DNA of 64,000 nt from Paramoeba atlantica (taxonomy: Eukaryota > Protista > Discosea), in contig CDRNVI010000071.1 of NCBI GenBank assembly GCA_977017575.1, positions 248,001-312,000 of the forward strand, given 5' to 3'. The notes below the pieces were generated by a model. The model made no database searches, had not been told where the DNA came from, and saw nothing but the letters and a program-made list of their open reading frames with translations. Of this stretch, positions 1 through 64,000 are shown piece after piece (the stretch's first letter is position 1; every line of letters begins with the position of its first letter). Position numbers and translations under genes: made by a program.

Positions 1-533
1 GTGAAGTCCAGACTCTCTGTGAGTCGGTTACATGAAAGGAGGAGTCGACTCATCATGGAGGGTAGCTGTGTGAGCTCAATAGGACTGTGATGTCCGGTAC
101 GGCACACCTCAAGGTGCCTCAGAGAGGATGGGAGATATGCCAAGTGGAGCGGACCTCGCAAGTGGTAATGCGAAACCACTGTTATTTTCTGCATCGTGTC
201 CGGAAGACTCGTCCAGGTCAGATTCCCGTGTAAACTATGAAGCAGAGAAAACTCAATGCGCACCACTTCCTCTTTATCGTCGCAGTGAACTCCTGCCCAT
301 TCACAGGGAGAAATTTTCTGAAGACTCCCGAATATGGGAAACGCGCGCTTCTGTAGAACCCATGTGGGGTGAGGGTTGGAGACACTTTCAAGAAAAGAAC
401 GCATTAAATCCTCCTGGCATAGTAGCATACGACCGACGCGACCGCATCGCACCTTGCGAGCAACTTCGTCAGAGGTTGGGAAAATGATGAGCATGGAGCA
501 GTGAACATAGAGGAATTTTAGATCAGGAATCAT
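1..533 (-). CDS. Leucine-rich repeat protein (3' end runs off the window; not in the ORF track)
   Basis: Manual translation from ATG at 533 is open to position 1: ...LCQEDLMRSFLESVSNP...PCEWAGVHCDDKEEVVRIEFSLLHSLHGNLTWTSLPDTMQKITV...LHLAYLPSSLRHLEV...LTQLPSMMSRLLLSCNRLTESLDF. It has a CxWxGVxC LRR N-cap and LPxxL repeats, like 7058..7621. Confidence 0.85.
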   Translation of the reverse strand, partial: MIPDLKFLYVHCSMLIIFPTSDEVARKVRCGRVGRMLLCQEDLMRSFLESVSNPHPTWVLQKRAFPIFGSLQKISPCEWAGVHCDDKEEVVRIEFSLLHSLHGNLTWTSLPDTMQKITVVSHYHLRGPLHLAYLPSSLRHLEVCRTGHHSPIELTQLPSMMSRLLLSCNRLTESLDF

Positions 534-721
534 ATTTATACAAATACGATGTATGAGTCTCATACTATCTCATTGAGATAGTGTTGCCTTTTCAACTTTT
601 GGGAAATCAATATTCTTCTTTGTTTTTTCTTGATTTTTGCAGTTAATTGCAAGATGTATGCGGATAAGATTTTCGAAAAATGGACAACTGTTGTAGTTTA
701 CCATGCTCAAAAATGAGACCA

Positions 722-2668
722 TCAGAATTCTATATGATATTTTTTCTTGAATGCTCGCCAGGATCGACAAAGTGCGTAGGGTTCTGCTTGTTCCATGTCT
801 ATTGAAGTTCCCTGAGAGGCATTCATGCTATGCACATCTAGCAAAACAGTCAAAAAAGGAAAACGGTGGAGAGTTTCTACAAAGGGATAGAGTAGCTCAT
901 GCTCCATCAATATTCTGTGTGATAATTTCAGTTTCAAGCGGTTTCCACTTTGCTCACTTCTATTTTGTGTGTAACTTGGCTCCGGCAAGGGTGAAGCAAG
1001 ACGCATCGTTGCGTCACTCCTTTTTACTCGTAACTGTAGAGTATGAGTAGATTTGCTTGAGTTACAATTTTTTACCTGTTCACCGACGTTCTCTTTTGTT
1101 GGTATCCCGACTGTAATTCTGTTGGACCTAGTTTCCCCATTTCCGGATGTTATACCGGTCTTTTGCATCAACGCGCCTTGACTTCTTCGCCCTTTTACGG
1201 ACTTTGTATCACCCCTCTGCTTTGGCCGGTTTTGGGTACGTTTTCGTTTTTTTGTGTATCGCTGTCCAATGTCGGAGTAGTCATCACCTGTGCTGCTTGA
1301 GTGGCTAGAGGAGGTACTGGAGCCTCGCCAGGTGGAATCTGAATCCACCTCGCTACTCGTGCTTGAATATTCGGTACTAAGAGCCGCATGCTGCGTGGCA
1401 TAGCGGGACAAAATTGCCGACCGACGCATTGGTCGTACTGATGAGCTAAGTTGCGTACAATTATTTATGGTATGTATTCGCTGCTTATGCTTTGATTTCG
1501 TTTTACCAACACGTGTGCTTGTTGCATTTGTAGGTGTAAGTGTTTTTCTCAACGTACTTTTTGTGTCTTCAACGACAGGGGACGGAGAGGCATAGCTGGC
1601 TGTTTTGCCCAAGCGCCGAAGTATGATTTTGTTTGTCGTTTGTAATGGAAAAAAAGTCCCAAGACAAGTTAGTATGCTAGCAATTTGGTAAATTGTGGTT
1701 ACCTTCAGACCGTGGCCCAAGTATGAGAGTGCGTCAAACCAAAATCTTTGGCGCACATGTGCGAATTGGCTACTCTTCCATAAATCCAGAGCTAAAGCTT
1801 GTATTCGTCTAGTCGGAGACGAGATATTTCGCGTGTGATGAAGATCAAAGTTAACCAAAAGTTGAAACAAGAGAATGCACGAAAAGCAGGTGTACTGTGC
1901 AAGTTTAGCATTGCGTTTCTCGTAATCCGTCAATTTTTTAAAATAGCCCACATGAATTTGTGCCAGAGTTGCATGTATATTCTGCAATTCATGAACCAGA
2001 TCATCACTACGCGCACAGAAAGCGTCTCTAAGTCGTCTCATAGGATCACTAGTCAATAACTTTTGAACGAAGGCAAAGTCGAAATTTTGTTCATCTATTA
2101 TTATTGGTAGTTTGCGATCAAGTAGCCGACTTGCTCCTGCTAGAGCAAAAACTATTGCACTAGCCCATGCATTTGATTGAGTGTCGGAGCAATTTTCCGC
2201 GAAAGTTACGCCCATGAATTCACGATACAGAACTAAACAAAGGGAATGCCAGGGAATATTGTATGAAAATATCTCTGCGTTTACTGAATACGAACTTGAT
2301 TTTTCGCGATTTCGAAACAGCCATTGTAAAGTTGGTAACACAAACTCGGTAAGTAGCAAGATAACCTCTTTTCCAGCCTGATATTTTTCAATAGTACAAA
2401 CTACCAAAGCTAGCAATCGACTCCACTTCTTGATACCTTCATTGTAGCTATGGGAGTGACTAAAAGCTTCATCTACGCTTGACATCGAACAACTAAGTTC
2501 TGATATGGCACTTCGTAGCATAAACCTCCAGCATGTTGCGGTAAAATAGGGGACACAGTTGAATAAGCAGATCTCGAGTGAGATGTCAGACTGAGATGAA
2601 ACCAAGGCATGCGTAACCCTGGCATTCGTACTCTCTATAAATCGACACACAAGTAAATACTTTTCCAT
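722..2668 (-). CDS. Hypothetical protein, 648 aa, with Ser/Thr/Lys-rich low-complexity middle region
   Basis: Long ATG-initiated ORF on the same strand as all other genes; no domain recognised. Confidence 0.8.
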   Translation of the reverse strand: MEKYLLVCRFIESTNARVTHALVSSQSDISLEICLFNCVPYFTATCWRFMLRSAISELSCSMSSVDEAFSHSHSYNEGIKKWSRLLALVVCTIEKYQAGKEVILLLTEFVLPTLQWLFRNREKSSSYSVNAEIFSYNIPWHSLCLVLYREFMGVTFAENCSDTQSNAWASAIVFALAGASRLLDRKLPIIIDEQNFDFAFVQKLLTSDPMRRLRDAFCARSDDLVHELQNIHATLAQIHVGYFKKLTDYEKRNAKLAQYTCFSCILLFQLLVNFDLHHTRNISSPTRRIQALALDLWKSSQFAHVRQRFWFDALSYLGHGLKVTTIYQIASILTCLGTFFPLQTTNKIILRRLGKTASYASPSPVVEDTKSTLRKTLTPTNATSTRVGKTKSKHKQRIHTINNCTQLSSSVRPMRRSAILSRYATQHAALSTEYSSTSSEVDSDSTWRGSSTSSSHSSSTGDDYSDIGQRYTKKRKRTQNRPKQRGDTKSVKGRRSQGALMQKTGITSGNGETRSNRITVGIPTKENVGEQVKNCNSSKSTHTLQLRVKRSDATMRLASPLPEPSYTQNRSEQSGNRLKLKLSHRILMEHELLYPFVETLHRFPFLTVLLDVHSMNASQGTSIDMEQAEPYALCRSWRAFKKKYHIEF

Positions 2669-3118
2669 TGAACATTCCTTTTTACGATTTGCTCATACGT
2701 ACACGTACGTTTAAAAAGATTTAAGGACAATGTAGTACATACGCGCTCTGGTACGAACGAAGTCTTGAAGTGATCAATAGTCCATGCGATTTCAGAATTC
2801 TGAGATTTCTCTTCAACATTTCACTGTTTTCCGAGGAAAACTTCATAAACTCAAGATGATCCGAGTAAATAGTGAAATCGTAGTAAAAAATAGTAAATCA
2901 GACCAAACAAGTAATACATACATGCATACTCAAAGAAGAATATGTGCTCATATTCGTCATGCATATTCATTCGCAAGCGAAGTAAAATCACTTGAAGTAC
3001 AGTATCTTGCAGTGGATTCAATATGAACATTTGCTCTCTGGATAGCAAGTGCGCGATAACTAAGTAGCAAGTAGAAAATAATAATAATATAAAATATAAA
3101 TATAAAATAAATATAAGT

Positions 3119-4867
3119 TCAGATTTCTACTGGCTCAAAAACTTCTGAAATGCGCACCCGGCACATAGGGCAGTATCCCACTTTGGTGCAGCACCCTTTG
3201 CAAAGAACTTTATGCTTACACGGGAGAAATATTACACCGGGGCTATTGGACATGCATGTAATACACTTTGTGCTCTGTTCCTCCAAAATATGCCGCAAGG
3301 ACTCAAGGTACTCCGTAGCTTCGCGCTGCAGCTCACGTAATTCAGCTGAGCGTAAGTGTTGTAAATTCAGCGGCAGTGAGAAAAATTGTGCCCGAAAGAC
3401 CTTTTCAATCTCGGAGGATACAGATTTTTGAAGCGCGTCGATGTCTACATGCTTTGTTGTTTTCTGTGAGACACGTGCGCTTTCTATGGCATCAGTTTTG
3501 ACAGGAAGACGTAATTCGGAGGGATATTCCGTTCCAAAATCTGTGTGATCAATCACCATTGTTGGAAGCTCGGTGTACGAAATTGATTCTTGAATTAAGT
3601 TCTGAGAAGCACTCTCTATCAGCTGTTTGTTGTCACAAGTTTCTGAAAAATACGGCTTTTCTTCTGAATCGGATATGTTTGGTATGTCGTCAGAACAATC
3701 TTGGGAGGTCGTAACCGCGGAAGAAGCTAGAAGTGCTGAGGATGTAGGACTCACAAGTGAGCAATGCGTATCCTCCGAATTTGACAAATGTTTAGCTATA
3801 TTTCCGTTTGCATGCTCCATTGGCCTAGTAGCGTTGAATGTTTCACCTTTCTCTGAGGAAGAAATTTCCACACAATCTTCCATACATTCTTGAGTGAGCG
3901 AAGATATTACGCTGCCAACTGTGTTGGCCAGTAACGACACGCCGGAAGAGTGTGTATTTTTATCTCCCTGCCTGAATTCCGACGAGGGAGCCTGACTCTG
4001 CGAAATATCTACATCCACAGGCGAGCTGTTTGTCCCAATACTCTTTTGTCCGGACTGACACTCTCCAGTAAAGTTTCCATGTGCCCCATTGTAACATTGT
4101 CGTGAATCACTGGCTTGTACAGAAGGTAGATTAGAGGGATTTATAATAAAATTAAAGTTTTTATCGGTCTGACCCTCAGATATTCCTACATCACTAGATT
4201 CGCCGTCAAGAAACGACTCTGCGAAATTTTCCTGGTCTCTTGCATTGCTATTGCCTTTTTGTAGTTTGCTTTCCACATTTTTTAACGCGTGTAATCTGCC
4301 CAAAGCGTAACGAAGTCTTCGGTAATCCGCTGAGGACGGCAGCCGAGGCATCCAGCCTTGCTCTACATCACTATGCCAGACGCCAAACTCATCTGTTTGA
4401 AATGGTTTGTTACTCACAGAATTGAGTTCATACGGCGTGGGCTTCGAAGCGCCCGGGGTGGAAGGAGAAAGAGGAAGGACAAGGTACATTGTTGTTTCAA
4501 GGTTGGTGTCCTGAGCAAAGCCACGGTATATTTTTCCATGAGTCACGCCTAGAATCGGAGCTATGCGATACTCGTCTCCCCCAGTCGGACGCTGTAACAG
4601 TACCCGCACATAGAGTCCGGGGAGAATATCCTCCAACAGCTGTCGTCTGGTCTGGGTAGAGAGGTAAGAAACAATCGCACTGCGCGTTACTTGCAGAGCT
4701 CGCACCGTCGGAAGGCGTGAAGCAGAAGCGCTAGTTGCTGGCTCCGTGCGGGAAGGCATTGTAGAGCGTATATGAAGTGTCTGGTAATATTCTAAAAAAT
4801 TAGGCGGGGGAAGAGGGAGAGTTGGCATCAAGTTCTTAGTTTTGCCAAGAAGCAAGATCCTTCCCAT
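3119..4867 (-). CDS. Plus3-domain protein with C-terminal C3HC4 RING finger (putative E3 ligase)
   Basis: N-terminal LPGLYVRVLL...YRIAPILGV...TTMYLVL...LNSVSNKPFQTDEFGVW resembles Plus3 (RTF1-like). C-terminal CITC...FLPCKHKVLCKGC...CPMCR is a RING-HC motif. Confidence 0.85.
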   Translation of the reverse strand: MGRILLLGKTKNLMPTLPLPPPNFLEYYQTLHIRSTMPSRTEPATSASASRLPTVRALQVTRSAIVSYLSTQTRRQLLEDILPGLYVRVLLQRPTGGDEYRIAPILGVTHGKIYRGFAQDTNLETTMYLVLPLSPSTPGASKPTPYELNSVSNKPFQTDEFGVWHSDVEQGWMPRLPSSADYRRLRYALGRLHALKNVESKLQKGNSNARDQENFAESFLDGESSDVGISEGQTDKNFNFIINPSNLPSVQASDSRQCYNGAHGNFTGECQSGQKSIGTNSSPVDVDISQSQAPSSEFRQGDKNTHSSGVSLLANTVGSVISSLTQECMEDCVEISSSEKGETFNATRPMEHANGNIAKHLSNSEDTHCSLVSPTSSALLASSAVTTSQDCSDDIPNISDSEEKPYFSETCDNKQLIESASQNLIQESISYTELPTMVIDHTDFGTEYPSELRLPVKTDAIESARVSQKTTKHVDIDALQKSVSSEIEKVFRAQFFSLPLNLQHLRSAELRELQREATEYLESLRHILEEQSTKCITCMSNSPGVIFLPCKHKVLCKGCCTKVGYCPMCRVRISEVFEPVEI

Positions 4868-5018
4868 TTTAAGAATCACGTGCTTCTATAAATAAACGTA
4901 ATGTAGTGGTTGCATAATTACCATAATTCATGTAATGTAGCATAAAAAATGCCTATGATATCATATGTAATATATCAATTGAAAAACCCAGATAACGTTT
5001 CTGAAGTAAACGACGTTA

Positions 5019-5830
5019 CAGGTTAACATGCCGGGGAGGCATGTTATGGTGCTACAGGCATGTTATGGTGTTACAGGCATGTTAAATTTCTGAACCTCCG
5101 TTTGAAAGAATAAGGAAAGCAATCGACACAAAAATTGGTTTTGACCTCACTGTTAAATTAAACGTTACGAAACTTTGCTTTAGAAATTTTTGCTTTAAAC
5201 TTTCCAACTTCACTTACTCATGGTTTCAATTATTCCTGACCTTGCTCTTCTGAATCCACTCCTGTATAGTACAAACATAGGCTCTTCCATTTGGGTTTGT
5301 TGGTACAGTTGGGCTTGGAGAAGTTAATGTTGGCGCTATTGCGACTTCTGGGGGAACAAGAGTATGCGATCCCCGGGACAGAGATATGCTCATGGTTTGT
5401 GTATCCTAGGCGGGGGAAAGACCCAACGATGTCCATCGAACCTAGAGTGTCCATCGAACCTAGGTCGGAGAGCTCTACTATCAGTAGCTCAACATCTTTA
5501 TCAGCAGCTTCGTCTTCCTCATCATTATCCTCTTCTTCCTCTTCCTGCTCGTCTTCCTCTCCCTCGCCCTCCCCCTCTTATTCAGAGAACTCTTTTTCAC
5601 AGGATTCCTCACGAGTATGGCCCTGATTCGACAATGAAAAATGAACACAGTATTATTCTGAAGAGAGGGCTAAAAGAAATAAAGGTTAAAGAAACAAGAG
5701 GGAAATATAGTGTACCAAAAAAAAGGCTCGGCTTCGCCGAGAAAATCAGAAGGGGGGCATGTTATAAGACCCCATTTCACGATAACATGCCGGGGGGGGC
5801 ATGTTATGGTGATATAGGCATGTTAACCCG
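5019..5830. mobile_element. MITE-like TIR element with GGCATGTTA subterminal repeats
   Basis: Left end TA|CAGGTTAACATGCC; right end GGCATGTTAACCCG|TG; GGCATGTTA is repeated at both ends. Confidence 0.6.
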
Positions 5831-5842
5831 TGCCCTCGTTTA

Positions 5843-6771
5843 TAAACCCCCCACAGCGAATAAGTCACCCCCCTCTTTTTTTTGTACAACGAGGCTTAGG
5901 GGGGTTGCGGCACCACTTTTTCGTTCAAAATTTTGAGATCTGCACGTTCCCGCTGTTTTTAGACCTCTTCACAGATAACAAATTAAAACTCATTTTTTTA
6001 ATGACGTTTTTACATAGTCATGCCAATATTACCCGAAAAATCTCATGTTCCTCGACCAGGGGGGGAGAAGGGGGTCAACATGAAAATGGTGTCACAGATC
6101 TTCGCTAGGGGAACGAGATCTCTCGATTGCAACAAAAATGATCAAAAACAGATAACAAACATGCAATTTGTCACGTGGTGGAATATTTTTCTTTGATTGG
6201 TTCTTTCTTGAAACAGTGATAAATTAACTTTTTTAAGCTGTCCCCTTTACTTTTTGCTTGAAGGGGCCTAAGGGGGTTAAGATATCATTTTCTCGTTCAA
6301 AATTTTGAGATCTACACGTTCCCACCATTTTTAGATCATTTTAGAAACTGAAAAAGAAAATTATTTTTAGGTTCTATTGTTTTGCATCGTTATACCACAC
6401 TAATTTAAGAAAACAAACACTCCGCGGCCAGGGGGCACAAGTGGGTCAATATTAAAAAAGAGCGGCAAAGATCTTTTCTAGGAGAACGAGATCTCTCGTT
6501 CGCAACAAAAATCAGCAAAAACGGACAAAAATAATTGAATTTCTCATGGGAGGAGAAGATTAATTTTGTTAAAGTGTGAGAAATTGATCTCTTGAAAAAT
6601 GTGAAGAAAGTGATAATCCATCTATCGGATGCACGCATTTGAGAGCCTTGGTTCCATGCTATAACGCGCAAAGTCTTTGTGTTGGGAACAGCAAAATGCA
6701 ACAAAAATGAGCTCAAACGGACACTTGGCTGAAAAGTTAGAGGGGGGTGACTTTTCGCTGTGGGGGGTTTA
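5843..6771. mobile_element. TA-flanked MITE with internal direct duplication
   Basis: TA|TAAACCCCCCACAGCGAATAAGTCACCCCCCTC ... GAGGGGGGTGACTTTTCGCTGTGGGGGGTTTA|TA. About 5896-6140 is repeated at about 6270-6520. Related fragments occur near 19380-19465 and 21760-21810. Confidence 0.7.
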
Positions 6772-7057
6772 TATAAATTCATAGATCGTATATGCTTTAC
6801 GATTCAAACAATTCGTTATTAACCAAAACTTTTCAAGTATATTGAACAAACTATGGTTGACCTAAGGTACACTAAAAACACCCCTATGTACTCACTATTC
6901 ATGTACTAACGAATGGACTAAGAAAATACACGTAAGAACATCGAAAACTTTGAAAGCAGATAAATAAATAAATCCTAATAGAAAAGATATAAACTCACTA
7001 ATGTTTGCCGTCACATTCAAATAATTCAATTGATGAATTACTATCACAAGTTTACAT

Positions 7058-7621
7058 TCACCATTCCAAGTGCAGTAAGGTTTTTGGTAGATCTTCCTTC
7101 TTTGCTTCTATTACTAGATTTTGGTTATCGACCATAAACAAAGTATTCATATGAGGGGGTAGATTTGATAGACCTACAACCCCACTGAAGCGATTTGCAG
7201 ACATATGAAGCACTTTTAAAGAGTTCGGTAACATGCTCAGATTGGGCTGACCAGTAAAAAAATTTCCAGACAAACTGATTGTGTGTAGTTTCTGTGGGAA
7301 ACTATCCCACAGTACTTCTCCTTCCAAAGAGTTGATGCCAAGTCTTAACACAGCCAATGTGACAGGTAAATAGCGCCAGTTTACTGTACCATGCAGCTGC
7401 TTAAAATGCCATAAAAGAGCATCGATATTTCCATTTTTATCACATTGCACACTGTCCCAGTCACAGGCAGGGGTCTCCTCGCTCCACAAAGGGTGCGTAC
7501 GCGTAATGTTTTTTATAAGAAGACCCAAATCGTATTCCTGTGGCCAAGCCACTCCCCGAACTTTGGCAGGACGCCTCACGATTTCCGTACCGTCATCGTG
7601 TAAATGAATTGCAGACAACAT
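7058..7621 (-). CDS. Small leucine-rich repeat protein, 187 aa
   Basis: ACDWDSVQC N-cap followed by LPxxL..L.L..N.L/F.G repeats. Confidence 0.9.
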   Translation of the reverse strand: MLSAIHLHDDGTEIVRRPAKVRGVAWPQEYDLGLLIKNITRTHPLWSEETPACDWDSVQCDKNGNIDALLWHFKQLHGTVNWRYLPVTLAVLRLGINSLEGEVLWDSFPQKLHTISLSGNFFTGQPNLSMLPNSLKVLHMSANRFSGVVGLSNLPPHMNTLFMVDNQNLVIEAKKEDLPKTLLHLEW

Positions 7622-7790
7622 TGAACTACTCTATCAAAATTGAAAGTCTATTAGGTATTCTGTCAAGATGCTGAGCAATCCAATCAAAATTGCTCATAAC
7701 ATGTTTAATAACCTTTTAACTTTTTGCATTAAAAAAACATAAAACTTTGTCAAGTGGGTCACAGCAATAGTAAGGGCCTTTCACATTTAA

Positions 7791-9263
7791 CTACATAGGA
7801 GGTTTCACGCGATCCACGCACCGCCGCACTATATCGTTGACATTAGCTATATTCATTACAGGGCACTCTTGAATAACAGATGATTGCATTGCGGAGAACA
7901 AATCATCGTTGGCAGCTTCCGACATTGTGTTAATCCATTCTGTAAGTTCCCACTCACGACGTGTCGTGCTATTGAAGAGCGTTGTTGATCCACTCGCTGC
8001 TAGCCCGGTACTGTCTGGGAAGAAATCAGATCTAAGACACTCTGCGTGTGGGTCACAAGATTCTGAAGTGTTTTTAGTTTCTGCGTCTGTTTTCATTTCA
8101 GAAAATTGTTCATTCAAATTCGTAGAATTTTCTCTATATTCCTGAAATGTGCGCCGTAGGAGAGATATCCGGTCAACTAAATTGAGACAATGTGGAATAT
8201 ATACAAGAACAGAGTTGCAGATATCAATCGGATTAGCATATGATCTATTCTGCAACGCTGCAAATAATTGGGCAGTGCCTAGCAATTCCTCATGAACAGA
8301 ATTAAATACGATAGGGCTCGTAGAAATGGATCTCAGGGCAAGACGAACGCCTCGAACCAGTTGATCAAGGTATCGCTTGAGAGCGGTACTTACAAAAACA
8401 GAATCATATACAGAAGTAGCCGCGAGCATATTTGCTTTAATAGACTCGTCTAATTTTACCTCCCCGTGCGTCGGTGCAATGTTTTCTATACACAAATGCA
8501 TGCGAAATCTTTTGCGTAGATCAAGATCAAACTTTGCGTATCCACCCTCCTTCACTAATACAATGATAGCAAATGGAAAAGGCACGCGACGCACGGTGTT
8601 TCCAACAGATTCCACAACACCAAAAGCCATTAACTCCAAAATGGCTGCATGTGTCTCGGGACGTCCTTTGTCTAAATCGTACAAGACGTACACGCATGGC
8701 GGGTTATCGTGAAACCTCGAACCGTCTAGGAAAAAATCACTTTTTTCATTCCATTCAGGAGCAGATGTTCTTGTCCATCCTTGCCTATGAAACTTCGACC
8801 CCGACAAGCGTCCATCCATCACATTCACCTCCTTGTCAGTCTTACCGTAATCCGCCAAGTGGTAACGTCTTGAACGCACTGGTCGAGATGGATGTAGATG
8901 TGAATTCATATCTTCTCCTTGCAATTCTATAGACGGCTTGCGGTCACGGTTAGACGAATTACGTAAACTATATGGAGTGTCGAGTAAAAGTGCAGAGAGA
9001 TCCGCGCGTGTCATGTGCGGGTATACCCCTATAGGTTCAATGAAATGATTTGGCAAATTGATTTTTAGGAAATTCGTCACACTTAGTGCTGCAGAAGGTA
9101 AATCCTTGCGCTTTTCATAACTTGAGTGTGATTTAACCATGTTTTCGTCGTGTGAACCCTCCTGAGGACGCACAGTAACAAATACGTGTTGTAACAAACC
9201 CGAAGCGCAACACAAAAGTTGGCCATCTGACAGATCATTCATGCTTGCTGTCTTGATCACCAT
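7791..9263 (-). CDS. Degenerate MoxR/ChlI-like AAA+ protein, probably ATPase-dead
   Basis: VLYDLDKGRPETHAAILELM...VPFPFAIIV...LRKRF aligns by eye with the MoxR Walker B to Arg-finger segment. VFVSTALKRYLDQLVRGVR...AQLFAALQNRSYANPIDI resembles the AAA lid. No GxxxxGKT is present. Confidence 0.65.
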   Translation of the reverse strand: MVIKTASMNDLSDGQLLCCASGLLQHVFVTVRPQEGSHDENMVKSHSSYEKRKDLPSAALSVTNFLKINLPNHFIEPIGVYPHMTRADLSALLLDTPYSLRNSSNRDRKPSIELQGEDMNSHLHPSRPVRSRRYHLADYGKTDKEVNVMDGRLSGSKFHRQGWTRTSAPEWNEKSDFFLDGSRFHDNPPCVYVLYDLDKGRPETHAAILELMAFGVVESVGNTVRRVPFPFAIIVLVKEGGYAKFDLDLRKRFRMHLCIENIAPTHGEVKLDESIKANMLAATSVYDSVFVSTALKRYLDQLVRGVRLALRSISTSPIVFNSVHEELLGTAQLFAALQNRSYANPIDICNSVLVYIPHCLNLVDRISLLRRTFQEYRENSTNLNEQFSEMKTDAETKNTSESCDPHAECLRSDFFPDSTGLAASGSTTLFNSTTRREWELTEWINTMSEAANDDLFSAMQSSVIQECPVMNIANVNDIVRRCVDRVKPPM

Positions 9264-9379
9264 ACCCTTGTAGCATGCAAAAGTGTAGCTTTCGTATCCG
9301 TTATTTTTTTCAGAAACAAAGAGAGTAGCAACGTCGACATTAAATAGACTTACAAAACCCGGGGAACGGTATATTATTC

Positions 9380-9620
9380 AAATCGGAATTTGGATAATAT
9401 AGTATTATTTGGATAATACAGTGTTATGCGGCTCCATTTGAATAATATAGCGTTATTTGAATAATATTATATTATAAGTATGTATATTATACATAACCAT
9501 GTGTATGTATACATAACCTGGAGGTGACCTGTAGTGACCTCACTACATACATGTATGTAGTGAGTCACTACATTCAGTACATTTGGGTCACTACACTCAC
9601 TACACTTTCACCACCATACG
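9380..9620. repeat. Short-motif repeat patch with a perfect 26-bp palindrome
   Basis: (G/T)GATAATATAG-type repeats; CTCACTACATACATGTATGTAGTGAG at 9539-9564; TCACTACA recurs. Confidence 0.6.
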
Positions 9621-9667
9621 TTTTGGCTTTCACGTACCTCCTTGAATGCTCGATAAAAATTATAGTA

Positions 9668-9975
9668 CTGTGACCCCCCCCTTTATACTTCGCCCATTTT
9701 GAGCAGTAACGAAGTATAAAGGGGGGGTCTGATTTTTTTCCCCGCTGTAAAAAAAAAAAACGCGCCGCTTCGCGGCGCGGCTCATCCCGTTTTCCTGTCT
9801 TTCCTTTTATGTACATAACATATAACATGTATATCACCTTCCATTTCTAGAAGGGAAGACTCAGAACGTTCTTGTTTTTTCCTAAACATTTTTGAAAAAT
9901 TACGAAAATAAATAAAAATCGCCCCCCCTTCGGGGGGGGGCACACAGAAAACGAAGTATAAAAGGGGGGTCACAG
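9668..9975. mobile_element. TA-flanked MITE (CTGT-C-tract family), 308 bp
   Basis: TA|CTGTGACCCCCCCCTTTATACTTCG ... CGAAGTATAAAAGGGGGGTCACAG|TA; the reconstructed target TATAGTACTATA is palindromic. Confidence 0.8.
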
Positions 9976-10030
9976 TACTATAAAAACGAGAAAAGAAAGG
10001 CACCACAAAGCCCCCTTTACCCACGCCGCC

Positions 10031-10650
10031 CTACTCCCCTGAGGCCACTCTCAGCATCTGAGCGTTGCCGCGTTGGATGGCGACGCCAGTGGCCATAATC
10101 ATGTGCTCTGTAGAGCCTTTTGGGTTGGAAGTTTGCCGGCCCAAGTTCCGCAAAAGGGAATGTGTCGCGTTCCCCGGGATTCCGAAGACCGTGAAGGCTA
10201 GCGGGTAGAGGACCACCCCTCTCTCGTTTGCCATCTCTCCATTTTTTTTAAGCTTCTCGGCTTCCGCTTTGGCGAGTGTGCAGCCTGGATTTTTGTTTTC
10301 GGCCTCCACATACGATGCGGCCAGGGGATTCACCACGGTAACGTCGATAAGAACGAGCTGACGTAGGAGGTAGCTGATTTGGTAGGTAGGAGGTAGCGGA
10401 GTCGGAGGGCAGTCTGTCATTCCGGTTCGGACATCATGTATTCTTTTTTTTTTTTTAACAATAATAATAAAAAGAAGCAATTTATGCCCAATTCAATCGC
10501 GCGTTCCGGACCGGGTCTTTCGACCACTCCTCGGCCTGACTTGTAAGTCTTTTTTTTTTTTTTGCGGTGTATTCCGATCGATTGGGAAGTGCTTGGAGCC
10601 AGTACCGGGAGTAGATGTTGTTGACTTGCAACAGACCCTTTTTGCAAAGC
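10031..10650 (-). pseudogene. Decayed 3' part of a CRE/SLACS-like non-LTR retrotransposon (restriction-like endonuclease region)
   Basis: Frame-disrupted pieces SRYWLQALPNRSEYT / MSEPE*QTALRLRYLLP / LIDVTVVNPLAASY...AEAEKLKK...LYPLAFTVFG...AIQRGNAQM match the C-terminal motifs of CRE-clade elements. Confidence 0.75.
10444..10567 (-). mobile_element. Poly(A)-tailed insertion with 7-bp target-site duplication inside the CRE relic
   Basis: TGTATTC occurs at 10437-10443 and 10568-10574. On the minus strand the insert ends in an A-run. Confidence 0.65.
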
Positions 10651-10654
10651 AAAG

Positions 10655-10750
10655 TTATTAGTAATAACTTGGACTAGTAAACCTAGCTTGGACTAGTAAA
10701 CTAGTAATTACTAAAAGTAGTAAACAAGCTAGTAATTACTAAAGTTACTA
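10655..10750. repeat. CTAGTAA/GTAATTAC short-motif array
   Basis: Repeated CTTGGACTAGTAAA and CTAGTAATTACTAAA units. Confidence 0.6.
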
Positions 10751-11262
10751 CTTTTTTGGTCACGTACTTTTGGTCAGATTTAGGTAACATGTTAAGCTTT
10801 GGAAGAGCTCTACTTTACAGAAACGGTATCTTTATCGTTGTGGAGAATGAATATCACCATCCTCCATTCATCTGAATATCTCAATACTATTCTCAACATT
10901 AATATCTAAATATTAATGTGTACTACAAAACATACTCCAAAACGTACGCTCGGATAAATAAACTGATAACAATTTTTAAACTTAGTCATTCTGTTCACGT
11001 GGGGGAAAACAAAGCGATTGAATAAAGCCCACGAAAAAAATTCACATGAAAACAGAAGCAAAACTCGTAAGCACAATCGAACACATAATTTAATTTTCTC
11101 CAGCTCCGAAAATGACATGCTCGCCCAAGTTCAAAGTCCGTCCTGCATATCTCGCACAATGATGCAAAAAGAAAAAATGATGATAATTCAAAATCGAGGG
11201 TTCGCCCAAGTTCGAAATCCTTCGTACAGTTCACGCACAATAGAGTAATGCAAATAAGAGTT

Positions 11263-11853
11263 CTACAAAACCCGTAAATTACTTCGAAGAAACATCTGCG
11301 TTGACACAACGTCAGTACCAATAGAAGCTTGGCGAGCTGAGTACTTGTGACCTAATATGGAGAGTATAGAGTCACAGGCCGTCACCAAAGGCGGAACAAA
11401 GAGATAACCCATGGCAGCTTCATATATCGTCGGAAAGAGTTCTCGACCGACCATATCCCACCATGCTTCATCACTAGTTCCTGCGGCATACTGGAAATCT
11501 TGACAGGAAATAAACGAATGCCATGCAGCTGGGCTGATCGAAAACATCGGATACCCGCTTTGAAACAAGTCATTCGCTCGATCGGCGGAAATCGGAGCCT
11601 TACCGCTAGGACGAGCAACAAGGGTAATCCATTCGGGAGAAAACCACATAACATTCCCCCAAAACTTCATGAAATGGGTGTCGGATAGCCTAGCAACATG
11701 ACGGGCAATAGACCTGGTCAGCTTTGATGGTGCACTGGGCTCAGCAGAGTAGTCAAGCAGTCGCACACACATCGGATATACTAGAGTTGCCATTGCTCGG
11801 TCACACATGTCAGACAACTGACTGAGTGCTTTATGCAGCACAATGCAGTACAA
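11263..11853 (-). mobile_element. hAT-family transposase C-terminal fragment (dimerisation domain)
   Basis: AWWDMVGRELFPTIYEAAMGYLFVPPLVTACDSILSILGHKYSARQASI follows the hAT pattern WW...FP.L...A..YL.IP.TS...ER.FS..G...S.RR. The first ATG is at 11808, and a dispersed repeat abuts the upstream side. Confidence 0.6.
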
Positions 11854-11855
11854 TA

Positions 11856-12245
11856 GGGGAAACGATTTTGGAAAATATTTTTTTTGCCATTTTTTTCGCC
11901 AAGTTGAATTTTCTTTCGAAAAAATCCGGACTTGGCGGACCCGTCCTGCGGATACGAGGCGGGGTCACCCCCGGGTAGGGGGGTGGAAAATGCGCGCCAA
12001 GACCCCGGCTACCCCTTCTGCGGGTTTGTTTCGAAAAAATAAATTTCAAAAAAATTTCGTGCGGTATGCTCCCCCCCTAGACCCCCCATTTTTTTCAATT
12101 ATTTCAATTTTGGACCACCGGAGCCCCCTTTTATAATTTTTTCTTCTATTATATTACTGTGTTCCTCTTTATATTTTCACTGTTTTTGTTCACTTTTTTT
12201 CATTAATCGAGGGTAGAGCGGTAGTTTTACAACCACCGTAATTAT
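11856..12245 (+). repeat. Dispersed repeat family A, copy 1 (uninterrupted)
   Basis: GACTTGGCGGACCCGTCCTGCGGATACG...GGGGTCACCCCCGGG...AAGACCCCGGCTACCCCTTCTG core is shared with about 39870-41600 and about 42375-42700. Confidence 0.85.
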
Positions 12246-12897
12246 ACCTCCTAGGTATAATAACCTGGACGGTGGTTTATACTGAAAGTTCTTAACCAAT
12301 ATTGAATATTGGTTAAATAAATAATGAGAATATTATTCTCATTTTATTCCTTTGCCCACTAAATGCATTTTACTTATCTTAAGAACCCAATTACAGTGTT
12401 ATATTTAATTACGGTATTATTTAATTACGCTTTTAAGGTTATTTTTGGCTAAAATTAATCATAATTAAATTAACCGTAATATAAGCCACTCGGAAATTAA
12501 TAATTTTTGAACACACTTTTTGAGTAACTTTTAAGCACCCAAGCCATTGGATTCGTCTGTGATCATTTTATAAAGGTTTTCGTATGAAAGTGAGGCCGAT
12601 GGTGATAGACATGAAAGAAAAGTATTTTTTTTCGGGGCTAAAAATAATCTTAATTAAAAATAACCGTAATTAAAAATAGCCGTAATATAATCCACTCGTA
12701 TTTGAATACTTCACTGTAACGTGAAGACTTACTTTCTATATGGACTAACATTTCATTTTGGACTGATGAATGGGAGTTGTCCGCGTCCTCCCGATCGCCA
12801 GTTCCCTATCGCCAAGTTTGATAGACATTGCGACTCAATAGGTCTGCTAAGTTTTCTTTTGCGCTTCGCGTTCCGGTATCACGTGTATATTGTAATA

Positions 12898-13883
12898 AAG
12901 GGGGGGTTCGTCTATTATTAACAAACTTTTTTGTTAATAATAGACGGTTTGTTAATAATACACTGCCGACTAATATTATTGAGTTTTTAATTATTGGCGA
13001 AGCTCTGCAACTTTTAATTAAAAAATCATTAATTTTTGTGCCAGTAATTTTCGTAGAAATTTGTACTTATCGACAAACAATAGAAGTTGTTAGTAGAGGG
13101 GCGGAAAACCCCAAAATTAGGTCAAAAGGGTTTTTTTTCTCCCAAAAAGATTCAAGAATTTTTACGGGGAAGAAAGTTGCTTTTTACCAAAAAATTACTA
13201 TCCTTAGGAAGTACAATAGGTGTCCCTAGGTATAGCCCGGACGGTGGTTTGCATCTCTCTAATCTTGTCAAATGCGTTGCGAAGGGAAGGTTATTAAGAG
13301 GTCATTAAGTGAGGGGATGCGGGTGTGATCTCGCATGATCTCACGACCGGGTGCTGACATAAAGCCAATCTCGCTCCTCCTGCGTCAAATCCTCTCATAA
13401 AATTTGAATTTTTGTGTAACATCTATGGCACTCTTCTCTAATATCTTGGTTGCCAAGATCAGACCTCATGAGAAATTCAAAAATTGACCAAAAAGATAAA
13501 AAAAATGTTTCTCGCCAAAAATTGACAACTTTTAATTAAAAAAACAATAATTTTTGTGCCATGAATTTTAGCGATAATAATTTTGGGCTTGGGTGTAGAT
13601 GAAATAATACCCCCTTTTTCAATAATAGATGAACTTTTCATCTATTATTAACAATCGACCTTTTCGGCTTATTTTCGGCTTGTTTCCTACCCTTGCCCCC
13701 AAGAATAACCCCACTTTTACGAAAAAAAGCTCCATGAAAGTTAGGTTTAGCGGATTTTCCTTTAGGGAAGCTGAGAAAAATGAAGAAAATTAATTCTTGT
13801 TAATAATAGATGAATGTTAATAATAGATGAAATAATACCATTTTTAATAATAGATGGTTGTTAATAATAGACGAACCCCCCTT
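12898..13883. mobile_element. TA-flanked MITE with TTAATAATAGA subterminal repeats
   Basis: TA|AAGGGGGGGTTCGTCTATTATTAAC ... GTTAATAATAGACGAACCCCCCTT|TA; several TTAATAATAGA(C/T) copies lie near both ends. Confidence 0.8.
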
Positions 13884-13894
13884 TAGGCAAAATC

Positions 13895-14135
13895 GTTTAA
13901 TATTCTTGCAAGCACTTCGGATATATGCGCTGATTCAGACCACTGTTTTCTAATCGCGTATTCGACGCTGGTATTATCTATCATAAGTCGGATGATGCTT
14001 CATGTTCGCCAAAAGGTTGAAAAGGATGAAATCGCGCGTTCCACCTCCAGGGTCTCCGCTTTGTTAATCTCGATCTCTGTCTCCCACTGGGCTCCGGTAG
14101 CGTAAACCTACCGCGCGTTCGAATCATCCGCAAAA
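13895..14135 (-). pseudogene. RNase H relic of a DIRS-type (TATE/VIPER-like) retroelement
   Basis: Manual translation with two in-frame stops: VYATGAQWETEIEINKAETLEVERAISSFSTFWRT*SIIRLMIDNTSVEYAIRKQWSESAHISEVLARIL. This matches the DIRS RNase H pattern W...IN..E...V..A...F...I.L..DNT.V...I.K..S.S. Confidence 0.6.
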
Positions 14136-14455
14136 GAAGCGATTAAAAGACACAGGAGAGGAAGATACCAAAGTGTCAACAGGCGAAGAACTCAAGGAAA
14201 GCCGTCAGAAGACTGCGATAACCAACAAGACAACAAAGGTATTGTTAAGTTCACGACCAAATAAGGGCAATAAGAAAGTAAACGTAACAAAAACATGAAA
14301 CGTGACCTCTTTCATGTGCTAACGTGATTTACATAGGGGGTGCAGTTTAGTTCCAATATTTTCTTTGTATCGTTGCAAGATTCAGAATCAAGATGTGAAT
14401 TAACCCGTTTGCTGTCGTGCTCACATCGGTAAATGCTAATTTGAGTATTATAGTG

Positions 14456-14534
14456 TTAAACCCTGTTCCGGGTTAATGTGCCTATAGCTACTTATTGTGC
14501 CGGGGTGGACACAATAACCCGGAACACGGTTTAA
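14456..14534. repeat. About 80-bp hairpin bounded by TTAA
   Basis: TTAAACCCTGTTCCGGGTTAATGTG ... CACAATAACCCGGAACACGGTTTAA. The related motif AAACCACCGTCCGGGTTAT recurs near 12260, 13235 and 14645. Confidence 0.55.
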
Positions 14535-14668
14535 TTTGAATAATGTAGCTCCGTGGGTAGCGAAAAATGTGGTTCCGGTGGATGATAACGCAAAAGTTTG
14601 TCTAAAATCCGGTCCACCATGGCAAGAATTGGCGATTTGAATATTAAACCACCGTCCGGGTTATTATA

Positions 14669-15244
14669 CAGGGGGGATCAGCTAAATCTGGGGGGGGTCT
14701 TAAATTTGTAAAAGCTGGCCAATTTTGGAAAGTAATACTGCATTCGATAACTCTCGAATAGCCCTCTTGGGGAACCTATGACGTTTCCCGTGCTTTTACG
14801 CACATCACTTTTAGATAAAAATTACGTTTCTTCGGGGTGCAAAATTTGTATTTTTTCACATTTTTTTACTTTTTTGCCTGTTTTTTCCCATTTTTGGAGC
14901 ATTCATACCACAAAGACTGGTGCACTCACATTCTTCTCGAAGGAAATTCTCGGAGAGCCGTTTCTTACCCTCAGATAAAACAAAACTAACGCATATAATG
15001 TTGTTCGTTCAAGATTTGTCATTTCACCTTTTTGCAATTTTCTAGAAAAAATTGCAATTGACTTTTTTGAACCACCTGTCATTTTACAAAAATGTTATCT
15101 ATGCGGGAAACGACATAGATTCCACAAGACTTGTAGATTCCACAAGAGGGCTATTCGAGAGCTCTCGAATGCGCTATTATTTTCCAAAATTGACCACTTT
15201 TTACAAATTTTAGACCCCCCCCCAGATTTAGCTGATCCCCCCTG
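14669..15244. mobile_element. TA-flanked MITE with about 100-bp TIRs (CAGGGGGG end)
   Basis: TA|CAGGGGGGATCAGCTAAATCTGGGGGGGG ... CCCCCCCCAGATTTAGCTGATCCCCCCTG|TA. A second, diverged right end lies at about 15680-15782. Confidence 0.85.
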
Positions 15245-15829
15245 TACATTGGAAGGCGTGCGCGAGCGGAGGGGACTTCGTTTTCTGGGGCTTCAGGGGT
15301 AAAAGAATATGAAATGCCACAAATATTAAAAGTTTCGTGGTTATCATACCCTAACTGATCAAATCTCTTGACTATGTCAACCTGATTTCCTGGTGAGTTT
15401 CCCTCATCCAATGGAACATTGAAAATTACGCGCGGTGAGGGGAAAAGATTGCGTTGCTTCGTAATCGGCAATAAAAAGCATGCGCCAGATTACGTTTACG
15501 TGTCCAGGCGAATATGCTCTTTCAGAGTGTTTATCGGGCGATCGTCCTCGATCCCGTTTTGTGGCACAAATCAGGGGAGAAATCAGAAAAACTGTGAAAA
15601 CTGCAAAGTTTTTTCTATCAAAAAACAAAGTTTTTGATGTGCTTTCAAAAATCCAATTAACGCGGATTCCATGAATGCACGTTCATGAGCCTGTCCGAGA
15701 GCTCTCGAATGCGCTATAACTTTCCAATTTTGGACCGGTTTTACAAATTTTAGACCCCCGCACATCCAAATTTACACCCCTGTAAGTTCTGCACCTGTCT
15801 CTGATGCAGTAGGGGGGGGGGGCACAATT

Positions 15830-16262
15830 TTAGGCTCTTCGTTATACACGGTGGTTGTTTTCAACTTAGAAGTCACTCATGCTGCGCTCTTCGCGTTGAA
15901 AACTACCACCGCGTATACCGAAGAGCCTAAAAAAGAAAAATTGACCTGGAAAGCTGAAGAAAACGGAAAGATTATAGACAAGAATATAGCTAAAAAAATA
16001 GCCTATTTTCGGGTAAAAATGGGGTGATTTGTGCGTATTGAAATGGGGTCAATTTTGGGTATTTTTGCTCTCGGGGCACTAAATCCGACATTTGCGCGTG
16101 GGAAATCACTCGTAGGCATGAATGAAGGCTTTCGGAACGTAATGGGTAGAGAATACGACTCCAACCACACCATTCTTTCGACACAAAAAGGCCCCTTGGG
16201 GTCCGAAAAATACCTTTTCACCTTTTTTGGCCAAAAACGGGTCATTTTGGGAGGCATTGCAC
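15830..16262 (+). repeat. Dispersed repeat family B, copy with terminal 100-bp hairpin
   Basis: The hairpin TAGGCTCTTCG...GGTGGTTGTTTTCAAC / GTTGAAAACTACCACC...CGAAGAGCCTA and the body match 19788-20232 (inverted) and 39056-39490. Confidence 0.85.
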
Positions 16263-16359
16263 GGCCTTTCTAAGCCAAAAAAGGGGCGTAATAACCGATC
16301 ATCCCATATTCGCCAGGGGGGCTCAACCTGTACAAACGTCCTAACACAGACCTGCTCTG

Positions 16360-16414
16360 TTCGGCGTAACTTTGTGCTGTTCGCGGCCAGTCGTGTCAAG
16401 GCACGATGAAACAT
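16360..16414 (-). pseudogene. 5' fragment of a third KAP-like paralogue
   Basis: MFHRALTRLAANSTKLRR is nearly identical to the starts at 17465 and 18869, and the upstream flank matches 17466-17530. The sequence then runs into unrelated repeat DNA. Confidence 0.75.
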
Positions 16415-16964
16415 TTGTTATAGAGATAAGAAACAGGTTAGATAAATTATTTTGAAGTGAGATATGAAATTTCAGAGAAATAGTACGACAGCATTGTACA
16501 CCACATTGTTGCATTCTTTGAGTTTCAAATCAAGTTTGACTTGCTTAGCGTAAAAGTAACAAATAAAATTCAACTCTACCAAACGCAATGATGAAAAAAG
16601 TAATAACTATATAAAGCAATGAAGATAAAGAAATTAGTCTAAGCGTTGGGCCTCTTTCTGTATGGTAGTGTACGAATACCAGAACTATTATCACTAAAAA
16701 GTAGACATTGTTGCTCGAACATGTGAGACTGGACAATTCTTAGAGTCTTTGTTTGAGTACAGTATAAGTATCTTTTGCTTTGAGTGAACATAAAACGAAT
16801 CTATGTGGTGTTACATACGATTTCATTAAGTGCATTGTATTTTCCTGTGATTAATTCATGACAAACATTTCAATCATCCATGTACATCTAAAAGGTTGCT
16901 GCTGTACGTTTCTCTGTAAACAAGATAAAATTTTATTTTACGATAAAGATTATTACTTGGAAAT

Positions 16965-17465
16965 CTACTTTTGCTTACGTACTAACTTTTCAATGAACGC
17001 TTTGCCTTGTTTGCGACGCTTCGCTGCTTCCAACTCTAAAGACTTTTTGGCGCTTGATGACAGGTTCTTATATTTTGCAGAAACCTGCTTTGATACTGCA
17101 CGAAATAGCTTCTTTCGATTCTTGAAATTTGGGCGTTCTGCTGCGTAAATTACTCCCATATGCTTCTTCACAAACAAACCGTAGGATGTGGTGCGTGCAT
17201 TTTTCACCTTCAATTTCAAAGACTTCTTCTCTTTTGCATTCTTGGCAGCAATCTTTCCGAATGATTTTACCTGAGCCCGACTTAACTTCTTGAACGCAGC
17301 ATGCGCAGCCTTCAGCTTAGTTCCCTTCTTTCCTTTAAGGAACTTCGACATAAAGACACTCCTGGGAGTAGCAGGCAAGGAGCGTGTACCCCATGGTTTC
17401 TTGACGAGTTTTCGGCGTAACTTTGCGCTGTTCGCGGCCAATCGTGTCAAAGCACGGTGAAACAT
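16965..17465 (-). CDS. Kinetoplast-associated protein (KAP3/KAP4-like), basic, two degenerate HMG-box-like repeats
   Basis: Short presequence-like MFHRALTRL; Lys/Ala-rich; PATPRSVFM...FKKLS and RTTSYGLFVK...YKNLSSSAKKSLE. Confidence 0.75.
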   Translation of the reverse strand: MFHRALTRLAANSAKLRRKLVKKPWGTRSLPATPRSVFMSKFLKGKKGTKLKAAHAAFKKLSRAQVKSFGKIAAKNAKEKKSLKLKVKNARTTSYGLFVKKHMGVIYAAERPNFKNRKKLFRAVSKQVSAKYKNLSSSAKKSLELEAAKRRKQGKAFIEKLVRKQK

Positions 17466-17786
17466 TTGTTATAGAGATAAGAAACAGGTTAGATAAATTA
17501 TTTTGAAGTGAGATATGAAATTTCAGAGAAATATCATATCACATCGTACTTGCTTAGCGTAAAAGTAACAAAAAAAATTCAACTCTACCAAACGCAATGA
17601 TGAGAAAAGTGATAACTATGTAAAGCAATGAGGATAGAGAAATTAGTCTAAGCGTTGGGCCTCTTTCTGTATGGCAGCGTACTAATACCAGAACTATTAT
17701 CACTAAAAAGTAGACAATGTTGCTCGAACATGTGAGACTGGACAATTCTTAGAGTCTTTGTTTGAGTATAGTATAAGTATAAAACA

Positions 17787-18198
17787 GTTCGGTGAAAGGG
17801 GACTTTTTTCCCCCGAAAAAAACTTGAAATTTTTTCATTGTGGTTTCTCAAACAAAATTTCAGTATTATCCAAGTGAGTGATTAAGCATCATATTTTTTG
17901 CTACTTACACGACTCCGCTCTATCTTTTTTCTTTGCACAGGCTGTAAAATGTATGACAGTATCATTTTTTGTAGTTGGGAACCTTGGATGACGTGATGAC
18001 AGAAGCCTGTACCGTACGATGTGAATTGAGGAGTTCTTGTAATCCGCTGTTTAAGGAATTTGAAATTATTGTCCAGGCTCAGAACCAGAACCAAGATAGA
18101 GCTCATAAGTTTTCTTGTTTGGTGTATTTTATTAAGGGAAGTACATGTACGAAGTTAAAAGAGTTTTTTTTGGGGGAAAAAAGTCCCTTTTGACCAAC
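17787..18198. mobile_element. TIR element inserted in one copy of the KAP duplication
   Basis: GTTCGGTGAAAGGGGACTTTTTT ... AAAAAAGTCCCTTTTGACCAAC; absent from the paralogous spacer at about 16770-16800. Confidence 0.7.
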
Positions 18199-18365
18199 AA
18201 TTCTATATGATGTTGCATACAATTTCATTAAGTGCATTGTATTTTCCTTTGACGAATTCATGACAAACATTTCAATCATCCAGGCACATCTAAAAGGTTG
18301 CTGCTGTATTTTTGCATGTAAAAAAAGTTAACGTTCATGTAATAAAAAATTGGTCATTCAGAAGT

Positions 18366-18869
18366 CTACTTTTTTTTACGCATTAACTGTTCAATGAACG
18401 CTTTGCCTTGTTTGCGACGCTTCGCTGCTTCCAACTCTAAAGACTTTTTGGCTCTTGATGACAGGTTCTTATATTTTCTCAAAACCTGTTTTAATACTGC
18501 ACGAAATAGCTTCTTTCGACTCTTGAAGTTTGGGCGTTCTGCTGCGTAAATAACTGCCATATGCTTCTTCACAAACAAAGCGTACGGTGTACTGCGTGCA
18601 TTTTTCACCTTCACTTTCAAAGACTTCTTCTCTTTTGCATTCTTTGCAGCAATCTTTCCGAATGATTTTACCCGAGCCGGGCTCATCTTTTCAAATGCAG
18701 AATGCGCAGCCTTCAGCTTAGGAGTTCCCTTCTTTCCTTTAAGGAACTTCGACATAAAGACACTCCTGGGAGTAGCAGGCAAGGTGCGTGTACCCCATGG
18801 TTTCTTGACGAGTTTTCTGCGTAACTTTGCGCTGTTCGCGGCCAGTCGCGTCAAAGCACGGTGAAACAT
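18366..18869 (-). CDS. Kinetoplast-associated protein paralogue (KAP3/KAP4-like)
   Basis: Close paralogue of 16965..17465 with scattered substitutions and one extra residue. Confidence 0.75.
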   Translation of the reverse strand: MFHRALTRLAANSAKLRRKLVKKPWGTRTLPATPRSVFMSKFLKGKKGTPKLKAAHSAFEKMSPARVKSFGKIAAKNAKEKKSLKVKVKNARSTPYALFVKKHMAVIYAAERPNFKSRKKLFRAVLKQVLRKYKNLSSRAKKSLELEAAKRRKQGKAFIEQLMRKKK

Positions 18870-19466
18870 GTTTGTTTTAGTAAAAGAAGAAAGTGGAAAC
18901 AGCTTACAGAAGGTGGATTAGATACACTATTTGAAAAAAATCGTGTAACTATAGAGAGGGGTGAAACCTGCAGAAACGTGAGTTGGGCAGGAAAAAATAC
19001 TTACAAGTAGTCAAATTTGAGATTTAGGTTAAAAGGACCCAGACGTGCGCATTTTTCACATTTTTTTAAACTTCACCATTTTATAAAACATTTCACTCTA
19101 AACTAACTTGTACACGTCTACAGTACATTTGCACGTCCAGCAAGAGTCTACGTAGAGGATATAAACGCCTGGCCAAAATAAGGCACCCCCCTCCAAAGTT
19201 TCAATACTTCGCTTGTTTGAGCTAATTTTTGTAGCATTTTATAGATCTCAATACAAAGATTTTGCGCGTTAAGAAACGGAACAAAAAATCCAAAGTGCAT
19301 ACATTTGAAAGTCTGATTACTACATTTTCACCCTGTTAAAATTTTCAAAAAAAATTACTCCTTTTTAACGAAAAAGTCTTCCCCCCTCTGAGAAATTCAA
19401 CTTTTTTCATGTTTTTTTGCTCATTTTTGTTGCAAACGAGAGATCTCGTTTCCCTCACGAAGATGA

Positions 19467-19712
19467 TTGCTGCCCTTTTTTCACGAGCGCAGACTAGACA
19501 ATCCTGATAGCTACTACATCGCATTCGAAATTGGAGCACGAGGACTCCCTAACAGCTCCTGTCGCTACCTCGACGCGATATTCCAAGGGGATCGAAAACG
19601 AGCAAAACCATGCAGGGAAAGCATGAGTTTGATGGCCGGTCGGGCCAGCTATATTATCTGGTCTCGAAGGAATGAGATCGAGTGGACTGATGAAAACCGC
19701 TCTGCTTGCTAA
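19467..19712 (+). pseudogene. 3'-terminal fragment of a HERO/NeSL-like REL non-LTR retrotransposon
   Basis: YIAFEIGARGLPNSSCRYLDAIF...MSLMAGRASYIIWSRRNEIEW matches the (P/A)xE(V/I)GxRG...A.xAS.xxW..R...W terminal motif; an A-rich tract follows at about 19770. Confidence 0.6.
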
Positions 19713-19787
19713 AACAAAAGGTTGCTCGTTGTATGCGGGTCATACACCTTTATATCTCTACATTATGTATGAAAAAAACAAACTTCG

Positions 19788-20232
19788 CAAGATATCCCTT
19801 CTTGGAGCCGTAGTGCGACCCTCAAAATGACCCATTTTTGACTAAAAAAGGTGAAAAAGTACAGTATGATGTGAAAAAGTACTGTATTTTTCAGATCCCT
19901 ATGGGCCTTTTTATGTCGAAAGAATGGTGTGGTTGGAGTCGCATTCTATACCCATTACGTTCAGTAGGCTTTACTTCACGCGTACTAGTGATTTCCCACA
20001 CGCAAATATCGGATTTAGTGCTCTGAGAGCAAAAATACGCAAAAATGATCCCATTTTTACCTGAAAATCGGCTATTTTTGGCTATAGTCTTTCCGTTTTC
20101 TTCAGCTTTCCAAGCCAAATTTTCTTTTTTGGGCTCTTCGCTGAACGCGGTGGTTGTTTTCAACGCGAAGCACGCAGCATAAGTGACTTCTAAGTTGAAA
20201 ACAAACACCGCGTTTAACGAAGAGCCTAAAAA
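19788..20232 (-). repeat. Dispersed repeat family B, inverted copy
   Basis: Reverse complement of 15830-16262 and 39056-39470, including the hairpin at about 20127-20230. Confidence 0.85.
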
Positions 20233-20497
20233 AGAATTATTGTTAACATTGAGGGAGATACGGAGTATCTAACTCGCTTACTAAGGTTAATTCCAAAAAC
20301 TGAAAAAGATCGCCAAAAAAACATAAGATCGAGGTTTTTCAAAATTCCAAAACGTAGCAGTAGGTCATTAGATGAACTCTTAAATACTCTAAAAATCATC
20401 TAAAACAACCTTATTTCCCAAATTTTAGAACATTTTTCGTAAAAAAAAGTGCTTGTGCAAAGGTCTGCGATACGACAAACTGGTTGACTAAGGAGCG

Positions 20498-20576
20498 TCC
20501 TTTGAGTAGTCCAGTTGGTAAAGGGGTTCCATTTTGACGCTGGACGTCCGCGGTTCGATTCCCGACATCGACATTT
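20498..20576 (+). ncRNA. tRNA-like pseudogene or SINE head
   Basis: A-box-like TAGTCCAGTTGG, B box GGTTCGATTCCC, ends ATCGACA then TTTT. The acceptor and T stems pair poorly. Confidence 0.45.
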
Positions 20577-20739
20577 TACTAAAACAATCAAAAAAAAATT
20601 ATTTGCTCAAAATCGCAAAAAAAAACAAATTGGGAATAATTTTTTTTTCAGATTTTTTTTCTCGAAAACGTGGCCAGTTGGCCACCAAAAGCACGGTTTG
20701 CATTTTGTATATGTATAGAGAGAAAAATAATGAGCAGGT

Positions 20740-21300
20740 CCGAGTGGTAGTGTGCAGCTACAGTGCCCGTGAGAGAGTAAGTGTACTGCCACGTGAGGCA
20801 GTGGTTGCACAGTGATGCAGTGCAAGTACAGTGGAACGTGCGAGAGTAAGTGCACTGCCACTGTAAGTACAGTGGTACGTGAAAGAGTAAGTGCCACGTG
20901 CCGAGGAGGCGACACCCCGCCTGTGGGGTTTATACCTGTAACATCATCATCATCAAGTGCCACGTGCATACGTGTACACGTGGCACTTACTCTTTCGTGG
21001 CAGTGGTGTACTGCCACGCGGGGCAGTGACTGCAGTGATGCAGTGCAGCTGCATCACGTACGTGAAAGAGTAAGTCTACTGCCACGTGAGGCAGTGAACG
21101 CAGTGTAGATGCAGTGGCGCGTGAGAGAGTCAGTGGCTGCAGTGTAGCTGCAGTGGCACGTGAGAGAGTAAGTGTACTGCCACGTGAGGCAGTGACTGTA
21201 TTGATGCAGTGTGTAGCTAGAGTGGAGCGCGGGTGCAGGTGGACTGCACATGAAACACCCACATGAGAGACCGTGCGCCACCAGTGGCTGCACTGGTGTT
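20740..21300. repeat. Degenerate minisatellite rich in CAGTG, CACGTG and GAGAGTAAGTG
   Basis: Recurrent CAGTGGCACGTGAGAGAGTAAGTGTACTGCCACGTGAGGCAGTG-like units, with a short inverted patch near 20950-21000. Confidence 0.75.
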
Positions 21301-21326
21301 CCTTTTGGAGAGTGTTGTTACAGATC

Positions 21327-21420
21327 GCCATGTTGTGGAAGGGTGGTCAGCTGGCCATCTCGTGGAAGAGTGGCCGACTGGCCATGTTGTGGAAGAGTGG
21401 CCAGCTGGCCATGTTGTGAA
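21327..21420. repeat. 27-bp tandem repeat, about 3.5 copies
   Basis: Unit approximately GCCATGTTGTGGAAGAGTGGCCAGCTG. Confidence 0.8.
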
Positions 21421-21462
21421 GAAATCAACCGGGTCTGCACCGCCTCGAAGGGCCCGCCGTAT

Positions 21463-21668
21463 AACCCAGATTGAAAGGGGCGATGGAGATACGAAGCAAC
21501 AGTCGTGGCAGATTCCCACTGAAAAAAAATGGTATCTCCCCGCACGAGAAACGCCTTAGCGCTTGCTGGCTCGGAGACAAACTTGGTGCGGGGAGATACC
21601 ATTTCTTTTCAGTGGGAATCTGCCACGCCTGTTGCTTCGTATCTCCCTCGCCCCTTTCAATCTGGGTT
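21463..21668. repeat. GGAGATAC foldback palindrome, copy 1
   Basis: Arms of about 80 bp: AACCCAGATTGAAAGGGGCGATGGAGATAC...GGTATCTCCCGCAC / GTGCGGGAGATACC...GTATCTCCCTCGCCCCTTTCAATCTGGGTT. Confidence 0.85.
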
Positions 21669-21868
21669 CGATTATTGTTAGCAAAAAATGGAAATTAATG
21701 AAGGGGGGAGTATAATTTAAACGCATATTAAGAAAAAATAGTCTCCCGATGTGCTGTAAATAGGGGGAACGTGAAGATCTCAAAATTTTGAACTTTAAAG
21801 CGGCGACGGTAAGGCTAAGAGTAACGCACGAATTCTTTTCCTCAATCCATAGGCACCAACCATCTTTC

Positions 21869-23683
21869 TCATTCCATATCTGCAAACAAATCGTACATAT
21901 CACTCTGGTACACACCCGGAGAAAAGTCACCCCCTATACCGAACGACCCGCCGCATGATCCCCCCACAAACTGACAATAAATTTGCAGTAACGAATCCAG
22001 CACCTTGGATCGTATCTGGTCCCGTGCCTCACGGTACCGCTGCAGGTGATCCTCCGGACTTTCCATCGGCTGTCGTTTCAACAACTCCGGGATACCCCCA
22101 TACACCTCCCGCATCACTCTCTTCGCGGAGGTCTCCGTACCCCTTCCAGTGCCAACATTAAATACCGCAAACGCCTCGTTCTGTTCCTGACGAAGCGTTA
22201 AATCCTCCACCTCGGAAGCTACCAGGGGGGAGAACACGGCAGGCGGGGTCGCGAGCACCGAAGGGGGACTCCAGACTTTACCCCTCCCCCCCCCTCCTTC
22301 TCTCTCCCCTACACTCCGTGGGGTCGTACTCGACCCGGAGTGCAGCACGTCACGTATCCCGTGGGCGGGGCCGGGGCGGGCGGCCAGGGTTGCGTGGGTC
22401 CGGGACCCCGGAGTCAACCCACTGGCAGGTTGACGTGTTTTACTACGTTTGTTACGTACCGCTGAGTTGTAGAAGTTGTTGTTGGAGTTGTAGGCTCCGG
22501 TGTCACTGGAGGTTTCCGTAACCGTGTGACCCCGGGGGAGGGGGAGCTCATCGTTTTCCGATGACTGTGGGGAGACACTGGGGTAGGGTACACCCCAGGG
22601 AGAGCTGTAGCACGGGTCACTACGGGTTCTCCAGAACGTGCTCTGGGTGTTCACCGTGAGTCCGGTACGGGTGCGGTTGAGATACTCAAAGTGTTTCAAG
22701 GCACCGTTCTGGCCGTAGCAGTGTAGTGGACGCCAGGGGAGAAAATTCTTCACGCTGGCATAGGACAGCCACATGGGTTCCCCGTTGTAGTCGTCCTGGA
22801 AGGTACGTCGGTTCAGTGCCTCCGGGAGCTTGAGTTTTTCTTTGACTTGTTTGCGCACCAGTCGTGGGGTAACGGGGAGGGTGCGCTCGCGGTAGCTTCG
22901 GTGGCGGGCCGGGATGTGCGCCCAGGCGGCACAATAGTAGAGCTTCGGAGTGGGCATAGCCCAGTGTGCGGCAAGAGACCTTGACAACCAGTCCGCGTCC
23001 GATGCAAGGGAGGTGTAATCTAGCGACGAAGGTGATGACAGGGGAGGGTGATAAAGGGCTGGAGTTTTTTCGATGCTGGAGATGTCGCGTGGGGAGGATG
23101 GAAGGAACGCGGATAGGGGTGTTTCAGAGAGAGGTGAGCAAGCCAACATTTTAGAGGTACACGCAGGACTGTCTGTACGTACGCTCTTTAAAGTTAAAGA
23201 GTTGTTGTGGAACGAAAATATTTTCCGTGGTGCGCGGAGCATTTCAACTTTTTGTGCGAAACTTTCGCTATTCGAACAATCAGTAGAGTAAGGCGCCGAT
23301 TCAGAAATATTTTCAGAGGAGTATTCTTCAAAGCTGATAACGTAGTCAAAACGCTGACCGTTTTGAAAGAGGGTGCGGTTACTCTTGCTCATAAGAGAGG
23401 AATGTATGCCAACCTCTTCTAAGACAGTACGGGTGTTTGACTGCGGCCCGATTGTGTGGTGAATTCCGGCACTTGCAACCCAAAGTGGGGAGCTCGCTAG
23501 CAGTTTCTTGTCGATCTGATTGGAAACGTACGCTTCTTTCTGTAGAAGAAGACTGTCTGCATTGTGATCCACGTTTTTTGCAAAGGATGGATCTGAGAAT
23601 CTTTCCCAATAGTGACGAATAAATGCCTCCGTAATTAGTGTTCTGGCCGTGTTTGTTCGACCCAGTACTGCGACAGCTATCAT
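21869..23683 (-). CDS. Protein with N-terminal catalytically dead LMW-PTP/ArsC-like domain and unknown C-terminal region
   Basis: VLGRTNTARTLITEA...WVASAG...VLEEVGI...FDYVISF follows the LMW-PTP/ArsC fold, but the C(X)5R cysteine is replaced by Gly. Confidence 0.7.
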   Translation of the reverse strand: MIAVAVLGRTNTARTLITEAFIRHYWERFSDPSFAKNVDHNADSLLLQKEAYVSNQIDKKLLASSPLWVASAGIHHTIGPQSNTRTVLEEVGIHSSLMSKSNRTLFQNGQRFDYVISFEEYSSENISESAPYSTDCSNSESFAQKVEMLRAPRKIFSFHNNSLTLKSVRTDSPACTSKMLACSPLSETPLSAFLPSSPRDISSIEKTPALYHPPLSSPSSLDYTSLASDADWLSRSLAAHWAMPTPKLYYCAAWAHIPARHRSYRERTLPVTPRLVRKQVKEKLKLPEALNRRTFQDDYNGEPMWLSYASVKNFLPWRPLHCYGQNGALKHFEYLNRTRTGLTVNTQSTFWRTRSDPCYSSPWGVPYPSVSPQSSENDELPLPRGHTVTETSSDTGAYNSNNNFYNSAVRNKRSKTRQPASGLTPGSRTHATLAARPGPAHGIRDVLHSGSSTTPRSVGEREGGGGRGKVWSPPSVLATPPAVFSPLVASEVEDLTLRQEQNEAFAVFNVGTGRGTETSAKRVMREVYGGIPELLKRQPMESPEDHLQRYREARDQIRSKVLDSLLQIYCQFVGGSCGGSFGIGGDFSPGVYQSDMYDLFADME

Positions 23684-24130
23684 CAATCTACAAAATTAAG
23701 AACAGAAATATAAGCCCGACGTTACTTGTTAATGTAGCAGCGGGGATATCATAGCGCATGTATCCAAATTTACTTTCTTGGGTTATAAATTACGAGTTGT
23801 AATTTAATAATTAAGTACTTTATGTTACAATTAAGTACTTTATGTACTTTAATAATTTACAAGTACTCTCTAAATTCGTGTATACGTGGAACATTGTAGC
23901 ATAGCTACAATAAAAGTACATTCCGTTGCATTACATTTGTTTAACGATAATGTAATCGTGTTGATAAATAAACATCAGTCTATGAATATACTATTAGAAC
24001 TATACATTATGCTTTTATATTAAAACTTCTGAACACCACTGAGATTTTTCGTACCTTATTATTACGTAAAGCGTTTTTTTGCGGTGAAACTCCATGTTCA
24101 AATCTTCTTGCCCAGGATACGGTGGTTGTT

Positions 24131-27100
24131 TTAATAAACTAGAGTTCCTTGTTCCTCGGGAAAGCTATTAATCTTTAGCGAAGTAAGTTTAGCCCGTAGC
24201 ATAACGAACCCATCAATCAGACTAAATAGCTTGGTATTCTCATGCAATGAAGAATGTTCCGTCGCATCAAAATGCTCTAGAAACGGCCATTCCTCTACTT
24301 GAGATTGACTGTTAGTAAGAATTTCAGGGTAGTCAAACACCAGAACTTTCCCCAGTGTACTTATCACATAAACGAATAGTGAATTCAGAGTATCGAATTC
24401 ATCTATTGGAATCGTACGAATCAGGTTAACTAGCTGTAGACATTGTTCAAGACGCGCCTTAGGAATGTGATTTTCATATTCCTCTTCGGCGGCATACATT
24501 TGTCTTAAAATGGAACACCATCGATCGATTGGGAGAAGCAGGTGATACATCTCACCAAAATCTGAGCTACTCAAAATAGAAAATCGAGAATTGGACAGTT
24601 CATTGACTTCTGCACCAGTCATGGTTGAAAACTCTTCGAAAGAACCGTCCCCGAAAGGCTCTGAAATAGTTTGTTTTGTGAGTTCATGAAGAGGCAATGT
24701 ATGATGCTCCTTCAAAAGGAATTCTACCTTTGATTCGGTAGTTTCCACCGTGAAGTCTAGATCTCCAACAAGCTTCAATAAAAATTCAGTTGCTTCGTCT
24801 CGATCAATGTTGTTTTCCGTGTATTCAGAAGTGATGTTGTTGTGTAAAATATCATTCTCATTCAAGCATTGTACCGCTGAGGATTCGCTGTATATGCCGC
24901 TATCCTTCGTCGCCCCACCCAAAAATTGGGCGAATCGCTCAAGTGCAAATTGCGCAAGGCGAAGCCATAATAATACGGGCAACAGGAAGAGTAGCCTTCC
25001 AATTCTTTCATCTTTGGGATTGTTGAAAGGTGTTTTCGTCAACTCATCCAAGCTCACTACTTGTGGCAATTGCCTCAACACGGACTCGACGTGACACACT
25101 AAAAATTCCTTTAGATTATCAAGAACGACTTGTGGAGGAGAAGCCACCGCTGATGTAGAAAATTCTTCAATACTGCCGATACGGGTGAACGAAAGACCGT
25201 CATCTCCACTTTCTGTCGTCAGTTCAGGAATAGGTGAGTGTATCTCGTTATTGAAATCTGTGCCAACCATCGATCGATCATCTACCAAGTTCTCTGTGCG
25301 CTCAGTACCTACAGGATCCGTGTCGTCTTCACTGTCAGAAAGCTCTAGCGAGAGTGCGGAACACATTGTCTGTGCCAAGGGATCAAAATCTTCATTTCTG
25401 AATTTATGAGTTAAGTTCGTCGATCTTTCGTGGTTCGAATTCGCTTGATTTTTGTAGCAATGAAACCACTCATGAAGAGGACGAATCAGAGAAAGCAGCT
25501 CTGGATCAAGCGGATTATCAGTACTTTGGTTTCCTAAAGTACTTTTACTTATATTCGTGTTCGTATATGCAGAGGTTAAAGTGTCAAAGCATTGTGTGTT
25601 GAATGTAGAAGTTTTGTCCTTCTTACTTTCTTCGAAATGGCTGTCGCCCCACTGAGTCCCAACCGTAATTGCGGCTTTAGGTAATTGTTCTACATTTTGA
25701 TTTCGGTCATATATAGTCAACAAATCTTCCTTTGTGTCTGTCTGAATTGAAACATCTTGACTATTGGTACACACCTGAAGTTGCATAGATGAGGTCTCAA
25801 AGCTCTTTTTGCAAAATGATGCCTTTACCAGTTCGTATAACGTTTGAGCTGTTAGCGCTGCTTCGGAAGTTGAAAAAGAATCTGGTGGTAACGGGAGACA
25901 CTGAAAGTTATCATGGTCACAATGATTATCTTCGACAAAATTTTGAATTTCACTTTGTTTAGATCTGGAGTCAAGAAGGTCTCGCAATATTTGACTGTAT
26001 TCATGAAGAATCAGCATATCCAGGAGAGCAACTTTATCCGCCGTCGAATTAGTGTTCTGTAGGAGTGTACTGTCTTTGTGCTTGGTAATAAGTTCTGTAT
26101 TTGAAGACGATTGCCTTGACATTGGAATAATTTTGGCTGTAGAATGTGTGCTGAGAAACAAATCTAGCTTGTCCTCGATCCGACTAAGGCACTCAACACA
26201 ACCATCTTGCATGAGCGATATATCGCTAACTGGTTTCACAGTGGATAAAGCTCCTTCATGATTCACAGATGCTGTGAAAGATTCATCAACGTCTATTACG
26301 CTCCTAGATACCGAAGTTTCATCACAAGACCTTGTTTCAACTGTAGTCGATTCTATTTTAACAGGTGAATGACTTTTATCTTCAGTTTCCTTCGCACTAT
26401 TTAGATCCAATTTGTGCATCAAAAGAAACGTCTGAACGTTTTCACCATGTAAAAACGAATCAGTTACCTCGGAATTAGTCGTGCTATTCATCTCAACGAT
26501 TTCATTCTCGCTTGCAAACAAAAGTTTAGAAAATTTAGAAGAATTTTGAGCTTCAATAACGGACGAATCAGGAAGAGGAATGAGTTGGATTGATTCAAAA
26601 CTTGGTGGAGGAGGAATCAAGGCTCGAAGTGAAGATGACGCACTATGCCTTTGTTCAGCAACCTTTAAAGATGGTTGCACTACGCAAGCAAATGTCGTAG
26701 AATCTTGTTTTACTGAAGCGTGTGATGACATACTATCAAGACCTGACAATGCCGTGGCTTCCTTGGAATGCTTTTCATTGACCGGTGCTGGATTAGGAGA
26801 ATGGTCGGTAGAGTTGGTAGTTTTAGAGTCTTCATGTTCTTTCAAGGACGATGCACACTGCTCTTGCTGTGGTTTTTCGTGGTAAATATGATCTTTCAGA
26901 AAACTATGGCTGTCTACAGCTTCACCCGGAAGCGACATGATTTGAAAACGTGTCAAGTGCGCCGATGCTTGGCTTAGTCCAACGAGATGTAATGCGCAGT
27001 CCCCCACGGAGAGAACATCACGATATGGCTTCACAGTGGCAACTACTGTAGCATCAAATATTTCAGGACTATTCGTTACAAAAATAACGCATGAACCATT

Positions 27101-28219
27101 TGGGCACATCTGTCCGCTAGATAGTATTGAACGTTCCTTTGATCTTGATGTAATCGAAGGCGACAGTATAAGAAAAACACCTTGAGAATTCCCGCATATT
27201 TTTTCTGATCCGTACCCCGGCCAACGATCAAGTAGCTCACCATGAGTGGCGTCCCAACAATAGGTTGTTTCCTGAGTGCTACTCCAAAACCGTCGAGTTT
27301 TTGCCTCGAAATACATAGCCACAGTACGAGGAGCATATCCAGGGGCGGAAATCACGCGACACAATTGTCCTTCGGCACCCCAGGCCATCAGACTTCCATC
27401 ATGTCCTGCTGACCAGACTTGTTGTTCGGTAGAAACGTAATGCAGAAGTTCCGGTTCAAATCGAGTCTCAATTTTACGAAAGCATTTGCGAAATTTCGTA
27501 TCCCAGAGACGAAGTGTGCGATCCCTTCCTCCAGTCCAAACGTGCAACGATCTCCCCTTTACATGCCCTTGACCACGAAAAGAATAATTAGCAGAGGTAA
27601 TGGCTGAGACTGCAAAGCGATGAGCGTTGCACGACTCGATAAGTGCACAATTTTGTGCCCCCCAAACAGTAACGGACCCACTGCGCATTCCGCACCATAT
27701 TTCAGATGAACGCTCTTTTCCCGTGTCTTCTGTGTATAGAGAAGTTCCCGTTGCATGTTCTTTGTAGCATACAATGCAAGCAACCAGAACGACATCCTTC
27801 AGACGAGGAAGAGCATTGTGATCAACCTTTGGTGCTGCGTGGTGTGGTAATTTCATAATTTCTTCTGTTTGATTTACGGAAAAGCATTGCAACTTACCAT
27901 TCCGACCGGTTGCCCAGAAACAATTAAGGGAACTACAGAGGAGAGTAGTGACGTCTGACCCAGCGGAAATAGGACAAGAACAGATCTCGGAGACAGGAGT
28001 CACTGGTTCTTCTGTTGCACCTATACTACGCAAAACTCTTTTATCCCCATGTTTCAGTTGTGCGTTGTCATTCAAGCCAACAAAAGTTTTTTTTGAGTGG
28101 GGTATGCCGTCAGTGAAAGAATTTTCGTCCTTGACTGTTGATTCATTCATCACACTATTAGGACCGAGTCCCCACCCACCACCAGTACATACACCATCAA
28201 GAGGAAGTGAAGGAATCAT
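24131..28219 (-). CDS. Large WD40-repeat protein
   Basis: IWCGMRSGSVTVW, VWTGGRDRTLRLWD and VWSAGHDGSLMAW repeats followed by a long Ser/Thr/Glu-rich region. The ORF track starts at GTG 28264. Confidence 0.85.
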   Translation of the reverse strand: MIPSLPLDGVCTGGGWGLGPNSVMNESTVKDENSFTDGIPHSKKTFVGLNDNAQLKHGDKRVLRSIGATEEPVTPVSEICSCPISAGSDVTTLLCSSLNCFWATGRNGKLQCFSVNQTEEIMKLPHHAAPKVDHNALPRLKDVVLVACIVCYKEHATGTSLYTEDTGKERSSEIWCGMRSGSVTVWGAQNCALIESCNAHRFAVSAITSANYSFRGQGHVKGRSLHVWTGGRDRTLRLWDTKFRKCFRKIETRFEPELLHYVSTEQQVWSAGHDGSLMAWGAEGQLCRVISAPGYAPRTVAMYFEAKTRRFWSSTQETTYCWDATHGELLDRWPGYGSEKICGNSQGVFLILSPSITSRSKERSILSSGQMCPNGSCVIFVTNSPEIFDATVVATVKPYRDVLSVGDCALHLVGLSQASAHLTRFQIMSLPGEAVDSHSFLKDHIYHEKPQQEQCASSLKEHEDSKTTNSTDHSPNPAPVNEKHSKEATALSGLDSMSSHASVKQDSTTFACVVQPSLKVAEQRHSASSSLRALIPPPPSFESIQLIPLPDSSVIEAQNSSKFSKLLFASENEIVEMNSTTNSEVTDSFLHGENVQTFLLMHKLDLNSAKETEDKSHSPVKIESTTVETRSCDETSVSRSVIDVDESFTASVNHEGALSTVKPVSDISLMQDGCVECLSRIEDKLDLFLSTHSTAKIIPMSRQSSSNTELITKHKDSTLLQNTNSTADKVALLDMLILHEYSQILRDLLDSRSKQSEIQNFVEDNHCDHDNFQCLPLPPDSFSTSEAALTAQTLYELVKASFCKKSFETSSMQLQVCTNSQDVSIQTDTKEDLLTIYDRNQNVEQLPKAAITVGTQWGDSHFEESKKDKTSTFNTQCFDTLTSAYTNTNISKSTLGNQSTDNPLDPELLSLIRPLHEWFHCYKNQANSNHERSTNLTHKFRNEDFDPLAQTMCSALSLELSDSEDDTDPVGTERTENLVDDRSMVGTDFNNEIHSPIPELTTESGDDGLSFTRIGSIEEFSTSAVASPPQVVLDNLKEFLVCHVESVLRQLPQVVSLDELTKTPFNNPKDERIGRLLFLLPVLLWLRLAQFALERFAQFLGGATKDSGIYSESSAVQCLNENDILHNNITSEYTENNIDRDEATEFLLKLVGDLDFTVETTESKVEFLLKEHHTLPLHELTKQTISEPFGDGSFEEFSTMTGAEVNELSNSRFSILSSSDFGEMYHLLLPIDRWCSILRQMYAAEEEYENHIPKARLEQCLQLVNLIRTIPIDEFDTLNSLFVYVISTLGKVLVFDYPEILTNSQSQVEEWPFLEHFDATEHSSLHENTKLFSLIDGFVMLRAKLTSLKINSFPEEQGTLVY

Positions 28220-28599
28220 CGATGCAAGGCTTCGACGTGGTTCACAAGGAATAGAGAATTTCACGCAGACTCAAAAAGAGGTATTTCCGTCCGTTTATTG
28301 ACATAAAACGTAGTTCCAAAATAATAAAGATTTATTTTCTGAGTTAAAAAATGATACTTACAAGAATACAATTAGCACCAATAAGGAACAGAAGCTTTAC
28401 AAAACATAAAGTGTATTTGACTGCCGAAGACGATATCTTGACATTCTTTCGTAGTATGTATAAAAAAGTGATTCTATAAATCAGTAGAGCACAAATTTAT
28501 CAGCCGAAGGTGTGCTCTGATGATTTCCTTAAAATCCTTCTTCAGTGCATCATAAGCTTCACATTACTACTCCCTTTCATGTCGCCATGGTAGCTGCTT

Positions 28600-28955
28600 C
28601 GTCAAAAAGAGGTGGCTGTTGGTAAACTGGGCTTCGTAAATTTCTTCCCACTAACGACGTCGCGTATGGCTCAGGCCCGCTCACGCGGACCCTCGCCATA
28701 CCACCACCTCCGGCTTTGCATATTGCTTCCCACTAAGGACGCCTTTTATGCAAAATTACGGGCACCGGGTTCGAACCAGCGACCAACGCAAGTACTAATG
28801 TGTGGTATGTTCCACTGGACCAATCCGTCCAGATATCGTGGAGCCATGCTTCTCGGCTCCTTCCTATGCAGCCATACGAATTTTTTTTTAGTGGGAATCG
28901 AACCCAACCACTTTAGATAGAGTCACTGGGCCTAACGACTAGGCTAATCACACCC
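28600..28955 (-). ncRNA. Cluster of Pol III-like sequences: tRNA-like unit, 5S-like or tRNA-like unit, and GNRA hairpin
   Basis: 28890-28955 has TAGCCTAGTCG and GGGTTCGATTCCC boxes. 28755-28878 has TTAGTACTTG and GAACCCGGTGCCCGTA, reminiscent of the 5S 3' half. About 28665-28705 is TATGGC..GGTCCGC-GTGA-GCGGGCC..GCCATA. Confidence 0.35.
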
Positions 28956-29587
28956 CATGGCCAAAATGAAGGATTCCTAGCATGCCCTTTATCGACCATA
29001 CCCCCTTTTTTTAAGAATTTCTCACCTGCCTCACCTCACCCTGCACACAATAGAAAAGAAAGAGGCAGAGTAAACTTTAGCCTCCCATTTAAGAAGCCAC
29101 CTCGTTTTCCGTGAAAAGTGCGCTTAAATGGAGGGGCTTAAATATTCAAAAGAAAGGGCAACCTCTATTTTTTTGTTGAAGAAACGTAAGAACTACCGAA
29201 AAAGAGTTTTTTTTGGTGCACATGAACCTTTGTAAATTCATAAAAACGAGAAAATTTCTCGCCGCCCGAACTTATAAAAAGTTATGAAAGTGGGAGTACT
29301 TCTAATTGCGGTGGTCGTATGTCTACAGCTCTACCCTCGATTACTGGAAAAAAGTGTAGTAAGCTGATTGCTATTCCGCAATACAATGGGAGTCTGAACT
29401 TCCAACCTTAATTTCGGTATCAAACCAATTAATGCACACCAATTAATGCACACTTTTTGAAAAAAAAACAAGACCAAGAGGAATGTACATGTAATTACTC
29501 GGCGATATTCCCAAAGAGGCATTACCAAGTAATTGATTCTATGACCATGAAGAAAGCAATTTTTGAAACACAAATAAGATATATTTC

Positions 29588-30124
29588 TCATACTTCGATA
29601 TTTGTTTTCTTTCCGGGAGTGATACGCATCTTTAATGCAGGCTTTTTCTTTACCACGTCAGTCACTGCGGCGCGAATTGTCTCTTCTGCTAGCATGGAGC
29701 AGTGCAATTTCACGGGAGGCAGAGACAACTCAGCGGCAATCTCCCTGTTCGTGATTGACAGGGCATCCTCAATTTTCATTCCAATAATTTTTTCTGTAGC
29801 CAGCGAGCTTGAGGCCATGGCGGAACCGCACCCAAATGTTTTAAATGTAGCATTAGTAATGGTCCCATCGTCATCTACCTTGACTTGCATTTGCATCAAA
29901 TCCCCACATTCGGGGGCTCCGCATAGACCTGTGCCCACGTCCGGTGAAGATTTGTCCATGTTGCCAACGTTGCGCGGGTGAGCATAGTGATCTATAACCT
30001 TTTCACTGTACTTCGTTCGTGTGGGGGTAATATACAGTCGACGATGTATGGCAGCGGACGCGGAAACAGAAAACCGAAACGAGCGCCTAGCGGCGAGAGA
30101 GAACTGCCCTACGCAACGTCTCAT
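29588..30124 (-). CDS. ISCU: Mitochondrial Fe-S cluster scaffold protein IscU/Isu1
   Basis: HPRNVG, GAPECGD, FKTFGCGSA and LPPVKLHCSMLAE motifs; Arg-rich presequence. Confidence 0.97.
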   Translation of the reverse strand: MRRCVGQFSLAARRSFRFSVSASAAIHRRLYITPTRTKYSEKVIDHYAHPRNVGNMDKSSPDVGTGLCGAPECGDLMQMQVKVDDDGTITNATFKTFGCGSAMASSSLATEKIIGMKIEDALSITNREIAAELSLPPVKLHCSMLAEETIRAAVTDVVKKKPALKMRITPGKKTNIEV

Positions 30125-30319
30125 AAAAACTTAAATAAAGCAAATGATCTACGTGTATTATGGTTCAATAGAAAACGTTGTATTTACGACCTGTATATCC
30201 AGTACGTAATAACCAAAGAATTTCCAGATTCCAAATGAGATACTCGTTCTCGACACAATCAACGCCTCAAGCAGGAGCCGAAAACTATACAATAACACAA
30301 CACACGCAAGAAAGAACTA

Positions 30320-31372
30320 CTAAAACGGGCGGTGAAAACTGTACATCATACCCTGGCCCGTAAGCCACGTGTTTTTCATCCTTAAATCCTGGACGTGGGC
30401 GACGTAATCCCGGCTGTCGGCGTATCGTGGCATCAGTCCCTCTGTCACCCAATACCTCGGGGCCCTGTCAGAGGTGAGATCGGGTCGCTGACCGGAGCCC
30501 TGGCAGTCGATCGTGAGCCCTTCATCCAGCACCGACATCTCTGAGATAACCTCGTGGGTACGAAGGGCACGAAAAGAGTTGGGGGGAATTTGTGGCACCG
30601 CCACCCCGGCTGGGGGTGTGAGATTGTAAGGGGGAATAAAAGGCATCACCTTACCCGGAGGGGTAGGCGGCACGGCACGGGACACGGAGTCTGGGGCGCG
30701 AGAGGCGCTGTCTCGGTGTTCACGCCGGAGATTACGCATCGCACGCTCCACCTCACGACGGAACTCGTCCGCCTCGAATCCATAGACCCCGCGGGTGGGG
30801 GCACCGCGACGGAGCGCGGCGTGCATGTCCAGAATCACGTGGTGAGGTTCGCGACCCATAAACGCACGACGGAAGATATCCGCTGAGCGGCGGGTAGAGA
30901 CCCGCGAGGGGCGGGGGGAAGAGGGAGTCTCGGCGCCGAATGAGACTCCTGGGGAGGTCCCCGTGGGACTCTGCTTGCGATAGTATACGTGAAAGGCCTT
31001 GTATACGTTATATCGGTGCCAGATTGACTCCTCGCTGACGGTTGAGTCGTGTGACGGATCAGGTGTGGAGGCCGTAGTGGTCGGGGGAGGCGCGAAACGC
31101 TGTCGAGCCTTATTGTATCGCGACCTCTCCCGTGTATTTCGAAGACACTGATAGGCCTCTGTGACGGCACGAAAACAACGTTCCGAATCCTCTTTTTCTG
31201 ATGGGGAGGCAAGGTCAGGGTGACTCTGAAGCGCAATGCGGCGGTAGGCCACTTTGATTTCCTCTCCAGTGGCCTCCGGTTTCACTCCAAGTCGGTCATA
31301 GTAGTCTGTCATGTTGTACAGAGCTAGATGCGAGGCGTCAGCCGTGCGAAGACCTCGGGAAGCAAAAAGCAT
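30320..31372 (-). CDS. J-domain (DnaJ type C) protein
   Basis: DYYDRLGV...IKVAYRRIALQSHPD...FRAVTEAYQCL; HPD motif intact. Confidence 0.9.
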   Translation of the reverse strand: MLFASRGLRTADASHLALYNMTDYYDRLGVKPEATGEEIKVAYRRIALQSHPDLASPSEKEDSERCFRAVTEAYQCLRNTRERSRYNKARQRFAPPPTTTASTPDPSHDSTVSEESIWHRYNVYKAFHVYYRKQSPTGTSPGVSFGAETPSSPRPSRVSTRRSADIFRRAFMGREPHHVILDMHAALRRGAPTRGVYGFEADEFRREVERAMRNLRREHRDSASRAPDSVSRAVPPTPPGKVMPFIPPYNLTPPAGVAVPQIPPNSFRALRTHEVISEMSVLDEGLTIDCQGSGQRPDLTSDRAPRYWVTEGLMPRYADSRDYVAHVQDLRMKNTWLTGQGMMYSFHRPF

Positions 31373-31812
31373 ATAAAGGTAAGAAGAAGAATGAATCACC
31401 CTAAGCTCAGTTATTGTAATCTTCGCTCAAAAATTAACGAAGTAAAAATGAATAGAAATTTAACTACTGCGATATCAAGTAGTGCAGTAATTAATTTTTA
31501 AATACTACCCGTGTTGTCTTTATAGACGAAAAAATATTTGGTACAAAGGATACAAAAGAAAGAATACGAAGGCAACAAAGGAAAACGGCTCCGCGTCAAG
31601 AAGTACGTTGGACACCAAGATGCCAAGTTTGCCTTTTAGAGGGGTATATGAAGCTGAACACTCCTGTACAATGGCGTAAACTCCACTGTGAGAATCTCTT
31701 GAAGCCGTGAAAGCTCTAAGAAATGTCTTGTAAGCTTGTGTTGTCATTGAAAGTACCATAAAAATCGACGCCATCGAGAAAGTAACTCTCATTTACTCCC
31801 CAGTTGCCAAAT

Positions 31813-32571
31813 TTACATCATGCGGCCTCCAATACTCTTCCAATCTAATTCGAATGATGTCTTCTTTCCAAAAATCTTTTTGTACACCTTTCTTTTCGAC
31901 ACCCTCTTTTTTATTACTTTTTCAGTTGCACCTGCTCTTAAATCTGATTTTACCGACCTTAAGTTCCGACGAAATCTGGTGTTCTTTTTTCTCAGAAGAA
32001 ACTTTTTTCTTGATTTTGAAACGATGTTAGGTATCTTGGAATTTTGGCATAATCGTATACATTTGGGCTTTCTCACTATTTTTCTTGGCCTTCCACTCTT
32101 TTTTGGTGATGTTGGAACGATGATAGGTGTCTCGGAATTTCGACTTGGTTGTCCATATTTAAGCTCTTTAAATATTTTTCTTGGTCTTCCCCTCTTCGCC
32201 TTTGGAAGTTCTGTTACGTACTGCTTTTTGAAGGACATCGATTTGTTTTCTGACCCTATTCTTTCGTGCACTTTCTTTCCTTCCTTTTTTTGGCGATTTT
32301 GGCGATCACATTTCACCGTTTTTTTCCCTAGTGGGGGAGCGTTATTTTCAGTACGAGTGGCAGATCTCTTGATTTTTCTTTGAATTCTAAACCCGTTGAA
32401 CAGATGCTGGATGGACATGTGAGCACGTAGTGCTAGTGAGGAGTCTGGGCCTTGTTCCGCTAGCTGTGAAATTTGTTGCAGCATAGATTTTCCATGTTCC
32501 TTTTGTTGAAATTCCGGATGGTAGGTACCTTTGGATACCAAGCGTAGTTGCATTACTGCTCGTCGTAACAT
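31813..32571 (-). CDS. Basic Lys/Arg-rich protein with two AT-hooks and a mitochondrial-type presequence
   Basis: MLRRAVMQLRL N-terminus; KRGRPRK and SGRPRK motifs in a duplicated segment. Confidence 0.7.
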   Translation of the reverse strand: MLRRAVMQLRLVSKGTYHPEFQQKEHGKSMLQQISQLAEQGPDSSLALRAHMSIQHLFNGFRIQRKIKRSATRTENNAPPLGKKTVKCDRQNRQKKEGKKVHERIGSENKSMSFKKQYVTELPKAKRGRPRKIFKELKYGQPSRNSETPIIVPTSPKKSGRPRKIVRKPKCIRLCQNSKIPNIVSKSRKKFLLRKKNTRFRRNLRSVKSDLRAGATEKVIKKRVSKRKVYKKIFGKKTSFELDWKSIGGRMM

Positions 32572-34319
32572 TAGCTTACAAGTACGCGTTCAAAAAAGAA
32601 TCTTGTCAGCTAAACGTGTAGAACTACTATTTGGAAATATTTTTTGGAACAAGAGGTCACAAGAAGAACACCTAATTTAGAACAAGAGTCATATTTTGCT
32701 GTAAAGCAGTGACAGATAACTAGGGGGCGTGTCATAACCGATATGTAAGGGGTGTAACTACAGTACAGGTGCGACATACAGTGGTCGTCACCAATCCGAG
32801 AGTCACGAAAATGAGAATGACCCTCAGAAAAATGACAAATTATCGTGTCAACGTTCAACTCAAAAAACGCCTTGAAAATGAGAATGGATCAAAGTGATGT
32901 TGTGCTAATCCGGGCCTCTAAAAAGAGGCATCTGCACAAAAATTCAGCTACGGCAGTGGTGGGGGTGATGACCTTGCCGGAGGGGAGACGTTCTTTTTTT
33001 GGGTTCTCTGGATCGAAATCTCAGCGTCTAGGCATTATGGTTTTTAAAAGAATTTGTTTTTAAAAGAATTTAGCATTTTTTTTGAGGCCATTGTCGACTA
33101 CGACAGGGCCATAATAGGAAAAAGTAATCAAAAATGAAGAGTTCCTTCACACAAAAGAAAGATAATAATGATCTTTCACCACAGTAATTTAATCACTGCA
33201 GTGACGTGAGGTTGGCGCAGAGATACATGTACATGATGTATTCTACTTGTACATGATGTATGTCTCTCGGTGTGACGGCCGATATCATCGGCGCATAACC
33301 CGCATATGACGGATATCACACGGAGAGTGGAGTGCGAGGTGAGACGAGTCGCCCATCGGTCATGCTACATCACGTATAGCCATGGTTCATGTTGCAACAC
33401 GGTAAAGCCGTGGATTCATGCCGTCAGATGGTCTATTGTGGGACATGATGCATCATGAGGAGGTCCGTTACTGCCGCACTCGCCACATCATGTAGGGAGA
33501 TAGGGGTGCAAGTTCGCATCCCCTATACACGCATACAACGTGTCCTCCCGCTGTAGCACGCCCAGTGGTCCTCAAGGGGGGGCACCATGGGGCACCCCAT
33601 GGAGCTCCCGGGAGAAGAAAGCGCGAGAAGGAGAGAGCCTGGGAGGGGTGAAGAGTCCGAAGTGCGTTCCCTACTTTCACGACTAAGAGGGACAGAACAA
33701 GGATGAGACTGATTCGTTTTCTTGATGGAGATAAACGTTGCCTTCATGTTACATAAATGAAAATGGAATTCGCGTAAGATAGGGGAAAAAGAAAATTGAA
33801 AGTGGAACGCAAGTTTCAGGTAAGGGAAAGCTATCAGTAAAAACGCAAATTATGAAGCCTGTAGATGAAAATTTAAAGTAGAATTCGTAGCGAAATAGAA
33901 TTCTTAGTTGCAAAAGATAACGTATTGACGTTGTTGGAGCTTTAAGGAAAGTTATGTCAACCAATATACATTGTAATATAAAGGGAATATGTTCTTTAGA
34001 GGAATGTTCACAAATAAGTCAAGCAAAGTTTTGGTAGTGCTAGAAATGCATTGTGTAAGATAATTTTATTTCCATGTGTTGAGACCGTATGTTTTTCGGT
34101 ATTGAGGATTGCAGCATGATGGTATCTATTGGCGTAGTAAACTTATAACAAATATGCGCGCATGGGTTAATCGAACTCGACTATGATAATTTTGCAGCGT
34201 ATTCTTCGAAATTTCGTAATTCACTCATATGTGATAACCAACCCTTTCGGTGACAATCTATTGATTTGTACGATGTAAAAAAACTATCTGCTTCATTCTA
34301 TTCCTTGTTTCCTCCTGGA

Positions 34320-34886
34320 TTAGTAACCACGTCCTCGTCCGCGACCGCCGCGACGCATGCCACGTCCCCCGCGCCCTCCTCGGCTTCCACGACTTCCGCT
34401 GCCCTCATATCCCGTCCACGGACCCTCTCGAGGAGGACCACGGGGTCGCGGGGGTCCAGAGGAACGGCGGGGGTCCTCCTCGTCCGGGACCACTAGCTCC
34501 GCAGGCAGAGGGGACTGATACCCCGGGTGGGTCTTCTTCAGCGGTTTCTTCGAGAGCTTGATGCTGATCACGGAGCGCTTACGTTCACGTCCCTGGGTAT
34601 TCGCCCCTTCCTCGTCCTCACTAGCAGCATCGTAGACGGTCTCGCTGGAGATGTCAGTAACTTGGTGGAGTCCCGCGACGCGACGCTTTACGATCTCGGA
34701 GACGTTGACAGCAATGTAGATGGCACGTCCCATGCCGCGGATGGTGACCTCATCGTAGACCGGGCCCTCCTCGCCGTCCACACCGGGGCCTCCTTCCAGC
34801 AGACGTCGGATGTATGTGATGTACGCCCGCAGGGGTCGGTGCACCGTCACGCGTACTTCATTCGGGGCAGAGTCGCGCTCAGACAT
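34320..34886 (-). CDS. ALBA: Alba-domain RNA-binding protein (Rpp25/ALBA3-4-like) with RGG tail
   Basis: EVRV...YITY...EVTIRGMGRAIYIAVNVSEIVKRRVAGLHQ...ISIKLSK..L...HPGYQ.PLP, followed by RGG repeats. Confidence 0.9.
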   Translation of the reverse strand: MSERDSAPNEVRVTVHRPLRAYITYIRRLLEGGPGVDGEEGPVYDEVTIRGMGRAIYIAVNVSEIVKRRVAGLHQVTDISSETVYDAASEDEEGANTQGRERKRSVISIKLSKKPLKKTHPGYQSPLPAELVVPDEEDPRRSSGPPRPRGPPREGPWTGYEGSGSRGSRGGRGGRGMRRGGRGRGRGY

Positions 34887-35606
34887 AGTGAGATAGGAAG
34901 AGAGTAGTAATAGAAGAAGAGTGGAATAGGTTGATAGTTTTAAAATTAGGTGGCGAGCTCGTAGGTTACAGAAAAAAAGTAGAAAGCAAGAAAAAAGGTA
35001 GAAATTTGCAAGTTTTACAAAATCAATATCACATGCGGGAGTAATACTCTCGTTCGTATACTCAGTATACGAATTACACGCAAGTGTCTAGTAAGTTAAG
35101 TTTCTTTTAGAGGTCAACGTTTAGAAAAAATTGAATACGAAGCAAGAATATAATAATTCTGAAGTAGCGTAGAATTATGTTCTGCGAAAAGATATAAAAA
35201 TAAAAATGAAAGCGGAGCAAGTCTGGTGGAAAGATAAAAGCGGGTATACATTACATTATTTTTAAAAATTACTACTACTTGCGTACTTACTGCTTGTATG
35301 GTTGTGAAAATTAGTTTCTAATTTTAGCAACAATAAAGGAATTTTAGCATAAATAATAGAACAGCAATAAATTATATATATTTATAATTTATATCTAATA
35401 TAGCTATTTTCATACATACATGTATGACATGCATAACAGCCAGGTTTACTACATTTGTATTTTAGTTCGGTTATGCAATAAGCCTTGGTTGTATGTGTTA
35501 CATACAAAGAGTAGCATGTTCTTTAATAATACAACAAATTGTGTGTACATACAACAAATTGAAGAGAAAAAAATATCAAAACTTAAGAAGGTTTGTAGCA
35601 AGAAAA

Positions 35607-37907
35607 TCAAAAATCCATGAAAAAATCCAAATTTGATCCACTGTCAAGTCGCCGAGTTGCTTTTTTAAAATCTGGTGACGTTTTGCGCGAAGAGGCTTTA
35701 ATCCGCCCCGGTGCGGGATGGCTTACTGACGTAGCGGTGATTTTGGAAGTGACTGACGTGCTCAAGGGTTTATGGAGAATTTGCTTACTGACGTGATGAG
35801 TGGTTGCCGGCGTACGCATGGAAGCAACACGGTCTCTACGGTGTACGATAGGACGCAAGTTCGACGCTTCTGTCACACTTTTTCCGGATGCATAACCGTT
35901 GCCTATACTTTCTCGCCGCAAAGAATTAAGTCGCTTTTCTAAGTCGAGCTGCGTAACAGGCGTTTCTCGCTTTTCGGGCATAACTTCGGCTTTTGATGGG
36001 ATTTGAAAAGTGATATTTTTCGATGAGTTAGATGCCATAGCGGGCGATGTCGTCTTTACTTTACGAATCTCGCTGGGACTGCGGAAAAGAGAACGAGCCG
36101 TGCTTATGGCTTGTGCTCGAAATGCAGAAGGAGAAGCTGATGCCTTGTTCTTGCAAATTGAATTCTTCTCTGGCAAAGCAGATTGTAGCCCAGCACCGAC
36201 TTCAGGAGTCCGAGACAGGCTTGCAGCAGGGGGGGTCGGCGGTGGAATAGTAAAGTTGAGTTTAGGGGCATCCTTCTTTAAATTGTACGGTGGAACCACG
36301 GGAGCACCCGGGCATTCGATACAATCACTTAATTTGTTTTGTTGCACGGATTCGAGCGATGTATCACACTTTGACTCTAGAAGTGCTGGACTTCGGATTC
36401 GCTTCTTCGTATAGTCAGAGACTTTGATTGTGGGTACATGTTCTGTGAGTACTGACATTGCATTCGACTTCCCCAAACGTTTTTGAAGGATTTCTAGACT
36501 TTTCTTAACCTCACAATTTGCTTCCAGTGCGCTACGCTGTATGTTAAAGTTGCCTTTATAAAGGATAAGGCTTTCATGCTCCTCGTTTGAAATTTGAACA
36601 CGTTCCTGAAACTCGCGTGAGAGCGTAAAGCTCACCTGGTTCATGTATTGCAGGGAAGACTGTGCTATCCACTCACGACAGTGCTCCTCTTCGCATCTCA
36701 GCCCAAACAGAATTCGCTGCATCTCTTTTTCCCTTCGCACTTCGCGCTTGCGTCTCAGCGCATCGCAATGTTTCTTGTGACAATTTAATTCAATTTTCTG
36801 CTGGGCACTATATTCTTCTTCCAATGACTTCAGTTTCGCACTGCAATTTATAACAGCCTCTTGTTTATTGAATACATATCGCACGATGTGCAATAACTTT
36901 TTAGCGTTTTCAAAAGAAGCCTCCTGAGCTGTGCGAGAACTGTTGCATAGACCTCCAATTTGTTTTGACCATTTTTCTAGCACGCCTGACGTTAGCACTT
37001 TGTTAATCGTGTTCTCGAGAAAGATCATCTCCTCATGACAACAGCTTTTCGTCGCCATCAAACTTTTGCAACGCTCTTCTTCGTGCGCGAGAGCCGTCCG
37101 TAGACAAAGCTGTTCATCCCTTTTCCCTTTAAGAGAAATCTCGAGATCTGCAATGTCCTCCTTTTTCAAAGTTCGTCTCTCAGGAAAATTTGAAATAAAT
37201 TTTTGAAGGGGAATAGACTCACTCTGAATGAGGTTAATTTCAGGGTAAATTACATCAGATGAAGAGAACTTATTTTCAGCTTTCACAGCGCCCCTCTCAT
37301 TACCCTCGTGTAGGACCAATATAACTTTGTCAATTTTCCCCAATTCTTTATCCAAACCGTCGTTTCGGACCTTTTGCCTGTGCAGAGCTTCTGTGACACG
37401 TTTCACGTCGCACGTAAGAATAAGCTGACTAAATTTCAACACCTGTAAATATTTAACAGCTTCAATAATATCTCTACGCTTTTCTTCCGCTCGGTGGTAC
37501 TGCATTTTTTGATTTTGAATTTGAGACTCCAATTCCAAGGCAGAAAAAATCGTCATTATGTGCTGCACACGAGCTTCAGCGTTAGCTCGTAAGCTTTCAA
37601 TGGAAGAACATATATTATGTGCTGCCTCGTCTTGTTCCATATGTACACTCAACTGCAGCTCCAACTTTGTAAGACTTTGCTGAGTCCGTTCACTGGAGAG
37701 CTTATTGTAATATATTCCCTCTTTAAGCTCATTACCTTTGCAGCATAGCTCTTCATGTAGATCCTGTGCCTTAAACAGAGCCTCACGAAACAGGCGGTTG
37801 AGGTTTCGAGACTTCAGTTCAATTTCTTCTTGAACCGCAGTTTGAGCAGCGTTTTGTTGCAGCAGACTGGTAGTACACTGTTCTAAAAACTGGAAACTGT
37901 TTAACAT
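35607..37907 (-). CDS. Hypothetical coiled-coil protein, 766 aa
   Basis: Long ATG-initiated ORF; Glu/Gln/Lys/Leu-rich N-terminal half and Ser/Pro-rich C-terminal half. Confidence 0.8.
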   Translation of the reverse strand: MLNSFQFLEQCTTSLLQQNAAQTAVQEEIELKSRNLNRLFREALFKAQDLHEELCCKGNELKEGIYYNKLSSERTQQSLTKLELQLSVHMEQDEAAHNICSSIESLRANAEARVQHIMTIFSALELESQIQNQKMQYHRAEEKRRDIIEAVKYLQVLKFSQLILTCDVKRVTEALHRQKVRNDGLDKELGKIDKVILVLHEGNERGAVKAENKFSSSDVIYPEINLIQSESIPLQKFISNFPERRTLKKEDIADLEISLKGKRDEQLCLRTALAHEEERCKSLMATKSCCHEEMIFLENTINKVLTSGVLEKWSKQIGGLCNSSRTAQEASFENAKKLLHIVRYVFNKQEAVINCSAKLKSLEEEYSAQQKIELNCHKKHCDALRRKREVRREKEMQRILFGLRCEEEHCREWIAQSSLQYMNQVSFTLSREFQERVQISNEEHESLILYKGNFNIQRSALEANCEVKKSLEILQKRLGKSNAMSVLTEHVPTIKVSDYTKKRIRSPALLESKCDTSLESVQQNKLSDCIECPGAPVVPPYNLKKDAPKLNFTIPPPTPPAASLSRTPEVGAGLQSALPEKNSICKNKASASPSAFRAQAISTARSLFRSPSEIRKVKTTSPAMASNSSKNITFQIPSKAEVMPEKRETPVTQLDLEKRLNSLRRESIGNGYASGKSVTEASNLRPIVHRRDRVASMRTPATTHHVSKQILHKPLSTSVTSKITATSVSHPAPGRIKASSRKTSPDFKKATRRLDSGSNLDFFMDF

Positions 37908-38039
37908 AATATGGTGTATGTACTAAAAAAGAAAGTCAAGATACGATGAAATTCATTGAATCAATTACATCCATGATTCATTTAATTCATAATGATATTA
38001 TGAATTATTACACGTGAATAGCCAAAGTGCAACATTGTG

Positions 38040-38768
38040 CTACGTGCATGCGCGCATGTTTTCGACATACTCTTCGTATAGCTCTGAAAGAATTTTTCGT
38101 AGCAGGAAAGGGTTTAAACCCATGACCCCTTCTCTAGAGCCCTCAAGACGAACTACACACTTTTCCAAATCTGCATCCTCAATTACAAACCCACCACTAC
38201 ATTGCATGGATACCCCTCTTGCCAATAGAGTTTGAATAGTAGCATTGGGAATATCTCCGAAATGAACGCGATTTATGTCTTGAATGTATCTTGCACTACG
38301 CTGTTCATCAGAAGACTTAAAATTGTGCATACCATTGAGATCAACTCTTTCGACACACATCCCACCAATTGTTTCTAGAAAGCTATTTCGATAATCACTA
38401 AGAAATTCTTCGTTTTGATTGCGGTCCAAAGGTTTTTCACGAATCACGCCTTCAAAAACAGTAACTTGATCCCCAGTGACAAGGAAAACGATGTTATCAC
38501 CATGTAATTTTCTTTGACCACTTGATAATTCATTTCGCAATATCTCCTTTACAGCGCTCAATTTTGCATAGCTAATCATTTTTACCAATTCCTCAGCACT
38601 ATCACTGCGAATCAGTTTCTCGTTTATATTGGGAGAAATGCATTCTATAGCGGGAATCTCTTCCAATGTAAAATGCTGACGAATAATTCCAAGACGAAAA
38701 GGTGAGCTAGACCCTAGAATTAGTTTTAACTTGTCGGGGACGTTTACTCCATGTGAAGATTCCGCCAT
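38040..38768 (-). CDS. MAF: Maf-like nucleoside triphosphate pyrophosphatase
   Basis: LILGSSSPFR, INEK, GDQV...IREKP, GGFVIE and GSREGVMGL motifs. Confidence 0.92.
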   Translation of the reverse strand: MAESSHGVNVPDKLKLILGSSSPFRLGIIRQHFTLEEIPAIECISPNINEKLIRSDSAEELVKMISYAKLSAVKEILRNELSSGQRKLHGDNIVFLVTGDQVTVFEGVIREKPLDRNQNEEFLSDYRNSFLETIGGMCVERVDLNGMHNFKSSDEQRSARYIQDINRVHFGDIPNATIQTLLARGVSMQCSGGFVIEDADLEKCVVRLEGSREGVMGLNPFLLRKILSELYEEYVENMRACT

Positions 38769-38857
38769 GACACAATGAATTAATATCTGCTTCAAAAAAT
38801 TATTTTAAGATTATTTTTTTGTACTACTCCCTAAACCCCCGCCCATATTTTAAGAAT

Positions 38858-39490
38858 TTTTAGGTTCTTCGTTAAGCGCGGCGACGTAATGGGTAGAGAA
38901 TACGTCTCCAACCACACCATTTTTCCGACACAAAAAGACTCCTTTGAGTCCGAAAATTACTTTTTCACCTTTTTCGGTCAAAAATGGGTCATTTTGGGAG
39001 GCGCCCTCGTATCAGAAGAATTAATAATTATTCGTTTATAACCTACGTTGCATTTAGACTCTTCGTTAAACGCGGTGGTTGTTTTCAACTTAGAAGTCAC
39101 TCATGCTGCGCGCTTCGCGTTGAAAACAACCACCGCGTTTAACGAAGAGCCCAAAAAAGAAAATTTTCTTGGAAAGCTGAAGAAAACGGAAAGATTATGG
39201 CCAAAAATAGCCGATTTTCGGGTAAAAATGGGATCTTTTTTGTGTATTCTTGCTCTCAGAGCGCTAAATCTGATATTTGCGTGTGGGAAATCACTAGTAC
39301 GCGTGAAGTAAAGCCTACTGAACGTAATGGGTATATAATGCTACTCCAACCACACCACGCTTTCGACACAAAAAGGCCTCTTGGGGTCCAAAAAATACAT
39401 TTTTGCATTTTTTAGTCAAATGTGACGTTTTGGGAGGCCTACCACGGCTCGAAGAAGGGATATCTTGCGAAAACAATGGCGTAGAAAGCT
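38858..39490 (+). repeat. Dispersed repeat family B: partial copy plus full copy
   Basis: Matches 15830-16262; hairpin at about 39056-39155. Confidence 0.8.
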
Positions 39491-39753
39491 AATACCCAGG
39501 GTAAAGTGGACGAGGGAGATACCAAGTGTAGGTGCGGAGGTTTCCACAGGACAAATGGCATCTCTACCTTTATAGGCGTTTGTCTTCATGCCATAAGGGA
39601 GATACCGTATTTCCTGTGGAAACCTCCGCACTACACTTGGTATCTCCCTCGTCCACTTTACCCTGGGTATTAGCTTTCTACGCCGTTGTTTTCGCAAGGT
39701 ATCCCTTCTTCGAGTCGTGGTAGGCCTCCCAAAATGTTACATATTTGACTAAA
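39411..39753. repeat. About 340-bp foldback: GGAGATAC palindrome (39491-39671) flanked by two oppositely oriented family B ends
   Basis: Arms of about 150 bp are near-perfect reverse complements. Confidence 0.85.
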
Positions 39754-40155
39754 AAAAGCCAAAAAGCCGACTTTTCGTTGAGTACTCAACGAACTTCCTG
39801 ATTTTCGTTGAGATCTCAACGAATCTACCCCCAACCCAATTTTTTTTTACCATTTGTTTCGCCAAATTGGATTTTTTTTTAAAACATTTTTCCGAAAAAA
39901 TCCGAACTTGGCGGACCCGTCCTGTGGATACGCGGGGGGGGGGTCACCCCCGGGTAGGGGGGTGAAAAATGCGCGTCAAGACCCCGGCTACCCCTTCTGA
40001 GGTTCTTTTTCGAAAAATATTTTTTTGCAAAAAAATTTGCTCGACCATGACCCCCCCCTGGACCCCCCTTTTTTTTCAATTTTTTTTTCCCGATTTTTTT
40101 GAATTTTTCAGTTTTGGACCACCGGAGCCCCCTTTTATATTTTTTTCTTCTATTA

Positions 40156-41509
40156 CTGTGCCCCCCCCACTTATAGTGCCGCGGTTTTCGACCAAACGGC
40201 ACTATAAGTTGGGGGTGCACTGTGTTTCAGTTCGATTTTATTAAAGTCCATTTATTTTTCACAGAGTACATTTTTTTCAAAATTGGTACATTTGTTGGTG
40301 ATTCGTGACGAAGAAGCACTGCCCCCTATGCTTACCTTCCTCCCGCGCATGCCCCGAGATGCGCACGGCACTCGTCATCGATTAAGAGCGACTTAACTCC
40401 TATAAGACACTCGCAAAACTTCATAAGCTTAACCCCTGGTCCATCATTGAAACTTTTTGCTTTTTTCCTGAAGATTAACCGGAAACGTTTAAGAATACCT
40501 TCCGGGACTACAGTAAAGTAAACACTTTTGGTCAAGGAGGCTAAAGGGCATATGACTGAATACTACAGATTACTTTGCACTCCTTTTCCACGTTTTCTGA
40601 TCTACTTTACTACTGTTCTTCATCCGAAACATTCGAAAAAATACATCCAAAAAAGTTGTAATTAGCTTTTTTAACCCCTACCTGGCTAGGGGGGGTAGAG
40701 GGTCGCTCGAGTGAAAAGGAACTCGGATTCGGAACGATTGGGTCGAAAAACAGTGGTATACCAAATATTTCCAAAATCGGACAAATTACAAGACCTGTAG
40801 GGGGGGGGGTAAAAGACGGTGAACACCACTGTAGCTTTCTACGCCGTTGTTTCCACAAGATACCCCTTCTTGAAACCGTGACGGTGAAAGTGAAGCATTA
40901 TTTCACATAAAAAATATTTTGTTTCGTTAATTTTTTTATGTGTTCTAAGTGTTGCCTTATCATATTTTACGGGCACTGAAAGTATTTTTCTGACATTTGT
41001 TTACATACAGCTGTACTTTTTTCGCGGTGACGGTACGTTTGATAGTGGGAAAGAAGCGCGACATAATCGGCTGAAGTTCGGCGCAGAAATTGTGAAAAGT
41101 AAGCTAAAGAGAGGAAAACATGAAGATTATGCCCTCCGTCGCCTGTTTTAGCACCTCAAATGACATTGCGAGAACGTAGAAATCGTTCTAGAACAAGGGC
41201 AAGAGAGTTAATTTTTTCTTTTTTACTAAAATAGGGCGATAATAAATGTTTTAAAAAAAGTATGAAATAATGCTTCACTTTGACCGCCGTGACACGTCTC
41301 CAAAATGACGCCCCCCAAAATAGGTGTCCTGGCAAAACCAGGCAAAACGTGGCAAAACCTGGAAAAACCCGGCAAAACTTAACAGGTTTCAACCCTCTTA
41401 CTCTACCTTTTTGGTCAAAAGAAATAGGTCAATTTTTCTGACATTTGTTTTTCAAAACGGCACTTTAAGTGGGGGGGTACCCCGCGGCACTATAAGTGGG
41501 GGGGCACAG
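40156..41509. mobile_element. Non-autonomous TIR element, 1354 bp, with TA target-site duplication
   Basis: TA|CTGTGCCCCCCCCACTTATAGTGCCGCGG ... CCGCGGCACTATAAGTGGGGGGGCACAG|TA. The empty paralogous site at about 12140-12165 has a single TA. Confidence 0.9.
41331..41380. repeat. Five 10-bp tandem units GGCAAAACNN
   Basis: ggcaaaacca ggcaaaacgt ggcaaaacct ggaaaaaccc ggcaaaactt. Confidence 0.85.
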
Positions 41510-41617
41510 TATATTACTGTGTTCCTCCTTATATTTTCACTGTTTTTGTTCACTTTTTCAATAATGGAGGGTAGAGTGGTAGTTATACAACCACCGCAAT
41601 AAGGGAACACTAATTAA

Positions 41618-42050
41618 GGGAAGTGTAGTTGGCAGACGGTGGGCCTTATAACCTGCAGGATGGGAGTTCGATTCCTGCTATCGACAAAACTCGCAACCTG
41701 GCGGCCTCACTACAAAGGGAAAGCGATCAGGAGTGCCTTCAAGGCCCACACCGAACCCCGCTCCCCTGGAGTAACGACCCGGAACCGCAGAGCTGAACCA
41801 GGCTCCAGCGCAGCCGCTAAATTGCAAGCTGCTTACACAAAGGAGGCTTGAGATACAGCCTACACGATGCAACGGGGTTAGACGCCCGTCCTGGTAGCTA
41901 CGGTTGGGTAGCCGTGCTCGGGCCGCAAGGCGTCCAGTGCCGTCTGGGAAGGGGGTAGCAAGACGATGAAGGTCGGTGACCTGAGACTCTACCCTAACGG
42001 TTGGCGCTGCATAGCCCTCCGTGTCTTCTTTTTTTGAAAATCATTTTCCC
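41618..42050 (+). ncRNA. tRNA-headed, GC-rich structured unit (SINE-like or unknown ncRNA)
   Basis: A-box-like TAGTTGGCAGACGG, B box GAGTTCGATTCC, head ends ATCGACA; body of about 340 nt; T-run at about 42029-42035; TTAA on both flanks. Confidence 0.45.
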
Positions 42051-42067
42051 TTAATCAGTGTAAATCT

Positions 42068-42263
42068 TAGCCCAGGCTAAAATGGAACGGGGAGATACTA
42101 AAGGCAGCTTTGAAAAACCACCACAAACTGGAACGGTATCTCCCGTTAAATATTCTTTTGTTACATTAGAATGCTCTACAAACCGGGAGATACCGTTCCA
42201 GTTTTGTGGTGGTTTTCCAAAGGTGCCTTTAGTATCTCCCCGTTCCATTTTAGCCTGGGTCTA
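42068..42263. repeat. GGAGATAC foldback palindrome, copy 3
   Basis: CCCAGGCTAAAATGGAACGGGGAGATAC...GGTATCTCCCG / CGGGAGATACC...GTATCTCCCCGTTCCATTTTAGCCTGGG. Confidence 0.85.
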
Positions 42264-42374
42264 AAAGTGCTTCTGTTGAAAAAGGGGCGGAGTCGGAGGA
42301 GGAATATTTTTCTTATGTTTTTCGGAGCACAAATGCCGTGATAGCCTTCTATACTAGGTCCCAAAATATTGAAA

Positions 42375-42700
42375 TACAGTAGGGCAGACGATTTTGGAAA
42401 AATATTTTTCTTGCCATTTTTTTCGCGAAGTTGATATTTTTTTGAAAAAAAAATCTGAAAACCGAACTTGGCGGACCTGTCCTGCGGATACGCGGGGGGG
42501 TCACCCCCGGGCATGGGGGTGAAAAATACGCGCCAAGACTCCGGATACCCCTTCTGAGGGTTTGTTTCAAAAGGGAAGTGTTAGAGTATGCCGCGGCGAT
42601 GATTTTTCACCCCTCCACCTGGGGGTACCCCCCTAGTACACGCAGGAGTTATTAATATTTTGTTTTTCAATTTTGGACCGCCGGAGCCCCCTTTTATACC
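42375..42700 (+). repeat. Dispersed repeat family A, copy 3
   Basis: Same core as 11860-12135, with an altered internal segment. Confidence 0.8.
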
Positions 42701-42894
42701 GGTGTAACGGTTATTAGGGATAAAAGTAATTAAGGCAGAACGAATTTAAAAATTAAGTATTGCCTTAATTAAAGTTGCCATAATTAAAGTTGTCTTAATT
42801 TTAGAGCGGGGGGGCACGCGTCTGTGGTGATCGGCAGAATATGGCAGAAATGGGCAATAATCTGCTGTTAATGAGCACTAGCGGAGAAAAAAAG

Positions 42895-43779
42895 TCACAT
42901 GTAGAAAAAAAAAGACCAGCCGTTTACTTTCAACTTTCCGTTCACGCACTCCGTGAGGAATTTCCTTTTTTCTTCCCGATCGTCGTCTTCAATTCCTAGT
43001 CTGTTAGCTCGACACTTTAGTTCAACCTTTAACTGGTTGTTCATGCTTTCTACGGTGTTCGTAGAAACACCTTCGCTCGTAACCCACTCTACTCGGTGGT
43101 TTATAAATTTGTGGTTCACAAGGGAACCGAGTGCCAATCTCGCACGCCATCCGTCAGTCTTGACCACAGTGCGCGTCCCAGCGGCCAAATGCAGCACATG
43201 GAGCGTCATTGTAGACTCCGATCGATTCGCTAGGCTCTTTACAAACACTTCCTGTGCCTGATCGGTCACATTAGTTACCACCAAAGTGTGGAACCATCGA
43301 TGGCCCTGCTTGCGCACGGCATGGCTGCGATTACATCCCCCCCTCTTCACCTTACTTGTACAGGTCTCATCTTTTTGCATATAATTGACGGTTCCTCCTG
43401 CATTAAGCCAACGAATATCGTGAGCTTGTGACACTAATAATATTATTTCTTGAGAGAAACGAGTAACGGTCTTGACGTTCACCTTTGCTTCGTTAACAAT
43501 AAACTTGTGTGGCAATGCTTCTGCTATACCGTACGCCGTCTCCGTTTGCTGAACAAGGGTCCTTCCTTCCAGAATTTCGCTCGACAAGCGTGTCTATCAG
43601 TACAAAGCCAGTAGTTCCCTTTCTGTTGCAACTTCCTCTATGTGACAGGATTTCCGCTTCGCGGGGCATTTTTTTTTGGACCGGAAGTATAAAAGGGGGG
43701 TGCTGATTTTTCGTCTGGATGAAAACGGAAGCATAAAGGTGGGGGGTGACCCCCCTGAAGCATAAAGGGGGGGTGACAG
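42895..43779 (-). mobile_element. Decayed Merlin (IS1595/IS1016-like) DDE transposase with an upstream TIR-like end
   Basis: QKDET, NRSESTM, VKTDGWRA, HKFINH and TNTVES..QLK motifs. The 5' part has stops and a frameshift (MP-KRKSCHIEEVATERELLALY**). The end at 43779 reads TA|CTGTCACCCCCCCTTTATGCTTC. Confidence 0.85.
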
Positions 43780-43979
43780 TATTTACTAGATTAGAAAGAT
43801 CGTCAAAAAACAGAGAAAAGGAATAAGAACGATAAACTATCCATTTCCTCCGAAATTACATATTTTTTATATTTAGAGCTAAGTGAATTTTGATTAAGAA
43901 GTCTTTTTTGTTTGGTACATGCAAATCTTAGCGATAATAGAAATCAAAAAACAAAGCTCAGCCTTTTTTCTAAGGCCAT

Positions 43980-46028
43980 TTACTGGCGCAGCGGCTTAGC
44001 AACCTTTTCACGTTTTTTTCCAATATCAACGTGATACATACTTTCTTTCATACGATGACTAAACCTCTCATCAATCGAACCAATTTCTCGAGCTGCGCGG
44101 TTCATGTCGATGGAAGAAATAGGAGTATCTTCATTAAGCTTCCCATTAAGATTTGTGGCGCTACCGAGACAGGATATTTCAGGTTGAAACTGTAGGCCTT
44201 GACGAGCTAAACGACGGGCTTGTCGTTCGATTCTATTTTCTCTTGCTTGCGCTTGTTTCTTTTGTTTGTGTAGCCTACGCTTGCGACTGCGTTTAGAAAT
44301 ATCATTTTCCGATCGTACGTCTTGCATCTGTTCATCTGAGTCAACTGTATTCTCCAGGTTATTTTTCTGAAAATTTCTATCTGGACTTTCCGCAGTATCT
44401 AAGTTGCTATTTCGAATTATGGTTTTCAAATCCTCAGTGGAGCATGGCGTTTCTACTCTTGTTTCCGTTTCTTCAACATTTTCGGTCTTAGAACGCTGTT
44501 TTTGACGTTGTGCCTTTCGCTTAACATCTCGTCGTTCTCCAACTGTTTTTACGTTTTGCAATGCAAGATGATACATTGATTCCTCGTGGATCTTTTCCAC
44601 CACAGCATCGTCATGAGCGGTAAACTCCGTGTAAAAGTCACCATTGTTGGTGGAGTGATTAGGAAACTTGCTGACCTCACTCGATACGCTCTCTAACTCA
44701 TCAATGTAAGGCTCACTAGAAATCTTCGTTGAGGACCCGTCCTCTTGCAAATCCTTTTCATTATCGTGGTCTTTATCTTCCGTTTGATAACCTTCTAGCA
44801 GGCATGCGTATTTTTCCTTTTGAGAGCTACAAGATCTTCCCATAGTAACTTGACTTTCTTCGCTTTCAGATGCTACATAGGCATCCAAGTCACCCATTTG
44901 CATGTCTTTCATTGCAAATGCATTCTTGAGTGCAGCAGTACGCTTTAGGTCAGTCATGTCCCAAAGCAAGGAAGCCGCACTTGGAGTATTAGACATACCA
45001 GATGTTTCCCCTGTACTCGGTAAGATCCTTTCATGAGTTTGTAGTGCGGAGAGGGCAGGGGAGAGGACATATTCAAGAGGCAGAGTGTGACAATGATCAG
45101 AGACATTTTCCTCGTCAAAGTTCATTTCTTGTGGAACGTATCTTAGAAACATTACAATTCCAGCGAATTCCACTTCTCTCTCATTACATTGCTCGTATAA
45201 TTCGCTAGCTGTTGCTGGTGTGTCACATTCGATTATGGCATAGTAAAATTTTTTTCGCAGCTCACCGTATGCAATAATTTTTTCCGGATCCATATCGTTG
45301 TTGATGTCCGCCGAAGTGTCCGCCGAATGAAATTCTTCTTCATTGGGAACTTCCGATTCTTTTTTGAGGCGTTTCATTTTCAAATGCGGCCTCTCGCTCT
45401 GGATTTTAGAATTTGACTGAATGCCCTTTTCTGCACGCCAAACATTAGGAACCTGTTCCCCTTCTCGATGCTGAATCCCCACTTCACTGACATAAATTTT
45501 TACGTCTCGTACTGCTCCACCATGTGGGGTAAAAGAATGAAATAATGCAAAAAGATCAAGGGCCGTTACGTAATCCCACTCGAATTCAACTAACGCAAGT
45601 CGTGAAGTAGCCTCTATAGTTGCATCCTCCGAGGGACACTCCGTCCCATGTTCAGTGCTTGAGACTTGAGGTACCATAGCGACTGAGTTATTATCTGACT
45701 GATTCCCTGAAAACTCCCCGATAGAGTCATCATTTCCATCAGAACAGATTTCCATATGTTCCTTATGCATAGTTAAATGATTCTTAAAGCGTATGTCGGA
45801 AGCTGTGTCAAGCGAAGCGTCAGTAACATTTTTATTCACGAAATGGTTTTTCTTCGGCAATTTGCATACGCGTTTTTTGCTTTCTCGGTCATTGTATTGC
45901 ACTCGAGAGTTTGAATCACGATATAGCGTACGAAATCGGGGGTCGTGTAGCTCTCTAAAGCGATTGTCATTTGTACCACGAATTTTCCGACTGCGCTGAG
46001 TCGTCGCTTTTTGCGTAATTTCACACAT
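43980..46028 (-). CDS. ESF1: Pre-rRNA processing protein ESF1
   Basis: RLALVEFEWD..TALDLFALFHSF.P.GG.V..V.IY.SE.G and FYYAIIECD...A..LYEQC...E.E....LRYVP; N- and C-terminal D.RF motifs. Confidence 0.9.
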   Translation of the reverse strand: MCEITQKATTQRSRKIRGTNDNRFRELHDPRFRTLYRDSNSRVQYNDRESKKRVCKLPKKNHFVNKNVTDASLDTASDIRFKNHLTMHKEHMEICSDGNDDSIGEFSGNQSDNNSVAMVPQVSSTEHGTECPSEDATIEATSRLALVEFEWDYVTALDLFALFHSFTPHGGAVRDVKIYVSEVGIQHREGEQVPNVWRAEKGIQSNSKIQSERPHLKMKRLKKESEVPNEEEFHSADTSADINNDMDPEKIIAYGELRKKFYYAIIECDTPATASELYEQCNEREVEFAGIVMFLRYVPQEMNFDEENVSDHCHTLPLEYVLSPALSALQTHERILPSTGETSGMSNTPSAASLLWDMTDLKRTAALKNAFAMKDMQMGDLDAYVASESEESQVTMGRSCSSQKEKYACLLEGYQTEDKDHDNEKDLQEDGSSTKISSEPYIDELESVSSEVSKFPNHSTNNGDFYTEFTAHDDAVVEKIHEESMYHLALQNVKTVGERRDVKRKAQRQKQRSKTENVEETETRVETPCSTEDLKTIIRNSNLDTAESPDRNFQKNNLENTVDSDEQMQDVRSENDISKRSRKRRLHKQKKQAQARENRIERQARRLARQGLQFQPEISCLGSATNLNGKLNEDTPISSIDMNRAAREIGSIDERFSHRMKESMYHVDIGKKREKVAKPLRQ

Positions 46029-46282
46029 GTTCACACAAATTGCATATCTCAGTTCTTGAAAAACAAAGTTCAATAATGTTTTTTAAGTCACACGGAAATA
46101 CTCTAAACTAACTTCAAGCAAAGCGCCCTTCGCTTGAAAAAATCATACGACTTTTGTTATGACGAAAAGAATACAAACCTATAGACATAAAAGATACTTC
46201 TCGTTCGACTAAAATCTTTTACACGTAGGATCCTTAAGAAAAAGTCTTTTTACAGAAACAAATAACTCTCTTGAAAGACACC

Positions 46283-46867
46283 CTAGTGCGGATCCGGAGT
46301 GTACCCGTCCACGGCCATATTCCGTGTTGCGCTGGGTATCTCCACCACCGTCCCTTCCATATCCTTTGTGACTTTGACTTGGCACCCAAGCCGGGAAGTC
46401 GGACGCAAGTCGAACGCTAAATCCAGCAAATCCTCCTCCGCTTCACACGGCACGGGGGCCGTTGCGTAGGCCCGGGCGTCAAGGATACAGTGGCACGTGC
46501 TGCACGCCAGACTGCCCTCACACGCGGCCTCCAGACCAATATCGTGCTCCCGCGAGACCTCCAGCAGGGTCTGGCCCTCACGTGCGGTCACTGTCTTGTG
46601 CCCATCCGGCAGCTTGTTCCCTTTCCAGGTAAACGTGACGGGATCCCCTCCGCAGGTACGCTGCGAATGAGAACGTACCGAGAAAACGTATGGAGGAACA
46701 CGATGTTTTGCGGACCGCATGCCTTGTAAACAGGCATGCGCTGGGCGAGAGTGAATTCTGAATAAGGGATAGGTGCCATGGTGAGGTGCCACGGGGTGCG
46801 TTATTCCGTGCCATAAGGCTCTTTTCCAATGCGACATTGTATAACTCATCATTTTCATTCTGGACAT
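46283..46867 (-). CDS. FDX: Mitochondrial [2Fe-2S] ferredoxin (adrenodoxin/Yah1 type)
   Basis: ACEGSLACSTCH and EEDLLDLAFDL..TSRLGCQ motifs; long presequence. Confidence 0.95.
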   Translation of the reverse strand: MSRMKMMSYTMSHWKRALWHGITHPVAPHHGTYPLFRIHSRPAHACLQGMRSAKHRVPPYVFSVRSHSQRTCGGDPVTFTWKGNKLPDGHKTVTAREGQTLLEVSREHDIGLEAACEGSLACSTCHCILDARAYATAPVPCEAEEDLLDLAFDLRPTSRLGCQVKVTKDMEGTVVEIPSATRNMAVDGYTPDPH

Positions 46868-47065
46868 ATTAGGTATCTTTCTACGGATACCACAGTTTTA
46901 AAGATCTCATAGATAAAAAGATTTTTTTCCGTTCGAAGTATGAATAAAAAAGTGATTAGTCAACTAAAATAATGAGCTTGCAAAGAAAAAACTGTCGACA
47001 ACTTACAGTCAGGGGTGTATAAGTGAGTAGAAAAATAAAAAAATGGTATGAGGAATTTATGTAGA

Positions 47066-50000
47066 CTATGCCTTGGGACGTCTTTCCAACCCCCTTTTCA
47101 ATACATTTGTAGTATGCGTGACCTGCACTTTCGATGAACTATCTGTATTGCCTGTTTGCCGGGAGAAATCAGCTACCTCGCCGTCGACTGCCTTGAAGCA
47201 CGTATCGTCTTCTAGACTAGTTTCAGAGTCTTTCAACTTTGCCCGATGAGGAAATTCATCCAGTTGACATAGTACACGTAAATATTCCACGATGCTTTTA
47301 ATCCCGCGCTGCAACAAAGCCCTTAGTTGTGCGATAGGGATCGACATTGTATTAAATGGAGGCTGTTTGGTAAGTTCTTCGAGTGAATATCCATGTAAGC
47401 CTACGCCCAATAATATAGCGGACACGGAGGGACTAAGTACAACTCCAGCTTCAATCCCCTTCTCTGGGTGGTGAAACAATTTTTTGGAAAAGTACAGGCT
47501 GGCTAAGGTGGGAAGCAAGTCACGGATTATGGCAAGATCAACTCGAAGCTGCGTAAAAGAACTCATGCGAGCCATGTCAGTTGAGGACAGACGCTGTGAT
47601 ACTTCTGTCCGTGTTGCCTGCGGTACACCATCCACAGTGACCCTCGACGTCTCCTCATCATATTCCGTCAGGCGCTGCATTGCGCTTTCTAGATGGGTGG
47701 GTGTATCCACTGCTAAAGCCAGAGAGACGTCCAGGGGTAGTCCCCGAAAAACGGAAGAGACGAGCGCAAGATAGCGCTGATGAAACTCCTGTCGAAGATC
47801 ATTAAAAAGAATCCACAGATTCCTGTTTCCCACTGTCTGGACGAGAGGCTGCATCATAAGCAGTGAGTGTTCCGCCGTCATCTCGTTGGTTTGTTGGCGC
47901 AAGTAGTAAGGGGCAAAGCCGCATTTTGTCCAGAACTCAAACAAGGGGGCTGTTACACCATACACTGTCCCTATGTATGCTTGACCGCTCATTTTATGAC
48001 ATTTTGAGTCAAGTTCAACAAAAAGTGCAGCGTTTGAGGCATCAGAAGTTTCAGTCACATCAGAACTGTAATGTGCATCCCCCAAGAAAGAAGTGGATGA
48101 CTTTGAAAACTCGGAGCTGCTGCCACGTAAGTATTCAATCAATAGTGACATGGCTTTGGATCCATACCCGGAGCGTTGAAAGGCACTGTGTGTGGCAATA
48201 CGTACCACTCGTAGGCCACGTAATGCGGCTAACTCTGGTTGAAGAAAATAACTTGCAAGTGTGTAGGGTATCATATCCCCACTAGGCTTAGTGGCCTCGT
48301 CGAGGTGGCGCTGGAGCTTGTCTTGCCCCACCCCGCCTTCCTCACACAGCTGAATGACGCAATAGATGTCGCAGTGCGTGGGTTCGCCGTGCGGGACGGG
48401 ACCCGTGAGTACGAGCAAGTGGTGGGCAGGGGCGTCGCAGAGCAGTTGCAAGTCGTTGGGCTGGTTTCGGTAGTGAGCGCCAACAAGCAGTGACATCACA
48501 CGTTGGAGAAAAATTTCCGCTGTGGGCTCTGAAGAGAAGAGCACGTCCCGGTTTACGTAGTGCAGAGTGCACGAACGCGGATCCGGACTACTTTTCGGGG
48601 TGTACGTCTCCGTCGTGCACTCGAGGCAGAGTAAATTGTACAACCAACGTTCAATGGGATCGTTTAATGCATATCGTATGGGCTCTTTGAGTTCTATTTC
48701 TTGTAGGGTCCTAGACCGATGGGCCCAGGGGTCTCCGATCGCCTCCTTCTTGCGTGGCTCCTGGGTGCTCGTCTGCTTCAACTCCTTTATGAGCTTTAGT
48801 GACAGACTTCGCCCCGTTCCTTCGTATCCGCTAATAGTAGAGGACATCATAACAAGGTAGGGACCAAGTAGCTTCCTTACCATAGGCAAGGGAATTGCCG
48901 CGGCTTCTTCGACTATCACAAGTTCAGCCTGTGATGTCAGAAGCGAGTCTTGGGGAAAAATGTATTGAAGCAGTTGACGGTGATGATTTTTCCCCCGACG
49001 CAACACAACGCGAACAATACAATGTGAAAGCTCAGGAGCCGAACAGTAAAATTTCTCATAGTCGGAATGCTCAACGTAGCCCAGAGCGGTGAGACCTTTC
49101 AGCAAGAACTCGAAAAGGGTCGCAACGTTTTCTGGACTTGGAGAAGTGACAAGCATGTTTGAGTAGCCCAGATGGAAGGCACCGGCGACTGCCATACCAA
49201 GCGCCGCAGACTTTCCGCGCCCTCGCCCCGCGGTCATGGAAAGCGTGACATCGAGTGACTTCTCGGAAAGTACCTTCACTAACGTAAGAAGCGCTTTGGC
49301 CTGGTCCAAAGTCACGGAAAGCTGTGCCAATGGACCGACAAGTGCTTGTGTCTTTAAGGCCTCTTTCATTTCACGAAGCGATTTCTCCGCCGGAGTGAGT
49401 AATCCTCCACCCACTCCCTCAACAGTGGCAACATATCTCATTGATGGATCCAACGATACTGCATCAGTAATTGGAAGAACCTCAAGTCGGTCGTTGACAC
49501 AAATAAAATTCTTACAGTCCGCAAAACTGCGGACAAGTCTCCGGTTAAATCGTGGAATAACTACTGGATGAGACTCGGTGCGGTACTTTGAGTGTACTTC
49601 CATGACCAAAGTGTGGAGTTGGCGCAGTGAAGTCATCGTTCGTAGCATTAACAAAATAAGCCCTCCACCAGCCACGGTCTCGATGGTACGTGCAAGTACA
49701 TTCGGGGTTAAGGCCTCAAAATCCTGCAAGACAAGCATGGGAAAGGTGCACCCTAATATTTTTTGGGACTCCTTGTAGTAACAGTACCGAATAGAAGTTT
49801 GCGCTAGAAACGTCTCAAACGATTCGTGAGTTTCTGTCGTTACCTTTCCCGACGAAATCTCACGCCGACTTTGAGTCAGACGCTTTTTCCGCGACATTCC
49901 ACCAAACGAGAGTTCGTTCTTCATACACCATAGTACAGAAGGATTAGTCTCATTACGAGCCTTGCTCAGCATGTAGTGAAAATTCATTACCTGAGTTTTC

Positions 50001-50167
50001 GACTCGTCTCCTACTAGTGCTACAAGGCAGCGATGTTTATTGTGTACCGCTCGTTCAAGAACGCCTGGGATACGGTCATCGACTTTTACTAATTTCTTTG
50101 TCGGCTCTGACACAGTCTTTACATCTGTCTCGGTATCAGATACCCTACGTTTCCCGCTCCAACGCAT
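47066..50167 (-). CDS. NAT10: RNA cytidine acetyltransferase NAT10/Kre33
   Basis: VDDRI, VLQDFEALTPNVLARTIETVAGGG, TAGRGRGKSAALG, GYEGTGRSLSLKL, AHYRNQPNDLQLL.DAPAH and VRIAT...QRSGYGS motifs. Confidence 0.97.
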   Translation of the reverse strand: MRWSGKRRVSDTETDVKTVSEPTKKLVKVDDRIPGVLERAVHNKHRCLVALVGDESKTQVMNFHYMLSKARNETNPSVLWCMKNELSFGGMSRKKRLTQSRREISSGKVTTETHESFETFLAQTSIRYCYYKESQKILGCTFPMLVLQDFEALTPNVLARTIETVAGGGLILLMLRTMTSLRQLHTLVMEVHSKYRTESHPVVIPRFNRRLVRSFADCKNFICVNDRLEVLPITDAVSLDPSMRYVATVEGVGGGLLTPAEKSLREMKEALKTQALVGPLAQLSVTLDQAKALLTLVKVLSEKSLDVTLSMTAGRGRGKSAALGMAVAGAFHLGYSNMLVTSPSPENVATLFEFLLKGLTALGYVEHSDYEKFYCSAPELSHCIVRVVLRRGKNHHRQLLQYIFPQDSLLTSQAELVIVEEAAAIPLPMVRKLLGPYLVMMSSTISGYEGTGRSLSLKLIKELKQTSTQEPRKKEAIGDPWAHRSRTLQEIELKEPIRYALNDPIERWLYNLLCLECTTETYTPKSSPDPRSCTLHYVNRDVLFSSEPTAEIFLQRVMSLLVGAHYRNQPNDLQLLCDAPAHHLLVLTGPVPHGEPTHCDIYCVIQLCEEGGVGQDKLQRHLDEATKPSGDMIPYTLASYFLQPELAALRGLRVVRIATHSAFQRSGYGSKAMSLLIEYLRGSSSEFSKSSTSFLGDAHYSSDVTETSDASNAALFVELDSKCHKMSGQAYIGTVYGVTAPLFEFWTKCGFAPYYLRQQTNEMTAEHSLLMMQPLVQTVGNRNLWILFNDLRQEFHQRYLALVSSVFRGLPLDVSLALAVDTPTHLESAMQRLTEYDEETSRVTVDGVPQATRTEVSQRLSSTDMARMSSFTQLRVDLAIIRDLLPTLASLYFSKKLFHHPEKGIEAGVVLSPSVSAILLGVGLHGYSLEELTKQPPFNTMSIPIAQLRALLQRGIKSIVEYLRVLCQLDEFPHRAKLKDSETSLEDDTCFKAVDGEVADFSRQTGNTDSSSKVQVTHTTNVLKRGLERRPKA

Positions 50168-50200
50168 TTTAGAGAGAAGAAAAAAAAAGAAAAAATCCAA
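50168..50200 (-). promoter_or_regulatory. Polypyrimidine tract immediately upstream of the NAT10 ATG (putative trans-splicing signal)
   Basis: The minus strand reads GGATTTTTTCTTTTTTTTTTCTTCTCTCTAAAATG. The role is inferred from kinetoplastid biology. Confidence 0.4.
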
Positions 50201-50708
50201 TACGATGGCGTGCAAGTATATGATAGTGCAACTAAAACATAGTGCAAGTAAATGATACAAGCGCTAACGCATCCAAATGGGCTTCACATAACCAACCGTA
50301 TTCAAATGTATTAGACATTGTCTTAACATAATCATGCGTGTTAGATTATCGTTTTGTATTCATCTCATAAAAAAGAATACAAAAAGAAGCGAATAAGGAA
50401 TACGTCTGCTTCTGACAAGATCATTACATAATTAGACTTGCAATCGATCGTGAACAATTTCTTTAATGAACGTTTTTCATGATCCTTTTAATGAATTTTT
50501 CATTCATCAATAGTCGCGTAACCCAATGAATAAACTCGCATTCACCAAAATACACCACACCATTCTTACATTAAATTTTTATTCATCCAATCAAATAAAC
50601 ACAAACATAAACTTCAATAAATAATAACCACTCAACAAAATCTTACAGAAACACATTTAGGAAAAATAAAGAAAACAAGCAATCCGTTGGAGCAGTCCTG
50701 CCCTTGAA

Positions 50709-52715
50709 TTAGTCTACCTCTTCAACCTTGGGTCCCGAGCTCGCCGGTGGGGCCGGGGCGGCTCCCCCGGCACCTGGGAATCCCTCCGGCATTCCTCCAG
50801 GAAATCCCCCGGGCATCCCACCGGGAAACCCTCCCGGGGCTGCACCCTCCGCCCCTGGGGCGCCTCCACCCTGCTGGTACATCTTGGTCATGATGGGTGT
50901 GCATTTCTGCTCCAGCTCCTTCTGCCGCCCTTCGTACTCCTCCTTGCTCGCCTCCTGACTGGACTCAAGCCACTTGATGGTTTCCTCCACGGCATCGAGA
51001 AGGGTCTGCTTGTCGCCCGCGTCCAGCTTTCCCCCCACATTGGGGTCATTCGCGGTGTTCTTCATGCTGTACGCGTAGTTCTCGAGTCCGTTCTTCGCCT
51101 CGATACGCTCACGTTGCTTCCGGTCCTCCTCCTCGAACTTTGCGGACTCGTTCACCATGCGCTCGATCTCCTCCTTGCTGAGACGCCCCTTGTCGTTGGT
51201 GATGGTGATCTGGTTCTTCTTCCCCGTGCCCTTCTCCTCGGCGCTGACGTTCAGGATACCATTGGCATCGATGTCAAACGTGACTTCGATTTGTGGCACC
51301 CCGCGCGGCGCGGGTGGAATTCCCGAGAGATCGAATGTGCCGAGAAGGTGGCAGTCGCGTGTCATCGCGCGCTCACCCTCGAACACCTGGATATGCACCC
51401 CCGGTTGGTTGTCGCTGTACGTGGAGAAGGTCTGGCTCTTCTTGGTCGGGATCGTCGTGTTGCGCTTGATCAGGGACGTCATGACACCCCCGGCGGTTTC
51501 GATACCCAACGTCAGCGGGGCGACATCCAGGAGAAGAAGTCCCTCCGTCTGCTTACTCTTCCCGCCGGTGAGGATGTAGGCTTGCACCGCGGCACCGTAC
51601 GCCACAGCCTCGTCCGGGTTAATACTCTTGTTGAGTTCCTTTCCGCCAAAGAAGTCGGAGACGAGCTGCTGCACCTTGGGAATACGAGTCGAACCACCGA
51701 CCAGAACCACGTCGTGCACCGTGCGCTTGTCGATCTTCGCATCCGTCAGGACTTGTTCCACCGGCTTGAGTGTGGAGCGGAAGAGGTCCGCGCAAAGCTC
51801 CTCGAATCGCGCACGGGTGATGCTCGTGTAGAAGTCAATCCCCTCAAAAAGAGAGTCAATCTCCACGGAACTCTGAGCCGCGGAAGACAGAGTACGCTTG
51901 GCTCGCTCGCACGCGGTGCGAAGACGGCGTAGTGCTCGCTGGTTCTGCGACAGATCCTTCTTGTGCTTTCGCTTAAATTCCTCGACAAAGTGGTTCACGA
52001 GACGGTTGTCAAAGTCCTCACCACCGAGATGGGTGTCTCCCGCCGTGGCCTTGACCTCGAAGATTCCACCATCGATGGTGAGCAGAGTGACGTCAAAGGT
52101 GCCGCCTCCGAGATCAAAGATGAGTACGTTCCGTTCTTGTTGGTCCGAGATCTTATCCAGGCCGTACGCAATCGCCGCCGCCGTGGGCTCGTTGATGATT
52201 CGAAGCACTTCCAGTCCGGCAATCGAGCCCGCGTCCTTCGTGGCCTGTCGTTGGGAGTCGTTGAAGTACGCCGGGACGGTGACCACCGCCTTCTTGACCT
52301 CCTTACCGAGATATGCCTCCGCAATCTCCTTCATCTTAATCAACACCATGGAGCTAATCTCCTCCGGCGTGAAGGTCTTTGCCTCGCTCTTGTACTGGAC
52401 CTCCATCACGGGCTTCTCGTCCCCCTGGGAACGTACCTTAAAGGGCCAGTGCTTCATGTCGCTCTGAACAACGGAGTCGGAGATCTTACGCCCGATTAAC
52501 CGCTTCGCATCAAACACACTGTTGGTCGGATTCATCGCTACCTGGTTCTTCGCGGCATCCCCAATCAGACGTTCAGTGTCCGTGAAGGCCACGTAGGACG
52601 GAGTCGTGTAGTTCCCCTGGTCATTCGCAATGATTACCACACGCTCGTTCTGCCACACCCCAACACAGGAGTAGGTGGTCCCGAGATCGATACCAATAGC
52701 TCCTTCGTACGTCAT
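50709..52715 (-). CDS. HSP70: Cytosolic heat shock protein 70, copy 1
   Basis: [35 protein letters not shown]-type repeats and terminal EEVD. Confidence 0.99.
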
Positions 52716-53073
52716 CAAGTTAATAATAAAATGGAGAGATATGCAAAAGCAATGAAGCTATAGAATTAACTACATTTGAATTCAAGTTCCAACTAACAGA
52801 CGTAATAATGCCGTGATATTGGGCGCGTAGAGGTCTTTTTTAAAGAACATATTGAAGCCAAAGCGGTAAAAAACACGACGCACTCATTTGCTCCAAAGTT
52901 GTTAGAACCAAAGTACGCTAAACAAGGTCAAACTAAATTATTTTACCCCAATTTTCCGAATTACGCACAAATAATTGCGTGGTTTACATTGTTAAATAAT
53001 TTATTTGTCAAATATGTGATCCGAAAAGAAAAAAGGAAAACAAGCAATCCGTTGGAGCAGTCCTGCCCTTGAA

Positions 53074-55080
53074 TTAGTCTACCTCTTCAACCTTGGGTCC
53101 CGAGCTCGCCGGTGGGGCTGGGGCGGCTCCCCCGGCACCTGGGAATCCCTCCGGCATTCCTCCAGGAAATCCCCCGGGCATCCCACCGGGAAACCCTCCC
53201 GGGGCTGCACCCTCCGCCCCTGGGGCGCCTCCACCCTGCTGGTACATCTTGGTCATGATGGGTGTGCATTTCTGCTCCAGCTCCTTCTGCCGCCCTTCGT
53301 ACTCCTCCTTGCTCGCCTCCTGACTGGACTCAAGCCACTTGATGGTTTCCTCCACGGCATCGAGAAGGGTCTGCTTGTCGCCCTCGTCCAGCTTTCCCCC
53401 CACATTGGGGTCATTCGCGGTGTTCTTCATGCTGTACGCGTAGTTCTCGAGTCCGTTCTTCGCCTCGATACGCTCACGTTGCTTCCGGTCCTCCTCCTCG
53501 AACTTTGCGGACTCGTTCACCATGCGCTCGATCTCCTCCTTGCTGAGACGCCCCTTGTCGTTGGTGATGGTGATCTGGTTCTTCTTCCCCGTGCCCTTCT
53601 CCTCGGCGCTGACGTTCAGGATACCATTGGCATCGATGTCAAACGTGACTTCGATTTGTGGCACCCCGCGCGGCGCGGGTGGAATTCCCGAGAGATCGAA
53701 TGTGCCGAGAAGGTGGCAGTCGCGTGTCATCGCGCGCTCACCCTCGAACACCTGGATATGCACCCCCGGTTGGTTGTCGCTGTACGTGGAGAAGGTCTGG
53801 CTCTTCTTGGTCGGGATCGTCGTGTTGCGCTTGATCAGGGACGTCATGACACCCCCGGCGGTTTCGATACCCAACGTCAGCGGGGCGACATCCAGGAGAA
53901 GAAGTCCCTCCGTCTGCTTACTCTTCCCGCCGGTGAGGATGTAGGCTTGCACCGCGGCACCGTACGCCACAGCCTCGTCCGGGTTAATACTCTTGTTGAG
54001 TTCCTTTCCGCCAAAGAAGTCGGAGACGAGCTGCTGCACCTTGGGAATACGAGTCGAACCACCGACCAGAACCACGTCGTGCACCGTGCGCTTGTCGATC
54101 TTCGCATCCGTCAGGACTTGTTCCACCGGCTTGAGTGTGGAGCGGAAGAGGTCCGCGCAAAGCTCCTCGAATCGCGCACGGGTGATGCTCGTGTAGAAGT
54201 CAATCCCCTCAAAAAGAGAGTCAATCTCCACGGAACTCTGAGCCGCGGAAGACAGAGTACGCTTGGCTCGCTCGCACGCGGTGCGAAGACGGCGTAGTGC
54301 TCGCTGGTTCTGCGACAGATCCTTCTTGTGCTTTCGCTTAAATTCCTCGACAAAGTGGTTCACGAGACGGTTGTCAAAGTCCTCACCACCGAGATGGGTG
54401 TCTCCCGCCGTGGCCTTGACCTCGAAGATTCCACCATCGATGGTGAGCAGAGTGACGTCAAAGGTGCCGCCTCCGAGATCAAAGATGAGTACGTTCCGTT
54501 CTTGTTGGTCCGAGATCTTATCCAGGCCGTACGCAATCGCCGCCGCCGTGGGCTCGTTGATGATTCGAAGCACTTCCAGTCCGGCAATCGAGCCCGCGTC
54601 CTTCGTGGCCTGTCGTTGGGAGTCGTTGAAGTACGCCGGGACGGTGACCACCGCCTTCTTGACCTCCTTACCGAGATATGCCTCCGCAATCTCCTTCATC
54701 TTAATCAACACCATGGAGCTAATCTCCTCCGGCGTGAAGGTCTTTGCCTCGCTCTTGTACTGGACCTCCATCACGGGCTTCTCGTCCCCCTGGGAACGTA
54801 CCTTAAAGGGCCAGTGCTTCATGTCGCTCTGAACAACGGAGTCGGAGATCTTACGCCCGATTAACCGCTTCGCATCAAACACACTGTTGGTCGGATTCAT
54901 CGCTACCTGGTTCTTCGCGGCATCCCCAATCAGACGTTCAGTGTCCGTGAAGGCCACGTAGGACGGAGTCGTGTAGTTCCCCTGGTCATTCGCAATGATT
55001 ACCACACGCTCGTTCTGCCACACCCCAACACAGGAGTAGGTGGTCCCGAGATCGATACCAATAGCTCCTTCGTACGTCAT
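53074..55080 (-). CDS. HSP70: Cytosolic heat shock protein 70, copy 2 (KLDEG variant)
   Basis: As copy 1, with one A-to-E change. Confidence 0.99.
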
Positions 55081-55439
55081 CAAGTTAATAATAAAATGGA
55101 GAGATATGCAAAAGCAATGAAGCTATAGAATTAACTACATTTGAATTCAAGTTCCAACTAACAGACGTAATAATGCCGTGATATTGGGCGCGTAGAGGTC
55201 TTTTTTAAAGAACATATTGAAGCCAAAGCGGTAAAAAACACGACGCACTCATTTGCTCCAAAGTTGTTAGAACCAAAGTACGCTAAACAAGGTCAAACTA
55301 AATTATTTTACCCCAATTTTCCGAATTACGCACAAATAATTGCGTGGTTTACATTGTTAAATAATTTATTTGTCAAATATGTGATCCGAAAAGAAAAAAG
55401 GAAAACAAGCAATCCGTTGGAGCAGTCCTAACCCTTGAA

Positions 55440-57446
55440 TTAGTCTACCTCTTCAACCTTGGGTCCCGAGCTCGCCGGTGGGGCCGGGGCGGCTCCCCCG
55501 GCACCTGGGAATCCCTCCGGCATTCCTCCAGGAAATCCCCCGGGCATCCCACCGGGAAACCCTCCCGGGGCTGCACCCTCCGCCCCTGGGGCGCCTCCAC
55601 CCTGCTGGTACATCTTGGTCATGATGGGTGTGCATTTCTGCTCCAGCTCCTTCTGCCGCCCTTCGTACTCCTCCTTGCTCGCCTCCTGACTGGACTCAAG
55701 CCACTTGATGGTTTCCTCCACGGCATCGAGAAGGGTCTGCTTGTCGCCCGCGTCCAGCTTTCCCCCCACATTGGGGTCATTCGCGGTGTTCTTCATGCTG
55801 TACGCGTAGTTCTCGAGTCCGTTCTTCGCCTCGATACGCTCACGTTGCTTCCGGTCCTCCTCCTCGAACTTTGCGGACTCGTTCACCATGCGCTCGATCT
55901 CCTCCTTGCTGAGACGCCCCTTGTCGTTGGTGATGGTGATCTGGTTCTTCTTCCCCGTGCCCTTCTCCTCGGCGCTGACGTTCAGGATACCATTGGCATC
56001 GATGTCAAACGTGACTTCGATTTGTGGCACCCCGCGCGGCGCGGGTGGAATTCCCGAGAGATCGAATGTGCCGAGAAGGTGGCAGTCGCGTGTCATCGCG
56101 CGCTCACCCTCGAACACCTGGATATGCACCCCCGGTTGGTTGTCGCTGTACGTGGAGAAGGTCTGGCTCTTCTTGGTCGGGATCGTCGTGTTGCGCTTGA
56201 TCAGGGACGTCATGACACCCCCGGCGGTTTCGATACCCAACGTCAGCGGGGCGACATCCAGGAGAAGAAGTCCCTCCGTCTGCTTACTCTTCCCGCCGGT
56301 GAGGATGTAGGCTTGCACCGCGGCACCGTACGCCACAGCCTCGTCCGGGTTAATACTCTTGTTGAGTTCCTTTCCGCCAAAGAAGTCGGAGACGAGCTGC
56401 TGCACCTTGGGAATACGAGTCGAACCACCGACCAGAACCACGTCGTGCACCGTGCGCTTGTCGATCTTCGCATCCGTCAGGACTTGTTCCACCGGCTTGA
56501 GTGTGGAGCGGAAGAGGTCCGCGCAAAGCTCCTCGAATCGCGCACGGGTGATGCTCGTGTAGAAGTCAATCCCCTCAAAAAGAGAGTCAATCTCCACGGA
56601 ACTCTGAGCCGCGGAAGACAGAGTACGCTTGGCTCGCTCGCACGCGGTGCGAAGACGGCGTAGTGCTCGCTGGTTCTGCGACAGATCCTTCTTGTGCTTT
56701 CGCTTAAATTCCTCGACAAAGTGGTTCACGAGACGGTTGTCAAAGTCCTCACCACCGAGATGGGTGTCTCCCGCCGTGGCCTTGACCTCGAAGATTCCAC
56801 CATCGATGGTGAGCAGAGTGACGTCAAAGGTGCCGCCTCCGAGATCAAAGATGAGTACGTTCCGTTCTTGTTGGTCCGAGATCTTATCCAGGCCGTACGC
56901 AATCGCCGCCGCCGTGGGCTCGTTGATGATTCGAAGCACTTCCAGTCCGGCAATCGAGCCCGCGTCCTTCGTGGCCTGTCGTTGGGAGTCGTTGAAGTAC
57001 GCCGGGACGGTGACCACCGCCTTCTTGACCTCCTTACCGAGATATGCCTCCGCAATCTCCTTCATCTTAATCAACACCATGGAGCTAATCTCCTCCGGCG
57101 TGAAGGTCTTTGCCTCGCTCTTGTACTGGACCTCCATCACGGGCTTCTCGTCCCCCTGGGAACGTACCTTAAAGGGCCAGTGCTTCATGTCGCTCTGAAC
57201 AACGGAGTCGGAGATCTTACGCCCGATTAACCGCTTCGCATCAAACACACTGTTGGTCGGATTCATCGCTACCTGGTTCTTCGCGGCATCCCCAATCAGA
57301 CGTTCAGTGTCCGTGAAGGCCACGTAGGACGGAGTCGTGTAGTTCCCCTGGTCATTCGCAATGATTACCACACGCTCGTTCTGCCACACCCCAACACAGG
57401 AGTAGGTGGTCCCGAGATCGATACCAATAGCTCCTTCGTACGTCAT
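55440..57446 (-). CDS. HSP70: Cytosolic heat shock protein 70, copy 3
   Basis: As copy 1. Confidence 0.99.
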
Positions 57447-57805
57447 CAAGTTAATAATAAAATGGAGAGATATGCAAAAGCAATGAAGCTATAGAATTAA
57501 CTACATTTGAATTCAAGTTCCAACTAACAGACGTAATAATGCCGTGATATTGGGCGCGTAGAGGTCTTTTTTAAAGAACATATTGAAGCTAAAGCGGTAA
57601 AAAACACGACGCACTCATTTGCTCCAAAGTTGTTAGAACCAAAGTACGCTAAACAAGGTCAAACTAAATTATTTTACCCCAATTTTCCGAATTACGCACA
57701 AATAATTGCGTGGTTTACATTGTTAAATAATTTATTTGTCAAATATGTGATCCGAAAAGAAAAAAGGAAAACAAGCAATCCGTTGGAGCAGTCCTAACCC
57801 TTGAA

Positions 57806-59812
57806 TTAGTCTACCTCTTCAACCTTGGGTCCCGAGCTCGCCGGTGGGGCCGGGGCGGCTCCCCCGGCACCTGGGAATCCCTCCGGCATTCCTCCAGGAA
57901 ATCCCCCGGGCATCCCACCGGGAAACCCTCCCGGGGCTGCACCCTCCGCCCCTGGGGCGCCTCCACCCTGCTGGTACATCTTGGTCATGATGGGTGTGCA
58001 TTTCTGCTCCAGCTCCTTCTGCCGCCCTTCGTACTCCTCCTTGCTCGCCTCCTGACTGGACTCAAGCCACTTGATGGTTTCCTCCACGGCATCGAGAAGG
58101 GTCTGCTTGTCGCCCGCGTCCAGCTTTCCCCCCACATTGGGGTCATTCGCGGTGTTCTTCATGCTGTACGCGTAGTTCTCGAGTCCGTTCTTCGCCTCGA
58201 TACGCTCACGTTGCTTCCGGTCCTCCTCCTCGAACTTTGCGGACTCGTTCACCATGCGCTCGATCTCCTCCTTGCTGAGACGCCCCTTGTCGTTGGTGAT
58301 GGTGATCTGGTTCTTCTTCCCCGTGCCCTTCTCCTCGGCGCTGACGTTCAGGATACCATTGGCATCGATGTCAAACGTGACTTCGATTTGTGGCACCCCG
58401 CGCGGCGCGGGTGGAATTCCCGAGAGATCGAATGTGCCGAGAAGGTGGCAGTCGCGTGTCATCGCGCGCTCACCCTCGAACACCTGGATATGCACCCCCG
58501 GTTGGTTGTCGCTGTACGTGGAGAAGGTCTGGCTCTTCTTGGTCGGGATCGTCGTGTTGCGCTTGATCAGGGACGTCATGACACCCCCGGCGGTTTCGAT
58601 ACCCAACGTCAGCGGGGCGACATCCAGGAGAAGAAGTCCCTCCGTCTGCTTACTCTTCCCGCCGGTGAGGATGTAGGCTTGCACCGCGGCACCGTACGCC
58701 ACAGCCTCGTCCGGGTTAATACTCTTGTTGAGTTCCTTTCCGCCAAAGAAGTCGGAGACGAGCTGCTGCACCTTGGGAATACGAGTCGAACCACCGACCA
58801 GAACCACGTCGTGCACCGTGCGCTTGTCGATCTTCGCATCCGTCAGGACTTGTTCCACCGGCTTGAGTGTGGAGCGGAAGAGGTCCGCGCAAAGCTCCTC
58901 GAATCGCGCACGGGTGATGCTCGTGTAGAAGTCAATCCCCTCAAAAAGAGAGTCAATCTCCACGGAACTCTGAGCCGCGGAAGACAGAGTACGCTTGGCT
59001 CGCTCGCACGCGGTGCGAAGACGGCGTAGTGCTCGCTGGTTCTGCGACAGATCCTTCTTGTGCTTTCGCTTAAATTCCTCGACAAAGTGGTTCACGAGAC
59101 GGTTGTCAAAGTCCTCACCACCGAGATGGGTGTCTCCCGCCGTGGCCTTGACCTCGAAGATTCCACCATCGATGGTGAGCAGAGTGACGTCAAAGGTGCC
59201 GCCTCCGAGATCAAAGATGAGTACGTTCCGTTCTTGTTGGTCCGAGATCTTATCCAGGCCGTACGCAATCGCCGCCGCCGTGGGCTCGTTGATGATTCGA
59301 AGCACTTCCAGTCCGGCAATCGAGCCCGCGTCCTTCGTGGCCTGTCGTTGGGAGTCGTTGAAGTACGCCGGGACGGTGACCACCGCCTTCTTGACCTCCT
59401 TACCGAGATATGCCTCCGCAATCTCCTTCATCTTAATCAACACCATGGAGCTAATCTCCTCCGGCGTGAAGGTCTTTGCCTCGCTCTTGTACTGGACCTC
59501 CATCACGGGCTTCTCGTCCCCCTGGGAACGTACCTTAAAGGGCCAGTGCTTCATGTCGCTCTGAACAACGGAGTCGGAGATCTTACGCCCGATTAACCGC
59601 TTCGCATCAAACACACTGTTGGTCGGATTCATCGCTACCTGGTTCTTCGCGGCATCCCCAATCAGACGTTCAGTGTCCGTGAAGGCCACGTAGGACGGAG
59701 TCGTGTAGTTCCCCTGGTCATTCGCAATGATTACCACACGCTCGTTCTGCCACACCCCAACACAGGAGTAGGTGGTCCCGAGATCGATACCAATAGCTCC
59801 TTCGTACGTCAT
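57806..59812 (-). CDS. HSP70: Cytosolic heat shock protein 70, copy 4
   Basis: As copy 1. Confidence 0.99.
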
Positions 59813-60170
59813 CAAGTTAATAATAAAATGGAGAGATATGCAAAAGCAATGAAGCTATAGAATTAACTACATTTGAATTCAAGTTCCAACTAACAGACGT
59901 AATAATGCCGTGATATTGGGCGCGTAGAGGTCTTTTTTAAAGAACATATTGAAGCCAAAGCGGTAAAAAACACGACGCACTCATTTGCTCCAAAGTTGTT
60001 AGAACCAAAGTACGCTAAACAAGGTCAAACTAAATTATTTTACCCCAATTTTCCGAATTACGCACAAATAATTGCGTGGTTTACATTGTTAAATAATTTA
60101 TTTGTCAAATATGTGATCCGAAAAGAAAAAAGGAAAACAAGCAATCCGTTGGAGCAGTCCTGCCCTTGAA

Positions 60171-62177
60171 TTAGTCTACCTCTTCAACCTTGGGTCCCGA
60201 GCTCGCCGGTGGGGCCGGGGCGGCTCCCCCGGCACCTGGGAATCCCTCCGGCATTCCTCCAGGAAATCCCCCGGGCATCCCACCGGGAAACCCTCCCGGG
60301 GCTGCACCCTCCGCCCCTGGGGCGCCTCCACCCTGCTGGTACATCTTGGTCATGATGGGTGTGCATTTCTGCTCCAGCTCCTTCTGCCGCCCTTCGTACT
60401 CCTCCTTGCTCGCCTCCTGACTGGACTCAAGCCACTTGATGGTTTCCTCCACGGCATCGAGAAGGGTCTGCTTGTCGCCCGCGTCCAGCTTTCCCCCCAC
60501 ATTGGGGTCATTCGCGGTGTTCTTCATGCTGTACGCGTAGTTCTCGAGTCCGTTCTTCGCCTCGATACGCTCACGTTGCTTCCGGTCCTCCTCCTCGAAC
60601 TTTGCGGACTCGTTCACCATGCGCTCGATCTCCTCCTTGCTGAGACGCCCCTTGTCGTTGGTGATGGTGATCTGGTTCTTCTTCCCCGTGCCCTTCTCCT
60701 CGGCGCTGACGTTCAGGATACCATTGGCATCGATGTCAAACGTGACTTCGATTTGTGGCACCCCGCGCGGCGCGGGTGGAATTCCCGAGAGATCGAATGT
60801 GCCGAGAAGGTGGCAGTCGCGTGTCATCGCGCGCTCACCCTCGAACACCTGGATATGCACCCCCGGTTGGTTGTCGCTGTACGTGGAGAAGGTCTGGCTC
60901 TTCTTGGTCGGGATCGTCGTGTTGCGCTTGATCAGGGACGTCATGACACCCCCGGCGGTTTCGATACCCAACGTCAGCGGGGCGACATCCAGGAGAAGAA
61001 GTCCCTCCGTCTGCTTACTCTTCCCGCCGGTGAGGATGTAGGCTTGCACCGCGGCACCGTACGCCACAGCCTCGTCCGGGTTAATACTCTTGTTGAGTTC
61101 CTTTCCGCCAAAGAAGTCGGAGACGAGCTGCTGCACCTTGGGAATACGAGTCGAACCACCGACCAGAACCACGTCGTGCACCGTGCGCTTGTCGATCTTC
61201 GCATCCGTCAGGACTTGTTCCACCGGCTTGAGTGTGGAGCGGAAGAGGTCCGCGCAAAGCTCCTCGAATCGCGCACGGGTGATGCTCGTGTAGAAGTCAA
61301 TCCCCTCAAAAAGAGAGTCAATCTCCACGGAACTCTGAGCCGCGGAAGACAGAGTACGCTTGGCTCGCTCGCACGCGGTGCGAAGACGGCGTAGTGCTCG
61401 CTGGTTCTGCGACAGATCCTTCTTGTGCTTTCGCTTAAATTCCTCGACAAAGTGGTTCACGAGACGGTTGTCAAAGTCCTCACCACCGAGATGGGTGTCT
61501 CCCGCCGTGGCCTTGACCTCGAAGATTCCACCATCGATGGTGAGCAGAGTGACGTCAAAGGTGCCGCCTCCGAGATCAAAGATGAGTACGTTCCGTTCTT
61601 GTTGGTCCGAGATCTTATCCAGGCCGTACGCAATCGCCGCCGCCGTGGGCTCGTTGATGATTCGAAGCACTTCCAGTCCGGCAATCGAGCCCGCGTCCTT
61701 CGTGGCCTGTCGTTGGGAGTCGTTGAAGTACGCCGGGACGGTGACCACCGCCTTCTTGACCTCCTTACCGAGATATGCCTCCGCAATCTCCTTCATCTTA
61801 ATCAACACCATGGAGCTAATCTCCTCCGGCGTGAAGGTCTTTGCCTCGCTCTTGTACTGGACCTCCATCACGGGCTTCTCGTCCCCCTGGGAACGTACCT
61901 TAAAGGGCCAGTGCTTCATGTCGCTCTGAACAACGGAGTCGGAGATCTTACGCCCGATTAACCGCTTCGCATCAAACACACTGTTGGTCGGATTCATCGC
62001 TACCTGGTTCTTCGCGGCATCCCCAATCAGACGTTCAGTGTCCGTGAAGGCCACGTAGGACGGAGTCGTGTAGTTCCCCTGGTCATTCGCAATGATTACC
62101 ACACGCTCGTTCTGCCACACCCCAACACAGGAGTAGGTGGTCCCGAGATCGATACCAATAGCTCCTTCGTACGTCAT
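60171..62177 (-). CDS. HSP70: Cytosolic heat shock protein 70, copy 5
   Basis: As copy 1. Confidence 0.99.
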
Positions 62178-62535
62178 CAAGTTAATAATAAAATGGAGAG
62201 ATATGCAAAAGCAATGAAGCTATAGAATTAACTACATTTGAATTCAAGTTCCAACTAACAGACGTAATAATGCCGTGATATTGGGCGCGTAGAGGTCTTT
62301 TTTAAAGAACATATTGAAGCCAAAGCGGTAAAAAACACGACGCACTCATTTGCTCCAAAGTTGTTAGAACCAAAGTACGCTAAACAAGGTCAAACTAAAT
62401 TATTTTACCCCAATTTTCCGAATTACGCACAAATAATTGCGTGGTTTACATTGTTAAATAATTTATTTGTCAAATATGTGATCCGAAAAGAAAAAAGGAA
62501 AACAAGCAATCCGTTGGAGCAGTCCTGCCCTTGAA

Positions 62536-64000
62536 TTAGTCTACCTCTTCAACCTTGGGTCCCGAGCTCGCCGGTGGGGCTGGGGCGGCTCCCCCGGCAC
62601 CTGGGAATCCCTCCGGCATTCCTCCAGGAAATCCCCCGGGCATCCCACCGGGAAACCCTCCCGGGGCTGCACCCTCCGCCCCTGGGGCGCCTCCACCCTG
62701 CTGGTACATCTTGGTCATGATGGGTGTGCATTTCTGCTCCAGCTCCTTCTGCCGCCCTTCGTACTCCTCCTTGCTCGCCTCCTGACTGGACTCAAGCCAC
62801 TTGATGGTTTCCTCCACGGCATCGAGAAGGGTCTGCTTGTCGCCCTCGTCCAGCTTTCCCCCCACATTGGGGTCATTCGCGGTGTTCTTCATGCTGTACG
62901 CGTAGTTCTCGAGTCCGTTCTTCGCCTCGATACGCTCACGTTGCTTCCGGTCCTCCTCCTCGAACTTTGCGGACTCGTTCACCATGCGCTCGATCTCCTC
63001 CTTGCTGAGACGCCCCTTGTCGTTGGTGATGGTGATCTGGTTCTTCTTCCCCGTGCCCTTCTCCTCGGCGCTGACGTTCAGGATACCATTGGCATCGATG
63101 TCAAACGTGACTTCGATTTGTGGCACCCCGCGCGGCGCGGGTGGAATTCCCGAGAGATCGAATGTGCCGAGAAGGTGGCAGTCGCGTGTCATCGCGCGCT
63201 CACCCTCGAACACCTGGATATGCACCCCCGGTTGGTTGTCGCTGTACGTGGAGAAGGTCTGGCTCTTCTTGGTCGGGATCGTCGTGTTGCGCTTGATCAG
63301 GGACGTCATGACACCCCCGGCGGTTTCGATACCCAACGTCAGCGGGGCGACATCCAGGAGAAGAAGTCCCTCCGTCTGCTTACTCTTCCCGCCGGTGAGG
63401 ATGTAGGCTTGCACCGCGGCACCGTACGCCACAGCCTCGTCCGGGTTAATACTCTTGTTGAGTTCCTTTCCGCCAAAGAAGTCGGAGACGAGCTGCTGCA
63501 CCTTGGGAATACGAGTCGAACCACCGACCAGAACCACGTCGTGCACCGTGCGCTTGTCGATCTTCGCATCCGTCAGGACTTGTTCCACCGGCTTGAGTGT
63601 GGAGCGGAAGAGGTCCGCGCAAAGCTCCTCGAATCGCGCACGGGTGATGCTCGTGTAGAAGTCAATCCCCTCAAAAAGAGAGTCAATCTCCACGGAACTC
63701 TGAGCCGCGGAAGACAGAGTACGCTTGGCTCGCTCGCACGCGGTGCGAAGACGGCGTAGTGCTCGCTGGTTCTGCGACAGATCCTTCTTGTGCTTTCGCT
63801 TAAATTCCTCGACAAAGTGGTTCACGAGACGGTTGTCAAAGTCCTCACCACCGAGATGGGTGTCTCCCGCCGTGGCCTTGACCTCGAAGATTCCACCATC
63901 GATGGTGAGCAGAGTGACGTCAAAGGTGCCGCCTCCGAGATCAAAGATGAGTACGTTCCGTTCTTGTTGGTCCGAGATCTTATCCAGGCCGTACGCAATC
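62536..64000 (-). CDS. HSP70: Cytosolic heat shock protein 70, copy 6 (5' end outside the window; KLDEG variant)
   Basis: Open to the window edge; the visible C-terminal part matches copy 2. Confidence 0.98.

Follow-up and report, generated by a model that had tools for sequence, protein, structure and literature searches.

Stowaway-like MITEs are TA-targeting non-autonomous elements that are moved by Tc1/mariner-type transposases. Transposons of the Merlin superfamily, which is related to the bacterial IS1595/IS1016 family (Feschotte 2004, summarised in PMC8101967), carry TIRs of at least 24 nt that start with 5'-GG and are flanked by TSDs of 8–9 bp (PMC8101967). For the Merlins of Bodo saltans and Perkinsela sp., no TIRs or TSDs were found (PMC8101967).

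The locus described here lies in a stretch of 64,000 nucleotides that was analysed as a whole and is referred to below as the window. The original prediction had placed a Merlin/IS1595-type transposase behind a TA-flanked terminus of the CTGT family and offered two readings, namely, a Merlin-like lineage with TA targeting that mobilizes the MITEs sharing this terminus or a chance juxtaposition. Because the active-site geometry of the transposase determines TSD length, a TA-targeting Merlin would break the rule that defines the superfamily. In our analysis, it was the chance juxtaposition that stood, both pieces being cut and their copy numbers being different, whereas the TA-targeting lineage was not upheld.

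The transposase relic, denoted M1, shares with the Merlin superfamily the DDE_Tnp_IS1595 domain, the D/D/E residues, and a Cys-rich N-terminal remnant; GG-initiated TIRs and 8-bp TSDs are found on elements related to it, both in this genome and in another assembly. Unlike members of the superfamily, M1 has no TIRs of its own and, with only one end present, no readable TSD; it is cut at both ends, and the end next to it is not GG-initiated and comes from another family. The Merlins of Bodo saltans and Perkinsela sp. are comparable in that they, too, are degenerate low-copy relics in kinetoplastid-type genomes, without recognizable TIRs or TSDs (PMC8101967). The genome analyzed here also contains a Merlin MITE with intact TIRs and an 8-bp TSD (40883–41285), whereas no such elements were found in those two species.

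We take the CTGT family, of which this genome contains tens of copies, to be a Stowaway-like, TA-targeting MITE family. In common with such MITEs, it makes TA duplications (proven for the relative at 40156–41509, with TA flanks also at the 9668 MITE and at element A of locus L006), has short C-rich TIRs and subterminal repeats, and is small and non-coding. It differs from them in its CTGT terminus, the described families having CAGT or CTCC, and in keeping a poly(A) run and a GC hairpin about 100 nt inside the end; furthermore, the copy at 43779 is only half an element.

Genomic setting of the locus

The genes of the window lie on one strand, with ESF1, Fer2, and Maf as neighbors and a tandem HSP70 array, and the window appears to be of the kinetoplastid type. 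The HSP70 array (50709–63825, minus strand) consists of at least six genes of 669 codons each, with a period of ~2,365 bp. The repeat nest occupies the 5 kb between Maf and ESF1; its components, together with the relevant loci on other contigs, are listed in Table 1.

Table 1. Features of the repeat nest, related elements inside and outside the window, and contig depth in run X1
Feature	Position	Strand	Evidence or remarks
TA-flanked MITE, 308 bp, closest CTGT subfamily	9668..9975		Same repeat motif; whole poly(A) and GC hairpin
CTGTG-TIR element, complete, 1.35 kb	40156..41509		TA duplication: filled site here, empty site in X copy at ~12148
Merlin-derived MITE, 403 bp, nested in CTGTG element	40883..41285	+	TIRs, TSD, tail remnant
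SINE-like family X copy, cut off at 42698	42375..42698		Other copies run further
Repeat R1	42699..42808	+	~25–50x single-copy depth; starts with TA followed by CCGGTGTAACGGTTATTAGGG; three TTGCCTTAATT-type subterminal repeats
Repeat R2	42809..42912		~12–25x single-copy depth; in place of Merlin C-terminus and 3' UTR
Merlin/IS1595-type transposase relic M1, 744 bp	42913..43656	-	Pfam match, paralogues, homologues
Breakpoint between MITE fragment and M1	43654..43656		CGG (minus strand) common to both sides
5' fragment of CTGT-family TA-targeting MITE, ~126 bp	43654..43779	-	Motifs, depth, hairpin comparison
GC hairpin of MITE fragment, first arm and loop	43654–43668	-	
Poly(A) run of MITE fragment	43669–43677	-	
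Inner CACCCCCC..TTTATRCTTC motif copies of MITE fragment (n = 2)	43728–43743, 43684–43699	-	
TIR of MITE fragment, 23 nt	43757–43779	-	
TA beside CTGT terminus	43780..43781		On one side only at this copy, no duplication readable
Element A	L006, 2478–4465		~2 kb; TA on both sides; 24 bp upstream of Merlin ATG
Element B	L006, 5398 onward		Starts at TA in 3' UTR motif GCGCAATTTAG..TA
D locus	L001, 6222–6889		
D locus	L002, 1070–2812 = L010, 3858–5411		One locus, two haplotypes
Young multi-copy Merlin family	L011 and L012, 3411–4566		325-residue transposase; TIRs GGGGAAATCCCACGAATATTGCCGCT starting with GG
X1 depth, unique flank (single copy)			54
X1 depth, CTGT terminus	43703–43763		1,354 (~25x single copy)
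X1 depth, Merlin by the junction	43459–43641		44–85
X1 depth, remaining Merlin body			120–440
X1 depth, R1/R2 region	42727–42909		640–2,800
X1 depth, family X			15,000–22,000

Self-comparison of the window identified copies of the SINE-like family X at 11849–12242, at 39838–40155 plus 41510–41603 (a copy split by the CTGTG element), and at 42375–42698. This family has hundreds of copies, with contig depth 300–400 times that of single-copy DNA. The right end of X looks tRNA-like, but ARAGORN calls no tRNA in it, and tRNA and Rfam scans of the nest yielded no tRNA and only hairpin matches below threshold. The possibility that the whole of 42699–43779 is one clean insertion into X was considered and rejected because the continuation of X is absent after 43781. 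Palindromic MITE-like elements are also present at 39420–39742 and 42071–42259, with arms of 112 nt and 57 nt, respectively, each 96% complementary.

The CTGT terminus is one end of a truncated MITE

On the minus strand, the CTGT terminus reads TA followed by CTGTCACCCCCCCTTTATGCTTC. The end motif CTGTSACCCCCC, searched as a 12-mer with at most 1 mismatch, was found at 5 sites in the window (0.35 expected), that is, at both ends of the MITE at 9668–9975, at both ends of the element at 40156–41509, and at 43768–43779. The subterminal repeat CCCCCCTTTATRCTTC (at most 2 mismatches) was found at 6 sites compared to 0.06 expected, three of these in the fragment analyzed here (43684–43699, 43728–43743, and 43757–43772) and the other three in the 9668 MITE. 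A TA-flanked CTGT end with three subterminal repeats, as described in the original prediction, is far above chance, and the resemblance of this terminus to those of the 9668–9975 MITE and the 40156–41509 element was borne out by the shared CTGTSACCCCCC ends.

As also anticipated, no second CTGT TIR enclosing the open reading frame (ORF) at 42895–43587 was detected in the window. Because there is a single TIR here, the CTGT element at 43779 is half an element. Paired TIRs around a short non-coding interior are lacking in this copy, whereas the complete relatives have the pair. The general layout of the family consists of the TIR, the subterminal repeats, a poly(A) run, and, ~100 nt from the end, the GC hairpin GCGNCGC-TTCG-GCGNCGC, which is whole in three elements, the 9668 MITE and both A and B of L006. 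At 43779, this layout reaches inward to TGCCCCGCGAAGCGG and is cut past the loop, 4 bases short of a whole hairpin. Another CTGT copy, located on a 4.4-kb contig from run X2, matches 43670–43781 only; the TA is kept, and both sides diverge.

Positions 1–6602 of a twin contig from the same assembly (L009) are 98.9% identical to 50379–43781 of the window, over 6.6 kb that include NAT10, Fer2, and ESF1. All likeness is lost precisely at the T of the TA next to the CTGT terminus; from there, L009 continues with GGAGATTCTGCAG and repeated TGCTACCCAGTG motifs. This contig, reached via ESF1, was assessed as a possible empty site on the other haplotype and was dismissed because the DNA past the TA is unrelated; neither inverted repeats nor Merlin sequences were found in L009. 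The break could reflect a structural difference between haplotypes or the boundary of a segmental duplication. Farther along, L009 contains a 554-codon ORF (8301–9965, plus strand) without a Pfam match, for which the look-alikes in a protein atlas point weakly toward a tyrosine recombinase/integrase (score 0.80); this ORF may represent a Crypton- or DIRS-like element.

The Merlin transposase relic is cut at both ends

The ORF at 42895–43587 (minus strand, 230 codons) matched the Pfam family PF12762 (DDE_Tnp_IS1595) with 28.5 bits (1.7e-6), a score slightly over the curated cut-off of 27 bits. In the alignment with homologues, D73, D145, and E180 of M1 are invariant; the catalytic D, D, and E residues are kept, and the assignment to Merlin/IS1595-type transposases made in the original prediction was confirmed. 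The closest proteins are Merlin-type transcripts of the prokinetoplastid Papus ankaliazontas (42–46% identity), and a search of the full library returned 93 relatives of M1. Scans of metagenomes yielded 98 matches to the protein pattern, 0 of which were confirmed, and 0 matches to the TIR pattern.

Comparison with paralogues and full-length homologues showed that M1 lacks the first ~45 and the last ~20 codons. On the N-terminal side, a Cys-rich remnant (YWLCTDRHACRAKF) is encoded at 43588–43656, in a different frame from the ORF and with a stop, and upstream of 43656, no likeness to Merlin was detected in any frame. The transposase start had been placed ~110 bp inside the CTGT end; the ATG in question (43667–43669) is part of the hairpin derived from the MITE, and M1 lacks its true N-terminus. 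On the C-terminal side, M1 reads KVNGWSFFFYM followed by a stop, whereas in all other copies and homologues (P0005, P0006, P0020, P0044, P0007, and P0013), KVNG is followed by the tail SRFRRIL..LFCESV; P0044 is a third paralogue, from locus L007, and P0007 and P0013 are full-length homologues, as are P0008, P0012, and P0014, which also have the tail. The likeness of M1 to the deletion derivatives described below (D) stops at 42913, where the depth changes as well. The adjoining repeat R2 is unrelated to Merlin, and loose contig ends lie at 42808, next to it. A motif at 42821 that also occurs in D (TCTGTGGTGAT) is an 11-mer on the wrong strand and was treated as a chance match.

No inverted-repeat partner enclosing the M1 ORF was found in the window, and the adjoining end starts with CTGT, not GG. 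M1 is a new but dead member of the Merlin superfamily. Elsewhere in the window, a short Merlin remnant (16266–16379, plus strand; SKPKKGRNNRSSHIRQGGST), 45% identical to P0003 over 40 residues, adjoins another repeat family.

The junction is present in a single copy

The local alignment between the window and the L006 paralogue begins at 43656, inside the poly(A) and GC hairpin region, and the last 3 bases of the MITE, CGG, are at the same time the first 3 of the Merlin alignment, that is, a 3-bp microhomology. Depth across the nest was derived from contigs of four public runs aligned to 42300–44100, the figures in Table 1 being those of run X1. The junction is bridged with 0 differences by contigs from X1 (43406–43731) and X4 (43586–43763), at a depth of 42–66, and contig ctg2091l (locus L003, ENA assembly ERZ24900291) is 99.8% identical across it. 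Because the bridging contigs show no differences and have single-copy depth, the join is real, unique, and was never amplified. The Merlin/CTGT composite is immobile and single copy.

Paralogues and deletion derivatives of M1

The paralogue M2, at locus L006, is 82–85% identical to 42986–43656 of the window and has coding sequence for another 130 bp upstream, up to an ATG that opens with MDCHGCEK; in the window, the MITE occupies this place. The same start is seen in P0003 (MDCQGC), P0009 (MECDGC), and P0010. The Merlin of L006 is bracketed by a pair of outward-facing CTGT ends (CTGTCCCCCC-type elements). Element A is packed with nested repeats and has no long ORFs, and the 3' UTR motif GCGCAATTTAG..TA, at which element B starts, is unbroken in three other copies, among D and M3. 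Given the TA flanks of A and the position of B at a TA within a 3' UTR whole in other copies, the CTGT MITEs of L006 are insertions into the Merlin.

Internally deleted derivatives (D) from the same assembly are 93–96% identical to 42913–42964 and 43339–43435. They have 27-bp, non-CTGT TIRs, which read TA followed by AAYCRACTGTACGGATATTATTCGC, and many TTATTCGCA subterminal repeats. At L002, the one complete locus, there is a TA beside both TIRs and no 8-bp TSD. P0020, encoded at L010, was considered as a third copy of D and discounted because it represents the other haplotype of the L002 locus and provides no independent TSD; among the sequences compared, no paralogous flank that would give an empty site for D was found. 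The flanks of D at L002 form a further inverted repeat (ACTCCKTAAATCA). There is a slight chance that a sublineage of the Merlin clade makes TA instead of 8-bp duplications, with ends that are not of the CTGT type.

From 42701, the repeat R1 reads GGTGTAACGGTTATTAGGG, which is GG-initiated, and at 42699, it has a core related to that of D and likewise preceded by TA. The core GTGTAACSGTTA recurs upstream of the L006 paralogue (M2), where a similar core, GTGTAACCGTTA, is located ~240 bp ahead of the start. From these sequence matches, R1 may be the cognate 3' end of the M1 Merlin family. Among the few loci of this genome that were compared, no copy of the M1 family has both ends and a TSD defined, and the full-length relatives at L004 and L005 of another assembly, each present as a single copy, yielded no convincing TIRs or TSD.

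Merlin elements with both ends kept

The MITE nested in the CTGTG element has GG-initiated TIRs of 23 nt, GGTGAAAGTGAAGCATTATTTCA and GGTCAAAGTGAAGCATTATTTCA (22/23 matching), and is flanked by an 8-bp TSD, ACCGTGAC (40875–40882) and GCCGTGAC (41286–41293), with 7/8 positions matching. Its derivation from Merlin is apparent from a remnant of the C-terminal tail at 41023–41178 that is ~50% identical to P0007 and P0013 (pairwise E ~1e-6). In another organism (assembly ERZ21831265), the loci L011 and L012 are 98.7% identical over 1,172 bp and have exact 8-bp TSDs, CAAAATCC and AAAAATTC (8/8). The ends of L011 and L012 agree with the rule of GG-initiated TIRs and 8–9-bp TSDs (PMC8101967). The original prediction had named GG-initiated TIRs with 8–9-bp TSDs in other copies as one half of the evidence against TA targeting, and the element at 40883–41285 and L011/L012 have precisely such ends.

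Origin of the composite

Taken together, these observations make it highly probable that two unrelated DNA transposons each contributed a piece, the CTGT end from one and the Merlin from the other, with the join at 43654–43656; that the CTGT end is neither owned nor used by the Merlin; and that Merlins in this genome have the usual GG-initiated TIRs and generate duplications of 8 bp. In the most likely history, a Merlin of the M1 family would first have inserted into an X repeat, and its 3' end may survive as R1. A CTGT MITE would then have inserted at a TA within the 5' region of the Merlin or immediately ahead of it, as at L006. Finally, a deletion with a 3-bp microhomology would have fused the hairpin of the MITE to the Merlin at approximately codon 45, removing the inner half of the MITE, the 5' TIR and UTR of the Merlin, and the remaining part of X.

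The same junction would result from capture of filler DNA during repair of a CTGT element. In this scenario, a non-autonomous CTGT element took up a Merlin fragment as filler for gap repair after excision and lost its other end later. The interiors of CTGT elements indeed vary widely, from 308 bp (9668) through 1.35 kb (40156) to 2 kb (element A of L006), and the 3-bp microhomology suits template switching. However, there is no second CTGT TIR; the junction is single copy, so that the chimera never spread; the Merlin material in the 40156 element is an ordinary insertion with its own TIRs and 8-bp TSD; and the left interior is a further mosaic that consists of R2, R1, and the cut-off copy of X. 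We therefore consider capture unlikely. Under either history, be it deletion or capture, the CTGT and Merlin parts are functionally unrelated.

That a Merlin-like lineage has CTGT(C/G)ACCCCCC TIRs of its own, makes TA duplications, and mobilizes the CTGT MITEs appears very improbable. In its favor, the relic is located inward of a real CTGT end with a TA flank, L006 likewise has a Merlin relic adjoining CTGT ends, and D at L002 combines TA beside both TIRs with the lack of an 8-bp TSD. That CTGT ends neighbor Merlin relics at two loci of the clade seems to go beyond coincidence, even though the two arrangements are oppositely oriented. Nevertheless, both the Merlin and the MITE are cut exactly at the junction, the CTGT ends of L006 point away from the Merlin and represent insertions at TA within it, the Merlin-derived elements in which both ends are kept have GG-initiated TIRs and 8-bp TSDs, and D, the closest relatives of M1, have non-CTGT TIRs. 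At the few loci compared, no autonomous partner of the CTGT MITEs was found, and the case against a Merlin-type partner is an indirect one.

A chimeric join made by the assembler, although conceivable in a dense repeat nest with some families in hundreds of copies, is hardly credible given that two public runs (X1 and X4) bridge the junction without differences and that ctg2091l is nearly identical over it.

Implications

With the fusion of two dead transposons as the preferred explanation, the locus represents an ordinary accumulation of dead transposons rather than a novel Merlin that targets TA. Such a Merlin, if true, would have revealed what drives the TA-flanked MITEs in this genome; at this locus, the evidence removes this reading. 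In nests of this kind, the location of a transposase inward of a TIR is no evidence for their belonging to one element. What remains is modest, namely, Merlin relics and Merlin MITEs with intact GG-initiated TIRs and 8-bp TSDs in a kinetoplastid-type genome.
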